Part shown: positions 1 through 43,847 of the stretch, one piece after another | Numbering within the stretch: the stretch's first letter is position 1 | Layout of the letters: each line of letters starts with the position of its first letter | Assembly (NCBI GenBank): GCA_964439155.1 | Contig: CAYTNJ010000002.1 | Span: 1-43,847, forward strand | Reading direction: 5' to 3' | Length of the DNA: 43,847 nucleotides | Source of the DNA: an uncultured Candidatus Peribacteria bacterium | Lineage (GTDB): Bacteria; Patescibacteriota; Gracilibacteria; Peribacterales; Peribacteraceae | Notes under the pieces: model-generated | Seen by the model: the letters and a program-made list of their open reading frames with translations, nothing else | Told to the model about the DNA's origin: nothing | Database searches by the model: none | Position numbers and translations under genes: made by a program

Positions 1-3000
1 GGGCCATGCGCCCCCCCCCCAACCGGCTCTGGTTTGGGGACTTCTCGGCCACGGCCCACCGGAACCAGTCTGGCGGTAAAGGCGGCGTAGGGGGGGGCGG
101 CGGGGGCAAGAACGGCGGCGGGTCGATTTATTACACCTATGCCACCTCGTTCGTTTACGGCCTCTGCGAGGGGGAGATTTCGGGCATTGGCCTGATGTGG
201 AAGGACAAGAACCGGACCACGCCCGCCGAGCAGGGCATGACCGTGATGAACGGCACCTATCCGCAGGCCGCTTGGGGGTACCTCGAAACGAACCACGGCT
301 ATCTGTTCGAGAGCCGCACCATCCCCGCGACGGGGCCTTATACCGTGGCGGCCACTTACAATTTACCGTTTCTTGTCGATAACGGGGTGTTCAGCGAGAT
401 CGAAATGGTCAGCAGCGCGCCCCCTCCGCCTGCGAACAAATACAGCCTGTCGAACCAAGGCAAGACCTACACCTTCAACGCGGCCGACGCTGGAAAGGCC
501 GTGCGCCTGATTTCGGACCTCGATGCCATCGCGCGGCCCGGCTCCCCCGTATTGAACCAGACCCCCGGCGGCGCGCTTGCGGGCGCGACGTATTATGTGC
601 GGAACACCTATGTCACCCCCGACGGCGAGACGACCGGCAGCGCGATTGCTTCGTTCGTGGTGTCCACCAACTTCCTGCTGACCGTCGCAAGCCCCGAGGA
701 ACGACCCGGGATCACCGGCTGGAACGTTTACATCGGCGCGTCGGCCGCCACGCTCAAGCGTCAAAACGCCAGCCCCATCGCCATCGGTGACAACTTCACC
801 GAGGACCCCAGTGGGATCCTGCCGGGCGTGAAGCCGCCCACGACGAACTCGACCGGCGGTTATATCTCGCTCGACGCGACGATCCCCGCGGTCGCTCCCT
901 ACGTTATCAACTGGGACCGGCAGGCCGATGCGGTGTTCCTGCGCAGCGTCGTGTTCACGAAGGTCGGCGGCGCGCCTGCGCTGAATCAATACAGCGTCGA
1001 TAGCAGCGGCGTGTACACCTTCAACAGCGGCAACGCGGGCAATCAGGTCACGGTCAGTTATTCGGCCGGCAACCAGAACCCCGCATTCCAAGCGGTCGGA
1101 TATAACGGCCTCGCGTGGGTTGGCGCCTCGGGCTATGCGCTCGGCCAGAGCCCGAACCTCGGCAACCATAACTTCGAGGTGCTGGGGCTGGGCTATCACT
1201 CTGTCGGCTCCCTGCCCGACGCGGATCCGTCCATCGTCGTGACCGAGTTCCTGTCGAACCCGCAATGGGGCGCAGGCTTCCCTGAAGGCAAAATTGGCGA
1301 CCTGACGACCTATCAGGATTATGTGTGCGCGACGGGTCTGCTGCTCTCCTTCGAATTGACGGCCCAGACCCCCTGCGCCGACGTTCTTGAATCAATCGCG
1401 CTCGTGACCAACAGCGCGTTCGTGTGGTCGGAGTCGACTCTCAAATTGATCCCCTACGGCGACGAAGATGTGACCGGCAACGGCCACACCTATATCGCGC
1501 CCACGGCCCCGCTGTTCGACCTTGACGACGACGACTTCCTGCAGCTGAACGAGGACGACGACCCTATCCGCCTCTCCCGCAAGCGCGCGACGGATGCTAT
1601 TAACTGGCTGCAGATGGAATTCCGCGACCGCGCGAACGATTACAACCCCGGCATGGCCGAGGCGAAGAACCAAGCCTTCATCGACCTCTATGGCCTGCGG
1701 CCGAACCCTGACTCGGCTTCGACGCAGACGCTTTTCGCGGATGCCACGGCCGCGCAGGCTTCCGTCAACCTCATGCTGCAACGCCAGCTGGTCCTGAACA
1801 CATACGAGTTCGACACCGACTTCCGGTATATCGTCCTCGACCCGATGGACATTATCACCATCACGGATCCGGGCTTGGGCCTCGACCGCCAATGGGTGCG
1901 CGTGAAAGAGATCAAGGAGAACGGCGATTTCTCCCTGACCTTCACGGTCGAGGAATTTATGTCGGGTATCGCCAGCGCGCCGGTGTATGCGTTCCAAGAG
2001 AGCAGCGGTTATGCGGCCAACTATAACCAAGACCCCGGCGACGTAAACGAGCCCATCATATTCGAATGCCCGACGCAGCTTGCCACCAACGGCGGCCTTG
2101 AAACGTGGATGGCCGTATCCGGTCCCGAAAATTGGGGCGGCTGCGACGTGTGGATTTCCGCCGACGGTGATACCTATGCGCAGGTCGGCCGCATCAGCGG
2201 TAACACGCGCATGGGCGTGCTGACCCAGCAGCTGCTCGCGGGCGACGATCCCGACCTCGCGCACACGCTGTCCGTGGACCTTTCGCAATCGTTCGGCAAC
2301 CTGATTTCAGGCACGCAGGCGGATGCTGACCAAGGCAACACGCTTTGTTACGTTGACGGGGAGCTGGTCGCCTATGCCAGCGCGAACCTGACGGAGTCAT
2401 ACAGCTATGACCTGACCTATCTGCGGCGCGGCATGTACGGCACGACGAACGAAACGCATGCGGCCGGCACGAAGTTTGCGCGCCTCGATAATCAGGTTTT
2501 TGAATACGGATACGACAAGACGCAGATCGGGCAGACCATCTATATCAAGTTCCTGTCGTTCAACCAGTTCGGCGGCGGCCTGCAGAGCCTTTCGGAAGTG
2601 AGCCCATACGCGCACACCATCATCGGGCCGCCTATCCCCGCCGACGTGACCGGCTTCACGGCGCAGCAGCACGGCGGCACCGTCGGCATGAGCTGGAACC
2701 AGATCCCGAACGATTACGGCCTCAAGGGTTATAACCTGACTTATGGCCCGCAAGGCGGCACGTTCGACGCGTCGGTGTTCTTGACGCAGGCCGAGCGCGG
2801 TACCGAAATGACCAACGCCAGCGTGCCGCCCGGCAGCTGGACATTTTACATCGTCGCGGTCGATATCGCGGATCAGGAAAGCAACACGCCCGCGATGTAC
2901 GATCTGGTCGTCACGAACGAAAACGAGGTGCTGTCGTCGCGAACCTATGCGCCCGACTGGGTTCAAAACGCCTCGCTGCCGATCTCTAACTTCTTCCAGC

Positions 3001-3947
3001 ATTACACCGGCGTGCTGGTACCGCTGTCGGAAAACCTCGCGTCCTCTTACGTCCCGCTGTCGGCCCCCGCCACCCCTGTACTGTCGGAGGAAAGCGGCGG
3101 TACCATGCTGTCCGACACTTATTTCGTCGTGATCACCTATACGACCGACGGCGGAGAAACGCTGCCCTCGGCCGAAGACTCCTTTACGACGACCGACAAC
3201 CATCTTCTGACCGTCGATTCGCCCGCGATATCTGGCAACGCGACCGGCTTCAACGTCTATGTCGGAACGACGACCGGAGTCACGACGCTGCAGACCGCAA
3301 CGCCTATCGGCATCGGGTCAAATTGGACCATGCCCCTGACCGGCCTTGTCGCAGGCGCCTCGCCTCCTGCGATTAACTCCACCGGCTGGGAGGTTTTCGA
3401 CACGTTCGTTCCTGACCCCATTGCGCTCGCGACCTTCACCGGCTCCGACATTGACGAAGGCTTTATTGCGACGTTCCGCGTCTGGGCGACCGCTGCCTTT
3501 GCGCTTGGACCAGGTGAAAGCGGCAACGCGGCCGTTGGGTTCAATCTCGCCATCAGCGACACCGACTTTGCGGGAATTTATGACTTTGAACCTTGGACCA
3601 TCGGGCAGGTGACGACGCGCTATCTCGCGGGGCAGGTATCCTATGCGCCTGTCGCGGGCGCGGTGGCCTATGTGCAAGACCTGACCTTTGTCATTGATGC
3701 GCCTTTGGAAACCGGCACGGCGACGAACGTTGCCATCGGCTCGGGCGGTACCACGATCAACTTCGCGGACTATCCGCAAATGAAAGCAGCGTATCACCTG
3801 CCGCCGAGCGTGCAGGTCACGGTGTCAGGTGGCACCGGCACGTCGGGGGTGGCGATCAACGTCACCACTACCGGCGCGGAGATTCATGTGTACAATGGAA
3901 GTGTCGGCGTTGCTGGCACCACGAACATCACCGTAACGGGGGTCTAA
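1..3947 (+). CDS. Host-specificity / tail-tip protein, distal part of a gene that starts at 43623 and wraps over the window ends (about 1351 aa if circularised)
   Basis: ORF 6..3947 is in frame with 43623..43847 through the 116-nt end overlap. The N-terminal GGKGG...SIYYTYATSFVYGLCEGEISGIGLMWKD resembles lambda J / RcGTA g15-type tip proteins. It follows an NlpC/P60 gene, as in GTA-like tail modules. Confidence 0.85.
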   Translation, partial: AMRPPPNRLWFGDFSATAHRNQSGGKGGVGGGGGGKNGGGSIYYTYATSFVYGLCEGEISGIGLMWKDKNRTTPAEQGMTVMNGTYPQAAWGYLETNHGYLFESRTIPATGPYTVAATYNLPFLVDNGVFSEIEMVSSAPPPPANKYSLSNQGKTYTFNAADAGKAVRLISDLDAIARPGSPVLNQTPGGALAGATYYVRNTYVTPDGETTGSAIASFVVSTNFLLTVASPEERPGITGWNVYIGASAATLKRQNASPIAIGDNFTEDPSGILPGVKPPTTNSTGGYISLDATIPAVAPYVINWDRQADAVFLRSVVFTKVGGAPALNQYSVDSSGVYTFNSGNAGNQVTVSYSAGNQNPAFQAVGYNGLAWVGASGYALGQSPNLGNHNFEVLGLGYHSVGSLPDADPSIVVTEFLSNPQWGAGFPEGKIGDLTTYQDYVCATGLLLSFELTAQTPCADVLESIALVTNSAFVWSESTLKLIPYGDEDVTGNGHTYIAPTAPLFDLDDDDFLQLNEDDDPIRLSRKRATDAINWLQMEFRDRANDYNPGMAEAKNQAFIDLYGLRPNPDSASTQTLFADATAAQASVNLMLQRQLVLNTYEFDTDFRYIVLDPMDIITITDPGLGLDRQWVRVKEIKENGDFSLTFTVEEFMSGIASAPVYAFQESSGYAANYNQDPGDVNEPIIFECPTQLATNGGLETWMAVSGPENWGGCDVWISADGDTYAQVGRISGNTRMGVLTQQLLAGDDPDLAHTLSVDLSQSFGNLISGTQADADQGNTLCYVDGELVAYASANLTESYSYDLTYLRRGMYGTTNETHAAGTKFARLDNQVFEYGYDKTQIGQTIYIKFLSFNQFGGGLQSLSEVSPYAHTIIGPPIPADVTGFTAQQHGGTVGMSWNQIPNDYGLKGYNLTYGPQGGTFDASVFLTQAERGTEMTNASVPPGSWTFYIVAVDIADQESNTPAMYDLVVTNENEVLSSRTYAPDWVQNASLPISNFFQHYTGVLVPLSENLASSYVPLSAPATPVLSEESGGTMLSDTYFVVITYTTDGGETLPSAEDSFTTTDNHLLTVDSPAISGNATGFNVYVGTTTGVTTLQTATPIGIGSNWTMPLTGLVAGASPPAINSTGWEVFDTFVPDPIALATFTGSDIDEGFIATFRVWATAAFALGPGESGNAAVGFNLAISDTDFAGIYDFEPWTIGQVTTRYLAGQVSYAPVAGAVAYVQDLTFVIDAPLETGTATNVAIGSGGTTINFADYPQMKAAYHLPPSVQVTVSGGTGTSGVAINVTTTGAEIHVYNGSVGVAGTTNITVTGV

Positions 3948-3948
3948 A

Positions 3949-5781
3949 ATGACAGTCGGCAAATGGGTACCACCCGTCTTCACCACGCAGGACAGCACGG
4001 CTTATAAGGGAAATATTGACGCGGCATTCGCGGTCGCGGCCCGTCTAGTTGATTGCTTCGCACCCCGCGCGCTCGATACTCCGGTCATGAAGGTGCGCCT
4101 CGATGCTGGTTATGTCTTCGCCGGTACCACCTTAACCGAGGTCGCCGCGCAGGACTCCGCCACCATCACCGCGCCCGTCGGGAACCCCCGCATCGACCGC
4201 ATTGTCGTGGACCGCTTTACCGGCGCGGTTTCGGTTATCACCGGAACCCCCGGCGCTGTTCCCGTCGCGCCTGCCATCACTTCCGGTCAGGTACCTATCG
4301 CGCAGGTGCTTGTGCAGGTCGCCAGCACCACCATCACAAACAGCATGATCACGGACGAGCGCGCGCTGTCGTCTCTCGGCCGTGGCCTCGCGGGCGAACT
4401 GAACATTGGCAACGGCCTGCGCAATGATGGGTCGGGCAACCTCGCCGTTTCGCAGATGGCTGCCAACACGTTCAAGGGCAACAATACGGGCGTCCTCGCA
4501 AACCCGCTGGATCTGACCGTCACGCAGGCCACGGCCATGCTGAACGTCGCGGTCGGTGACAGCGGCTCGGGCGGTACCAAGGGCCTTGTCCCCGCGCCCG
4601 GCGCAGGCGATGCGGCCGCAAACAAGTTCCTCAAGGCGGATATGACCTACGCCACCGCTGGCACGAGCGTCACGCGCAGGACGTGGACCGGCGCGAACGA
4701 CACCATCGTTGCGGGCGACCGCGGCACTTTGGTGGTGTACACCGACACCGTAAACCGGACGCTGGCATTCACGGCGGCCGCTACGCTCGGCAACGGCTTT
4801 TATGTGACGCTGCAAAACGCTGGCACCGGCTATGTCACGCTCAACCCCAACGGCGCGGAACTGATCGACGGCCTGTCCGACTATGTGATGTATCCGGGCG
4901 AGATCCGCCTTGTGATGTGCACAGGCAGCGCGTTCTATTCTCAGGTTTACCACCCGTTTTATTTGCCAATCCTATATGCGGCATCGCCTTTCACCTTTAC
5001 GAAGCCACCCGGATATTTGAACTTTGGTGTGCGACTTGGTGCTGGCGGCGGCGGCGGCGGTCGGGGCGCGGCGTCGGTTTCTGCAGGTGGCGGCGGTGGT
5101 GGTGGATCAACAGAGGTTGTTCTTCTCGCATCTCTTTTTGGCGCGACAGAAATCATCACCATCGGTGCTGGCGGTACCGGCGCAACAGGCGCCAATAGTA
5201 ATGGTGCGGACGGAAACAACACCACGCTCGCATCTCTTGCAACCGCATACGGAGGGGCAGGCGGGGTCGGCAACGGCGGCAGCACCACAAACAATGCCGG
5301 CGGCGGTGGCGGCGGAACGCTATCGAAAGGTGTTGTTTCCACCGGTGGTGACCCGGGAGGCGGTGTCGTCGGTGCGTCTTCAACGCCTGCAACTGGCAGT
5401 TACGGCGGCGGCGGTGGAGCAGGCGTTGGTAGCAACCCAACCGTTCTAGGCGGTCAGGGAGGCAGTTCTTTCTACGGCGGTGGCGGCGGAAGCGGCCCGA
5501 CCAACGGTAACGGCGCGTCGACTCTATTCCGAGGTGGATCCTCTTATTGGGGCGGCGGCGGCGGTAACGGAGCGGCGACCTCGACGGCTATCCCAGCCAC
5601 TACGCCCGGTCAATCCTTGCTGGGTGGTGGTCACGGTGGCCAAGGCGGTGTCGATACGACGGCAGGCACCAACGGAACGTCGGGCGCGAATGGTGGCGGC
5701 GGTGGCGGCGGTGGCGGCGGTGAAGCTGCCAACGGCGGCAACGGCGGCAACGGCTCGGCAGCTGTTTGGGGCTTGATGTAA
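3949..5781 (+). CDS. Tail fibre with glycine-rich C-terminal domain
   Basis: The ATG lies directly after the tip-protein stop. The last 250 or so residues are GGxGG-rich (AGGGGGGRG, GGGGGGGSTEV, GGGGGGGGGGEAANGGNGGNG), as in glycine-rich phage fibre domains. Its position is after the tip protein. Confidence 0.7.
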   Translation: MTVGKWVPPVFTTQDSTAYKGNIDAAFAVAARLVDCFAPRALDTPVMKVRLDAGYVFAGTTLTEVAAQDSATITAPVGNPRIDRIVVDRFTGAVSVITGTPGAVPVAPAITSGQVPIAQVLVQVASTTITNSMITDERALSSLGRGLAGELNIGNGLRNDGSGNLAVSQMAANTFKGNNTGVLANPLDLTVTQATAMLNVAVGDSGSGGTKGLVPAPGAGDAAANKFLKADMTYATAGTSVTRRTWTGANDTIVAGDRGTLVVYTDTVNRTLAFTAAATLGNGFYVTLQNAGTGYVTLNPNGAELIDGLSDYVMYPGEIRLVMCTGSAFYSQVYHPFYLPILYAASPFTFTKPPGYLNFGVRLGAGGGGGGRGAASVSAGGGGGGGSTEVVLLASLFGATEIITIGAGGTGATGANSNGADGNNTTLASLATAYGGAGGVGNGGSTTNNAGGGGGGTLSKGVVSTGGDPGGGVVGASSTPATGSYGGGGGAGVGSNPTVLGGQGGSSFYGGGGGSGPTNGNGASTLFRGGSSYWGGGGGNGAATSTAIPATTPGQSLLGGGHGGQGGVDTTAGTNGTSGANGGGGGGGGGGEAANGGNGGNGSAAVWGLM

Positions 5782-5797
5782 AAGGAAATATTATTTT

Positions 5798-5837
5798 TAT
5801 CGCGCAGAGAACTATTTTGATAATAATCTGCGTGATA
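5798..5837 (+). promoter_or_regulatory. 11-bp inverted repeat (TATCGCGCAGA / TCTGCGTGATA, one G-T pair) with an 18-nt AT-rich loop between the fibre gene and the lysis cassette
   Basis: Read directly. It starts 17 nt after the fibre stop codon in a sharply AT-rich spacer. It could be an attenuator/terminator hairpin or an operator. Confidence 0.4.
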
Positions 5838-5844
5838 GAATAAT
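5817..5844 (+). promoter_or_regulatory. Candidate sigma70-like promoter for the lysis cassette (TTGATA-N16-AATAAT)
   Basis: Hexamers read by eye about 20 nt upstream of the holin ATG, overlapping the right arm of the inverted repeat. The host sigma specificity is unknown. Confidence 0.25.
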
Positions 5845-5864
5845 TTGAATAAGGGAGTCCCGCG

Positions 5865-6146
5865 ATGAGCCTCGAGAAAGAAATAGGCGCCTTGACCGAG
5901 GCGGTGAAAAACCAAAACGAGGTCACGAAAGATCTGACGAAGCTGATTCCAGTCGTCGCCGTCCACCAAGAGAAGCACGACGATTTCGAGGAAAACTGGA
6001 AACCGAAGATCGAGCAGCACGAGAAGAATTTCAACAGGATGGGCGGTATCGTCGCCGTCCTGTCGGTGCTGGGTGGCGGCATCGTGCAGGGAGTGATCCT
6101 GTTGAAGGATTACATTGTCAGCGTTAGCAGCGGCGGGGGGCATTGA
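5865..6146 (+). CDS. Putative holin (single C-terminal TMD)
   Basis: AAGGGAG RBS 7 nt upstream. The 93-aa product has a charged N-terminal helix and a TMD (GGIVAVLSVLGGGIVQGVILL). ATGA overlap with the endolysin gene. Confidence 0.5.
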   Translation: MSLEKEIGALTEAVKNQNEVTKDLTKLIPVVAVHQEKHDDFEENWKPKIEQHEKNFNRMGGIVAVLSVLGGGIVQGVILLKDYIVSVSSGGGH

Positions 6147-6676
6147 TGGCCAACAACGGAAACAAGATCACGGTGGCAGTGTCGGCAGGTGTCTTAGCCT
6201 GCCTTTCTTTTTTCGCCCACGACCCGCAGATTGAAGGCCGCACCTATGTCGCGATTATCCCTGTGCCGGGCGACGTGCCGACCATCTGCGACGGCTTCAC
6301 TAAGGGCGTAAAGATGGGCGACACCGCAACGCCGGCAGAATGCGATCAGCACACGATTGACGAGCTCAAGGTTGCGGAGAGCATCTTCAACGCGGCCGTG
6401 GATCCGAAGGTCGCAGCCACGCTGCACCCTCTCACGCGCGCGGCATATTACTCTTTGATCTACAACGTCGGACCAGGTGAAAAGGGCCGCAAGGATGGTT
6501 TCGTGCGCCTAAAAAACGGCAACCCGTCCACCATGCTGCGCCTGCTGAACGCGGGCGACGTGCGCGCCAGCTGCAACCAGTTCGTGAACTGGGCAAAGTT
6601 CCAAGGGCGAGTGCTCAAGGGCCTCATGACGCGGCGTAAAAAAGAGCAGGCCATGTGCCTAGCGGGGTTGCAGTAA
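6143..6676 (+). CDS. Lysozyme-family endolysin with SAR-like N-terminal anchor
   Basis: The N-terminus ITVAVSAGVLACLSFFA is Ala/Gly/Ser-rich and weakly hydrophobic. It is followed by EGRTY...GDVPTICDGFT, a lysozyme E...C.G.T type motif. Sits between the holin candidate and the spanins. Confidence 0.75.
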   Translation: MMANNGNKITVAVSAGVLACLSFFAHDPQIEGRTYVAIIPVPGDVPTICDGFTKGVKMGDTATPAECDQHTIDELKVAESIFNAAVDPKVAATLHPLTRAAYYSLIYNVGPGEKGRKDGFVRLKNGNPSTMLRLLNAGDVRASCNQFVNWAKFQGRVLKGLMTRRKKEQAMCLAGLQ

Positions 6677-6978
6677 TGTGGACGGCATTGGGGTTCTGGG
6701 GCCAGCTGGCGGCCGTCTCGTTCGTGGTTTGCACGCTCGCCATCGTTCATCACCGCATCGATAAAGGCGGCTATGATCGTGCGATGGCGGAAGTGGCGGC
6801 CGCAGATCAGGCCCGCAAGGACGAGGCGCAGAAACAGATTACCGACATAGGGGAGAAGCATGAAAAGATCCGCACATGGAACCGCGCGCAGGGGGGCTAT
6901 AACGCTCCTGCTAGTCCTCTGGCTGCTGCTGCCGCTGCAAGGCTGCACGCGAACGATAGTAAACCCGCCCGCCGATAA
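6676..6978 (+). CDS. i-spanin (Rz-like)
   Basis: TAATG overlap with the endolysin stop. N-terminal TMD WTALGFWGQLAAVSFVVCTLAIV followed by a charged coiled-coil region. The track ORF 6655..6978 is trimmed to the internal ATG. Confidence 0.7.
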   Translation: MWTALGFWGQLAAVSFVVCTLAIVHHRIDKGGYDRAMAEVAAADQARKDEAQKQITDIGEKHEKIRTWNRAQGGYNAPASPLAAAAAARLHANDSKPARR

Positions 6979-7111
6979 GGCTGGCCAATGCAAGGTTATA
7001 GACCCCGGCGAGGGGCCTTATACGGACGGTGTTGTTGCCGACCTTATCGACAAGCTCGTTGAAAAAATCGAAACCTGCATGGCGCTCCTTGGGTATAATC
7101 TCAATAACTGA
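6860..7111 (+). CDS. o-spanin lipoprotein (Rz1-like), overlapped architecture
   Basis: Signal peptide with lipobox LLPLQGC. Starts inside the i-spanin gene in another frame and extends past it. Confidence 0.75.
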   Translation: MKRSAHGTARRGAITLLLVLWLLLPLQGCTRTIVNPPADKAGQCKVIDPGEGPYTDGVVADLIDKLVEKIETCMALLGYNLNN

Positions 7112-7268
7112 CGGCACGGATCATTGGGTGCCTCCTGCTTACAGGCCGCGCGGCACGATATGTTGCTGCGACTGTGGCTTTCCTATGTGGGGGATCCTCT
7201 CCACGCGCGCCCGCCACACTTGCGAATTTTGCGGCGGCTCGGCCCAGCTGCCTTTCCCCATCGCGCAC

Positions 7269-7299
7269 AAAAAAAGACCGGATGAATTAACACCCGGCC
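7269..7299 (-). terminator. Rho-independent terminator at the end of the minus-strand early arm
   Basis: The minus strand reads GGCCGGG-tgttaattcat-CCGGTC followed by T7. It lies 39 nt downstream of the last early gene, in the convergent gap with the lysis cassette. Confidence 0.55.
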
Positions 7300-7337
7300 T
7301 TGAGTTTGCGAAGCGTCTGCCACATGGCAGGCGGTAA

Positions 7338-7535
7338 CTATTCTGCCTTGAAAAGCACCGAACGTACAGCGCAGTCCTTCGCCTCGAGCAGCTTGCGCAG
7401 CGAAACGGTTTTCTCGGCGTTATCGGGTAGCAGGTCCACCTTGGCAGCCAGTTCATAGAACGGCATGCTCACGGCCTGCAGGTGGTCGGGCAGGTGCTTG
7501 TATTCAAAAAATTGCATCAGGTTATGTCGAGCCAT
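7338..7535 (-). CDS. Hypothetical protein (65 aa)
   Basis: Internal ATG (MARHNLMQFFEYKHLPDHLQ) with an AGGAA RBS. It starts 1 nt after the upstream stop. The track ORF was trimmed. Confidence 0.65.
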   Translation of the reverse strand: MARHNLMQFFEYKHLPDHLQAVSMPFYELAAKVDLLPDNAEKTVSLRKLLEAKDCAVRSVLFKAE

Positions 7536-7536
7536 C

Positions 7537-7806
7537 TTATGCGTTTCCTTTCGCGGTGGTTGTTGCCAGCAGGTGCCGGTCTTCAATCTCTTTTAGCACG
7601 GCCTCCACGTATTTTATAAGCTCCTTCGGGTCGTGGTTCACGGCCTGCGCAGTGTAATAGATGCAGAGCAGTTCTGTCATGGCCAGCATCAGCACCGGCG
7701 CTTTCAGTTCACAGTTGCGCGCGATATGCAGGGCGGCCGTTACAAAAGCGTGCCGCTGGGTTCGGGTGTCTTCATCTTGCGAGAACGCGGTGACGATTTC
7801 GGGCAT
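7537..7806 (-). CDS. Hypothetical protein (89 aa)
   Basis: ATG preceded by AAGGAGG 5 nt upstream. The start lies inside the 3' tail of the methylase gene. Confidence 0.65.
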   Translation of the reverse strand: MPEIVTAFSQDEDTRTQRHAFVTAALHIARNCELKAPVLMLAMTELLCIYYTAQAVNHDPKELIKYVEAVLKEIEDRHLLATTTAKGNA

Positions 7807-8396
7807 TCTTCCTCCTTGAAAAGCCAATGGGTTGTGGGCGGGCCGACGTGCTTGTGATCCCAGACGGCCCACATGAAATTCATCATGCCCCCGCCGGTGG
7901 ATTCAAACTTGCCAGCCTTCTCGGACATAACGCGCCAAGTGAAAATATAGAAGCGCGCGATGGGTGTTCCTCGCCATATCGATTTGCCGCGCCCCTTGCC
8001 AGCCAGATAACTGACCGGCAGGAACATGGCGACCTTGCCGGTGGTCAGGCGCAGGGCATTTTGCACGAAGGCGATGGTATATTTGAACGGCGGGTTCGTG
8101 ATGATATTCGGGGCCAGCGGCTTATGCTCCATCAGGAAGTCCACCCCCGACTGCCCGTATCCGCGCTCCACGAGGTCGGTGCTGATAACCTCGCGGCCGA
8201 TGCCCTCGAGATAGCGGCTTATGTGGCCCATGCCGCACGCGGGCTCCCACAGGCGGCCGATGAAGGTCTCATGGTTAAAAAGAGCGTCTGTCGCCTCGTA
8301 TGGCGTGCTGTAAAAGTGATCCTTCTCCTGCCCCTCGCGGTCAACGGCAACGCCTGTCTTCCGCTGGTTCTTGACGGTGGCGGTGCTCTCCATCAT
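7740..8396 (-). CDS. N6-adenine DNA methyltransferase (motif I before motif IV)
   Basis: EPACGMG (SAM-binding motif I) and ITNPPFK (NPPF catalytic motif IV). ATGA overlap with the upstream gene at 8393..8396. Confidence 0.8.
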   Translation of the reverse strand: MMESTATVKNQRKTGVAVDREGQEKDHFYSTPYEATDALFNHETFIGRLWEPACGMGHISRYLEGIGREVISTDLVERGYGQSGVDFLMEHKPLAPNIITNPPFKYTIAFVQNALRLTTGKVAMFLPVSYLAGKGRGKSIWRGTPIARFYIFTWRVMSEKAGKFESTGGGMMNFMWAVWDHKHVGPPTTHWLFKEEECPKSSPRSRKMKTPEPSGTLL

Positions 8397-8596
8397 GGCA
8401 GGGTGTGGGGGTTGCGGCAGCGGGGGCAGACCGTGCGGTTTTTCGCGCTCCTGCGCCATACGGAATAGATCATGCCGGGCAGCAGGTAACAGCACCACAG
8501 CAGGAATTCGACCCAGCCGTTGCCCGGCATATCCGGTACCACGTCGGTGCCGCAGTTTTTGCAATGCCGCCTTTGCGCCAGATAATATTTTGTCAA
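8393..8596 (-). CDS. Small zinc-ribbon membrane protein (67 aa)
   Basis: CKNCG ... CPRC pairs flank the TMD WVEFLLWCCYLLPGMIYSVW. TTG start with AAGGAGG-N5 and a TTGA overlap with the upstream stop. Confidence 0.6.
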   Translation of the reverse strand: MTKYYLAQRRHCKNCGTDVVPDMPGNGWVEFLLWCCYLLPGMIYSVWRRSAKNRTVCPRCRNPHTLP

Positions 8597-8844
8597 TCTA
8601 TCCTCCTTAAAAATCTCACCGCGTGCCACCGGTCGTAGGTTCTCAAATGGCCGCCTTTTTTTAACCTCTCGTCATAGTCGCTGCGGAACCGCAGGCGGAC
8701 TCTCGTCTTCATGGTCTTCACCACCGTGCCGGTCTTCGGCCGCCATCCACGGTCCCATGTATCGTAAAACTTCGCCCCCAGCGGAAAGCCTTTCAAGTCA
8801 GCCTCCGCAACGTCAAGGCCCAGACCCACGGATTTTCCGACCAC
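8593..8844 (-). CDS. Hypothetical protein (83 aa, GTG start uncertain)
   Basis: Open frame within the coupled early operon. The product does not look like junk. The start codon is not resolved. Confidence 0.5.
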   Translation of the reverse strand: MVGKSVGLGLDVAEADLKGFPLGAKFYDTWDRGWRPKTGTVVKTMKTRVRLRFRSDYDERLKKGGHLRTYDRWHAVRFLRRID

Positions 8845-9425
8845 GCTTTCGGACCGTTGATTTTATTAAAGAGCCCAGCGTAGGACCGGATCGGATCGTC
8901 GGCGTAGGATGCGCGGCTGTCGTCGCCGTCAACGTAGTAAAAAGGCGGGTCGGCGCTCTCGAAAATTATCCCCTCCGCCTTCGCGTCTTCGTGGCTGATA
9001 TCCTGAACGCGCTCGGCGCGGATATCGATGATCTCGGCCGTGGACCTGCAGGCGAAGTGTGGCATGTACATCGCTGGGAGTGTTTTCACCTTCCATCCCC
9101 ATTCGTGGATTCCGTCCTGCACCGGCGCGCTGTCGAGCTCGTAGGATACGATGCCGTCGATGGGGAACAGGGCCTCCTTAATCCAGACGTGATCACCTGG
9201 TCGGCCGTAGGGGCATTTTAGTAAATTGCGGCTATAGGTCGGGTTGTGAACGTTCGAAGGGAAAACGGTCATGCCGCGAATATCACTAACCCCCTTTATC
9301 GTTCGGCGCGTCTGGGTTTTTGTCCCTGCGTACCATGCCCTTGCCATCAGCGGCGAGAAGCCGAGCCCGGTGAGCTTTAACGTTCCTGCGGGTTTGCTGA
9401 TTTTCGATGTGGCTTTTGACTTCAA
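8793..9425 (-). CDS. ASCH/PUA-like domain protein
   Basis: LTGLGFSPLMARAWYAGTKTQTRRT ... YGRPGDHVWIKE ... VQDISHEDAKAEG fits the ASCH-domain pattern as I recall it. Confidence 0.55.
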   Translation of the reverse strand: MKSKATSKISKPAGTLKLTGLGFSPLMARAWYAGTKTQTRRTIKGVSDIRGMTVFPSNVHNPTYSRNLLKCPYGRPGDHVWIKEALFPIDGIVSYELDSAPVQDGIHEWGWKVKTLPAMYMPHFACRSTAEIIDIRAERVQDISHEDAKAEGIIFESADPPFYYVDGDDSRASYADDPIRSYAGLFNKINGPKAWSENPWVWALTLRRLT

Positions 9426-9672
9426 GGTTGGATCTCCTGCAATCGAGGGTTTGATGGTTGCCGTGATCTACCTGCCAAGGCAGCTCCGCGCCTGTGATGA
9501 AGCGGTGCAGATAGACCTTGCGGCCGTTGATATTGGCGCGCGCGTAGGGCTGCCCCGGCTGCTTGCCTTTGCCCTTCGATATGTGGACGTGCCAGTTGTA
9601 ACGCTCGACGTTCGGCGCATCCTCCGCATCGATGATCGCGACGTAGTTGCGGGTCAGCGGGATCGCCTTCAT
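9286..9672 (-). CDS. HNH homing-type endonuclease
   Basis: YLHRFITGAE...VDHGNHQTLDCRRSNLEVKSHIENQQ carries the HNH motif. ATGA overlap with the upstream gene. Confidence 0.75.
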   Translation of the reverse strand: MKAIPLTRNYVAIIDAEDAPNVERYNWHVHISKGKGKQPGQPYARANINGRKVYLHRFITGAELPWQVDHGNHQTLDCRRSNLEVKSHIENQQTRRNVKAHRARLLAADGKGMVRRDKNPDAPNDKGG

Positions 9673-9902
9673 GCGACGGCAGGCCCAGCGAGGCCGCAGC
9701 CACCTTGCTTCTCTTCAGGCGTGATGCCGGGCGGTACCGGCGTGCGCCACCGCCACGCCATGCAGGCCGAGCCGATGCAGTTGGCGTCCTTCTGCACCTC
9801 TGGGACTGGGTAACGGTTTACCGCAGCCCCACCGCTGCCAGCGTGAACACCGACCCGCGCGAACGGGCACCATTTTTCTTTTGCTTCTGACTCCGTGATC
9901 AT
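9669..9902 (-). CDS. Hypothetical Cys-containing protein (77 aa)
   Basis: KWCPFARV...CIGSACMAWRW. ATGA overlaps on both sides. Confidence 0.65.
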   Translation of the reverse strand: MITESEAKEKWCPFARVGVHAGSGGAAVNRYPVPEVQKDANCIGSACMAWRWRTPVPPGITPEEKQGGCGLAGPAVA

Positions 9903-10147
9903 TTTTTTACCTTCCGTTTGCGGCGTTTTTTGGTGGTCAACATGCCAGCGACCTGCAGGCGTTTGTCGATGGTGCTGATCGTTTTCGGCATCCCCTGAAA
10001 CCGCCAGCAGCCAAGGACGCGGTTCAGGGCTTTCAGTTCGTCGCGGATATCGAGCAGGATCGCGCGGTTGACCCGATCAGCGGTGTAACTGCTGTCGCCG
10101 CTGTCGGGGCCGTCGTTCCAATCCCTATCCTTGTTTTTGCGCGCCAT
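9899..10147 (-). CDS. Hypothetical basic protein (82 aa)
   Basis: Internal ATG (MARKNKDRDWNDG) after a G-rich SD. C-terminal KKRRKRKVKK. Confidence 0.55.
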   Translation of the reverse strand: MARKNKDRDWNDGPDSGDSSYTADRVNRAILLDIRDELKALNRVLGCWRFQGMPKTISTIDKRLQVAGMLTTKKRRKRKVKK

Positions 10148-10403
10148 GCGGCCCCCCGTTTTGAAGGTGGATCCTGCGCAGGCGTTTGATCTCCTTCTCC
10201 AGCAGGGCAATCCACCGCTTTTCCAGCGCGCGGTTCTCGACCGACAAGGCCCCAGCGCAGAGGCATTGCAGCGTGATCATGTATTCGCCGGTGTTCAGGT
10301 CGAGGGTCTGGAACGCGGCGACGGCGGCCTTGATGGCCTCCTTCACTTTTACGTTGCTGTCGGAATCGGTCGGCAGCGGTTCGGAGCTGATGATCTGGTT
10401 CAA
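10125..10403 (-). CDS. Hypothetical protein (92 aa)
   Basis: TTG start preceded by AAGGAGG-N5. Confidence 0.6.
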   Translation of the reverse strand: MNQIISSEPLPTDSDSNVKVKEAIKAAVAAFQTLDLNTGEYMITLQCLCAGALSVENRALEKRWIALLEKEIKRLRRIHLQNGGPHGAQKQG

Positions 10404-10694
10404 TCACGCCTCCTTGCGGGCTTTTTTGATCAGGTCCGCGATCTGCTTTTTGCTGTTGGTCACGTTGTACACGCGGCCCTGCATTTCGATCACGGTGATC
10501 TTGTGTCTTTTCCGGTCGGCCAGATACGTCTCGCGCTCGAACACGAGGAATGTATCCGCGTCGGAAATGTATAGATCCGCCGACACCTCGCGCAACTCAA
10601 TGACCGGGCTGCGGCTGTCGTGGTCGAGGATCTTGCGGCCCTCGTCGTCGGTCTTTTCTTCTGTGACCAGCAGGCTAACTGTGATTTTCGTCAA
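10404..10694 (-). CDS. Hypothetical protein (96 aa)
   Basis: TTG start preceded by AGGAG-N6. Confidence 0.6.
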   Translation of the reverse strand: MTKITVSLLVTEEKTDDEGRKILDHDSRSPVIELREVSADLYISDADTFLVFERETYLADRKRHKITVIEMQGRVYNVTNSKKQIADLIKKARKEA

Positions 10695-10703
10695 GGCTAT
10701 CTC

Positions 10704-11384
10704 CTATGCTTTGGTTGTTAATTTTTTAACGGCTTCGTTCAGGTACGCTTCGACCTCTTCGGCAACGGCTGCGCTCTCGGCCGCGACCTCCTTGATGAAC
10801 TCGGCGTTCAGGTCAAGGAAGGCTTGGCAATGCGCCGGTTCGGTCAGCTTGTCGATGATCAGGATCGCCTGTTCTTTCCACGCATCCAGCGTCGGGAATT
10901 TGCCCGTCTGCTTGCTGGTTTTAAGGGTGAACACGCGCTCCGGTTCCTTGTCGGTGATCACGTCGGCCACCGCTTCAGCGGCCGCAGCTTTCGCCTTCAG
11001 CGGCTGCACGGTGTAGGGCTTGCGCACCTTCTGTGACTCGGTCAGCGAAAATGTCTGCGCCTCCTTCATGTGGCTCATGTGGGTAATGCGCAGGCCGCCA
11101 ACCTTGATGCCGCCGAACTTCACCTCGGGGTCGCGCACGAGCGTCATTGCTTTGCCGATGTAGTCTTTGCCGTTTTCGCCCCAGACGAACACCAGCACGC
11201 GGCGCATGCTCTTGCAGGGTCTAAATGGCTTGCCGTTGTCGCCTTTGAAGAAGATCGCGATGGGCTGTTCACCGGCCACGCCTTTTACGTCTGTCACTTC
11301 AATGGTCAGGGATGGCTTTCCGATCAGGTCGTCGGCGTTCAGCTGGTCGCTTTTCGGTGCGATGGTTTTTGAAACGTCCACCAT
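10704..11384 (-). CDS. Conserved phage protein of unknown function (226 aa)
   Basis: AAGGAG RBS. The N-terminal 130 aa (SDQLNADDLIGKPSLTIEV...GKAMTLVRDPEVKFGGIKVGGLRI) resemble a widespread phage family of unknown role (recalled). The C-terminus is Ala/Glu-rich and helical. Confidence 0.7.
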   Translation of the reverse strand: MVDVSKTIAPKSDQLNADDLIGKPSLTIEVTDVKGVAGEQPIAIFFKGDNGKPFRPCKSMRRVLVFVWGENGKDYIGKAMTLVRDPEVKFGGIKVGGLRITHMSHMKEAQTFSLTESQKVRKPYTVQPLKAKAAAAEAVADVITDKEPERVFTLKTSKQTGKFPTLDAWKEQAILIIDKLTEPAHCQAFLDLNAEFIKEVAAESAAVAEEVEAYLNEAVKKLTTKA

Positions 11385-11565
11385 GTTTTTTACTCCTTAA
11401 AAATTTGTGCCGTACTCTCCGTGCTGTCACGCGCTCCCTGTGGGGGGTGTGGCCTAGCGTTGCGGCCCCGACAATTCATGTCGGCTATGCTGACATTCCT
11501 GCCAACCTCTACCAGTTGTTAAGTCCCGTCGCCGGTATCGCCTGACGTATCCCCCTTACGGGATT

Positions 11566-12273
11566 CTATGCAGCTTCCGCCTCCACGATGATATCGGCAT
11601 TCATGGCAGCAGGGCGGCGGATGGTCGGGATCAGGCGGGGGCCGAGGATCACCACCTGGTCGTGGTACTGCTGGATCTTTTCCTCCAACTTTTTGTGGAA
11701 GATGGTCGCGGCGGTCAGGATAGCGCCCTGCACCTCGGGGTCAGGGTAGATCCGCTTCGTGAACATCGGCATGCCACCGCAGTAGGATACGAAGTCCACC
11801 CACTTGCGTTCGGTCACCAGCAGGGCGGTCTGCACCTGCAGGCGGAAATCGACGTCCATTTCGTCGCTGGTGATCGTGTCGAACTGGAATTTTTGCGCGC
11901 GTGACTTGCCTTCGATCTGGCCGTCCTCGCCAACCAGCCCGTCGGGCGACACGCCAAGGGTGAAGCCCCATTTATCGTTGGTCACGAAACCGACCTGTTT
12001 AACCGGCGCATAATTCTCCGAATAGATTTTGCGGATCTCTTCCTCGTCTTCTTTGCCGCGCAGCATCTGGTCGGATACATACGTGGGCTCGACGTAGTTG
12101 GTGATGCGCTGGGCAGCCAGTTCGTAAAGGTGCGTGCGCTCCTTTTCGCTGTTCGAGTATTCCAGCTTTTTCGGGGTGATGATTTTGTCCATTTCGCTCG
12201 CGGTCAGAAGGCCGCAGCGCGCTGCGTACCATTCGTCGGTGCCTTGGACCAGTTCGTCAAAATATTTAATCAC
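11566..12273 (-). CDS. YqaJ-type (lambda Exo-like, PD-(D/E)xK) recombination exonuclease
   Basis: GTDEWYAARCGLLTASEM at the N-terminus, then GVSPDGLV and EGKS, typical of YqaJ viral recombinase domains. Confidence 0.8.
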   Translation of the reverse strand: MIKYFDELVQGTDEWYAARCGLLTASEMDKIITPKKLEYSNSEKERTHLYELAAQRITNYVEPTYVSDQMLRGKEDEEEIRKIYSENYAPVKQVGFVTNDKWGFTLGVSPDGLVGEDGQIEGKSRAQKFQFDTITSDEMDVDFRLQVQTALLVTERKWVDFVSYCGGMPMFTKRIYPDPEVQGAILTAATIFHKKLEEKIQQYHDQVVILGPRLIPTIRRPAAMNADIIVEAEAA

Positions 12274-12296
12274 GTCTTTCTCCTTGGGTTGGTGGT

Positions 12297-12476
12297 TTAA
12301 ATTTTGGTGACGATCAGCACGTCGACTCTTGCCGCGCGAAGACCGGCGGGCGTGCTGATATCGCCCTCGTCCGATACATGGACTATTTTGCCTTCGCCCT
12401 GCACAATATTTTTAATCTTTTCTGCGAGGGTGCTTTTCCCGCTGCCCTGCGGGCCGGTGATGGTAACGGTGATCAT
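12297..12476 (-). CDS. 59-aa P-loop mini-protein (not in the ORF track, below the 60-aa cut-off)
   Basis: Hand translation gives MITVTITGPQGSGKSTLAEKIKNIVQGEGKIVHVSDEGDISTPAGLRAARVDVLIVTKI. It has a Walker A (GPQGSGKST) and a Walker B-like IVHVSDE. AGGAGG lies 4 nt before the ATG. It fills an otherwise empty 214-nt gap. Confidence 0.7.
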   Translation of the reverse strand: MITVTITGPQGSGKSTLAEKIKNIVQGEGKIVHVSDEGDISTPAGLRAARVDVLIVTKI

Positions 12477-12487
12477 GGTTCCTCCTG

Positions 12488-13894
12488 TTAATAAGCGATG
12501 GTGGTGTGCGGGATCTCACCCTTGGCGAGGGCGATGGTCAGCCACTTGCCGAGGGAGGTTTCGTTTTTCGGGTCGCCTTCGGGCTGCGTGTTGAACGCGC
12601 CGATTGCCTTATTGATGGCCGTGGCAACATCCCCGTTTATTTTCGCCGCGTGCTTTTTATTCGCCTCGCGTTTCGCGGCCGCTGCGTCCTCGGCCGCCTT
12701 GGCATCGTCCTGCCGTTTCTTCTCGGCGGCCGTTGCCTTCGCGGCAGCATCATCCTGCGCCTTCTTCTGCGCGGCCGCAGCCTCGGCGGCCTTTTCGGCA
12801 TCGTATTTCTTGCGCTGGTCCATCAGCAGGGCAAGGCCGAGGTTAACGGAGAGGGCGGCCTTCACAGCGTCGGGCTTGAACTCTTCCCAGTCCATCGCCT
12901 CGAAGTCAGGCAGGCGCGAGAGGCGGCCGTTGATAACCTCCTGCGTTGGGATATCGTCGGCCCCGGCGAATGTACCGAGGGCCTTCAGCTGGTCAAGGGC
13001 GCGAACGTGGGCGGCCTTGCGCTGCTGGTCGGCGCGTTCCTCCGCATGTTTGCGCGCCTCATCAGCGGCCCGCTTTTCAGCCTCTGCGGCCGCCACGCGG
13101 GCCTGCTCGTCACGCAGGGCCTTCTCGGCGTGGGCCTCGGCCCATTCGAGGTCGTAACGCGCCTCGGCCGCGCGGTGCGCTTCTGCAAGGGCCGCTTTTT
13201 CCCGTTCATCCTTCCGGGCCTTCTCGGCCGCTTCGTTAGCGATACGGTCCTGCTCCGCCTTCAGGTCGGCGGCAGCTTTCTGGGCGCGCAGCTGTTCAAG
13301 CTCTGCCTGATCCGCCTCTTGTTTCTGGCGGGCGGCAAGCTGGGTCGAAAGGGTGGCCTGCGCGCCGTTAATAGCGAGGTTGGCTTGGTGCACGAACTCC
13401 TGCCAGTTCACCCCGTCAAATTGTTTCAGGCCGTTGATGCGGGCCTGCACGTCCGCGCTGGTGGGGTCGCCTTTCGCGGGGTCGAAAACCAGCAGCGCGG
13501 AAATCGCCTGAAGGCGGTCTTGGTGTTCCTTGACGCGGGTCTTTTCTTTTTCCTCGAAGTCGGTCAGGTCCTTGCGGATCTCGGCCTGCAGGTTGGTGAT
13601 GAATTCGACACCGCGATCACGCTCGGCATTGATCGCCTTCGTCTGTTTTTTCATTTCTTCGGTCAGGCCGTCGGCCATTTCCTTGAGAGGCGCCTTGCTG
13701 CGCGCCAGCTCGTATGCGACGGACCGGATGCCGTCGCGGCCGGCTTCGGTCGTGATATCGTATCCCGCGACCGCTTTGCGCGCCTTCTGTTCAAGTTCTT
13801 TCAGGTACGGATCCAGCCCCGCCTCGGTGGTGAACACCGTGAGGACCTGTTCTTGCTTAACTTCGATTAACGCCAGTTGAGAGGCCATTATCAT
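12488..13894 (-). CDS. Coiled-coil Ala/Glu/Lys-rich protein, DUF1351-like
   Basis: The N-terminal 130 aa have the layout I recall for DUF1351 proteins of siphovirus recombination modules. The centre is a long AEKARKDE-type coiled coil. ATGA overlap upstream. Confidence 0.55.
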   Translation of the reverse strand: MIMASQLALIEVKQEQVLTVFTTEAGLDPYLKELEQKARKAVAGYDITTEAGRDGIRSVAYELARSKAPLKEMADGLTEEMKKQTKAINAERDRGVEFITNLQAEIRKDLTDFEEKEKTRVKEHQDRLQAISALLVFDPAKGDPTSADVQARINGLKQFDGVNWQEFVHQANLAINGAQATLSTQLAARQKQEADQAELEQLRAQKAAADLKAEQDRIANEAAEKARKDEREKAALAEAHRAAEARYDLEWAEAHAEKALRDEQARVAAAEAEKRAADEARKHAEERADQQRKAAHVRALDQLKALGTFAGADDIPTQEVINGRLSRLPDFEAMDWEEFKPDAVKAALSVNLGLALLMDQRKKYDAEKAAEAAAAQKKAQDDAAAKATAAEKKRQDDAKAAEDAAAAKREANKKHAAKINGDVATAINKAIGAFNTQPEGDPKNETSLGKWLTIALAKGEIPHTTIAY

Positions 13895-14118
13895 TTCTCC
13901 TGTTTGAGGTGGGGGAATTTACGGTCGAAATCGCGGCGCGCTTTATAAGCCTCGAATTCAGGGTCGGAAACTTCGCACACCTGCGGCTCCTGCAGGCGGC
14001 GCGCGGCATCTTTCAGCGCGTGATAGGTCAGCAGGCCGCACCACATATTCATGACCAGCAGCCAGATAATGATCACGTCCTTCCACTCTTCCGGGGTGTC
14101 GGGGAGGGGCTTTTTCAT
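13891..14118 (-). CDS. Small membrane protein (75 aa)
   Basis: TMD VIIIWLLVMNMWCGLLTY. ATGA overlaps on both sides. Confidence 0.65.
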   Translation of the reverse strand: MKKPLPDTPEEWKDVIIIWLLVMNMWCGLLTYHALKDAARRLQEPQVCEVSDPEFEAYKARRDFDRKFPHLKQEK

Positions 14119-14423
14119 GCGATTGACTCCATATCCACGAACGGCAGGTTGTGATCAACCAGCTGGCTCGAAAAGGCGAACGCCTTGGTGGTGTTGGAGA
14201 GGGCGTTCATATCTTCATGCAGGTGGATCGCGTTGGTGATATCGTCCTGCACCCCCAGCAGCTCGCGCGAAAGTTCGACCGGGTACTGATGCTGCTGGCC
14301 GACGTGGAACCGCTTCTTTTTCGTGCGCGCCACCTGGTCGGCGTGCTCGGTATAGCATTCCTGAACCAGCTGGCGGATCAGCAGCAGCCGTTCGTATAGG
14401 GTCTTCGCTTCATGCGCGATCAT
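14115..14423 (-). CDS. Hypothetical protein (102 aa)
   Basis: Coupled ORF in the early operon. Confidence 0.6.
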   Translation of the reverse strand: MIAHEAKTLYERLLLIRQLVQECYTEHADQVARTKKKRFHVGQQHQYPVELSRELLGVQDDITNAIHLHEDMNALSNTTKAFAFSSQLVDHNLPFVDMESIA

Positions 14424-14601
14424 TGACGAGCTCCGCGAATTGTTCGATCAGCGGCCGATGCTCTGGCATCGGTGCGACTGGCTGTCGGCTGCTTTCGTCG
14501 GCACGTTCCTCCCGCGCGAAGGCGTGGAAGTCAGGCCACACGATATCCGCGCGGCCGTAGGTTGACGTTTTGCTGCCGGGCGTCGGTTTAATTGCGGGCA
14601 T
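14410..14601 (-). CDS. Hypothetical protein (63 aa)
   Basis: Coupled ORF with 14-nt overlaps on both sides. Confidence 0.5.
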   Translation of the reverse strand: MPAIKPTPGSKTSTYGRADIVWPDFHAFAREERADESSRQPVAPMPEHRPLIEQFAELVNDRA

Positions 14602-14944
14602 TCAAAGCCTCCTGTGCTTTCGCGGGTTCCACCATCTTGCCGTTCAGGCAGTATTTGCCGGTGCTGGGCCACCACTCGACGCGGTTGGCCCCGACGACCT
14701 TGCGGAAGTGGTGCGGTGATAGCTGGGTCCATCCGTTCAGGTCAGCGGCCGCAAGGGCATCACGACGCTTCTGTGCGCGGCGATTCTTATTGCGTTTGCG
14801 GCGCGCGCGTTTGGCGGGAGTCATACGGCGGTGCTGGTCGCTGCCTTCGCAGCAGGATACGGGATAGCCGTCGCCGTCGCCAAGGTACTCGCCGCAACGC
14901 TGGCACATCTGCCCGCTTAACATCATTTCTGCGATCTCACCCAC
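14588..14944 (-). CDS. Zinc-ribbon protein with basic linker (118 aa)
   Basis: GTG start with AGGAGG-N6. Contains CQRCGEY...SCCEG followed by KRARRKRNKNRRAQKRR. Confidence 0.55.
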   Translation of the reverse strand: MGEIAEMMLSGQMCQRCGEYLGDGDGYPVSCCEGSDQHRRMTPAKRARRKRNKNRRAQKRRDALAAADLNGWTQLSPHHFRKVVGANRVEWWPSTGKYCLNGKMVEPAKAQEALNARN

Positions 14945-15257
14945 GAGGCACCTCCTGCTCGGAAGAGGCAGGGGTTGCATCTCCCCCTGCCTCCCTTTTT
15001 CCCGAGCCATCAGGAAACTGTTTGTCGCGGCATTCGCTGAGGACAGTCGCTAGGTCCTCGGCATCGGCGCGCGTGTCCGCATCATAGAGCGCGGTGTAGT
15101 TGATCTGGCCCGGCACCGCCGTGCTGCAGTACCCAAAGACGGTGTAATATTCCGCCTCTTCATCTGGCACATGGTCAACGGTCACGTCCCCGCCGTGTAA
15201 AACGAATTCAGCGACACCGTGAACCAGTAACCCGTCAAAAGCTGTAAAATCCCGCAT
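14937..15257 (-). CDS. Acidic hypothetical protein (106 aa)
   Basis: Coupled ORF, rich in Asp/Glu. Confidence 0.6.
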   Translation of the reverse strand: MRDFTAFDGLLVHGVAEFVLHGGDVTVDHVPDEEAEYYTVFGYCSTAVPGQINYTALYDADTRADAEDLATVLSECRDKQFPDGSGKREAGGDATPASSEQEVPRG

Positions 15258-15469
15258 CAGCGTTTCCCCCTTTTTGCCGCGCGCGCCTTGGCGATATCGA
15301 TCACGTTCTCGACCGCAGTCAAAGGGCGCGCTGGCTCGAACACCAGACCGGCGTTATCAAATTGGCGCAGGGTGAGATGCCCGTACCAGCGCATGATATA
15401 CGTCCATACCTGCTGTCGGGTGCCGGATGCGAGGATGCGGCCTTTTTGGGTGAGTTGGTGGGTGGTCAT
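15257..15469 (-). CDS. Hypothetical protein (70 aa)
   Basis: ATGA overlap with the upstream gene. Confidence 0.6.
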   Translation of the reverse strand: MTTHQLTQKGRILASGTRQQVWTYIMRWYGHLTLRQFDNAGLVFEPARPLTAVENVIDIAKARAAKRGKR

Positions 15470-15738
15470 TTTACACCTGCCATTCTGATTGCTGATTCCA
15501 GAATATCAATTCTCTTCTGGGTATATGTGGAGGCGGGGGAGCCGGGCAAAAGTTTTTTCTTTCGTGCACGTTCCGCCTTCAGGCACGTCTGTATGGCGTA
15601 GACCATGAAATCGTGGCAAGCCACCGCCCGCCCAATAAAAGCTGCTGTTTCTGGCGTGTCGCATAAAGCAACGGTCTGAAAGTTACTGCCGAATTTTCTG
15701 GCTTTAACTGCGTTGTTCTCGATTTTTATGTTGGTCAT
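15466..15738 (-). CDS. Hypothetical protein (90 aa)
   Basis: Internal ATG giving a TAATG overlap with the upstream gene. The track ORF was trimmed. Confidence 0.55.
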   Translation of the reverse strand: MTNIKIENNAVKARKFGSNFQTVALCDTPETAAFIGRAVACHDFMVYAIQTCLKAERARKKKLLPGSPASTYTQKRIDILESAIRMAGVK

Positions 15739-16040
15739 TATTCGGCCTCCGCTTTGGCGAGCAGCGCATAGGCTTGTTTCAAAATGTCGGCGGGTACAGA
15801 GCATTCCCCCTGCTCATGAGCAAGGATTACTTGCCCGACAAAAGTTATCAACCCCTCGCGCTCGTTCACGGCCTTGACGATTAGGGCGGCGTTGGCTGCT
15901 TTTTCGTCTTGGCTACCGCCCAAAACATTACATATCAGGTCTTCGATTTTTTCGCCTGAAACGTAATAGTTTGAGTTTTTACCATTAAGGCAGGTGTATC
16001 TATGTTTCCAAGGCGTAGGCGTGTGCTGTGATTTGGTCAT
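15738..16040 (-). CDS. Hypothetical protein (100 aa)
   Basis: MTKSQHTPTPWKH... The region is AT-richer than its neighbours. Confidence 0.6.
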   Translation of the reverse strand: MTKSQHTPTPWKHRYTCLNGKNSNYYVSGEKIEDLICNVLGGSQDEKAANAALIVKAVNEREGLITFVGQVILAHEQGECSVPADILKQAYALLAKAEAE

Positions 16041-16041
16041 G

Positions 16042-16146
16042 TTATTTCACCCCGAAAATAAATCTGTTGAAATGTTTTCTGTGGAGCGTGCCTTCCATCC
16101 TGTCGATGGCGGCAGCGTTAAAGGACCATCTGAAATCGCGTTTCAT
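16042..16146 (-). CDS. Micro-ORF (34 aa), alternative to track ORF 16042..16347
   Basis: ATGA-coupled to the 46-aa ORF upstream. Encodes MKRDFRWSFNAAAIDRMEGTLHRKHFNRFIFGVK. Confidence 0.35.
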   Translation of the reverse strand: MKRDFRWSFNAAAIDRMEGTLHRKHFNRFIFGVK

Positions 16147-16283
16147 GCTGCCCTCCGCTGCGGCTGGGGCTCTTGGTGCTTCGGGCGCAGGTCCTCGGGT
16201 CGCAGGGCGTATCCGCGCAGGATACGTTCCTCCTGCGGGTTCTTGCCAAAAAGGCGGTCGTGTTCTGTTTCCCAAATTTGCAT
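16143..16283 (-). CDS. Micro-ORF (46 aa), probable first gene of the middle operon
   Basis: ATG with AGGAG 8 nt upstream. Encodes MQIWETEHDRLFGKNPQEERILRGYALRPEDLRPKHQEPQPQRRAA with GC-rich third positions. The overlapping 101-aa track ORF has a TTG start and uses many rare AGA/CGA/GGA/ATA codons. Confidence 0.45.
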   Translation of the reverse strand: MQIWETEHDRLFGKNPQEERILRGYALRPEDLRPKHQEPQPQRRAA

Positions 16284-16357
16284 GGTGGAATCTCCTGATG
16301 ATGTTGGCTCGGTACGCAAAATGATTCGAATCGTCCTGCCCTTTCAAACTACCATTT

Positions 16358-16378
16358 TAGGGTTGTAATGCAACCCTA
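16358..16378. promoter_or_regulatory. Palindromic operator candidate TAGGGTTG-taatg-CAACCCTA in a divergent promoter region
   Basis: Perfect 8-bp inverted repeat, read directly. It lies between the minus-strand middle operon and the plus-strand HTH gene and overlaps a possible TTGTAA-N18-AAGAAT promoter. Confidence 0.5.
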
Positions 16379-16399
16379 TTCCCGATAAGAATATTGCTC

Positions 16400-16612
16400 A
16401 TGAAAAAACTTATCACCCGAATCAGAGCATTTTCCAAACAGCCCGGCTGGTCGCCCCACGCGCTCGCCGTCGCTGCGGGGATTTCACCGTGGACGCTGCG
16501 CGATATGCATCAGCCCGACTGGAACCCCACCAAAAAAACGCTGGAGGCGTGCGAGAGGTTTATTAACACCCATCAAAAGGAGCTTAAAAATGGGAAGACG
16601 AAAAAAGCCTGA
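16400..16612 (+). CDS. Small helix-turn-helix regulator (70 aa)
   Basis: WSPHALAVAAGISPWTLRDM is an HTH-like segment. ATG at 16400; the track start at 16394 is TTG. Confidence 0.6.
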   Translation: MKKLITRIRAFSKQPGWSPHALAVAAGISPWTLRDMHQPDWNPTKKTLEACERFINTHQKELKNGKTKKA

Positions 16613-16964
16613 AGGCGAAACCGAGGCGATGCAGCGGGCTGGCGGTAACACGCAGAAACTGCAGGCGGGGTTCGTCAACGAACTGGTGAACCTGCTGGTT
16701 GAAGAAGAACCGATCAAAGAGGCCCGCAAGGCGATCATGGCGGCCGCGAAAGATAACGGCCTGAACACCAAGGCCCTGACTGCGGCCGCGAAGTTCAAGC
16801 ATGCCGACAGCGAAAAGCGGAAGGCATACACCGAAACGATTGAAGCGTGCGATCAGTATCTGGCGGCCGTGCAGCTGTCACTTTTCCCCGGCGAAGAGAA
16901 GGCCAGTCCCGAATTAAAAAAGGCGGCCGAAAAGGTCAACATGACCGTCTCGACAAAGCATTGA
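16590..16964 (+). CDS. GapR-like / DUF2312 DNA-binding protein
   Basis: AAKDNGLNTKALTAAAKFKHADSEKRKAYTETIEACDQYL parallels the EAKGNGFDVKVLKKVV...KRQEE...LDLYL core of Caulobacter GapR (recalled). AAGGAG RBS. Confidence 0.6.
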   Translation: MGRRKKPEGETEAMQRAGGNTQKLQAGFVNELVNLLVEEEPIKEARKAIMAAAKDNGLNTKALTAAAKFKHADSEKRKAYTETIEACDQYLAAVQLSLFPGEEKASPELKKAAEKVNMTVSTKH

Positions 16965-17028
16965 CGATATAAGCCAGCGGCGTTACGCTGGAGATCAACC
17001 ACGGATGCGAATCCGCTGTTTGAGTGGG

Positions 17029-17060
17029 AAGGCCGGGGGTAAAACCTCGGCCTTTTCCTT
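17029..17060 (+). terminator. Rho-independent terminator of the HTH/GapR-like cassette
   Basis: AAGGCCGGGGG-taaaa-CCTCGGCCTT stem followed by TTTTCCTTT. It sits in the convergent gap with the VRR-NUC gene. Confidence 0.65.
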
Positions 17061-17473
17061 TACGCATCAGGGAACTCCCACGTCGTCGGCACGTCGTCGG
17101 GGGTGCGCGCCACGAACGCGATGCCGCCATGCTTGCGCACGTTATTCATCCACGTCACCTGATCCTTTTCCAGCTGGCCGTCTTTGCTTTTTACCTCTGG
17201 CGACAAAAACACCGCCACCCTTTTTCCGACCATTTCGGGCGTGATGGTGATCGTGCGCCAGCCGATCAGATCCGCGCTGCCATCGATCAGGCCGTATTTT
17301 ACTTTATGCGGGGACTTCAAAATCACGTCGGGCCGGTCTTGACCAGGTACTTTAATCTCGCGGATCATCCGCCCGACCCAGCCGAGCCCGACGTTATTGC
17401 GAAACGTCACGTCGCCCAGCTGGCTGCAGCGCAGGCGGATCAGGTTTGTCGCGTCGTTTTCTTCTCTAGCCAT
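17060..17473 (-). CDS. VRR-NUC domain nuclease
   Basis: GSADLIGW ... FLSPEVKSKDGQLEKDQVTWMN matches the VRR-NUC D...EVK...Q pattern. Confidence 0.75.
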   Translation of the reverse strand: MAREENDATNLIRLRCSQLGDVTFRNNVGLGWVGRMIREIKVPGQDRPDVILKSPHKVKYGLIDGSADLIGWRTITITPEMVGKRVAVFLSPEVKSKDGQLEKDQVTWMNNVRKHGGIAFVARTPDDVPTTWEFPDA

Positions 17474-17679
17474 TATTTGAACCTTTCATAACATTGTGAA
17501 TCAACCATCGCTTGCTGGATGATGGCAACGATCTGCTTATGCGTGAACACCTTCACCTCGCACCTGCTGTGGCTGCTCGTGCCGGTGGTGACGGGCGGAA
17601 ACTTCACCGCCAGCAACGCCTTCATGACCGCCTCGCGGTCCTGTTCGTTTATCGGTCTGTCCAGTCCATAACCAATCAT
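17473..17679 (-). CDS. Hypothetical protein (68 aa)
   Basis: Internal ATG giving an ATGA overlap with the helicase stop. Confidence 0.55.
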   Translation of the reverse strand: MIGYGLDRPINEQDREAVMKALLAVKFPPVTTGTSSHSRCEVKVFTHKQIVAIIQQAMVDSQCYERFK

Positions 17680-19175
17680 AGCAACGCCTCCTCGCGTCGT
17701 TTTTGCTGCAGGTGGATATTCCCGCAATTGCATTTATAGGGTTCGAGGTCGATGAACCGATTCCGCTTTTTCGCCACCACGGCCGATTTCACCGCCGACT
17801 GCCAGTTGGTATAACGGTTTTTCTTTCCGCACGGCCCTGCCTTGTATGCGGCCTCTGCCGCTTTCTCTTTCTCGATCTCGGCTTTGCGTTCAGTGCGTGC
17901 CGCGGACTTTTCAGCCTTCGCAGCTGCGGCCGCCTCCTTCGCGATGCGCTTCAACTCGCCCTCCATGAAGAACATGGGGCGGTCCTTCACCTCGCGGACC
18001 AGCTGGCAGTTCGGGCATGCGGCCGACGGTCGGAAGACCGCAAAGCAGCCGGGGCATTGCGTGATCGCGACGGTGGTACCGGACTCAATGATGCGCTTCG
18101 GAGGCGCCTCGAGCGACCACACGATCACGTCGTCGGGGAAGCCGTGGCGCGTCCAGTTACCGCAATGGTCGAGGATGATGGCGATCTTGCCGGCCGCCCA
18201 GCGCAGCACGCGGCCCCATTGCTGTTTGCAGAGGATCAGAGACTTGGTGGGGCGCGCCATGATCATCGCCTCGATAGTCACGTCGAAGCCTGCGATGGCG
18301 GAAAGGTCGAAGCCCTCCCCGAACAGGTCCACGTTGAAAAGCACAAGGATCTCGCGGCGCGCGAACGCCTGCACGATGGCCCTGCGCACGTCGGGGTCGG
18401 TGGTCCCGTCGATGTGGGCCGCCGGTACCCCTGCGTCGGTGAACGCCTGCGCATAAGCCTTGCTGGCCTTCACGGTGGGCGCGAAGCCGACGGTCAGCTT
18501 GCCGCCCGCGTGCTTGAACCAATGGCCCACCACGTTGCCGACGAGGGCCTTGCCGAGCATGATTTTCTCGGTCTGGTCTGCGCTGTATTCGCCGCCGACG
18601 CTGCGCACGGTCGATAGGTCAGGCACGTCGGGGCCGTAGTATTCGAAGCGGGACAGGTACTCGTTATCGATAAGCCACGGCACGGTGGGGCCGTGAATCA
18701 TTTTCGTGTAATAGGCCCCGAGGCTTTTCCCGCCCGGCATGATGGGCGTGCCTGACAGGCCGAGGTGCCATTCGGCGTGGTTGTAAACCTTCTGCCATGA
18801 TGCCGCGCCGGTGTGCTGCCCTTCATCGAGAGCGATCAAATACGGCTTCGGCAACTCCTCCAGCATGTTGACGGCCGTCGGGATACTGACGATCTGGATC
18901 AGTTCGTCGGGGTTGCAATGTTTGCCCGCTGCGATGATGCCGAACGGCAGCCCTTCATCCCTGAACGTGTTGGCGGTACCATCGACCAGCTCCGCGCGGT
19001 GGACCCCGAACCAGCTGGGCCGGTTCCTCTCGCGCAGAGCCATGAAGATGTTGGTGGATAGGACCGTCTTGCCGCTGCCGGTCGGGCTTTCGATGATCAC
19101 GTTCTTATGACCCTCGCGCCACGCCTGCCGCGTTTCGTTAATCGTGGTGTGCTGGTACGGTCGAAGCGGCCGCAT
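17676..19175 (-). CDS. SF2 DEAD/DEAH-box helicase with C-terminal zinc ribbon
   Basis: ESPTGSGKT (motif I) and LDEGQH (motif II), with later helicase C motifs. CPGC...CPNC ribbon. Trimmed to MRPLRPYQH, which overlaps the upstream stop (TAATG). Confidence 0.85.
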   Translation of the reverse strand: MRPLRPYQHTTINETRQAWREGHKNVIIESPTGSGKTVLSTNIFMALRERNRPSWFGVHRAELVDGTANTFRDEGLPFGIIAAGKHCNPDELIQIVSIPTAVNMLEELPKPYLIALDEGQHTGAASWQKVYNHAEWHLGLSGTPIMPGGKSLGAYYTKMIHGPTVPWLIDNEYLSRFEYYGPDVPDLSTVRSVGGEYSADQTEKIMLGKALVGNVVGHWFKHAGGKLTVGFAPTVKASKAYAQAFTDAGVPAAHIDGTTDPDVRRAIVQAFARREILVLFNVDLFGEGFDLSAIAGFDVTIEAMIMARPTKSLILCKQQWGRVLRWAAGKIAIILDHCGNWTRHGFPDDVIVWSLEAPPKRIIESGTTVAITQCPGCFAVFRPSAACPNCQLVREVKDRPMFFMEGELKRIAKEAAAAAKAEKSAARTERKAEIEKEKAAEAAYKAGPCGKKNRYTNWQSAVKSAVVAKKRNRFIDLEPYKCNCGNIHLQQKRREEALL

Positions 19176-19690
19176 TACAGGTATAACGCCACGACGAGGC
19201 CCATCAGGCCGCCAGATACCCACTCTCGCGCGGTACCGTTCAGGAGCATGTAGCAGGCAGGCCACAGCAGGGCCAGCAGCGCGCCGTATGGCAACAGGAA
19301 CGCGCCGATCCACGCGCCCTTGATGCCCATGAAGATCCAGCAGTATTCGAGGCTGCCTAGCGGCCATCCCCGCTTTTCACAGATGGAGTCAACGATGTTT
19401 GACAAGAACTGCTTTCGTCCTGCGGCCGCCTGTGCGGGATCCAGCACCGTGCCGTGGCCGGTGTTGAAGGCAAAGAACGTGCTCACGGCCGCGAGCGCGC
19501 CCAGCATCAGGCCGTGGTGCCAGCCGACGGCCGCGCCTGTGATCAGCCCGAACGCGATCTCGGAAAGTATGGTCAGATCAAACGGCATGACTCCGCCGTC
19601 TTTTTTCGCCTGCAGGTGTTTCGCCCAGAGGCCGCCCCCGGCGGCGCGCGCGAGGCATGCGAATAGAGCGATAAAAAAAATGTAAGTCAT
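19175..19690 (-). CDS. Polytopic inner-membrane protein (171 aa)
   Basis: At least four hydrophobic helices (YIFFIALFACLA, ILSEIAFGLITGAAVGW, LMLGALAAVSTFFAF, AWIGAFLLPYGALLALLWPACYML, GGLMGLVVALYL). Confidence 0.7.
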   Translation of the reverse strand: MTYIFFIALFACLARAAGGGLWAKHLQAKKDGGVMPFDLTILSEIAFGLITGAAVGWHHGLMLGALAAVSTFFAFNTGHGTVLDPAQAAAGRKQFLSNIVDSICEKRGWPLGSLEYCWIFMGIKGAWIGAFLLPYGALLALLWPACYMLLNGTAREWVSGGLMGLVVALYL

Positions 19691-19917
19691 AGGCCCTCCT
19701 TTTCGATTTGTTTGGTGCCGTTGGGATAATTGATCTCGAGCTCCTGCACGCGGGCCTCTGCGTCGGCTGTCGCGTATATGGCCTCGAGCACCTGCTTTGC
19801 CATTTCAGCCCGCTTTGACTCGCGGATATGATTCAGCGTGTGCATGTACAACACGATGCTCTCGGCCGCGCGCTGCAGGTGCTTTTTGCGCATCCATCGT
19901 AAAAGGCGGTTTTTCAT
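19687..19917 (-). CDS. Hypothetical protein (76 aa)
   Basis: ATGA-coupled ORF. Confidence 0.6.
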   Translation of the reverse strand: MKNRLLRWMRKKHLQRAAESIVLYMHTLNHIRESKRAEMAKQVLEAIYATADAEARVQELEINYPNGTKQIEKEGL

Positions 19918-20345
19918 GACCGAGCCCTCACATCACATTGAACGCAGATATTCGGACCATCGACCGGACAACCGCATGCCTTAAATTTTTCGCGTGGTTC
20001 GGTAACAGGCGCGGGGTGAGGTTTCGCGGCTTTCACAAGTACGTCAATGTAGTGAATGGCATTTGCGCCTAGTGTCGTTCCATCAGCATAAAGGCCTGCT
20101 TCATTCTCATCGTCAAAGAACGCTATAGCATGAGCAACATCCCCCTGCGCGGCGGGTGCAGGCTTTAGCAAGGCTTCATAAAGATCGTATCGAACATATT
20201 TCTGCAAATCAGCGTTTTTAAGGCCGTTCATTTCCGCTTTATATTTGGCCTGACCATATCGCCCATCATATTCAAGGTAGGGATACGGCAAAGCCCAAAT
20301 AAATTTATCGCGTAATTCCGGCATATCGCGGTCGTTTGTGGCCAT
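19914..20345 (-). CDS. Hypothetical protein (143 aa)
   Basis: Internal ATG (MATNDRDMPEL) giving a TAATG overlap. AT-richer segment. C-terminal CGCPVDGPNICVQC. Confidence 0.6.
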   Translation of the reverse strand: MATNDRDMPELRDKFIWALPYPYLEYDGRYGQAKYKAEMNGLKNADLQKYVRYDLYEALLKPAPAAQGDVAHAIAFFDDENEAGLYADGTTLGANAIHYIDVLVKAAKPHPAPVTEPREKFKACGCPVDGPNICVQCDVRARS

Positions 20346-20632
20346 TAGAATAAATTCCTTTCTTCGCATGATTTGCATTTTTCCGGATACATCGCGTTGA
20401 GCATCTTCTGCACCAACTTCCAGATCACTTCACGATGGCGGGGGTGCTTTTCGACGCGGCCCTTGCGCGTGATGAATTCGGACGCTTGCCCGTTTCCCAT
20501 GCGGTGGATCGCGCCGTCGTAGTTGCCCTTCGCATCGGTGCCGGTGCCATCGTTGCAAATATCCATCACGCCCAGCAGGCTGCGCTCGCCGCCCTTATTG
20601 GCGTTTAAAAGTTCGACCGTGATCCTGATCAT
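20345..20632 (-). CDS. Hypothetical protein (95 aa)
   Basis: Internal ATG (MIRITVELLNANKGG) giving an ATGA overlap with the upstream stop. Confidence 0.6.
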   Translation of the reverse strand: MIRITVELLNANKGGERSLLGVMDICNDGTGTDAKGNYDGAIHRMGNGQASEFITRKGRVEKHPRHREVIWKLVQKMLNAMYPEKCKSCEERNLF

Positions 20633-21003
20633 GTTTTCTCCCTGTGTGATGCTCTGACGACTCCGCGCTTGGTAAAAACGCAAAGAGGGTCCTGACCCGC
20701 CTTATAATCGCGGCAAAGCTGCGGCCGGTTTTCATAGATGGTGCAACGGCCGTCGTCGCCCAGCTTCGGGCAGGTGAAGGAATAATTGCCGTATTTCCTG
20801 CCTTCTGCGGTCTCGAAAACCTGCAGCACCTCTAGTGGTTCAAAAGGCAGACCGGCGACCTTCATATAAGCGCGTGCTGCGTCGGGTCCTTCATCCAGCC
20901 AGAATGTAACCTGCTCTGTCCCAGCGCCGTCGTTACGCGGCGCGCTAATCTGCATCTTTTTGCAGCAGTTGCCGGGCTTCGGACATTTATCGCACCAGCT
21001 CAT
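20629..21003 (-). CDS. YkgJ-family cysteine-cluster (CxxCxxCC) protein
   Basis: CDKCPKPGNCCKK ... CPKLGDDGRCTIYENRPQLCRDY matches the zinc/iron-chelating UPF0153 pattern. ATGA overlap upstream. Confidence 0.65.
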   Translation of the reverse strand: MSWCDKCPKPGNCCKKMQISAPRNDGAGTEQVTFWLDEGPDAARAYMKVAGLPFEPLEVLQVFETAEGRKYGNYSFTCPKLGDDGRCTIYENRPQLCRDYKAGQDPLCVFTKRGVVRASHREKT

Positions 21004-21662
21004 GCCTCGTCCCCGCATTCGCCGCAGGTCAGTTTGGCATCGGTGCAGGCCGAGCAAGGTGGCGAGATATGGCACCGGCAATCGCCGTCCAGTACCACCC
21101 TATAAAATCCCTGACACCCGGAGGATAGACACCGGTCACCTTCCTCCGTCGGCCGAGGCGCTTGGGCAGGCGGATGGCACGTCGGGCATGCCATCGCCCC
21201 CGCGCTGGGCTCTCCACTATAGTCCGTGATCACGCCTTCGCCCTTGCACGTTTCGCATTTCGGCGGCTGCAGGAATTCAGGGATATCGAGTTCATCTACG
21301 CCGCACATCGGGCAAACCGCCAGCACCGATGAATATACGCCCCGGCATGCGCTGCATACTTTCGCCTGCTCCAGCGGGCCGCGATCAGTCAGCGGTGCAA
21401 AGTTCACCTCGACCTTTACGTTGTCGGCCGAAGTCTCGGTGTACCGGTCTGTCAAAACCTCCAGCGCGGACTCGATGCTGGAAAGCTGACCTTCGATCTC
21501 GCGTATGGCATCGATCTGGTTATCGGCCCACGCTTTGAAGTGCGGATCATTATTGCGCTTTTTACACTCGATCAGTGCCTCTAGGCGGCGGCGCATGTGC
21601 AGCGCAAAATTCGCCCGCAGCTGCTCGGCGGTCTTTTCCAAATATTTAATTGCGTACTGCAT
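21000..21662 (-). CDS. Cys-rich protein with DnaJ-type CxxCxGxG finger
   Basis: N-terminal helical region, then CSAC, CPMC, CETCKGEG, CPTC, CSAC and CGEC pairs. Confidence 0.65.
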   Translation of the reverse strand: MQYAIKYLEKTAEQLRANFALHMRRRLEALIECKKRNNDPHFKAWADNQIDAIREIEGQLSSIESALEVLTDRYTETSADNVKVEVNFAPLTDRGPLEQAKVCSACRGVYSSVLAVCPMCGVDELDIPEFLQPPKCETCKGEGVITDYSGEPSAGAMACPTCHPPAQAPRPTEEGDRCLSSGCQGFYRVVLDGDCRCHISPPCSACTDAKLTCGECGDEA

Positions 21663-21671
21663 GGCGGATCC

Positions 21672-22400
21672 TTATTTTTGCGGGTTTAAATCTCTTAGAA
21701 TTGCGTAACCGATCACTTCGGGGATTTGCGGGACGACCGAGTTTCCGAGGGCTTTAAGTGCAGGTGCTGGGGGGGGTAGCCCATCACTTTTGCGGTGAAG
21801 TCTGCACTCGGGTAAATTGGTTCTTCCGGGCCATTCCTCAAAAACTCCCTGTAATTGCTGCGATAGGTCGGACTGCCAAAGTATCGGCCCTTTGTACACC
21901 CCTTGTAATCGCTCGCTGCGGGGGTCGGCATATATCCAGACGCGGTCCCGTTCATGCCAGGCACCAACGTAGGAAGCCGGTATGCAATGCCACTCCGCGT
22001 CATACCCGAGCGAGGCCAAGGCCCCGAGAACCGTGCCAAGCCCTCGAGTAAGCAACCCTGCCACGTTCTCCAGCAATGCGCGTGGCCGTCCCACCATGCA
22101 AAGGGTTCGTAAGATGTACCAGAAAAGCCCTGAACGGCTGCCGGTAATTCCGGCACCTTCTCCAGCGTGTGAAATGTCCTGACAGGGGAAACCCGCCGTA
22201 ACCAAGTCCACATGCGATTCAAATTTGAGATTGGTAACATCTTCGATTATCTCCACTTCAGGCCAGTTTTTTTTCAGGACACTTTTGCAAAACTTATCAA
22301 TCTCGCAGAAGGCCACCGTCTCGAATCCGTCGGTGCGCTCAAGGCCAAGGCTGATTCCACCTATGCCGCTAAAAAGGTCGAGGACCTTTAATTTTTCCAT
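21672..22400 (-). CDS. DNA (cytosine-5) methyltransferase, short form (242 aa); frame integrity is questionable, see findings
   Basis: DLFSGIGG (motif I), GFPCQDIS (IV), ENV (VI), GAWHERDRVW (VIII-like) and LGNSVVPQ (X). A canonical motif IX string is absent from this frame but present in a nested frame. Confidence 0.8.
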   Translation of the reverse strand: MEKLKVLDLFSGIGGISLGLERTDGFETVAFCEIDKFCKSVLKKNWPEVEIIEDVTNLKFESHVDLVTAGFPCQDISHAGEGAGITGSRSGLFWYILRTLCMVGRPRALLENVAGLLTRGLGTVLGALASLGYDAEWHCIPASYVGAWHERDRVWIYADPRSERLQGVYKGPILWQSDLSQQLQGVFEEWPGRTNLPECRLHRKSDGLPPPAPALKALGNSVVPQIPEVIGYAILRDLNPQK

Positions 22401-22416
22401 TTTAAAATTCCGAAGT

Positions 22417-25140
22417 TTAAAGCAGCAGCCCGTCCGGTCTGAATTTTTCGGACGGTATAATAACTTGATTGGCGGTCGTCGCGCCAAACCTGACCAGTTT
22501 TTTAGGCTCGTTCCATTTGATTCCCTCCGCGTTGATGATTGCCTTGGCCCAGTTCGTGGCCCAAATAGTCTCCTTCAAAATGCGGCTGATGTGCATCGAC
22601 GGCCGCCGTATATAAACAAACTCCTGCGTCGTTTTAATATCGACGTTCAGCAGCGCGGCGCGCGCGTCCTGCTGGGTGTAATCCATATCCACGTATCCAA
22701 GCGCGACCTGTATCACGGTGCCGATTTGCGCCTCGTGACGCTGGCCCTTGAACGACTGCAGCACCGGTATCGTGGAGCTCATGAGGCGGTCGTACAGGCG
22801 GTCGTGGTCAGCGGCTTCGCCCACGGCCGTATGCAGCGTCCAGTCATGTTTGCGGATCCACTCCTCCGCCTCCTTCACGCTGATCTCCTTCGGGCTGTGC
22901 AGGCTATACACGCCCGCCAGCATCGGCCCGATCTGATCCGCCGCGCGCCGGTCGCGCAGAACCGTGGCGGCCGCGTCCGTGAACGTCTCGGAATTTTTCA
23001 TGATAACTTTGATATTGCTGACCGTGCGCGCGAGCAGCTGGCGCGCATATTTTTCCGTCAACGTCTCTTTGGCGAACGCCTTGAGGTCCTGAAACTGCTG
23101 CTCGGCATCAGGCGCGCGGTTTCGGCGCAGGTATAGCATCGACACCCGGCTTTCATCCGCCCGCTGCTTAATTGACGGGTTGATGGATGCGAAGGCGAAC
23201 ATGGAGCGCACCGAGTAAACGACGCCCTGACCGTCCTGCGATCCCTTGGCGATGCGGTCGCCCGACGATGATTTGCGGGCGAGCATCAGGATCTGCTGCA
23301 CGTTGATATCGTCGCGCTGGTTCTCGGTTTCCATTTCATCGAGCACCACCGGCCGCCCGTCCCATTGCAGCAGCTGGCGGATAGCGGGCTCCGTGGTACC
23401 TCCTGACAGGCGCAGGCAGATGATATCGATCATCGGCATCATGACCTTATTCAGCACGAACGATTTACCGGCCTGCGACTCGCCCGTCACCCAGATATGC
23501 GGCCGCCAGTCGAGCGCGGCGCAAAGCGGTGCCATCACCAGCCAGCCCGCCAGCAGCGTCCCTGACAGGGGATTTTCCCAAGTTGGCGCCTCGCAGATTT
23601 TGCGCAGCTTCACCGCCTCGATGCTCTCCAGCGGTTCGGGGTCGATCTCGAATATCTTCTCGGCCGCCTGATAAACATAGCGGCTGCCGATCATGAAGGG
23701 GTCCATAGGCTTGCCGTCAACCAGCAGCCTGTCGCCGCAATGTATCACCACCCGCCCTTCATCGATCCACACCCCCGCGCCCCTGATCATCGATTCCGGT
23801 TTAAAGATGCCGATTTTTTGCGACGTCTGCAGGAGCGCGTTCACGGCATAATCCCAGTCCACGTCTTTACCGCGGTCTTTTTTGAACCCCTCTTCCCACC
23901 ACGCCTTGGGGGCCAGCTCGTACAAATTGTTTTTGGTATGCCCGCCGGGGGTCAGCGCGACCATCTGCTTGCTGCCTCGCGGCAGGTAATAATATTGGCC
24001 CATATTGTGGCCCATGATCTTGAACGGCCCGTTCTCGACGGGCTCCGCCAAATTGTCTGGGTCATAGTGCGGCACCATACCCGACAAATCCTCTGGCGGG
24101 GGCGGGTTGTCGTTATCGTAGGGTATTTCGGGTTCTGGCTCCTTCAGGAGCAGCGCGCGGACGGCATCTAGGCCCTGCTGCGCTTCGAGATCATTAAAAT
24201 CGGTTGGGCGGGAGGCGACGTTGTCAAACTTCGGAGGAACGACACGCACCTTCCCGCCCAGCCTTTTCGAGACAGCTTCCGCCGCCTCAATTCCCGGGTT
24301 CCACAATAAACCCGATTCCCGCCATTCTTTCCAGCGCGGATCGTCGCCGGCAGGTAGCAGGACCAGGTCGGGGGGCCTTTTCCCCGACCGAAAAACCCAA
24401 TTATCAAAATCGGCGCATATGATATCGCCCTCTTCCGCGACCGCCTTCAGGTTGCCCGAGTCAAAGGCCACCCGAACCTCCCAGCCTGTCGCGCGGTGGA
24501 TCGTCCCGCCGGTCGCATAGCCCTCGCAGACGGCCCGCCCGCCGGTGCCGGGGATGGTGAAGAACGCGCCCTTCTTCTCCCCGCCGGTCAAAAACTTCTT
24601 TTCGCCCTTTTCGCTAATAAACTGGATGGTGCTGATGCCCTTCGGGTCGAGCGCGGGGATCATCAACAGGTTATGCAGGACGCGGAGGCCGTATGATGGC
24701 ACCCCCTTGCGCGCCAGATAGGGGTGCTGGAGCGCGTCTGTCCCCCGCGCCCACAGACGTTCCGCCTTATCGCGGGCCGCCTTTGCGCGCGCCTTGGCCT
24801 CGGCCTGCGCCACCTTCCGCCGTTCCTCGATTTTGGCTTTCAGGGCCTCGCGCTCCGTCGCCGTCATATTGGCCGACTTGGAATGCCACTTATGGAGAAC
24901 GCCGTCTTTGTAGGATTTCCACCACCCGAACGCGAACGCGCCCTCTATGGCCAGCTGGTACTCGCCGTTCAGCTTCGACCGGCTGTCGCCCAGAATATGG
25001 AACCGTCGCCGCCGGTCGTCCGCCTCGATGGGCGTATCCGTTGCGCTGCCCGCATCGGCCATCGCCGTGCGAAATTCGTCAATTAGGTCTGTCAATGGGG
25101 TATCTCCGAAGTCTGGATTCCAAGCTACCGTTCGACTCAC
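22417..25140 (-). CDS. DNA primase (TOPRIM) fused to a P-loop NTPase/helicase-like domain
   Basis: VCEGYATGGT and ICADFDNW are TOPRIM acidic motifs. Later come Walker A GESQAGKS and Walker B VVLDEME. GTG start after a G6 SD-like run. Confidence 0.8.
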   Translation of the reverse strand: MSRTVAWNPDFGDTPLTDLIDEFRTAMADAGSATDTPIEADDRRRRFHILGDSRSKLNGEYQLAIEGAFAFGWWKSYKDGVLHKWHSKSANMTATEREALKAKIEERRKVAQAEAKARAKAARDKAERLWARGTDALQHPYLARKGVPSYGLRVLHNLLMIPALDPKGISTIQFISEKGEKKFLTGGEKKGAFFTIPGTGGRAVCEGYATGGTIHRATGWEVRVAFDSGNLKAVAEEGDIICADFDNWVFRSGKRPPDLVLLPAGDDPRWKEWRESGLLWNPGIEAAEAVSKRLGGKVRVVPPKFDNVASRPTDFNDLEAQQGLDAVRALLLKEPEPEIPYDNDNPPPPEDLSGMVPHYDPDNLAEPVENGPFKIMGHNMGQYYYLPRGSKQMVALTPGGHTKNNLYELAPKAWWEEGFKKDRGKDVDWDYAVNALLQTSQKIGIFKPESMIRGAGVWIDEGRVVIHCGDRLLVDGKPMDPFMIGSRYVYQAAEKIFEIDPEPLESIEAVKLRKICEAPTWENPLSGTLLAGWLVMAPLCAALDWRPHIWVTGESQAGKSFVLNKVMMPMIDIICLRLSGGTTEPAIRQLLQWDGRPVVLDEMETENQRDDINVQQILMLARKSSSGDRIAKGSQDGQGVVYSVRSMFAFASINPSIKQRADESRVSMLYLRRNRAPDAEQQFQDLKAFAKETLTEKYARQLLARTVSNIKVIMKNSETFTDAAATVLRDRRAADQIGPMLAGVYSLHSPKEISVKEAEEWIRKHDWTLHTAVGEAADHDRLYDRLMSSTIPVLQSFKGQRHEAQIGTVIQVALGYVDMDYTQQDARAALLNVDIKTTQEFVYIRRPSMHISRILKETIWATNWAKAIINAEGIKWNEPKKLVRFGATTANQVIIPSEKFRPDGLLL

Positions 25141-25158
25141 CGAATGTAAACCCCCCGT

Positions 25159-25478
25159 TGTTTATTTTCGCAATAAACATTCTGTAAGCTGAAAAGCTGA
25201 ACGATTTCAAAACCTTTAGCCCCGTTTCAATTTGTTTATAAAATTTATACACGCGTGCGCTACCCCGCCGTGCAGGCGCGCCTGCGCATGTGCGCGTATG
25301 CATGCGCGAGCGCGCGCGTGCGCACATACGTGTCATATATATATATAAACAATAAACATTTTATTATTATTAGAGCGAAGGTGCTGAAAAATATAGATAA
25401 AATTTGTTTATTCGTTTGTTTATTGTCTGTAAACATTTAGCCTATCCCCCTGATTTATAACGATACCCCAAATAAACA
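25159..25478. repeat. Iteron field: at least 8 copies of TGTTTAT(T) / (A)ATAAACA in both orientations (origin or operator array candidate)
   Basis: Copies read at 25159-66, 25172-79 (inverted pair), 25233-39, 25345-51, 25352-58, 25405-12, 25417-24 (12-bp tandem) and 25471-78. A degenerate TGTAAACA lies at 25428-35. The noncoding DNA between the divergent arms is AT-rich. Confidence 0.7.
25246..25347. other. Alternating purine-pyrimidine (Z-DNA-prone) tract
   Basis: Hand-checked uninterrupted RY runs: 25246-25260 (15 nt), 25283-25308 (26), 25311-25333 (23) and 25334-25347 (14, the TA repeat). The tract is rich in CG/CA/TG steps. Confidence 0.75.
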
Positions 25479-25579
25479 CGCGCCCCCTATGCGACCGTCA
25501 AGGGGGGTGTTATGCTAGGAAATAGGGGCGATGTTCCACGTGAAACGCCTCTGCTTCCGCTTAAAAAAGGGGTCCCGCC

Positions 25580-25720
25580 ATGATCTATCCCAAGTATTGC
25601 GCCACGCGCACCCGTTCCCTGCCGCGCATCAAGACGTTTTGCGCGCGCGCCATTCTCGCCATAATCCTGATCGCCGTCGTGGCTGCGTTGCTCACGGCCT
25701 GCGATAGCGGGGTGGTGTGA
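25580..25720 (+). CDS. 46-aa lipoprotein-like micro-ORF (not in track)
   Basis: Hand translation gives MIYPKYCATRTRSLPRIKTFCARAILAIILIAVVAALLTACDSGVV, with a basic n-region, h-region and LLTAC lipobox. TGATG coupling to the next ORF. Confidence 0.45.
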   Translation: MIYPKYCATRTRSLPRIKTFCARAILAIILIAVVAALLTACDSGVV

Positions 25721-25830
25721 TGGGCAAGGGTTTGAAAACGGCCGTCGGCATCCTCGCCCTGCTGGGTATCGCCGCGCTGGTCATGGTCGGCCTGTTCAAG
25801 GTCGGGTCTTACATCATGGGCGCAAGCTGA
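25720..25830 (+). CDS. 36-aa single-TMD micro-ORF (not in track)
   Basis: MGKGLKTAVGILALLGIAALVMVGLFKVGSYIMGAS. TGATG overlaps with both neighbours. Confidence 0.45.
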   Translation: MGKGLKTAVGILALLGIAALVMVGLFKVGSYIMGAS

Positions 25831-26225
25831 TGGGCCGCCATATTGCCCCGTTCGGCGCGCTGGCCCACTTCCTGTCGAAGATAACGGGTTGTGCGGATAC
25901 CCCGGCAAAATCGGGGCCTATTTCCGCACAACGCACGTTTTACGCGTCGGGCGGCTTTATCCATGACCGCCCGCTGCCTGCGCCTGTGCTGATGGAACGC
26001 GAGACCACCGTTCCGCGCGCTGTGTGGGATAAGGTCACACGAAACGTGCTGCCAGATGGGCGGGAACTAGACGAGCGTTACCTTGAAATCGTTAAGCGAT
26101 TCACGCCCCAAGACGCACGCGAGTTCGAGGCCCTTTACATGGGGACGTGGGAACCACACGACGAACGCTGCACCTGCCGGGGCTGCGAAATGTACCGACG
26201 CAAAATAGAGGACCGCCAGCCATGA
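25830..26225 (+). CDS. Hypothetical protein (131 aa)
   Basis: Third member of the coupled chain. C-terminal CTCRGCEMY. Confidence 0.6.
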   Translation: MGRHIAPFGALAHFLSKITGCADTPAKSGPISAQRTFYASGGFIHDRPLPAPVLMERETTVPRAVWDKVTRNVLPDGRELDERYLEIVKRFTPQDAREFEALYMGTWEPHDERCTCRGCEMYRRKIEDRQP

Positions 26226-27481
26226 CCATCACGCGCGAAAACGCCGTGCGCACACCTGCGCAGCTGAAAGGCTACGAGAAGAACGCCCGCACCCACTCCA
26301 AAGACCAGGTGGCGCAGATCGTCGCCAGCATCCGCGAGTTCGGGTTCACCAACCCCCTGCTGATAGACGAGCATGACACCATCATCGCGGGCCACGGCCG
26401 CCTCGAGGCCGCCAAGATCCTCGCGCTGGGTGATATCCCCTGCGTCGTCCTGACCGGCCTGACCGACCTGCAGAAAAAGGCCCTCGTCCTCGCGGATAAC
26501 CAGCTTGCCCTGAACGCTGGCTGGGATATGAAACTGCTCACCACCGAGATCGACGCGCTGAAAAAAGGCAACTTCAACGTATCGCTGCTCGGCTTCTCCG
26601 ACCTGCAAATCGGGAAGATGTTCCCGCGCGGCGCGGCCGTCGGGGAGAACGATATCCCTGCCGAGGCGCCTGCGCTCTCCGTGCCGGGCGATATGTGGCT
26701 ATGCGGCCTGCATCGCGTGCGCTGCGGTGACTCGACGGATGCTGCGGCCGTCGGGGAGCTGTTCGGTACCGTGAAGCCGCACCTCATGGTCACCGATCCG
26801 CCCTATGGCGTGAACTATGACCCCAGCTGGCGCGACGGTCACGACGACGCAAAGAACCGCCGCACCGGCAAGGTCAAGAACGACGACCGCGCGGACTGGC
26901 GCGAAGCGTGGGCGCTCTTCCCCGGCAACATCGCCTATGTATGGCACGGCGGCCTTCACTCCGCGACCGTGCAGCTGTCCCTCGAGGCGTGCGAGTTCAA
27001 GATGCGCGCGCAAATTATCTGGAAGAAAAACCAGATGGTGTTCGGGCGCGGCGACTATCATTGGGAGCACGAGCCCTGCTGGTACGCTGTGAAAGGCACA
27101 GGCAATTGGCAAGGCGACCGGTCGCAAACGACCGTCTGGGAATTCGACAACCTGAACAAGGCGAATAATCAGGCGAAGGACAACGCGCGCACCAACCACG
27201 GCACGCAGAAACCCGTCGAAGCAATGCGCCGGCCGATAATGAATAACTCGAGCGAGGGCCAAGCGGTCTATGATCCATTCCTCGGCTCTGGTACCACGAT
27301 GATTGCGGCCGAAACGACGGGCCGCGCCTGCTATGGCATGGAGCTCGACCCGGTCTATGTCGATGTGATCGTGCGCCGCTGGCAGGCTTTCACCGGCCGC
27401 GATGCCGTGCATGCTGTGACAGGGGAGCGTTTCAATGATCGAGGATCCAAAGACACCGTCGCTGCAACTGCCACCTCCTGA
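26222..27481 (+). CDS. ParB-like nuclease domain fused to an N6A/N4C DNA methyltransferase
   Basis: The N-terminus NARTHSKDQVAQIVASIREFGFTNPLLID...IIAGHGRLEAA is ParB-like. It is followed by TDPPYG (motif IV) and VYDPFLGSGTT (motif I), a beta-class order. ATGA overlap upstream. Confidence 0.85.
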   Translation: MTITRENAVRTPAQLKGYEKNARTHSKDQVAQIVASIREFGFTNPLLIDEHDTIIAGHGRLEAAKILALGDIPCVVLTGLTDLQKKALVLADNQLALNAGWDMKLLTTEIDALKKGNFNVSLLGFSDLQIGKMFPRGAAVGENDIPAEAPALSVPGDMWLCGLHRVRCGDSTDAAAVGELFGTVKPHLMVTDPPYGVNYDPSWRDGHDDAKNRRTGKVKNDDRADWREAWALFPGNIAYVWHGGLHSATVQLSLEACEFKMRAQIIWKKNQMVFGRGDYHWEHEPCWYAVKGTGNWQGDRSQTTVWEFDNLNKANNQAKDNARTNHGTQKPVEAMRRPIMNNSSEGQAVYDPFLGSGTTMIAAETTGRACYGMELDPVYVDVIVRRWQAFTGRDAVHAVTGERFNDRGSKDTVAATATS

Positions 27482-27896
27482 CCAGGAGGAAGAGGACGAC
27501 GAGGTAAAGCAGGGGCAGCAGCCCCACGTTCCCACCGACTCCACGCGCACCATCGTCAAGGTCCTCGCAGGCATGGGCGCGATGCACGAACGTATCGCGG
27601 GTGCTATCGGCATCAGCGACAAGACCATGCGCAAATACTATCGCGACGAGCTCGACCACGGCAAAACCCAGATCGATGCCGAGGTGTTCGGCGCGCTGAT
27701 GCGCAATATTCAGAAGGGCAACCCCGCGAGCATTATCTTCTATCTCAAGGCGCGTTGCGGCTGGAAGGACACGCCCGATATCGCGCCCGACTCCCTGCCG
27801 CCCGTTATCTTCAACATCAGCTTCGCGCCTGCACCCGAGGGTCAGGTACCGGACGCGCCTGTGATCGACCATGAACCTACACCCGATAAAGGTTGA
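27435..27896 (+). CDS. terS: Terminase small subunit
   Basis: HTH-like IAGAIGISDKTMRKYY and IIFYLKARCGWKD, typical of small terminases. Immediately upstream of TerL. Confidence 0.75.
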   Translation: MIEDPKTPSLQLPPPDQEEEDDEVKQGQQPHVPTDSTRTIVKVLAGMGAMHERIAGAIGISDKTMRKYYRDELDHGKTQIDAEVFGALMRNIQKGNPASIIFYLKARCGWKDTPDIAPDSLPPVIFNISFAPAPEGQVPDAPVIDHEPTPDKG

Positions 27897-29175
27897 CGGC
27901 CTGATGCCACACTATGCGGGTCGGCTGATGAAGCCTTCCCGCTATAAACTGCTGTGGGGCGGCCGTGGCGGCACGAAGTCTTGGACCTTCTCCGACATGG
28001 CGATCATGAAGGCGATGGAGAAGCGCCGCCGCATCCTCTGCACGCGCGAGCTCCAGTCTTCTATCGCTGACTCCGTCCACCAGTTGCTGCAGACGCAGAT
28101 CACGCGGCTGGGCGTGGCCCAATGGTTCGAGGTCACCGAGCGCGAGATCCGCTGTCGCAACGGCTCCGACTTCATCTTCAAAGGCATGCGGCACAACCCC
28201 GTCGAGATCAAATCGCTCGAGGACGTGGACATAGCGTGGATCGAGGAGGCGGAGAAAACGCGCGAAAAGTCGTGGGAGATCCTGATCCCCACCATCCGTA
28301 AAGAGGGCTCGGAGATCTGGGTATCGATGAACCCCGACCTCGCGACCGACCCGTCATACAAGCGGTTCCTGCTGCAAACGCCGCCCGATATGATCAAGAT
28401 TTACACCTCCTATTTCGACAACCCGTTCCTGCCGAAGCCCCTGCGCGACGAAATGGAATACTTAAAGCGCGTCGATTATGAGGCGTATCAGCACATCTGG
28501 TTGGGCCATTGCCGCAGCCACTCCGACGCGCAGGTGCTGGGCAAGAAATACGTCGTGGACATTTTCCTGCCCCTGCCGGGCGACCCGACGCTGCTGCAGG
28601 ACCCTGCGAAGACCTACATCGACGGCGTGGAGGCGCACGGTCCCTACTTCGGGCTCGACTTCGGTTTCGCGGCCGATCCTTCCGCGCTGGTCAAGAAGTG
28701 GGTGGCGGGCAATAACCTTTACATCGAATATGAAATGTACCGGGTGAAGCTCGAGACGAACGAGATGCCCGCCGAGATCAAAAAGATCCCCGGCGCGGAC
28801 AAGCACCTGATCACCGCGGACTCCGCGCGACCGGAGACCATTTCATACTTGAATAAGCAGGGGAATTTGAACGTCGTCGGGTGCGACAAGTGGAGTGGTT
28901 CGGTCGAGGACGGGATCGCCTTCCTCCGGTCGTTCGAAAAAATAGTAATTCACGAACGGTGCAAAAATGCGATAATGGAGGCGAGGCTCTACAGCTACAA
29001 GACGGATAAGTTGACGGGTGACGTGCTCCCCGATATCGTGGACAAGCACAATCACATCTGGGACGCTGTCCGTTACGGCATCGGGAAGTTGATCAAACGC
29101 TCGGGTGCTGGTATGGGGTTATTTCAAGTCATGGCAGCGCGCGCTGCGGAAAAAGCAAAGGAACAAAACAAATGA
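27871..29175 (+). CDS. terL: Terminase large subunit (PBSX/Terminase_3-like)
   Basis: Walker A WGGRGGTKSW, Walker B-like DIAWIEEAE and a C-terminal nuclease region ending IWDAVRYG. The start could alternatively be ATG 27904. Confidence 0.9.
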   Translation: MNLHPIKVDGLMPHYAGRLMKPSRYKLLWGGRGGTKSWTFSDMAIMKAMEKRRRILCTRELQSSIADSVHQLLQTQITRLGVAQWFEVTEREIRCRNGSDFIFKGMRHNPVEIKSLEDVDIAWIEEAEKTREKSWEILIPTIRKEGSEIWVSMNPDLATDPSYKRFLLQTPPDMIKIYTSYFDNPFLPKPLRDEMEYLKRVDYEAYQHIWLGHCRSHSDAQVLGKKYVVDIFLPLPGDPTLLQDPAKTYIDGVEAHGPYFGLDFGFAADPSALVKKWVAGNNLYIEYEMYRVKLETNEMPAEIKKIPGADKHLITADSARPETISYLNKQGNLNVVGCDKWSGSVEDGIAFLRSFEKIVIHERCKNAIMEARLYSYKTDKLTGDVLPDIVDKHNHIWDAVRYGIGKLIKRSGAGMGLFQVMAARAAEKAKEQNK

Positions 29176-29822
29176 CGTCCACTCTCAAAGCCACAGCTTT
29201 CCAGCAGTTCATCGCCCAAAGCGGCAACGATTACACCGCCAACGCACAGGGCATCATCACTTCCGTCGCGCCCACCGACGTGGCCGACCTGCTCAACGCA
29301 GGCTGCACGTTCCTCGGGTCCTCGATGGCCGCCTTCCAGCTTAACCTGCTCGACGTGAAGCTGCCCACCGGCCTGCAGCTGGCCGTTGCCGCTGCTGCTG
29401 GCGTGTTCGGCGTTGCAATGACCGCTGGCACGTCGCTGATTCTGAACGGCGAAGTCGCGCAAAACAACACCAAGACCGACGTCGGCGTTATCAACTTCCG
29501 CCTGCCCGACAGCTATCAGGCTGGCGAAGACCTGACCGTGACGCTGAATGCAAACATCGTGATCGGCTCCGGTACCGCAGGCACAAAGACCATCGACCTC
29601 TCGGCTTATGAGGTCGCTGCCGGTGCTGCAGGCGCGGATCTCGTCACCACCGCCGCGCAAAACCTAACCAACTCCGCTGCAGACTATGCCTTCACCGTGA
29701 CAGGCGACAGCCTCTTGCCGGGCGATTTGGTGCAGCTGAAATTCACCGTCGCGCTGCAAGAAACCGTCAACTCTCCGATCAACGCGAAGATCAGCAGCAT
29801 CACCGTCGCGCAAGCGGCATAA
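29172..29822 (+). CDS. Hypothetical protein (216 aa) between TerL and portal
   Basis: ATGA overlap with the TerL stop. Ala/Thr/Gly-rich sequence that looks beta-rich. No family recognised. Confidence 0.65.
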   Translation: MTSTLKATAFQQFIAQSGNDYTANAQGIITSVAPTDVADLLNAGCTFLGSSMAAFQLNLLDVKLPTGLQLAVAAAAGVFGVAMTAGTSLILNGEVAQNNTKTDVGVINFRLPDSYQAGEDLTVTLNANIVIGSGTAGTKTIDLSAYEVAAGAAGADLVTTAAQNLTNSAADYAFTVTGDSLLPGDLVQLKFTVALQETVNSPINAKISSITVAQAA

Positions 29823-29883
29823 ACGATACCAAAGCGAAAGGCGCGCCTCCGGTCGGTAATAGGGTCGGAAAAGCAAAGTCAGA

Positions 29884-29906
29884 GGGTGGGGGTACGCTCC
29901 CCACCC
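29884..29906 (+). other. Perfect 8-bp GC hairpin GGGTGGGG-gtacgct-CCCCACCC without a U-tract
   Basis: Read directly in the 110-nt spacer, 27 nt upstream of the next ATG. It may be an RNA stabiliser, a processing site or a weak terminator. Confidence 0.45.
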
Positions 29907-29932
29907 GCCCTTAACCCTCTAGGAGTTCCGCT

Positions 29933-30928
29933 ATGAAAATCATGCGCTGCCCACCGGCCACCGAGGTTATCCTTGGCGACGGTACCGTTCTCAAGGCCAA
30001 CGAGCTCGGCCTGCTGCTCTGCACCAACCAGCAGATCGGACTGCTCCGCGCGCATGGCGTTGTGGCGGTCTTGAATCACAACAGCGACCGCGACCCCGAC
30101 GAGAACGATAACGGTAACGCGGGTTTCAGCGTCGGATCCATCTGGGTCAACCAGAAAGCCGACACCGCGTTCGTGCTGGTTCAATCGATGCCGGCCGATT
30201 GGAAGCCCATCGAGAACCTCGCGGCCGCATACGAGATTTTGAACTTGATTCCGCCCTGCCCGGCGGAAAGCGTCGGTGGCACACCTGCCGACGCGGGGAC
30301 GGGGGACGCGGAACCCTCGTCCCAACCCAATCCCGACGATGAATATCTGCTCGGCTCCAGCGTGCAGCCTGCGGAATTCAACGTTGACCCAGCCCTGAAC
30401 GAAGGCAACCCCATCGTGCAGCTTGGCACGGTCGTCGCTATCGCCCACACGCGCAGCGGCCTGAGCGCGAAGGACTGGAACGCCCTGCCCGAGGAAGATC
30501 GCGAGGCAGCTATCGCAGACGTGGTGGCGGATCTTCCCCCGCCTCCCGCGCCTGCGGTCGATAGCGAAATCAAAACAACGGAGACCGGTGCAGCCCCCGA
30601 AACGCACGCTGTTGATGCTGCGCAGACGGACCAGGTGAAGGCTTCCGAGCAGCAGGGTGGTGCGCCAGTTCCAGACCCTGCCGCGCAAACTGGCGAGGCG
30701 CCTCTTGCACCGGCCTCGACCGACGCGCCCCTCAAAGATCTCTCTCTCGAAGAGAGGGTTCTGAACGCGGGCCTCGAGCTGCGGCATGACGACGACGCGC
30801 ATTGGACCCAAGCGGGCCTGCCGAACGTCAACGTGCTCTCCGAAAAGGTCCACGCATCCTTGACCCGCGCATTCGTGACGCAGGTTCTGGGCGAGGACTT
30901 CGTGCGTAAAACCGAAACGAAGGAGTGA
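29933..30928 (+). CDS. Hypothetical protein (331 aa) with a Pro/Ala/Asp-rich disordered linker
   Basis: AGGAG RBS. Three folded-looking segments are separated by low-complexity linkers. Confidence 0.65.
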   Translation: MKIMRCPPATEVILGDGTVLKANELGLLLCTNQQIGLLRAHGVVAVLNHNSDRDPDENDNGNAGFSVGSIWVNQKADTAFVLVQSMPADWKPIENLAAAYEILNLIPPCPAESVGGTPADAGTGDAEPSSQPNPDDEYLLGSSVQPAEFNVDPALNEGNPIVQLGTVVAIAHTRSGLSAKDWNALPEEDREAAIADVVADLPPPPAPAVDSEIKTTETGAAPETHAVDAAQTDQVKASEQQGGAPVPDPAAQTGEAPLAPASTDAPLKDLSLEERVLNAGLELRHDDDAHWTQAGLPNVNVLSEKVHASLTRAFVTQVLGEDFVRKTETKE

Positions 30929-30931
30929 GCT

Positions 30932-31192
30932 ATGGCAACGATGCGCTGCAAACTTCGCCTTAATGGCGTGATCGAGAACAAGGACGATGCCGGTGTGAAG
31001 CACAGCGAGAAGCTGATCTTCAACGCGGTGTCGAAGAAGGAAGGTTATGCCGAGGACGGCCTTGACGAAAACAACACCTTCGCCAAGTGGTCGCCCTCCG
31101 CCGACTTCACGATCACCGTCCAAAACCCCGCGCTGTTCGGCAAGCTGGCCGCTGGCGAGGAATACTACGTTGACTTTACGAAGGCCGAATAA
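30932..31192 (+). CDS. Hypothetical small protein (86 aa)
   Basis: MATMRCKLRLNGV...FAKWSPSADFTITVQNPALFGKLAAGEEYYVDFTKAE resembles a small conserved phage family (recalled). Confidence 0.65.
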   Translation: MATMRCKLRLNGVIENKDDAGVKHSEKLIFNAVSKKEGYAEDGLDENNTFAKWSPSADFTITVQNPALFGKLAAGEEYYVDFTKAE

Positions 31193-31194
31193 GC

Positions 31195-32679
31195 ATGCCC
31201 CCCAAAGGCGGAAAAGAGACTGATGTAACGCCCGGCCTGATCGATAGGATCAAGTCGGGCGTTGCGTATATCATCAACGGCGCAACGGACACATGGATGG
31301 GTCCGAAACAGCCGCTTCCGCCGACGGCCCAGAGCGTTCAGGGCCGCCAGTACGACTATCAGGTCGGCCTCAACACCCAGTTCCAGCCCAAGGTTAATAG
31401 CGGCGTTTCGTTCGAAAGCCTGATCGGCCTCGCTAACACGTGCGATATCGTCCGCCTGCTGATCGAGGACCGCAAGGACCAGCTGGAGGCGATCTCTTGG
31501 CAGGTGCGCGAGAAGGGCGGCGAAGACAAAAAGGGCGAGAGCAAAAAAGACGATCCACGCATCAAGGCCATCGAGCAGTTCTTTCAACGCCCCGACCGCC
31601 GCCTTGACTGGAAACAATGGCTCCGCCAAATCGTAGAAGAAATGCTGGTGACGGATGCCGTCGCCATTTATCGCCGTCGCACGCGCGGCCTCGCGCCTTA
31701 TGCGATGGAGCAGATCGACGGCACGACCATCAGCGTCAAGGTCGGCCCCGACGGCCGCGTTCCCGAGGCTCCAGAGGTCGCGTATCAACAGATTTTGAAG
31801 GGCGTGCCTGCGGTTGATTATTCGGCCGACGAGCTGCTGTATTATCCGCGTAACCTGCGCATCCGCAACCTCTATGGGTACTCGCCGGTCGAGCAGATGA
31901 TCGTCACCATCAACATTGCGATCCGCCGGTCCTACCATCAGCTGCAATATTACACCGACGGCAACCTGCCCGACGCGCTAATCGGCACGCCGCAGGAATG
32001 GACCCCGCAGCAGGTCGAACAATTCCAAGCCTACTGGGACTCGCTCTATGCGGGCAATACGGCGCAGCGTCGTCACGGCGTGTTCGTGCCGGGCGATGCC
32101 AAGAATATCCACGAGGTGGTGCAGCCGCCCCTGAAGGACCTATACGACGAGTGGATCGCGCGCGTGGCGTGCTTCTGTTTCAAGGTATCTCCGCAGCCGT
32201 TCGTGGCGCAGGTGAACCGTGCGACGGCCGAAGTGGCGCAGGCATCGTCGCAGGAAAGCGGCCTCCTCTCCACCAAGCAGTACATCAAGGCGCTTATGGA
32301 CCGCCTGATCGAGGTCGATTTTCAAAGCCCCGATCTTGAATTCGTCTGGACCGAGGCCGAGGAACACGACCCCGTCGCTGAAAAGGACGTGCTCACCGCC
32401 TATGTCAAAGAGGCGATCCTGACCCGTAACGAAGTGCGCGAGCAGCTGGGCCGCGATCCCGACCCCAGCCCCAACGCCTCGCGCCTTGGCTTCACCACCG
32501 GCAGCGGTTTCGTTCCGCTGGAACTCACGCCCGAAGAGAAAGCAGAGCGCGCGCTTATGCTGATGGGACCGGAGGAAGAGGAAGAAGACCCCGAAGCCGA
32601 CGAAGGCACCGAGGACAAAAACGCAGCTGAGAAGCTGCAAAAAAAAAACCGCGCACGAGCATGGAAAGGCAGGTTGTAA
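31195..32679 (+). CDS. Portal protein
   Basis: 494 aa, positioned upstream of the MuF-like, protease and capsid genes. Acidic C-terminal tail. Confidence 0.85.
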   Translation: MPPKGGKETDVTPGLIDRIKSGVAYIINGATDTWMGPKQPLPPTAQSVQGRQYDYQVGLNTQFQPKVNSGVSFESLIGLANTCDIVRLLIEDRKDQLEAISWQVREKGGEDKKGESKKDDPRIKAIEQFFQRPDRRLDWKQWLRQIVEEMLVTDAVAIYRRRTRGLAPYAMEQIDGTTISVKVGPDGRVPEAPEVAYQQILKGVPAVDYSADELLYYPRNLRIRNLYGYSPVEQMIVTINIAIRRSYHQLQYYTDGNLPDALIGTPQEWTPQQVEQFQAYWDSLYAGNTAQRRHGVFVPGDAKNIHEVVQPPLKDLYDEWIARVACFCFKVSPQPFVAQVNRATAEVAQASSQESGLLSTKQYIKALMDRLIEVDFQSPDLEFVWTEAEEHDPVAEKDVLTAYVKEAILTRNEVREQLGRDPDPSPNASRLGFTTGSGFVPLELTPEEKAERALMLMGPEEEEEDPEADEGTEDKNAAEKLQKKNRARAWKGRL

Positions 32680-33395
32680 AGTATGCGAAACAGGGGCTTT
32701 ATCGAAAAATCACACCCGTCCTACGGGACGCCGCGTCCGCCCTCTCCGCGCAGCTTCGACACCTCGAAAAAGCCGCCCCGTCCCTCCACAAGGCCGATGA
32801 AGATTCAAAGACGGCCGCAAGCGAGATAGTTTTACAACTCGACCTGTCCGTGCTGGACGATATCGAAGGCGCGGCGGTCGATTCGCTTATTCAGGTGGCG
32901 CAAGACGCTGCCCGCGTATCCCTCAAACAGATGGGCGTGCCTGATGGCTCGCCGGTATTCGGCAAGGCAAGCGCGCGCGCAACTGCATGGGCGCGTGACC
33001 GTGCAGCCGAGCTGGTAACGGAGATCGAGGATGCCACGCGCGATATGCTGCGCACCGAACTGGCCGACGCTATCGAGGCAGGCACCACCCGTCGCGACCT
33101 TGCCGAACGCCTGTCGGATTTTTACGCTTTCAGCGACGAACGTGCTGACCTCATTGCTGGTACTGAGATCGCCTTTGCGAACGGCAACGGGTCGCTTGAC
33201 TCCTACGAGGCGGCCGAGGAGCTCGGCATAAAAGTTAAAAAAGAATGGATACTCGGACCCGATCCGTGCGAGGTATGCCAAGCGAACGCAGCAGCGGGAG
33301 CGATTGATCTGGATGAAGATTTCCCCTCTGGCGATGCCACAAGCCCGGCGCATCCGCGCTGCGAGTGCGCGGTTTCACCGGTGGTCGAAGAGTAG
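32661..33395 (+). CDS. Minor head protein, Mu F / SPP1 gp7-like
   Basis: The C-terminus CEVCQANAAAG...SPAHPRCECA is the MuF-domain signature. It overlaps the portal 3' end in the -1 frame. No obvious SD. Confidence 0.75.
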   Translation: MERQVVKYAKQGLYRKITPVLRDAASALSAQLRHLEKAAPSLHKADEDSKTAASEIVLQLDLSVLDDIEGAAVDSLIQVAQDAARVSLKQMGVPDGSPVFGKASARATAWARDRAAELVTEIEDATRDMLRTELADAIEAGTTRRDLAERLSDFYAFSDERADLIAGTEIAFANGNGSLDSYEAAEELGIKVKKEWILGPDPCEVCQANAAAGAIDLDEDFPSGDATSPAHPRCECAVSPVVEE

Positions 33396-33449
33396 GGTCT
33401 ATGCAAAGACGGCGTTATGCGATAACATTTTATTTAGGGAGTACCCATC

Positions 33450-34799
33450 ATGAAAAAGTTTGACTTGTTCTTTCCGCTGACGAAGGTCGATGTGGAGCAG
33501 CGTCTTGTTTACGGCGTTCTCGCGCACGAGATTGCCGACGGCGCAAAGGAAATTATGGATTACGAAACCTCGAAGCCTGAATTCGAGAAGTGGTCCGCAG
33601 CGATGGAGAAAGCCAGCGACGGCAAATCCCTCGGCAACGTGCGCGCGATGCACGGCAAGGTCGCGGCCGGCAAACTTGAACAAATCACGTTCAACGATGC
33701 GGAAAAGATGGTCGAAGGCTGCGCCAAAATCGTTGACGACAACGAGTGGGAAAAGGTGCTGGAAGGCGTTTATACCGGCTTCTCCATCGGCGGTTCCTAC
33801 ATCAAAAGCTGGAAGGACCCCGCCAACCCCCTGCTGAAACGCTACACCGCAGGCCCCGCAGAGGTATCGATTGTCGATAAGCCCTGCATGCCCACCGCCA
33901 CCTTCAAGATGATCAAGGCCGACGGTGTGGAAGAAGAACGCCACTTTAAGTCCGTCGACTCCGCCGAGCCCGAGCAGGTCTGGAAAGCGAAGGACGGTAA
34001 AACCTTCGAGAAAAAGGCCGATGCCATCGCGCATAACGAAACCCTGACCCCTGCGGTCCTTGAAAAGTCCGAAGCGGAGCAGCTGCTTGAAAAGCTGAAC
34101 GCCGCGCTGGACAAGGTCGAAGGCAAAGCCACGCTGAAGAAGTCCCTCTGGGACGTGTCGCGCTGCGCAAATATTTTGCAAGACCTCAGCTGGCTGGGCG
34201 AGTGCCTGTCCAGCGAAGCATTCTGGGAGGGTGATGGTTCCACGGCCCCTGACGAATTAAAGGGCATCGTGTCCACGCTTGGCGCCTTCCTGAAAAAGCT
34301 GGTCGAGGAAGAAGTGAACGAACTGGTCGGCAGCGCGGAGAAGATGGCCGCCACAGACCTGGTCAAACTCGAAGCCCTCGCGCCCTTCCACGAACTGATC
34401 AAAGCCGCAGCCGACGAGAAGAAGAAAAAGAAAAAAGACGCTGAAGGCGAAGAAACCGACGAAGGCGACGAAGACGCTGAAGGCGATATGGACAAGGCCG
34501 CCGGTGGCGACCTCAAAAAAGTCGCGCAAGAGCGTGATGCCCTGCAAAAGCAACTGGGTGATCTGACCCCCATGCTGCAGAAGGCCCTCGAGCGCATTGA
34601 GAAACTTGAATCGCAGCCGCAGACCCCCAAGGGCTCTGTACGGGCGGTCACCAAGCAGGAGGATACCGCGCTGTCCGGTGCAGCAGGCGAACTCCAGAAA
34701 ACCCTTGAAACAGGTGCCTTGTCTCCGGAACAAGCCCGCAATGGCCTTTACGCCGCGCTGCAGGAAGCGCACGACAAAGGCGCATCTTCAACCAAGTAA
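33450..34799 (+). CDS. Prohead protease (XkdF-like) fused to a scaffolding-type coiled coil
   Basis: The N-terminal KVDVEQRLVYGVL...VRAMHGK...WEKVLEGVYTGFSIGGS fits the XkdF-type pattern (recalled). The C-terminal half is charged and helical, with EKKKKKKDAEGEETDEGDEDAEGD. Confidence 0.7.
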   Translation: MKKFDLFFPLTKVDVEQRLVYGVLAHEIADGAKEIMDYETSKPEFEKWSAAMEKASDGKSLGNVRAMHGKVAAGKLEQITFNDAEKMVEGCAKIVDDNEWEKVLEGVYTGFSIGGSYIKSWKDPANPLLKRYTAGPAEVSIVDKPCMPTATFKMIKADGVEEERHFKSVDSAEPEQVWKAKDGKTFEKKADAIAHNETLTPAVLEKSEAEQLLEKLNAALDKVEGKATLKKSLWDVSRCANILQDLSWLGECLSSEAFWEGDGSTAPDELKGIVSTLGAFLKKLVEEEVNELVGSAEKMAATDLVKLEALAPFHELIKAAADEKKKKKKDAEGEETDEGDEDAEGDMDKAAGGDLKKVAQERDALQKQLGDLTPMLQKALERIEKLESQPQTPKGSVRAVTKQEDTALSGAAGELQKTLETGALSPEQARNGLYAALQEAHDKGASSTK

Positions 34800-34811
34800 A
34801 AGGAGTTAACC

Positions 34812-36335
34812 ATGTATCCCCAAATGGGTCAGGTTTCCAAGGAAGCCCTCGCCCTCATGAAGACCGCCTTGGCGAACCCTCGCCCCGGCCATGAACTCGC
34901 GAAAGCGGGTCTGAACGTCGCCTCGAACATCACGTGGTACGATTTGCGCGCCCCCGCGATGATTCACGTGCCGTTCCTGACTCCGCTTCGCGATATGATC
35001 CCCCGCGTTGCACGCCCGAACCCCGGCCCCATCGCTCATTGGAAAGTGATCGAGCAGCTGGTTGGTTCTGGCTTCAACTCGCAAGGCTGGGTGCCTGAAG
35101 GCCAACGTTCGGGCGTTATGCCTATCTCGGCTGTTGACGCGACCGCTGCTTACACGACGCTCGGTGAAGAAACCGACGTCACGTTCGAAGCGGAATCGTC
35201 TGCGACCGGCCTCGAGGACGCCAATGCTCTGGCAACGTTCCTGTTGCTGGAAAAAACGTTCCTCAAGGAAGAAATCGCCCTGCTCGGTGGTAACAAGTCC
35301 CTCGCTCTGGGCGTTCCCACGATCTCGGCAACCTCCAGCCCCGTCGATGCAACCAGCACCCTGACCGCGACCACCTACTACATCGCGGTCGTGGCCCTGA
35401 CCATCGAAGGCAAGCAGAACTCGACCGTTGCTGCAGGCGTAGCTACGCAGAAAACGGTGACCGGCGCTGATGGAAAGACCTACACCATCAACGGCGGTTC
35501 CTCGAACAAGTCGGCAATCTCCACGCAGGTGGTTTCGGCCGGCGACTCGCTGGTCATGACGGCAACGCCCAAAAAAGGCGCGGTCGCTTATGCTTGGTAC
35601 ATCGGCACGGTCAACGCGGCCGCTTCGCTGTACCTGCAGGCCATCACGACCGTCAACACGCTGACCCTGACCGCTGACCCCGTCACCACTACCCAGACGG
35701 CCGACGCGATCACCGCTGACTGCAGCCGTAACAACGGCACGGGCAGCGGCACGCCTGTGACGGCCTTCGACGGCATGCTGTACTCGTCCCTCAACGCCTC
35801 CAATGCGTACTTCCTCGACAACGCGGGCTCCGCGCTGACGGCGACGAACGCAGGCTCTATCGCGCAGATCGATGATATGATCCTGCAGATGTGGGACAGC
35901 TACAAGGTCGGTGTCTCGAACATTTGGTGCTCTGCAAAGACCGCCAAAAAACTTCGCGACCTGGTCCTGACCAACAACAGCGCACCCTTGCTTCGCTTCA
36001 ACGTGAGCGCGAGCGGCGACGAGATCGCAATCAATGCCGGTGGCACGATTGCTTACTACTTCTCGCCCATCAGCACCTACGGCGGCGCGAAGATTCCGAT
36101 CCGTGTCCACCCGAACCTGCCCGACGGCGTGATCATGGCCTATGCTGACCAGCTGCCCGCTTGGTACAAGTCGAACGCGACCCCGATGGTTGCGCAAGTC
36201 CTGACCCAGCGCGACTATTACAGCATCGCATGGCCCCAGCGCACGCGCGCCTATGAATACGGCACCTACGTTCAGGAAGTGCTCGCAATGTATGCCCCCT
36301 TCGCTACGGGCATCATTTGCAACTTCACGACGTAA
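34812..36335 (+). CDS. Major capsid protein with a large insertion domain
   Basis: Strong AAGGAG RBS, follows the protease/scaffold gene and is followed by a strong terminator. 507 aa. Confidence 0.8.
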   Translation: MYPQMGQVSKEALALMKTALANPRPGHELAKAGLNVASNITWYDLRAPAMIHVPFLTPLRDMIPRVARPNPGPIAHWKVIEQLVGSGFNSQGWVPEGQRSGVMPISAVDATAAYTTLGEETDVTFEAESSATGLEDANALATFLLLEKTFLKEEIALLGGNKSLALGVPTISATSSPVDATSTLTATTYYIAVVALTIEGKQNSTVAAGVATQKTVTGADGKTYTINGGSSNKSAISTQVVSAGDSLVMTATPKKGAVAYAWYIGTVNAAASLYLQAITTVNTLTLTADPVTTTQTADAITADCSRNNGTGSGTPVTAFDGMLYSSLNASNAYFLDNAGSALTATNAGSIAQIDDMILQMWDSYKVGVSNIWCSAKTAKKLRDLVLTNNSAPLLRFNVSASGDEIAINAGGTIAYYFSPISTYGGAKIPIRVHPNLPDGVIMAYADQLPAWYKSNATPMVAQVLTQRDYYSIAWPQRTRAYEYGTYVQEVLAMYAPFATGIICNFTT

Positions 36336-36360
36336 CCCGTCCACGCTTGAAACAATAAAT

Positions 36361-36393
36361 GGCCGGGGGTCTTTGCGATCCCCGGCCTTTATT
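36361..36393 (+). terminator. Rho-independent terminator after the capsid gene
   Basis: GGCCGGGG-gtctttgcgat-CCCCGGCC followed by TTTATT. Confidence 0.8.
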
Positions 36394-36407
36394 CTAAGAG
36401 GCCCCCA

Positions 36408-37220
36408 ATGGCAGATTTAACGACCGTCGCGCGCGTAAAAGAATGGGTCGGCATTCCCGCCGACAAGACCGAATCCGAGCCCCTTATCGCGCGCCTTATA
36501 AGCGCGGTTTCACGCGCCATCCTGAACTACCTGAACCGCCCGAACCTCGCCAAGGCGACCTATGTCCGCAGCTTTAGCGGCGTTGGCAATACGAGCGTCA
36601 TGCTCAAGGACTTCCCCGTTACCTCCATCAACGCGCTGATGGTCGGCGGCGTGAACATTCCTGCGGCCGTGAACCAGACCTCCCTCGGTTATGTGTTCCC
36701 CGCGTGGGACGGATATTGCCCCGGCGGATCCCAGCTGCTGATGCTGCGCGGCTATAGCTTCCCCGTCGGCCAGCTGAACGCGACCATCGAATACGTCGCG
36801 GGCTATTTTGTCGAAGCGGAGGAACACCGGATCCCCGACGTGACCGAATTCGACGTTGCGGTCGATGCCGAGCAGGGCAAATGGTCCAGCGACCTCGGCG
36901 TTGTTTACGAGGCCGACGGCGCGGCGTTTATCAAGGTGGACGAGGACCCCGACGAGGGGGAATATTCCGTTGAGGATGGCGTGTACACCTTCAACGAGCT
37001 CGACGCGGACGTGCTGGTTTTGATCTCTTACAACTACGTGCCGGCCGATATCGAGAACGCGTGCATCGAGATCGTGGGCGAGCGTTTCCGCGCGAAGGAC
37101 CGCATCGGTGTCAACTCCAAGACGCTGGCCGGTCAGGAAACGATCAGCTACACCACGGCCGATATGAACCGCTTCACGCGCATGGCTCTGGACCCCTATA
37201 AGCGGGTGGTGCTGGGATGA
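36408..37220 (+). CDS. Head-tail connector (gp6-like N-terminus) with extended C-terminal domain
   Basis: The N-terminus LTTVARVKEWVGIPADKTESEPLIARLISAVSRAILNYLNR matches the head-tail connector family pattern. Confidence 0.65.
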   Translation: MADLTTVARVKEWVGIPADKTESEPLIARLISAVSRAILNYLNRPNLAKATYVRSFSGVGNTSVMLKDFPVTSINALMVGGVNIPAAVNQTSLGYVFPAWDGYCPGGSQLLMLRGYSFPVGQLNATIEYVAGYFVEAEEHRIPDVTEFDVAVDAEQGKWSSDLGVVYEADGAAFIKVDEDPDEGEYSVEDGVYTFNELDADVLVLISYNYVPADIENACIEIVGERFRAKDRIGVNSKTLAGQETISYTTADMNRFTRMALDPYKRVVLG

Positions 37221-37729
37221 TCCGTTTAGAGTGGGATGGCATGAACAAGATGATGGGGCGCATGAGCGCGCTGCCTGACCGCGTTCACGCTGCCCTGCTG
37301 CGGAAGGTCACGGTGCTGGCCTTGAAAATGGAGGCCCGAATCAAGCGCAAGCTCTCGGGCGAGGTGCTGAACGTGAAGACGGGCGACCTTCGCCGGTCCA
37401 TTCACCACGAGGTCGAGAACACCCCCAACGCCATTTATGGCATCGTTTACAGCACCGGCGGCCGCGATAAGAACCCTCCTTATGCGGCGATCCACGAGTT
37501 CGGCGGCACCATCCAGCACCCCGGCGGCACGCCATACTTCGTGTCGAAGCGCGACGGCCGCGCCATGTTCGTTTCAAAGAGCGCGGCCGTGAGCAGGTAC
37601 CTGCCCGTCACGCGGCCGCACCTGATAAAGATTCCAGAGCGCTCTTACATGCGGTCCACGCTTCGTGATATGAGACAGGAGATAATCGATGGCCTGCGGC
37701 AGGCCGCCCGCGAAGGAGTCAGAAAATGA
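37217..37729 (+). CDS. HK97 gp10-like head-tail joining protein
   Basis: ATGA overlap. TGDLRRSIHHEV and HEFGG motifs, as in the gp10 family. Confidence 0.6.
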   Translation: MIRLEWDGMNKMMGRMSALPDRVHAALLRKVTVLALKMEARIKRKLSGEVLNVKTGDLRRSIHHEVENTPNAIYGIVYSTGGRDKNPPYAAIHEFGGTIQHPGGTPYFVSKRDGRAMFVSKSAAVSRYLPVTRPHLIKIPERSYMRSTLRDMRQEIIDGLRQAAREGVRK

Positions 37730-38169
37730 AGCCCGGCGTTACGCGCGAAATGATCATGGAGGCCCTGTTCACCAAGCTGCAAACCGCAGGCGTGGCGTTC
37801 AAACACTATTCCCGCCGCATGAAGCTGTGGGGAGAGGTTGCCGACGAGCTGAAACCCAGCATGATCATGACCGAACGCCCCGAGGGATGGGTGCGCACCG
37901 GCGAGCAGAACCCCGGCAAAACGACGCTCGAGGTGCTGCTTTTCATTTACATCGTGGACGGCAAAGACCCAGATGCCACCCCGATTATCCGTATGAATAA
38001 CCTGCTCGATGTGGTGGATACGGTGCTGGCACCGCCGCCCCTAGAGCAAAATCAGACACTTGGCGGGCTGGTTTCCCATTGCTGGATCGAGGGTGAAATA
38101 TACAAAGAGCCCGGCGACCTCGACGGCGATGGAATTGCTATCGTGCCTATAAAAATTCTAGTACCATAA
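37726..38169 (+). CDS. Tail terminator / neck protein candidate
   Basis: ATGA overlap. The call rests on position before the tube gene and a size of 147 aa. Confidence 0.5.
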   Translation: MKPGVTREMIMEALFTKLQTAGVAFKHYSRRMKLWGEVADELKPSMIMTERPEGWVRTGEQNPGKTTLEVLLFIYIVDGKDPDATPIIRMNNLLDVVDTVLAPPPLEQNQTLGGLVSHCWIEGEIYKEPGDLDGDGIAIVPIKILVP

Positions 38170-38188
38170 AAGAAAGGGAGAACTCACA

Positions 38189-38938
38189 ATGTTTCTATTC
38201 GGTTCCGGTCAATTATTCGGCAAACGCACGGACGTTGCCAACCCCACCCCGGTGCAGTTCGGCACCATGCAGGACGTGCAAGTCGATTTCGACCGCACCC
38301 TGAAAGAGCTCTATGGCCAGTATCAGTATCCCGAAGCCATCGGCGCGGCGATGGTGAAGATCTCGGGCAAGGCAAAGTTTGCGAAGATCAACGGTCAGGT
38401 CATGACCAACCTGTTCTTCTCCGACACGCTCGGCACCGGCATGCGCCAGTTTACCCCGCTGGGCGAGGCACACCCGATTCCCGCCACGCCTTTCCAAGTC
38501 ACGGTCACGAATGCCGCGGACTTCCTGTCCGACTTCGGCGTTTACTTCACCGCGACCGGCGTGCAGTTGACGCGCGTGGCATCGTCGCCCACCACCGGAC
38601 AATACGCGGTGAACGAGTCGACGGGTGTTTACACCTTCGCGGCAGCTGACACCCTTCTTGCTGTGACCATCTATTACGAATACGAGGTCGCGACCGGCAA
38701 GAGCATCACCATCACCAACCAGCTGCAGGGTACGGCACCCACGTTCCAATGTATCCTGCGCAACAGCTATCCTGCAGGCTCTGCGGCCGAGAAGTCGGCC
38801 ACGCTGCAGCTGAACGCCTGCATCGCGGGCAAGCTGTCCATGCCCATGAAACAGGGCGATTTCACCATTGTCGAAATGGACTTTCAGGCGTTTACCGATG
38901 CCTCGAACGTCTTGGGCTATTTCGGCTTTACCGAATAA
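38189..38938 (+). CDS. Major tail tube protein
   Basis: GGGAGA RBS. Positioned immediately upstream of the chaperone pair and the tape measure gene. Confidence 0.7.
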   Translation: MFLFGSGQLFGKRTDVANPTPVQFGTMQDVQVDFDRTLKELYGQYQYPEAIGAAMVKISGKAKFAKINGQVMTNLFFSDTLGTGMRQFTPLGEAHPIPATPFQVTVTNAADFLSDFGVYFTATGVQLTRVASSPTTGQYAVNESTGVYTFAAADTLLAVTIYYEYEVATGKSITITNQLQGTAPTFQCILRNSYPAGSAAEKSATLQLNACIAGKLSMPMKQGDFTIVEMDFQAFTDASNVLGYFGFTE

Positions 38939-38952
38939 GGGAGACTTTTTGA

Positions 38953-39330
38953 ATGTCCGCAATCGCGCCTATTCCTACCGTCATGCTGGCCGGGGTCGCT
39001 TTCGAGATTCCGCAACTCACCCCGCGCCAGCAGCGGGTCGTCGTTCCTGCCATCATGCGTCTGACCGATATCATGACGAAGCGGGAAGAGTTCATGAAGC
39101 AAATGACCACCGATCAGTTCGATATGCTGATCGATCTGGTCTTCGTCGCATGCACGAAGGCAAAGCCTACGCTGAAAAAAGACGACTTCCTGAACATGGA
39201 AATCACGGTGCGCGAATTGCTTGAGGCGATTCCGCTGATCATGAAGCAAACTGGCATCATGAAAGAAACCCCAGCGGGGGAAGAACAGAGCGCATCGGTG
39301 AACCCGAACTCCCTGACTGGGACGAACTGA
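38953..39330 (+). CDS. Tail assembly chaperone (gpG analogue)
   Basis: Position between the tube and tape measure genes, 125 aa, acidic. Confidence 0.75.
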   Translation: MSAIAPIPTVMLAGVAFEIPQLTPRQQRVVVPAIMRLTDIMTKREEFMKQMTTDQFDMLIDLVFVACTKAKPTLKKDDFLNMEITVRELLEAIPLIMKQTGIMKETPAGEEQSASVNPNSLTGTN

Positions 39331-39548
39331 TCGCTCATTTCTGCACGTCGCTGCCGGGTACCACCCCAGATTACTGGGAGGATAACTTGACGTGGGACCG
39401 CGTCGAAGCCTTCCAGAAATACTGGGTCGATAACCCTCCCACTCACCGCATGGTGCAGTGGTTGGCGCGTTACTACGGATGGGAACCGGCGAAGCCTGCC
39501 AGCATTGAAGAACTCGCCGCTATGTTTCCACAAGGCGTGGTAAAATAA
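38953..39548 (+). CDS. Tail assembly chaperone frameshift product (gpGT analogue, -1 shift near 39271..39280)
   Basis: The -1 frame is open from 39225 to the TAA at 39546..39548 and has no start codon of its own until late. Candidate slip sites are ACC CCA and GCG GGG G. The extension reads ...PDWDELIAHFCTSLPGTTPDYWEDNLTWDRVEAFQKYW... Confidence 0.65.
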
Positions 39549-39561
39549 GGCAGGAGCAAAA

Positions 39562-41616
39562 ATGTCAGATGATCTCGACCTAAAGTTTGGAGCCGACACA
39601 GCGGGCATCGCAGCGGGTGCTCGCGAGGTCATGGATCATCTGGACGGCATCGCTGCCAAGAGCCAAGAGATCCAAGACATTGTTAAGGGGCTGGGCGAGG
39701 CGCTTATCGTCGCCTTTGCGGTCGATGCGATCCGCGACTTCGTGAACGAGATAGTCGAACTGGGCCACGATGCCGAGCGCACGGCCGTGCAGCTGGGTAT
39801 GACCGCGTCCGAGGTTGCCAAGCTGAACGATCTGGCCGACGCTGGTGGTGTGTCGCATGACGAAATGCGCCGCGCGGCCGTGAAGCTGATCGGGGCCATG
39901 AAGGACTCGAAAGACGAAACCACGGAGCAGGCTGCGGCCTTCCGCGCGCTCGGTATCTCGCAAGACCAGGTGGCGGCCGGCATGAAGAACCTCGACGGCT
40001 TCCTGCGCACCGTCGGCGGCCGTATGTCAACGTTTGCGGACGGCCCGAACAAGACCGCCCTTGCTGTTACGCTGCTCGGCAAGACCGGCGGAGACCTGAT
40101 CCCCGTCATGAATAGCATGGGAGATACGGCGCAGCACGCGGGCGAGCAGATGAAATCGATGATGGACGCGAGCATGATCGATTCCATCACCGAAACCCGC
40201 GTCGGCATCGCGGGCATGAACAGCTCGTTTGAAAATACCGGCCTGACCATTTATTCGCAGTTCAAGCCCGCGATTGACTCCGTCGTGAAGGGCGTTACGG
40301 ACCTCGCCAACGGGTTCACCAACAGCGTGCGCGAGGGTGGCGCGATGGCGCACATCATGAACGTGCTGGAGGCCGCTATCAACGCGGTCGTGACCTCCGT
40401 CTATGTGATAATTCAGGCCCTCGGCCAGACGTGGGATATGGGCAAGATGGTTTTTCAGGATCTCGCCACGCGCGCGCAGATGCTGGCCGATATTATCAAG
40501 GCCGCCTTTACCGGCGACTGGGGCGATATCACCGCCATCCACGAAAAGACGATTTCAGACCTCGACCGCATCCATAAACAGTTTGCGAACGATACCGTCG
40601 AGCGCGAAAAGGCCATGAAAAAAACGCTGTCCGATCTGTGGTCGCACGGCACCAAAGGCCCCGCCGAAGGCCGCACCGGCGACGGAGCGAAGACCGACAA
40701 GCCCGACGCGCCCACCATGAATAAGCGCGAGAAGGGCGGGCAGGACAAAGAGATCCAAGCCCTGATGGCGAAATACGACACCATGCAGCAGCTGGCAGAG
40801 AACAACTACGAAGTGGTCATGCAGATCGAAGAGAAGAAACTGCAGCTGCTGAAACGCATGTATGGCGAAGATTCCAAAGAGTACCAAAACGAACTGCGCA
40901 AAAAGATCCAGCTGGAGCAACGCCACCAGCGAGAGAGCGTGCGCAACTGGATGAGTGCGTTCCGCCAAATCGGCAGCAGCTTCAAACAGAGCATTACCGG
41001 CATGATCGACGGCACCATGACGTGGCGCGATGCCATGCGCAACGTGTTCCGTGGCCTGCTGTCGGGCTTCATGGATATGGTCGAAAAGATGGTCATGAAG
41101 TGGATCGAAAAGGAAATGCTGGAAACGGCCGCCAGCACCACCGGCTCGGCCGCGCGCGCAGCTGCGGAAACGACGGCCGCCAGCGCGTCCGGTACCGCCA
41201 TCTTTGCGAGCATCATTAAAAAGATCGTCGGCTTCGCCCAGCAGACCTTTGCGGGTGTCTTCGCGTTCCTGTCCAGCTTCATGGGTCCTGCGGCCGTTGG
41301 GCCTGCAGCTGGCGCGGCTGCGACCGTCTCGGCCGTCGCTGCGGCCGTCCCGTCCTATGACGTGGGTTCGTGGTCCATCCCGCAAGACCAGATGGCTATG
41401 GTTCACGCGGGCGAAATGGTCGTGCCTAAAAACTTTGCTGACCAGATGCGCTCGGGCGGCATGATGGGCGGCGGCGATGGCGGCGGTGCTTTAAGCCTGA
41501 CCATTCAAGCAGTCGATGCGAACAGCGTGGCGCGCCTGTTCAAAAACAACGCAGGCGCCTTGGCGGATGCCCTCAAGCACGCGCACCGCAACCTTAAACG
41601 CGGGATGAAGGTATGA
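39562..41616 (+). CDS. Tape measure protein
   Basis: 684 aa, helical and Ala/Met/Gly-rich, with a C-terminal hydrophobic stretch. In the canonical position. Confidence 0.85.
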   Translation: MSDDLDLKFGADTAGIAAGAREVMDHLDGIAAKSQEIQDIVKGLGEALIVAFAVDAIRDFVNEIVELGHDAERTAVQLGMTASEVAKLNDLADAGGVSHDEMRRAAVKLIGAMKDSKDETTEQAAAFRALGISQDQVAAGMKNLDGFLRTVGGRMSTFADGPNKTALAVTLLGKTGGDLIPVMNSMGDTAQHAGEQMKSMMDASMIDSITETRVGIAGMNSSFENTGLTIYSQFKPAIDSVVKGVTDLANGFTNSVREGGAMAHIMNVLEAAINAVVTSVYVIIQALGQTWDMGKMVFQDLATRAQMLADIIKAAFTGDWGDITAIHEKTISDLDRIHKQFANDTVEREKAMKKTLSDLWSHGTKGPAEGRTGDGAKTDKPDAPTMNKREKGGQDKEIQALMAKYDTMQQLAENNYEVVMQIEEKKLQLLKRMYGEDSKEYQNELRKKIQLEQRHQRESVRNWMSAFRQIGSSFKQSITGMIDGTMTWRDAMRNVFRGLLSGFMDMVEKMVMKWIEKEMLETAASTTGSAARAAAETTAASASGTAIFASIIKKIVGFAQQTFAGVFAFLSSFMGPAAVGPAAGAAATVSAVAAAVPSYDVGSWSIPQDQMAMVHAGEMVVPKNFADQMRSGGMMGGGDGGGALSLTIQAVDANSVARLFKNNAGALADALKHAHRNLKRGMKV

Positions 41617-42221
41617 GCACGCAGGTTTTCCCATCGCTGAAAGGACTCGGCTTCGACTGGCGGCGTAAACCGATCTGGTCGAACATTAACCAGATTGCAT
41701 CCAGCGGCAAACGCTCGACGCTGGCCCTCTGGTCGTATCCCATTTACGAGTGGGAGTTGACGTATGAATTCCTCCGCAGCAGCACGGCGAACCCCGAGTT
41801 CCAGCAGCTGCTCGGCTTCTTCAACGCGCGCGGTGGTAACTTCGACACGTTCCTGCTGGAAGATCCCGACGACTATACCGTGACGGATCAGGGCATCGGC
41901 ACCGGCGACGGCGTGGAGACAGAGTTCCAGCTTGTGCGCACGCTGGGCGGATATAGCGAACCGGTCCTTGCGCCTCATGTGATCACGAATATCAAGGCTG
42001 CAGGCGTGACCGTGGATCCAGCCGATTACACCGTATCGACGTGGGGATCCGCAACACCTGGTCTTGTGACGTTCGACACCGCGCCCGCCAACGGTGCCGC
42101 GCTGACCGCCACCTTTACCTTTTACTTCCCCGTCTATTTCCTTGACCCGAGCATTGATTTTTCGAAGTTCATGGACAAGCTGTGGGAGGCGAAGTCCGTC
42201 ATATTGAGGTCCGAGAAGTGA
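41613..42221 (+). CDS. Distal tail protein (DUF2460-like, RcGTA g12 analogue)
   Basis: FPSLKGLGFDWRRKP...SGKRST...LLGFFNARGGNFDTFLLEDPDDY pattern. ATGA overlap with the TMP gene. Confidence 0.7.
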   Translation: MSTQVFPSLKGLGFDWRRKPIWSNINQIASSGKRSTLALWSYPIYEWELTYEFLRSSTANPEFQQLLGFFNARGGNFDTFLLEDPDDYTVTDQGIGTGDGVETEFQLVRTLGGYSEPVLAPHVITNIKAAGVTVDPADYTVSTWGSATPGLVTFDTAPANGAALTATFTFYFPVYFLDPSIDFSKFMDKLWEAKSVILRSEK

Positions 42222-43099
42222 AGAACGTCTCGCCCGCATTGCTGGCCCTTATCTTTTCGCGCAAGTGCCGCGTTGCTGACCTTTACACCTTCACGCTGGC
42301 CGACGGCACGATATACCGCGCCACCACGGCCGATATCGATATCACCTTCGACGGGAACGTTTACAGCTGCGGCGGCCGCACCGGCGCGCTCTTTCAGCGC
42401 GAGGGCGAAGGCAGCGAAATCAACTGGCGCGTCGGCCTCGAGGTGGACACCCTGCAGTTCACTATCCTGCCGCGCGAAGGCACCATTGGCGGTGTAGATT
42501 TCCGCGTTGCCGCGCGCATCGGCATGTTCGACTTTGCCGACGTTCTTTTAACGCGCGCCTTCATGCCAGAGTTTGGCGACGTCTCCGAAGGCGTGGTCAC
42601 GCTGTTCAACGGGCTGGTGGGCGATATCGAGCCCGGCGGCCGCAGCCAGCTGGTCTTCACCGTCAACAGCTACACCGACCTGCTGAACGTGAACATGCCG
42701 CGCAATACCTATCAGCCCGCCTGCGTGAACACCCTCTATGACGAAGCCTGCACCGTTATCAAGGCGACGAAGGGTGTCAACAGCGCCGTTGAATCAGGAT
42801 CCACCATCACGGCCGTCAACGCGGTGCTGGCGGCGGCGACCGGATACTTTGACCGCGGATCTGTCACCTTCACCAGCGGTCAGAACAATGGCGTGGCGCG
42901 CTCCATCAAGGCATACACGCAGGGCTCGCCTTCCGCCTTCAGCTTGATTCCGCCGTTGCCGTTTACGCCGCAGGCCGCAGACACCTTCACGATTTATCCG
43001 GGCTGTGATAAAACCATGACGACGTGCCAGCAGAAGTTTGACAACCTCGAGAACTTCCGAGGCTTCCCCTTCATCCCCGTTCCGGAGACCGCAGTATGA
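42218..43099 (+). CDS. Tail hub protein (DUF2163 plus BR0599 C-terminal domain, RcGTA g13 analogue)
   Basis: GTG start in a GTGA overlap. The C-terminus FTIYPGCDKTMTTCQQKFDNLENFRGFPFIP is the BR0599 signature. Confidence 0.8.
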   Translation: MKNVSPALLALIFSRKCRVADLYTFTLADGTIYRATTADIDITFDGNVYSCGGRTGALFQREGEGSEINWRVGLEVDTLQFTILPREGTIGGVDFRVAARIGMFDFADVLLTRAFMPEFGDVSEGVVTLFNGLVGDIEPGGRSQLVFTVNSYTDLLNVNMPRNTYQPACVNTLYDEACTVIKATKGVNSAVESGSTITAVNAVLAAATGYFDRGSVTFTSGQNNGVARSIKAYTQGSPSAFSLIPPLPFTPQAADTFTIYPGCDKTMTTCQQKFDNLENFRGFPFIPVPETAV

Positions 43100-43623
43100 C
43101 CGAGCAGGAAGAACGTGAAGCGGTGGTCAGGGAGGCTCTGTCGTGGCAGCGCACCCCCTATCACCACAATGCGCGCGTCAAGGGCGGCGGGGTGGACTGC
43201 GCCATGCTGCTGGCCGAGGTTTACCCCAAGATCGTGCCGCACCGCGTCCCGCCCATCACCCCCGAGCATTATCCGCCCGACTGGCACCTGCACCGGTCTA
43301 AAGAGCGTTATTTGACATATGTTCAAAAATACGCCGTCGAGATCACCGAGGCCGAGGCCCAGCCCGGCGATATGGTCCTGTTCAAGTTCGGCCGCTGCTT
43401 TTCCCACGGCGCGATTATTGTAAAATGGCCCCGTATCATCCATGCCTATGTCAACCTCGGGTGCCAGCTGGACGATGCCAACGGAGCCCATTTCCTGCGG
43501 TATCAGGGGGAGGCCGATAATGCGCCCCGCCTGCGCAGGTTCTTTACGCTGTGGCCGTCCGCGCCTGCGGAGCCCCAAAACGCACAGGACCCCCCTAAAA
43601 CCCCCCTAGAAGGAGGGTTATAA
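43096..43623 (+). CDS. NlpC/P60 cell-wall peptidase (RcGTA g14 analogue)
   Basis: WQRTPYHHNARVKGGGVDCAMLLAEVY (catalytic Cys) and FSHGAIIV (His). Confidence 0.8.
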   Translation: MTEQEEREAVVREALSWQRTPYHHNARVKGGGVDCAMLLAEVYPKIVPHRVPPITPEHYPPDWHLHRSKERYLTYVQKYAVEITEAEAQPGDMVLFKFGRCFSHGAIIVKWPRIIHAYVNLGCQLDDANGAHFLRYQGEADNAPRLRRFFTLWPSAPAEPQNAQDPPKTPLEGGL

Positions 43624-43847
43624 TGTTCCTCCTCGGCGGTGGTGGCGGCAAACAGGCAAATCAGGCCCCAGCGGCCTCCGGTTTGCAGATCCAGACCTCG
43701 GCTTATGGCAAGGTTATCCCCATCGTCGTGGGGGCCATGCGCACCCCCCCCAACCTGCTCTGGTATGGGGACTTCTCGGCCACGGCCCACCGGAACCAGT
43801 CAGGCGGTAAAGGCGGCGTAGGGGGCGGCGGCGGGGGCAAGAACGGC
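43623..43847 (+). CDS. Host-specificity protein, N-terminal 75 codons (continues at window position 117 after circularisation)
   Basis: TAATG overlap with the peptidase stop. The sequence from 43732 on repeats window positions 1..116. Confidence 0.85.
   Translation, partial: MFLLGGGGGKQANQAPAASGLQIQTSAYGKVIPIVVGAMRTPPNLLWYGDFSATAHRNQSGGKGGVGGGGGGKNG
43732..43847. repeat. 116-nt terminal overlap with window positions 1..116 (5 mismatches)
   Basis: Base-by-base comparison gives mismatches at window positions 12, 25, 34, 71 and 95, corresponding to 43743, 43756, 43765, 43802 and 43826. There are no indels. Confidence 0.9.

Follow-up and report, generated by a model that had tools for sequence, protein, structure and literature searches.

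The gene at 21672..22400 on the minus strand of the window (the whole 43,847-nucleotide stretch of DNA analysed here) raises the question of how many proteins are read from it and what they do. The gene is annotated as encoding a C5 cytosine methyltransferase, and its open reading frame translates to a protein of 242 residues (alpha). A second frame on the same strand, +1 relative to alpha and wholly within the alpha gene, is open over 21713..22240 and would specify a 175-residue product (beta), the proposed small subunit. A sequence-only reading of the locus had pointed to this second frame, and its translation is exactly as quoted there; the three homopolymer tracts that it named are likewise present. 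These are an A8 tract (22267..22274, minus strand), which spans alpha codons 43–45 (KKN) upstream of the beta start, a C5 tract (21920..21924, coding strand) and a C8 tract (21769..21776, minus strand; G8 on the plus strand). The C8 tract is read as LPPP in alpha and YPPQ in beta and sits where beta motif IX adjoins alpha motif X. The DNA is also AT-richer, as had been claimed: the methylase gene has 53% GC compared to 59% for the window, and a local dip is seen in the composition profile. Between the C5 and C8 tracts, our GC3 counts (29/47 for the nested and 24/47 for the annotated frame) were essentially those obtained earlier by hand, and the annotated frame indeed uses TTA (three times), CTA (twice), ATA, AGA (twice) and GGA (twice) there. 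Feature coordinates given below for the gene pair refer to the minus strand.

The alpha protein contains the features of a C5 methyltransferase large domain, FxGxG of motif I, PCQ of motif IV, ENV of motif VI and RxR of motif VIII. Motif I (FSGIGG, residues 10–15; 22356..22373) is located upstream of the overlap with beta and falls in invariant alignment columns. It is followed by motif IV (GFPCQ, residues 70–74; 22179..22193), the DNA of which encodes RVSPVRT of beta in the +1 frame, by motif VI (ENV, residues 111–113; 22062..22070), in which E111, N112 and V113 are invariant, and by motif VIII (RDRVWI, residues 151–156; 21933..21950), in which R151 and R153 are invariant. A 57-residue spacer (residues 161–217; 21750..21920), which overlaps the C-terminal module of beta, then leads to motif X (GNSVVPQ, residues 219–225; 21726..21746), where G219, N220 and P224 are invariant or nearly so. 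Nearly all of the motif X DNA is contained in the beta ORF, which extends to 21713, and in the beta frame it encodes the C-terminal tail ...ETRSSRK.

Searches with alpha against Pfam identified PF00145 (E = 1.6e-38) over residues 4–162, a match that covers the N-terminal half of the profile only (positions 1–164 of 324). Motif IX was undetected in alpha, in agreement with the earlier statement that it is missing from the annotated frame. The AF2 model of alpha is confident at residues 1–160 and 220–240, and pLDDT values are mostly below about 50 at residues 161–217. Foldseek matched the model to the catalytic large domain of M.HhaI, M.HaeIII and DNMT1/2 with a probability of 1.0, and superposition on M.HhaI and M.HaeIII gave 27–30% identity over about 165 columns. 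As modelled, alpha appears to be without a structured small domain.

The beta ORF starts with an ATG at 22238..22240, and a GGAG Shine-Dalgarno-like core (22251..22254) is located 10 nt upstream of it. The motif WPRSGM (residues 75–80; 22001..22018) forms the invariant core of the beta family; P76, R77, S78, G79 and M80 are invariant, and the motif is present in every layout that we examined. The C-terminal module (residues 103–160; 21761..21934), the most strongly and independently constrained segment of the protein, contains the sequence PTP (21920..21928), within which the C5 tract falls, and the motif IX-like string DFTAKVMGYP (21773..21802).

Is this second frame open by chance? The +1 frame has a stop-free run of 177 codons, compared to an average of 90 (sd 22) after alpha-synonymous codon shuffling, and a run of 177 codons was reached in 0.1% of 20,000 shuffles that preserve the alpha protein (P = 0.001). 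In the same shuffles the stop-free run of the +2 frame was ordinary (P = 0.42). The 175-residue beta product also has relatives, with 135 matches in a collection of 5.8 billion proteins, the best at 69% identity (E = 3e-76), and when 1.84 billion representatives were searched, a beta-family profile recovered 19,898 clusters (E ≤ 1e-3). Against PHROGs, beta matched phrog_1008, 'DNA methyltransferase' (E = 1.6e-13), and alpha was assigned to phrog_363, which is labelled DNA methyltransferase. With the nested peptide as query, tblastn gave matches in Bacteroides, Paenibacillus and Stenotrophomonas phages with E values down to 5e-14, and each case that we examined was the +1 frame of an annotated methylase-like gene. 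We also assembled 163 loci that encode alpha homologues (80 each from IMG/VR and from GTDB genomes of many phyla, and 3 from phages); in 155 of these, a four-sequence beta profile matched a long ORF that lies in the +1 frame within the alpha gene. Thus, the two checks that had been proposed for the nested frame, significant database matches and an open frame in homologues, both gave positive results.

Megablast of the region against GenBank phages detected no close relative, a blastn search of 5,426 E. coli genomes with the window gene gave no DNA match, and a plasmid search returned copies only in Bacteroides and Acinetobacter (Bacteroides fragilis and Acinetobacter baumannii). A gene of the window type, with beta nested in it, was seen in a P22-like Salmonella phage (L174:504-1238) and on four E. 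coli chromosomes (H101–H104), and the RefSeq annotation of these E. coli copies is solely 'DNA cytosine methyltransferase'. The one record, among those that we examined, that lists the nested ORF as a gene of its own is Paenibacillus phage Lily (KP296792.1); its LILY_63, a homologous nested +1 ORF inside a homologous methylase gene, carries the annotation 'g62 internal gene'. The Lily record calls LILY_63 a hypothetical protein only and proposes no function or subunit role, in contrast to the role that we propose for beta of the window. Strings such as DSPARIS and SPAKTS in beta-family proteins (P0379, P0334, P0290 and P0188), and likewise SPARTS in the family, are the +1 reading of alpha GFPCQD(F/I)S, and beta N-termini that resemble SAASA..LNEPECEPS appear, from a hand back-translation, to correspond to LFSGIGG..GLERAG. 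Many database 'hypothetical proteins' would therefore be products of the +1 frame of methylase genes.

Overlapping genes can conserve one another passively, and we therefore scored each frame after shuffling that kept the protein of the other. The +1-frame beta score averaged 67 bits for the real loci versus 11 bits (sd about 8) in alpha-preserving shuffles, and in 151 of 159 loci none of the 100 shuffles reached the real score; as a control, the +2 frame averaged -6 bits. When the test was run by region and in both directions on 124 loci, the alpha core (motifs IV–VIII) scored 101 bits compared to 27 bits in shuffles that keep beta, and the N-terminal part of beta scored 55 bits compared to 15 bits in shuffles that keep alpha. 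The contrast was sharpest for the C-terminal part of beta (residues 103–160), at 37 bits versus 1.2 bits, with the real value above every shuffle in 121 of 124 loci. The alpha spacer (residues 161–217) scored 21 bits versus 11 bits under beta-synonymous shuffles (median z 2.4), and these values bear out the earlier impression that the nested frame is the more protein-like of the two between the tracts. The constraint is reciprocal, with alpha dominant over motifs IV–VIII and beta dominant between motifs VIII and X. Thus, the regional scores in both directions show that both frames are selected and that the dominant frame switches at about motif VIII. Taken with the database matches, these comparisons indicate that the nested frame is a conserved protein under purifying selection of its own and not a chance ORF. 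Of the explanations offered in the sequence-only reading, an overprinted gene or dual-product methylase is the one supported by the matches, the 155 of 163 loci and the shuffle tests. The alpha spacer, weakly constrained on its own, may do more than link domains.

Compensating sequencing errors were another of these explanations. If the C5 tract were one base too long and the C8 tract one base too short, the record would mask a single-chain methylase that passes from the alpha frame to the beta frame and back to the alpha frame. The two tracts do flank the segment to be exchanged, and the resulting chimera shows the canonical motif order, motifs I–VIII, then the PTP/MGYP module, then motif X. 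Yet it is the annotated frame, and not the chimera, that aligns with homologues across the 48-codon stretch among the best matches of the chimera search in the 5.8-billion-protein collection, the homologue consensus there being ...ADP...R..G....PIL.Q..LS....R.FE.WPGR.NLP..R....DG.P....L.A.GNAVVPQIPE. Indeed, the annotated frame alone, the subject of a further proposed check, aligned with homologues from end to end. DNA alignment with the three closest genes recovered (L170, L171 and L004) was collinear and gap-free at every tract, and beta conservation continues past the C8 tract, where its tail (...LKPSETRSSRKSPK) resembles those of homologues. The two-frame layout, moreover, recurs in 155 independent loci. 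For window-type genes, no phage record joins the module to motif X over such a junction: tblastn matches to the C-terminal part of the chimera all ended at the junction, and at that sensitivity no phage record had the exchanged segment and motif X in one frame. The alignment of the annotated frame with homologues and the gap-free tracts therefore exclude sequencing errors and a spliced chimera, an explanation to which we attach practically no likelihood.

If both frames are read as they stand, how might beta relate to the enzyme? The AF2 model of beta was moderately confident (mean pLDDT 69), with a β-sheet region at residues 43–88 and a C-terminal module (residues 110–160) at a pLDDT of about 87. 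Foldseek found no fold match for this model in the PDB (best E about 1), and a beta profile searched against PDB sequences gave chance matches only (glycolipid transfer protein, E = 0.05). Pfam searches detected no PF00145 signal in the nested frame, and in them the annotated frame and the chimera were indistinguishable; motif IX was recognised in neither beta nor the chimera. Short constructs that combine motifs IX and X of the window's own sequences were without a Pfam match, and an artificial construct made from generic-consensus motifs IX and X gave a weak one (E = 0.023). The string F.A/E..MGYP in beta resembles motif IX, with no significant match in the profile, fold or Pfam searches.

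Support for its position is provided by mycobacteriophage Peaches (NC_013694.1; L172:477-1572), in which the frames are arranged differently. Peaches gp77 corresponds to alpha as far as motif VIII, after which it stops. The +1 ORF that overlaps it, gp76, contains a beta-like module, FPTSGMTRSG...LLPTP...FSEWMMGWEEGWVT (quoted also as FPTSGMTRSG...LLPTP...FSEWMMGW..GWVT), and continues in frame into motif X, IIGNGVVVQQ. Because the Peaches module is in frame with motif X, the C-terminal module of beta would occupy the slot of the target-recognition region and motif IX. The earlier identification of AKVMGYP as motif IX therefore holds with respect to position, directly before motif X in Peaches, and finds no echo in recognition by PDB profile, fold or Pfam searches. 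Likewise, the idea that the nested frame supplies motif IX to the enzyme is upheld for the slot; the frameshift splicing by which it was to be delivered is not, and we propose delivery as a separate polypeptide in trans. Two further observations concern the mycobacteriophages. The annotated start of gp76 (locus position 988) is downstream of the conserved FPTSGMTRSG and may be too late, and about 215 mycobacteriophage records match the beta C-terminal consensus, and in many of these the match covers two neighbouring genes called 'DNA methylase'.

There is a precedent for a C5 methylase made of two polypeptides. M.EcoHK31I of E. coli HK31, which was reportedly described by Lee, Kam and Shaw in 1995, is said to comprise an alpha chain of 309 residues that contains the target-recognition domain and a beta chain of about 176 residues. 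The beta chain of the window is 175 residues long, close to that reported size, and alpha of the window, at 242 residues and with a 57-residue low-confidence spacer, differs from the reportedly larger alpha with its recognition domain. In the passages of two papers that describe M.EcoHK31I, beta is encoded entirely within the alpha gene in a different frame, alpha contains motifs I–VIII and X together with the recognition domain, beta contains motif IX, and both chains are needed (PMC2836561; PMC3404938). The window shows the same described architecture, by which we liken the two: its beta is nested entirely within alpha on the same strand in another frame, and its alpha has motifs I–VIII and X, with motif IX undetected. 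Unlike M.EcoHK31I beta, however, beta of the window appears to supply the recognition region too. A further difference is that M.EcoHK31I is part of a restriction-modification system, whereas the window gene is an orphan in a phage replication module.

In M.AquI, as described in a passage of one of these papers, alpha ends after motif VIII and the second chain has motifs IX and X (PMC3404938). M.AquI, which we liken by layout only, and Peaches gp77/gp76 share with the window a C5 methylase split over overlapping frames, the Peaches +1 ORF being the beta-like module. Motif X, however, belongs to the second chain in M.AquI and Peaches and to the alpha frame in the window, and thus the M.AquI type of split was found in Peaches and not in the window. 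The monomeric enzymes M.HhaI and M.HaeIII have the same motif order as alpha of the window (I, IV, VI, VIII, X), but are single chains in which the target-recognition domain and motif IX lie in frame between motifs VIII and X. We know of no nested gene in either. A literature search for a family-wide description of nested methylase genes found none.

We favor, with a probability of roughly 0.8, the interpretation that alpha and beta are the two polypeptides of an overprinted C5 methylase of the M.EcoHK31I type. According to this model, one stretch of DNA would encode two proteins that jointly make up one C5 cytosine methyltransferase. Alpha would provide the catalytic large domain with motifs I–VIII, a poorly structured spacer and the motif X helix. 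Beta, read in the +1 frame from the ATG at 22240 with GGAG upstream and ending at 21713, would supply through its C-terminal part (WPRSGM...PTP...DFTAKVMGYP) the target-recognition region and motif IX that are wanting in alpha. The two chains would then assemble in trans, as has been demonstrated by experiment for M.EcoHK31I, into a heterodimer for whose activity beta would be needed.

A second layout bears on the link between beta and the enzyme. Motif I runs in frame into beta in 48 of 261 beta-like proteins, and in relatives with this fusion motifs IV–X are intact in the -1 frame. The motif I–beta fusions thus tie beta physically to the enzyme. Examples are L164:2501-3145, L168:1501-2346 and L169:1501-2349, where alpha motif I (about 55 residues) is in frame with beta and the alpha remainder, GFPCQ...ENV...RDR...GNxVVPQ, is intact in the -1 frame. 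The alpha remainder has its own ATG in L168 and L169. In L164 it follows directly after a TAA with no start codon, beside a G5 run (GCGGGGGAT), and the exact product of the L164 ORF occurs on 18 contigs. This layout may reflect either another natural way of splitting the enzyme or a -1 frameshift site.

Alternatively, beta may be a real protein that acts outside the methylase, as a regulator or an anti-defence factor, with alpha alone as the complete enzyme. All catalytic motifs are contained in alpha, and no similarity of beta to solved methylases was detected in sequence or fold, both of which would fit this alternative. We nevertheless consider it unlikely. Beta co-occurs with alpha in nearly all family members (155/163), some layouts fuse it to motif I and others to motif X, and the alpha model is without a structured small domain. 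The precedent also points the other way, as a passage on M.EcoHK31I describes its alpha alone as inactive (PMC2836561).

A different possibility is that beta is not initiated independently and that programmed ribosomal frameshifting from alpha into beta yields a trans-frame fusion, either of motif I and beta or of the alpha–beta–alpha type. That motif I fused in frame to beta constitutes the main ORF in many relatives, and that the alpha remainder of L164 is without a start codon, would be in keeping with it. In the window, however, stops interrupt the +1 frame at about alpha codons 41 and 52, just ahead of the beta ATG, and a shift could work only after codon 52. The A8 tract was considered as a route to such a fusion and rejected, as a stop in the +1 frame separates A8 from the beta ATG. 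We saw no conserved slippery site. Beta, moreover, has its own ATG and GGAG, and signals of this kind are enriched family-wide: Shine-Dalgarno-like cores precede 26% of candidate beta starts in homologues versus 9.7% of control ATG/GTG sites, and at the start position used in the window (17 codons before PCQ) the count was 6 of 8. Close homologues of beta that have been called as proteins begin at the same Met as beta of the window. We thus regard frameshifting as very unlikely, and beta is probably read from its own ATG at 22240.

The tracts had also suggested a phase-variable methylase, in which slippage at C8 or A8 would switch the enzyme off or alter its subunit make-up. G/C runs of 8 are rare in the family (2 of 164 genes), and the C8 tract is positioned exactly between beta motif IX and alpha motif X. 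By direct reading, a C9 tract would truncate alpha to ...LPPPSTCT followed by a stop and join beta in frame to motif X, which is the Peaches-type layout; we take this as a curiosity and do not count it as evidence. Against this, C8 and A8 are absent from the three closest relatives, and C5 is merely the codons CCG ACC CCC of the invariant P-T-P of beta. Further G/C runs of at least 8 occur elsewhere in the window, and there are probably too few phage generations per host to expect classical contingency loci. A repeat tract that is conserved or length-variable among relatives, as in contingency loci, was thus not found here. Phase variation is therefore unsupported by the sequence comparison, since the tracts are not conserved in relatives, and the slippage-controlled enzyme proposed earlier seems to us quite unlikely. 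Separately, G/C homopolymers are found near both ends of the 43.8-kb record (C10 at 11-20, G8 at 90-97 and C8 at 43744-43751) and may represent terminal or packaging-related sequence or an assembly artefact.

Genes for a DNA primase (22417..25140) and a helicase (17676..19367) are found in the neighbourhood of the methylase gene, and no nuclease was seen among the ORFs examined. Because the gene lies in a phage replication module without a nuclease partner, we infer that its product is most likely an orphan methylase that protects phage DNA. Two ORFs in the vicinity were noted. Directly downstream, a 220-residue ORF (21000-21662, minus strand) is CxxC-rich (CSAC, CPMC, CETC, CPTC, CSAC and CGEC) and zinc ribbon-like, with only weak matches to PHROGs of unknown function. 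A 303-residue ORF (22225-23136, plus strand), which runs antisense to the primase gene and also covers the 5' end of the methylase gene in antisense, is probably a chance ORF of GC-rich DNA.

Passages in the literature describe the M.EcoHK31I arrangement as one of two exceptions among characterised C5 methylases. The sequence collections searched here indicate that the family is far larger than this status suggests and that the nested subunit is unannotated in the window and in almost all relatives. Gene callers discard nested ORFs on the same strand, and therefore the second subunit is missing from the window record and from nearly every relative that we examined. We tentatively suggest, as a broader possibility that may well prove wrong, that the M.EcoHK31I arrangement is the tip of a very large and almost unannotated phage and prophage superfamily. 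Its +1-frame beta would begin to overprint alpha at motif IV, or even at motif I, and would either stop shortly before motif X or continue across it. The three layouts seen, a nested beta as in the window, a beta with motifs IX and X as in Peaches, and a motif I–beta fusion with motifs IV–X in the -1 frame, might be interconvertible by single-base indels, with the C8 tract marking a conversion point, and beta, not alpha, might be the target-recognition subunit.

Among prokaryotic genes with long dual coding on the same strand, the family is one of the largest and deepest cases, and its measurable reciprocal constraint makes it useful as a test bed for the evolution of overprinted genes. If beta is required, a clone in which the +1 frame is disturbed, for example by codon optimisation, would yield an inactive enzyme, and predictions of specificity that consider only alpha would be wrong. 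For many phages and prophages, both products would then be needed to assign methylomes to genes.

What the first reader, a model, noticed from the sequence alone, without database searches (positions are those of the whole stretch)
25246..25347. About 100-bp alternating purine-pyrimidine (Z-DNA-prone) tract at the divergence point of the early and late arms
Four uninterrupted RY runs of 15, 26, 23 and 14 nt sit within 102 bp. They are built from CG, CA/TG and finally TA steps (gcgcatgtgcgcgtatgcatgcgcg / cgcgcgcgtgcgcacatacgtgt / catatatatatata). AT-rich iteron DNA flanks the tract on both sides.

The only ORFs here (25079..25336 and 25255..25440) translate to Arg/Cys/Ala junk. The tract is also saturated with CpG-containing palindromes: ACGCGT, GCGCGC, TGCGCA, GCATGC and ATGCAT.

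This composition is not expected by chance in a phage intergenic region. It suggests a supercoil-sensitive structural element (B-Z transition or cruciform) in an origin or promoter region. Cytosine-5 methylation is known to favour Z-DNA in CG repeats, and the phage encodes its own C5 methylase, so the two may be functionally linked. That link is speculative.
Basis: partly seen in the sequence, partly recalled or inferred. Interest (0 to 1): 0.65.

Follow-up and report, generated by a model that had tools for sequence, protein, structure and literature searches.

The report
Z-DNA-prone core of a phage origin
A roughly 100-bp stretch of strictly alternating purines and pyrimidines is real, is conserved among related phages, and sits between facing repeat sites next to the phage's primase-helicase gene, so it is most likely the centre of the replication origin, where known origins of this type have AT-rich DNA.

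Summary
Between 25246 and 25347, 89 of 101 steps alternate purine/pyrimidine, in runs of 15, 26, 24 and 14 nt. The best window elsewhere in the genome scores 68. About 0.005 runs of 24 nt or more are expected by chance.

The tract is the 72%-GC centre of a ~320-bp AT-rich module (25159-25478). This module holds 8 of the genome's 11 TGTTTAT sites. The innermost sites face each other across the tract.

The module lies between a gene for a Toprim primase fused to a D5/SaPI-Rep-like hexameric helicase and the arm that carries a ParB-methylase gene and the terminase genes.

Every relative whose intergenic DNA could be read (primase 34-70% identical) has an equivalent tract at the same place, with its own flanking repeats. 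In more distant phages, such tracts concentrate just 3' of primase-helicase genes, again between inverted repeats. That is the layout of SaPI and P4 origins, except that their centre is AT-rich.

A thermodynamic model makes the tract the most Z-DNA-prone site in the genome (onset at sigma about -0.035). It directly adjoins the most easily melted DNA nearby.

Best reading: it is the origin core, and its supercoil-sensitive structure helps or gates opening. Origin function and Z-DNA formation are inferred, not shown. The proposed link to the C5 methylase is not supported. I rate it a new variant of a known kind, of moderate to high interest.

The parts
25246..25347 (.). Alternating purine-pyrimidine tract: four runs of 15, 26, 24 and 14 nt, ending in (TA)7
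   Evidence: 89 of 101 steps alternate, against a best of 68 elsewhere in the genome.
25269..25332 (.). Segment predicted to adopt Z-form at sigma -0.06 (64 bp). Nucleation is predicted at 25310-25325 and 25277-25308.
   Evidence: using the B-Z energies of Table 1 in PMC3024258.
25334..25424 (.). (TA)7, two repeat sites, (TTA)4 and further AT-rich DNA. This is the most easily melted stretch in the surrounding 5 kb, and it directly adjoins the tract.
   Evidence: (simple melting model). The same (TA)n/(TAA)n element is present in L001-L004, L012, L017, L093 and L176.
25233..25239 (+). Inner left repeat site TGTTTAT, pointing toward the tract
   Evidence: The same arrangement is seen in L001.
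25345..25358 (-). Two inner right repeat sites TGTTTAT (25345-25351 and 25352-25358), pointing toward the tract
   Evidence: In the window/L001 alignment, the block from these repeats through (TA)n and the first 60 nt of the tract is 83-93% identical, against about 40-50% in the flanks.
25159..25179 (.). Outer left repeat pair: 25159-25165 (+) and 25173-25179 (-)
25405..25478 (.). Outer right repeat sites: 25405-25411 (+), 25417-25423 (+) and 25472-25478 (-)
22417..25095 (-). Primase-helicase gene, the putative initiator. It has an N-terminal Toprim primase and a C-terminal hexameric helicase. The likely start is TTG at 25095.
   Evidence: phrog_35358 DNA primase, E = 9e-133. Toprim domain homologous to P4 alpha, E = 8e-13. 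AlphaFold2 model with Foldseek matches to SCCmec Cch, NrS-1 C-terminal region, poxvirus D5/E5, SaPI5 PriRep5 and PriRep1-dsDNA, E = 4e-9 to 1e-6. The start is inferred from the family N-terminus.
25122..25150 (-). Weak sigma-70-like promoter for the primase operon: -35 TTTACA, 17-nt spacer, -10 TAGCTT. It lies between the tract and the gene.
   Evidence: Read from the sequence. Comparable TTGACR-17-TAnnnT elements sit upstream of the gene in L001, L003 and L010. It was not reported by the consensus scan, so this part is an inference.
26147..27481 (+). ParB_N + N6/N4 DNA methylase gene, a conserved neighbour of the module on the packaging arm
   Evidence: Homologues flank the module in L002, L004, L010, L017, L071 and L176.

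Best explanation
The tract is the central spacer of the phage's replication origin.

**The module.** The ~320-bp module at 25159-25478 consists of TGTTTAT repeats (iterons, the short repeated initiator-binding sites of this kind of origin) in both orientations. The innermost repeats face each other across the tract. Beside them lies an AT-rich (TA)7/(TTA)4 stretch that should unwind easily.

**Proposed mechanism.**
1. The adjacent gene encodes a Toprim primase fused to a self-loading hexameric helicase of the D5 / SaPI-Rep / Cch kind.
2. By analogy with SaPI Rep and P4 alpha, this protein binds the iterons and assembles on both sides of the centre.
3. Known origins of this type have an AT-rich centre. 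This lineage instead has a 72%-GC alternating purine-pyrimidine tract.
4. Under negative superhelical stress the tract is predicted to flip to left-handed Z-DNA. Stress would come from gyrase and from the divergent transcription on either side.
5. The flip would place B-Z junctions at the TATA/(TA)n borders, next to the inner iterons and the easily melted DNA. In this way it either helps opening or gates it according to superhelical state.

**Shown.**
- The tract and its statistics.
- Its conservation in relatives.
- The facing-iteron architecture.
- The helicase fold of the neighbouring protein.
- The predicted Z-DNA propensity.

**Inferred.**
- Origin activity.
- Protein-iteron binding.
- Z-DNA formation in vivo and its role.
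For: **1. Conservation of kind and place.** In all nine lineages with a full-length primase relative (34-70% identity) whose intergenic DNA could be read, the most strongly alternating 50-nt window of the whole 4.8-43.8 kb sequence (the window, and fetched loci of 4.8-14.7 kb) falls in the same intergenic module.
- Scores out of 49 steps: window 47, L001 46, L004 45, L017 45, L003 44, L176 42, L002 41, L010 41, L007 38.
- Background maxima in other loci are 32-40.

**2. Purifying selection.** In the window/L001 alignment, the block from the iterons through (TA)n and the first 60 nt of the tract is 83-93% identical. The flanks are about 40-50% identical.

**3. Lineage-specific repeats.** Each lineage has its own repeat flanking the tract: TGTTTAT, ATATAGAC, CATATTAGAC, AATATAC, TTTCTGACA or TTCTGCTATA.

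**4. Distant phages show the same layout.** In phages that share only the Toprim domain, alternating runs of at least 15 nt are 7-10 times enriched at +2.0 to +3.5 kb from the primase start, that is, just 3' of the gene. Twenty-one of 34 such runs fall there. They lie between inverted iterons in L057, L067, L071, L076, L062 and L085.

**5. An unbiased pattern scan agrees.** A scan of IMG/VR (a public collection of viral contigs) for TATATA-N(0-30)-GCGCGCACGCGCAC gave 22 loci.
- Several have iterons flanking the tract.
- Some lie immediately 3' of unrelated replicases: Toprim-VapE (L189), CHC2 primase/helicase (L186) and NrS-1-like prim-pol (L198).
- One lies upstream of a DnaB-like helicase operon (L192).

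**6. The neighbouring protein has an initiator-helicase fold**, and its Toprim domain is homologous to P4 alpha.

**7. The layout matches characterised origins.**
- The SaPI origin lies immediately downstream of rep and has 6-12 iterons. Its centre is AT-rich, with at least two iterons on each side pointing in opposite directions. Its Rep is a self-loading helicase (PMC9371898).
- P4 ori lies in a divergent intergenic region, and crr (P4's second cis-acting replication region) lies just 3' of alpha.

**8. Thermodynamics.** The tract is the most Z-prone site of the genome. It directly adjoins the easiest-melting DNA in the surrounding 5 kb.

**9. Negative control.** In 614 kb around relatives embedded in bacterial genomes, alternating runs occur only at background level.
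Against: - No experiment and no replication signal is available. GC skew shows no switch at the tract.
- A 72%-GC centre is the opposite of what an unwinding centre should be. The tract could equally be a passive clamp or spacer.
- The module always sits at the boundary between the replication genes and a downstream operon, often the packaging arm. Position alone therefore does not separate an origin from a late-operon control region or a packaging site.
- In L004 the module is 1.9 kb from the primase gene.
- Some relatives (L012, L020, L079, L093) keep (TAA)n plus repeats but lack the GC-rich tract. The tract is therefore dispensable for this origin type.
- The recurrence of GCGCGCACGCGCAC and CCCGCAC units hints at sequence-specific recognition rather than pure structure.
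- The predicted onset of -0.035 to -0.04 is beyond the unconstrained superhelicity usually assumed in vivo (my own knowledge). Z-DNA formation may therefore need transcription-driven stress.
Confidence: 0.5

Rival explanations
1. The module is a transcription-control region. The repeats are operators for a phage regulator of the divergent early and late promoters. The GC-rich alternating tract is a spacer or insulator, or a supercoil-sensitive promoter element (TATATA as a -10 box followed by a GC-rich discriminator). It is not an origin component.
For: - The module always lies at the head of an operon: the window, L004 (at the divergence point, 1.9 kb from the primase gene) and L062, L067, L071 and L057.
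- A promoter-like element for the primase operon lies within the module.
- In Rahmouni and Wells' twin-domain work (my own knowledge), the region between divergent promoters is where transcription-driven negative supercoiling, and therefore Z-DNA, is expected.
Against: - The consensus scan found no sigma-70-type promoter on the tract.
- Loci aligned at the TATA/GC junction show no conserved -35 element.
- Six to eleven repeats arranged with dyad symmetry around a 65-120-bp spacer resemble characterised origins more than operators.
- The tract adjoins replicase genes of four unrelated families.
Confidence: 0.2
2. The module is a packaging signal (pac or cos). The repeats bind the small terminase or the ParB-like protein, and the central tract is the cleavage region, as in P1 pac or lambda cosB-cosN.
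For: - The module heads the arm that carries ParB-methylase, TerS (small terminase) and TerL (large terminase) in the window, L002-L004, L010 and L176.
- It lies about 320 nt upstream of TerS in L067 and upstream of packaging genes in L183, L184, L193 and L197.
- Several short contigs break near it, and L001 starts with an adapter remnant 71 nt from the repeats.
- Repeats flanking a central cut region is the layout of P1 pac (my own knowledge).
Against: - Long contigs read straight through the module, and the window assembles as a circle broken elsewhere.
- Distance to TerS varies from 0.3 to 2.1 kb with different genes in between. These include a holin gene in L057.
- In L062 the module lies between the primase and an SF2 helicase gene.
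- Terminase families differ (Terminase_3, Terminase_6C, P22-type, Terminase_2, Terminase_4) while the core stays the same.
- L003 and L007 share the ATATAGA repeat but have unrelated TerS candidates. Their primase C-terminal domains are among the most similar between lineages, at 52-54%.
Confidence: 0.1
3. The tract is an array of binding sites (GCGCAC / CCGCAC / GCGCAT units) for a conserved host or phage protein. On this reading the purine-pyrimidine alternation is a by-product of the motif.
For: - The core GCGCGCACGCGCAC or CGCGCGCACGCG recurs in L001, L003, L010, L064, L068 and L085, and in genomes of 40-63% GC.
- Non-alternating CCCGCAC units are shared by L001-L004 and L010.
- The units show strand asymmetry.
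Against: - Under an alternation constraint with only CG and CA/TG steps, the sequence space is small, so shared 12-14-mers are expected.
- Tracts in L056 and L062 are (CA)n/(TA)n with no GCGCAC.
- In the first part of the window/L001 tract alignment, transitions outnumber transversions 6 to 4. In the flanks the counts are 23 transitions and 63 transversions. This weakly favours preservation of the alternation.
- The adjacent replicases are unrelated, so no common phage-encoded reader is evident.
Confidence: 0.1
4. The tract is neutral low-complexity DNA, for example a slippage-generated expansion of a dinucleotide-like repeat in a tolerant intergenic region. It has no function of its own.
For: - Microsatellite-like repeats, (TA)n, (TAA)n, (CTAT)n and (CTTA)n, lie next to the tract in several relatives.
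- Some relatives lack the GC-rich tract.
Against: - Position and kind are conserved across primase identities of 34-70%.
- The tract is 83% identical between the window and L001, where the flanks are about 45% identical.
- It recurs beside unrelated replicases.
- It is identical in independent contigs of the same phage, L004-L006 and L007-L009.
Confidence: 0.04

Closest known systems
SaPI replication origins served by self-loading Rep / Pri-Rep helicases (Staphylococcus aureus pathogenicity islands; PMC9371898)
   Same: - An intergenic cluster of 6-12 short iterons lies next to the initiator-helicase gene.
- At least two iterons on each side of a central region point in opposite directions.
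- The initiator is a hexameric helicase, in SaPI5 fused to a primase.
- The window's protein model matches PriRep5 (7ola) and PriRep1-dsDNA (7pds) by Foldseek.
- The distant group (L057, L067, L071, L076) even places the module immediately 3' of the gene, as in SaPIs.
   Different: - The SaPI centre is AT-rich. Here the centre is a 72%-GC alternating purine-pyrimidine tract of 65-105 bp, with the AT-rich (TA)n/(TAA)n element beside it.
- The primase domain here is Toprim, and sequence similarity to the SaPI Reps is undetectable.
- In the window's lineage the module lies upstream of the gene in a divergent region, not downstream.
Satellite phage P4 alpha primase-helicase with ori and crr
   Same: - The Toprim domain is homologous (BLASTP E = 8e-13).
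- The L071-type relatives have the full P4-alpha domain set: Toprim_3, D5_N, an SF3 ATPase domain and Pox_D5.
- P4 ori lies in a divergent intergenic region, and crr lies immediately 3' of alpha. Both carry 8-bp type-1 iterons in both orientations. The modules found here occupy these same two positions.
   Different: - P4 ori and crr contain no alternating tract. The longest run in the whole P4 genome is 12 nt.
- The helicase half of the window's protein is not recognised by Pfam models.
Iteron origins of theta-replicating plasmids and lambdoid phages (for example RK2 oriV or lambda ori): iterons, an AT-rich unwinding element and an adjacent GC-rich segment
   Same: The three components sit side by side: repeats, easily melted AT-rich DNA and a GC-rich segment of unclear role. 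This comparison rests on my own knowledge of these origins and on reviews listed that I did not read in detail.
   Different: - Those origins use dedicated Rep or O initiators together with the host DnaA and DnaB.
- Their GC-rich segments are not long alternating purine-pyrimidine tracts.
- Their GC-rich segments are not placed between facing iterons.
Z-DNA-forming inserts in supercoiled plasmids, such as (CG)n and (CA)n tracts and the pBR322 14-17-bp sites analysed by SIBZ/Z-Hunt (PMC3024258)
   Same: The sequence class and predicted behaviour are the same. With the same energy table, onset for the tract is sigma -0.033 to -0.041, and 50-64 bp are in Z-form at sigma -0.05 to -0.06.
   Different: - Those are engineered or incidental sites with no assigned function.
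- This tract is a natural, conserved element of 60-100 bp at a defined functional position.
Protelomerase target sites of linear plasmid-prophages (N15 telRL, with the centre TACGCGCGTA; from memory)
   Same: A short TA/CG alternating core lies in a phage intergenic region. L067, L071 and L076 contain CGCGTATA-type cores.
   Different: - Tel sites are near-perfect 40-56-bp palindromes and need a protelomerase gene.
- The window tract is not a perfect palindrome.
- No protelomerase or tyrosine recombinase was found among the ORFs scanned.

Membership tests
Iteron origin of a self-loading primase/helicase initiator (SaPI ori / P4 ori-crr type) | An adjacent gene encodes an initiator with a hexameric helicase domain, with or without a primase domain | tested here: met
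   - PHROG DNA primase match, E = 9e-133.
- Toprim domain homologous to P4 alpha.
- AlphaFold2 model with Foldseek matches to Cch, NrS-1 C-terminal region, D5/E5, PriRep5 and PriRep1, E = 4e-9 to 1e-6.
- Walker A motif GESxAGKS is conserved in the family alignment.
Iteron origin of a self-loading primase/helicase initiator (SaPI ori / P4 ori-crr type) | A cluster of short repeated sites (iterons) confined to one intergenic region | tested here: met
   Eight of 11 TGTTTAT copies lie in 25159-25478, and 0 of 100 shuffles reached 11 copies. Each relative has its own locally confined 7-10-mer repeat.
Iteron origin of a self-loading primase/helicase initiator (SaPI ori / P4 ori-crr type) | Iterons on both sides of a central region, pointing in opposite directions | tested here: met
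   The window has 25233 (+), then the tract, then 25345 (-) and 25352 (-). L001 is the same. L057, L067, L076, L177, L186 and L189 show ++ | tract | --. Dyad symmetry z-scores range from -2.8 to -6.5.
Iteron origin of a self-loading primase/helicase initiator (SaPI ori / P4 ori-crr type) | The central region is AT-rich and easily melted | tested here: not met
   The DNA between the inner iterons is the alternating tract, with a 73%-GC core. AT-rich (TA)7 and (TTA)4 lie at and beyond its right edge, and they form the easiest-melting site nearby.
Iteron origin of a self-loading primase/helicase initiator (SaPI ori / P4 ori-crr type) | The initiator binds the iterons and the region supports replication | not testable with these tools
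   This needs EMSA or footprinting, plasmid replication assays and marker-frequency analysis.
Z-DNA-forming sequence | An alternating purine-pyrimidine run of about 12 bp or more, made mostly of CG and CA/TG steps | tested here: met
   Runs of 26 and 24 nt are separated by one base. In total, 89 of 101 steps alternate.
Z-DNA-forming sequence | A B-Z transition is predicted within the physiological range of superhelical density | tested here: met
   A single-transition model with published energies gives an onset of sigma -0.033 for a 43.8-kb domain and -0.039 to -0.041 for a 5-kb domain. At sigma -0.06, 64 bp are in Z-form with dG of -25 kcal/mol. This is a model only. It includes no competition among several sites and no bound proteins.
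Z-DNA-forming sequence | Left-handed conformation demonstrated physically | not testable with these tools
   This needs 2D gels, Z-alpha or antibody binding, or chemical probing.
Cruciform-forming perfect inverted repeat | Long, near-perfect dyad symmetry within the tract itself | tested here: inconclusive
   The fold of 25228-25362 gives -36 kcal/mol and z = -2.8, but the pairing is anchored by the flanking iterons. Inverted repeats inside the tract are 73-92% complementary. Relatives L001, L002 and L004 show z-scores near 0.
Sigma-70 promoter with a GC-rich discriminator | -35 and -10 hexamers at 16-18 bp spacing, positioned on the TATA/GC junction | tested here: not met
   The scan reports no site on the tract. 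Loci anchored at the TATA-GC junction show no conserved -35 element.
pac/cos packaging site | A fixed position relative to the small-terminase gene, co-variation with the terminase type, and physical genome ends at the site | tested here: inconclusive
   Position relative to TerS varies and terminase families differ. Long contigs and the circular window assembly span the site. Read-terminus data are not available.
Protelomerase target (tel) site | A near-perfect palindrome of 40 bp or more, plus a protelomerase gene in the genome | tested here: not met
   There is no perfect palindrome. No protelomerase or tyrosine-recombinase domain was found in the ORFs scanned. Not every small ORF was scanned.

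The most novel reading that the evidence does not exclude
A widespread class of phage replication origins may use a Z-DNA-prone alternating purine-pyrimidine core where other origins use an AT-rich unwinding element, or may use both together.

In this reading, the core sits between facing iterons beside self-loading primase-helicases of several unrelated families. The supercoil-driven B-Z transition and its extruded-base junctions create or gate the entry site for the helicase.

If true, this would be a natural, selected function for left-handed DNA in prokaryotic replication initiation.
Probability: 0.15. Interest if true: 0.85.

Novelty: new variant of a known kind. Interest (0 to 1): 0.6.

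Why it matters
**Biological question.** Z-DNA in bacteria and their viruses has been known almost only from engineered inserts, so whether it has any selected function there is an old open question. This work identifies a natural, conserved element of 60-100 bp at a precise and experimentally accessible position: between facing iterons next to the initiator gene. It recurs in many phage lineages with different replicases.

**Direct test.** Alternation-preserving and alternation-breaking substitutions in a small ori plasmid would test whether a non-B DNA transition takes part in origin opening or in sensing superhelicity.

**Practical use.** The signature of lineage-specific inverted repeats around a TATA-(CG/CA)n core could help locate origins in uncultivated phage genomes. 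It may also explain assembly breaks at such sites.

Tried and rejected
- **Near-identity DNA search of the region in GenBank phages.** No match. Only distant primase relatives of 37% identity or less are present there.
- **Single-protein scan of IMG/VR.** It found nothing. An alignment-based scan was needed.
- **Metagenome scan with the conserved 17-mer TATATATGACACGTATG.** It returned 75 hits, all chance matches with no tract or repeats. No extra close relatives could therefore be obtained for a transition/transversion test.
- **BLAST of a synthetic alternating query against phages.** It returned nothing, presumably because of low-complexity masking.
- **tblastn with the replicases of L071, L186 and L198.** The aim was to find isolated phages with known termini. 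Only distant partial hits were found.
- **Rfam.** Only sub-threshold eukaryotic miRNA hits, which are chance matches. A structured-RNA reading was rejected.
- **Promoter on the tract.** Not found.
- **Cluster of methylation sites, or a C5-methylase link.** Rejected.
- **GC skew as an origin indicator.** Uninformative.
- **Protelomerase site.** Rejected: there is no perfect palindrome and no such enzyme was found.
- **Literature searches.** Searches on Z-DNA or alternating tracts in phage origins, and on the core sequence itself, found no prior description. The library covers open-access papers only.
Full report
**1. The observation**

The window is a complete or nearly complete phage genome of about 43.8 kb and about 60% GC. 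Its two ends overlap imperfectly, which indicates a circular assembly.

Minus-strand replication and recombination genes occupy 7.1-25.1 kb. They include a YqaJ-like exonuclease, an SF2 helicase, a C5 methylase and a primase. Plus-strand packaging, head and tail genes run from 25.5 kb round to 7 kb. They include a ParB-methylase fusion, the small terminase (TerS), a Terminase_3 large terminase (TerL), the portal and GTA-like tail proteins.

The finding therefore does lie at the divergence of the two arms.

The next longest run in the genome is 15 nt.
- Eighty-nine of 101 steps alternate. The best window elsewhere has 68.
- Shuffles of the tract average 50.9 and reach at most 71.
- About 0.005 runs of at least 24 nt are expected in the whole window.
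- The core is 73% GC, set in flanks of 26-34% GC.
- The two local ORFs translate to low-complexity peptides.
- Rfam finds nothing meaningful.

**2. Anatomy of the surroundings**

Eight of the genome's 11 TGTTTAT heptamers lie in 25159-25478, in both orientations. The sites nearest the tract face each other across it: 25233 (+) on the left, and 25345 (-) and 25352 (-) on the right.

To the right of the tract come (TA)7 and (TTA)4.

The primase gene most likely starts at TTG 25095. This gives the N-terminus MTDLIDEFRTAMA, which matches the family N-terminus. A GGAGA ribosome-binding site and a weak TTTACA-17-TAGCTT promoter-like element lie between the tract and the gene. The promoter is an inference, because the consensus scan did not report it.

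**3. The neighbouring protein**

- The ~890-aa protein matches phage "DNA primase" families (phrog_35358, E = 9e-133).
- Its Toprim domain is homologous to that of P4 alpha (E = 8e-13).
- It has conserved Walker A and Walker B motifs.
- An AlphaFold2 model (mean pLDDT 79.5) matches hexameric initiator or replicative helicases over its C-terminal half. The matches are SCCmec Cch, the NrS-1 C-terminal region, poxvirus D5/E5, SaPI5 PriRep5 and PriRep1 bound to dsDNA (Foldseek E = 4e-9 to 1e-6).

It is therefore a primase fused to a helicase of the kind that loads itself at origins of mobile elements.

**4. Relatives with a full-length primase homologue**

No close relative is present in GenBank phages or IMG/VR. 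A protein search found homologues at 70-36% identity, and their contigs were fetched.

All share the layout: the primase arm diverges from an arm carrying small genes, the ParB-methylase and the terminase. The terminase and portal types differ between them: Terminase_3, Terminase_6C or a P22-type portal.

In every lineage whose intergenic DNA is available, the most strongly alternating 50-nt window of the whole sequence searched (4.8-43.8 kb) falls in the homologous intergenic region.

| Locus | Alternating steps (of 49) |
|---|---|
| window | 47 |
| L001 | 46 |
| L004 | 45 |
| L017 | 45 |
| L003 | 44 |
| L176 | 42 |
| L002 | 41 |
| L010 | 41 |
| L007 | 38 |
| background maxima in other loci | 32-40 |

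Read on the primase-sense strand, the modules share this order:

1. lineage-specific repeats
2. (CTAT)n, (TAA)n or (TA)n
3. a 55-100-bp GC-rich tract built from GCGCAC, GCGCAT and CCGCAC units
4. often a G-run
5. repeats again

This order is seen. The repeats differ by lineage: TGTTTAT, ATATAGAC, CATATTAGAC, AATATAC, TTTCTGACA and TTCTGCTATA.

The window and L001 have primases 70% identical. Between them, the block from the repeats through (TA)n and the first 60 nt of the tract is 83-93% identical, while the surrounding intergenic DNA is about 40-50% identical. In the first part of the tract, transitions outnumber transversions 6 to 4. In the flanks the counts are 23 transitions and 63 transversions. 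The numbers are small and only suggestive.

Some more distant relatives (L012, L020, L079, Microcystis phage Mwe-JY13) keep (TAA)n and repeats but lack the GC-rich tract.

**5. More distant phages**

An alignment-based scan of IMG/VR returned 80 loci. In those that share only the Toprim domain, alternating runs of at least 15 nt are concentrated at +2.0 to +3.5 kb from the primase start, immediately 3' of the gene. Twenty-one of 34 such runs fall there. The density is about 20-28 per 100 kb, against 0-3 per 100 kb in most other bins.

There the tracts lie between repeats arranged as direct copies on one side and inverted copies on the other:

- L057 and L085: GTCCCAC
- L067: GGCACACC
- L071 and L056: GGCACAAG
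- L076: ATCCGAC
- L062: TGTAACA

These arrangements are shown. Dyad symmetry z-scores reach -6.5.

The L071 protein has the full P4-alpha domain set, and the gene after the module is again a ParB-methylase.

By contrast, 614 kb around relatives embedded in bacterial genomes show only background levels.

**6. An unbiased pattern scan**

I scanned IMG/VR for TATATA-N(0-30)-GCGCGCACGCGCAC, with no reference to any gene. The scan gave 22 loci, about 15 of them distinct, in genomes of 40-63% GC.

- At least half have locally confined repeats around the tract. In L177, L178, L186 and L189 these are inverted across it.
- The tract lies immediately 3' of a Toprim-VapE protein (L189), a CHC2-zinc-finger primase/helicase (L186) and an NrS-1-like prim-pol (L198 group). 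It lies upstream of a DnaB-like helicase operon in L192.
- In L183, L184, L193 and L197 it lies upstream of packaging genes.

The element is therefore not tied to one replicase family. It marks the boundary next to replication genes in many phages.

**7. Physical propensity**

I used the B-Z energies tabulated in PMC3024258 in a single-transition model.

- The tract is the most Z-prone site in the genome.
- Predicted onset is sigma -0.033 in a 43.8-kb domain and -0.039 to -0.041 in a 5-kb domain.
- At sigma -0.05, 50 bp are predicted to be in Z-form. At -0.06, 64 bp (25269-25332) are, with dG of -25 kcal/mol.
- A crude melting model makes the DNA directly to the right (25335-25424) the easiest to open in the surrounding 5 kb.

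These calculations ignore competition among several sites and ignore bound proteins.

**8. Interpretation**

The architecture is that described for SaPI origins. Those lie immediately downstream of rep and have 6-12 iterons. At least two iterons on each side of the central region point in opposite directions. Their Rep is a self-loading helicase whose winged-helix domain reads the iterons (PMC9371898).

It also matches P4. The annotated P4 ori lies in a divergent intergenic region, and crr lies just 3' of alpha. Both carry iterons in both orientations.

The difference is the centre. It is AT-rich in SaPIs, and P4 has no alternating tract at all (longest run 12 nt). Here the centre is GC-rich and alternating.

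I therefore read the tract as the core of the replication origin (confidence about 0.5). The Z-DNA transition is a plausible but unproven part of how the origin opens or senses superhelicity. I put the probability of the strong version of that idea at about 0.15.

**9. Rivals**

- **Transcription-control region (0.2).** The module always heads an operon, and in L004 it is 1.9 kb from the primase gene. However, no promoter is detectable on the tract, and the repeat geometry is origin-like.
- **Packaging signal (0.1).** The module often precedes the packaging arm and lies 320 nt upstream of TerS in L067. Some short contigs break near it. Against this:
  - Long contigs and the circular window assembly span the module.
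  - Its distance to TerS, and the genes in between, vary. A holin gene intervenes in L057, and in L062 the next gene is a helicase.
  - Terminase families differ.
  - L003 and L007 share a repeat motif although their TerS candidates are unrelated.
- **Sequence-specific protein-binding array (0.1).** The recurring GCGCGCACGCGCAC and CCCGCAC units hint at this. It is weakened by (CA)n/(TA)n versions of the tract and by the small sequence space available under alternation.
- **Neutral low-complexity DNA (0.04).** Conservation argues against it.

**10.

- A homologue of the window's C5 methylase was found in only one fetched locus (L016), which has no tract.
- L007 and L010 carry a different C5 enzyme, and L007 has the weakest tract.
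- The strongest tracts have no C5 gene in the fetched flanks.
- GCGC and CGCG are abundant throughout the genome.

The link is therefore unsupported. It cannot be excluded, because most loci are only partial genomes.

**11. Novelty**

Four literature searches, and a search for the core sequence itself, found no description of alternating purine-pyrimidine cores in phage or plasmid iteron origins. The searchable library is limited to open-access papers.

I classify the element as a new variant of a known kind: an iteron origin of a self-loading primase-helicase. Interest is 0.6.

Noticed in passing
window 1-80 and 43768-43847: The two ends of the window overlap imperfectly. About 45 nt are shared with one mismatch, inside the N-terminus of the 1313-aa tail-fibre-like ORF at 6-3947. 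This suggests a circular assembly, with strain variation at the junction.
   Followed up: partly
window 7740-8564 (-), 21672-22487 (-), 26147-27481 (+): The phage carries three DNA methyltransferase genes: a phrog_799 methylase, a short C5 methylase and a ParB_N + N6/N4 fusion. The C5 methylase is 271 aa, and only the N-terminal half of the Pfam model is matched.
   Followed up: partly
L001 1-25: The closest relative's contig begins with an Illumina TruSeq adapter remnant joined to phage DNA 71 nt before the (TGTTTAT)2 repeats. Several other short contigs (L006, L175) also break near the module. This could reflect fragment ends, a coverage drop at the GC-rich/AT-rich junction, or PCR duplicates.
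   Followed up: no
window 25099-25121; L001 320-349; L002 5975-6000; L003 5940-5968; L007 and L010 about 5960-6000: A conserved leader motif, GACTTCGGAG or GACTTGGGAG, lies just upstream of the primase start codon across relatives. It could be part of the ribosome-binding region or a translational operator.
   Followed up: no
L001 45-66; L017 3218-3260; L012 about 3730-3785; window 25360-25373: Tetra- and trinucleotide microsatellites, (CTAT)n, (CTTA)n and (TAA/TAT)n, recur next to the module. This includes relatives that lack the GC-rich tract.
   Followed up: partly
L068 7030-7052 and 7096-7118: One IMG/VR phage has a 66-bp direct repeat. Each copy carries an identical 23-nt alternating run (ACATGTACGCGCGCACGCGCGCG), and a third 24-nt run lies at 6967-6990.
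   Followed up: no
L004 1-1371; L192 460-3225: Two relatives carry intein or LAGLIDADG insertions. One is in an 881-aa packaging-arm protein (L004). The other is in a DnaB-like helicase (L192).
   Followed up: no
window 42182-43099: The tail module contains phiJL001 Gp84-like and BR0599 domains, which are GTA-like. The best GenBank relative also carries a GcrA-like regulator gene. Together these suggest an alphaproteobacterial host.
   Followed up: no
L178 about 4215 and 4300; L185 about 11600; L193 about 9020: A conserved GTAGCTCTA element lies 45-60 nt from the alternating tract in three otherwise different IMG/VR phages. In L178 it is also present as an inverted copy on the other side.
   Followed up: no
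window 25151-25156 and 25263-25266; L002 5770-5815; L003 5727-5750; L017 3350-3356; L177; L186: Runs of 4-7 G on the primase-sense strand follow the tract in many relatives. Their meaning is unknown; R-loop or G-quadruplex propensity is one possibility.
   Followed up: no
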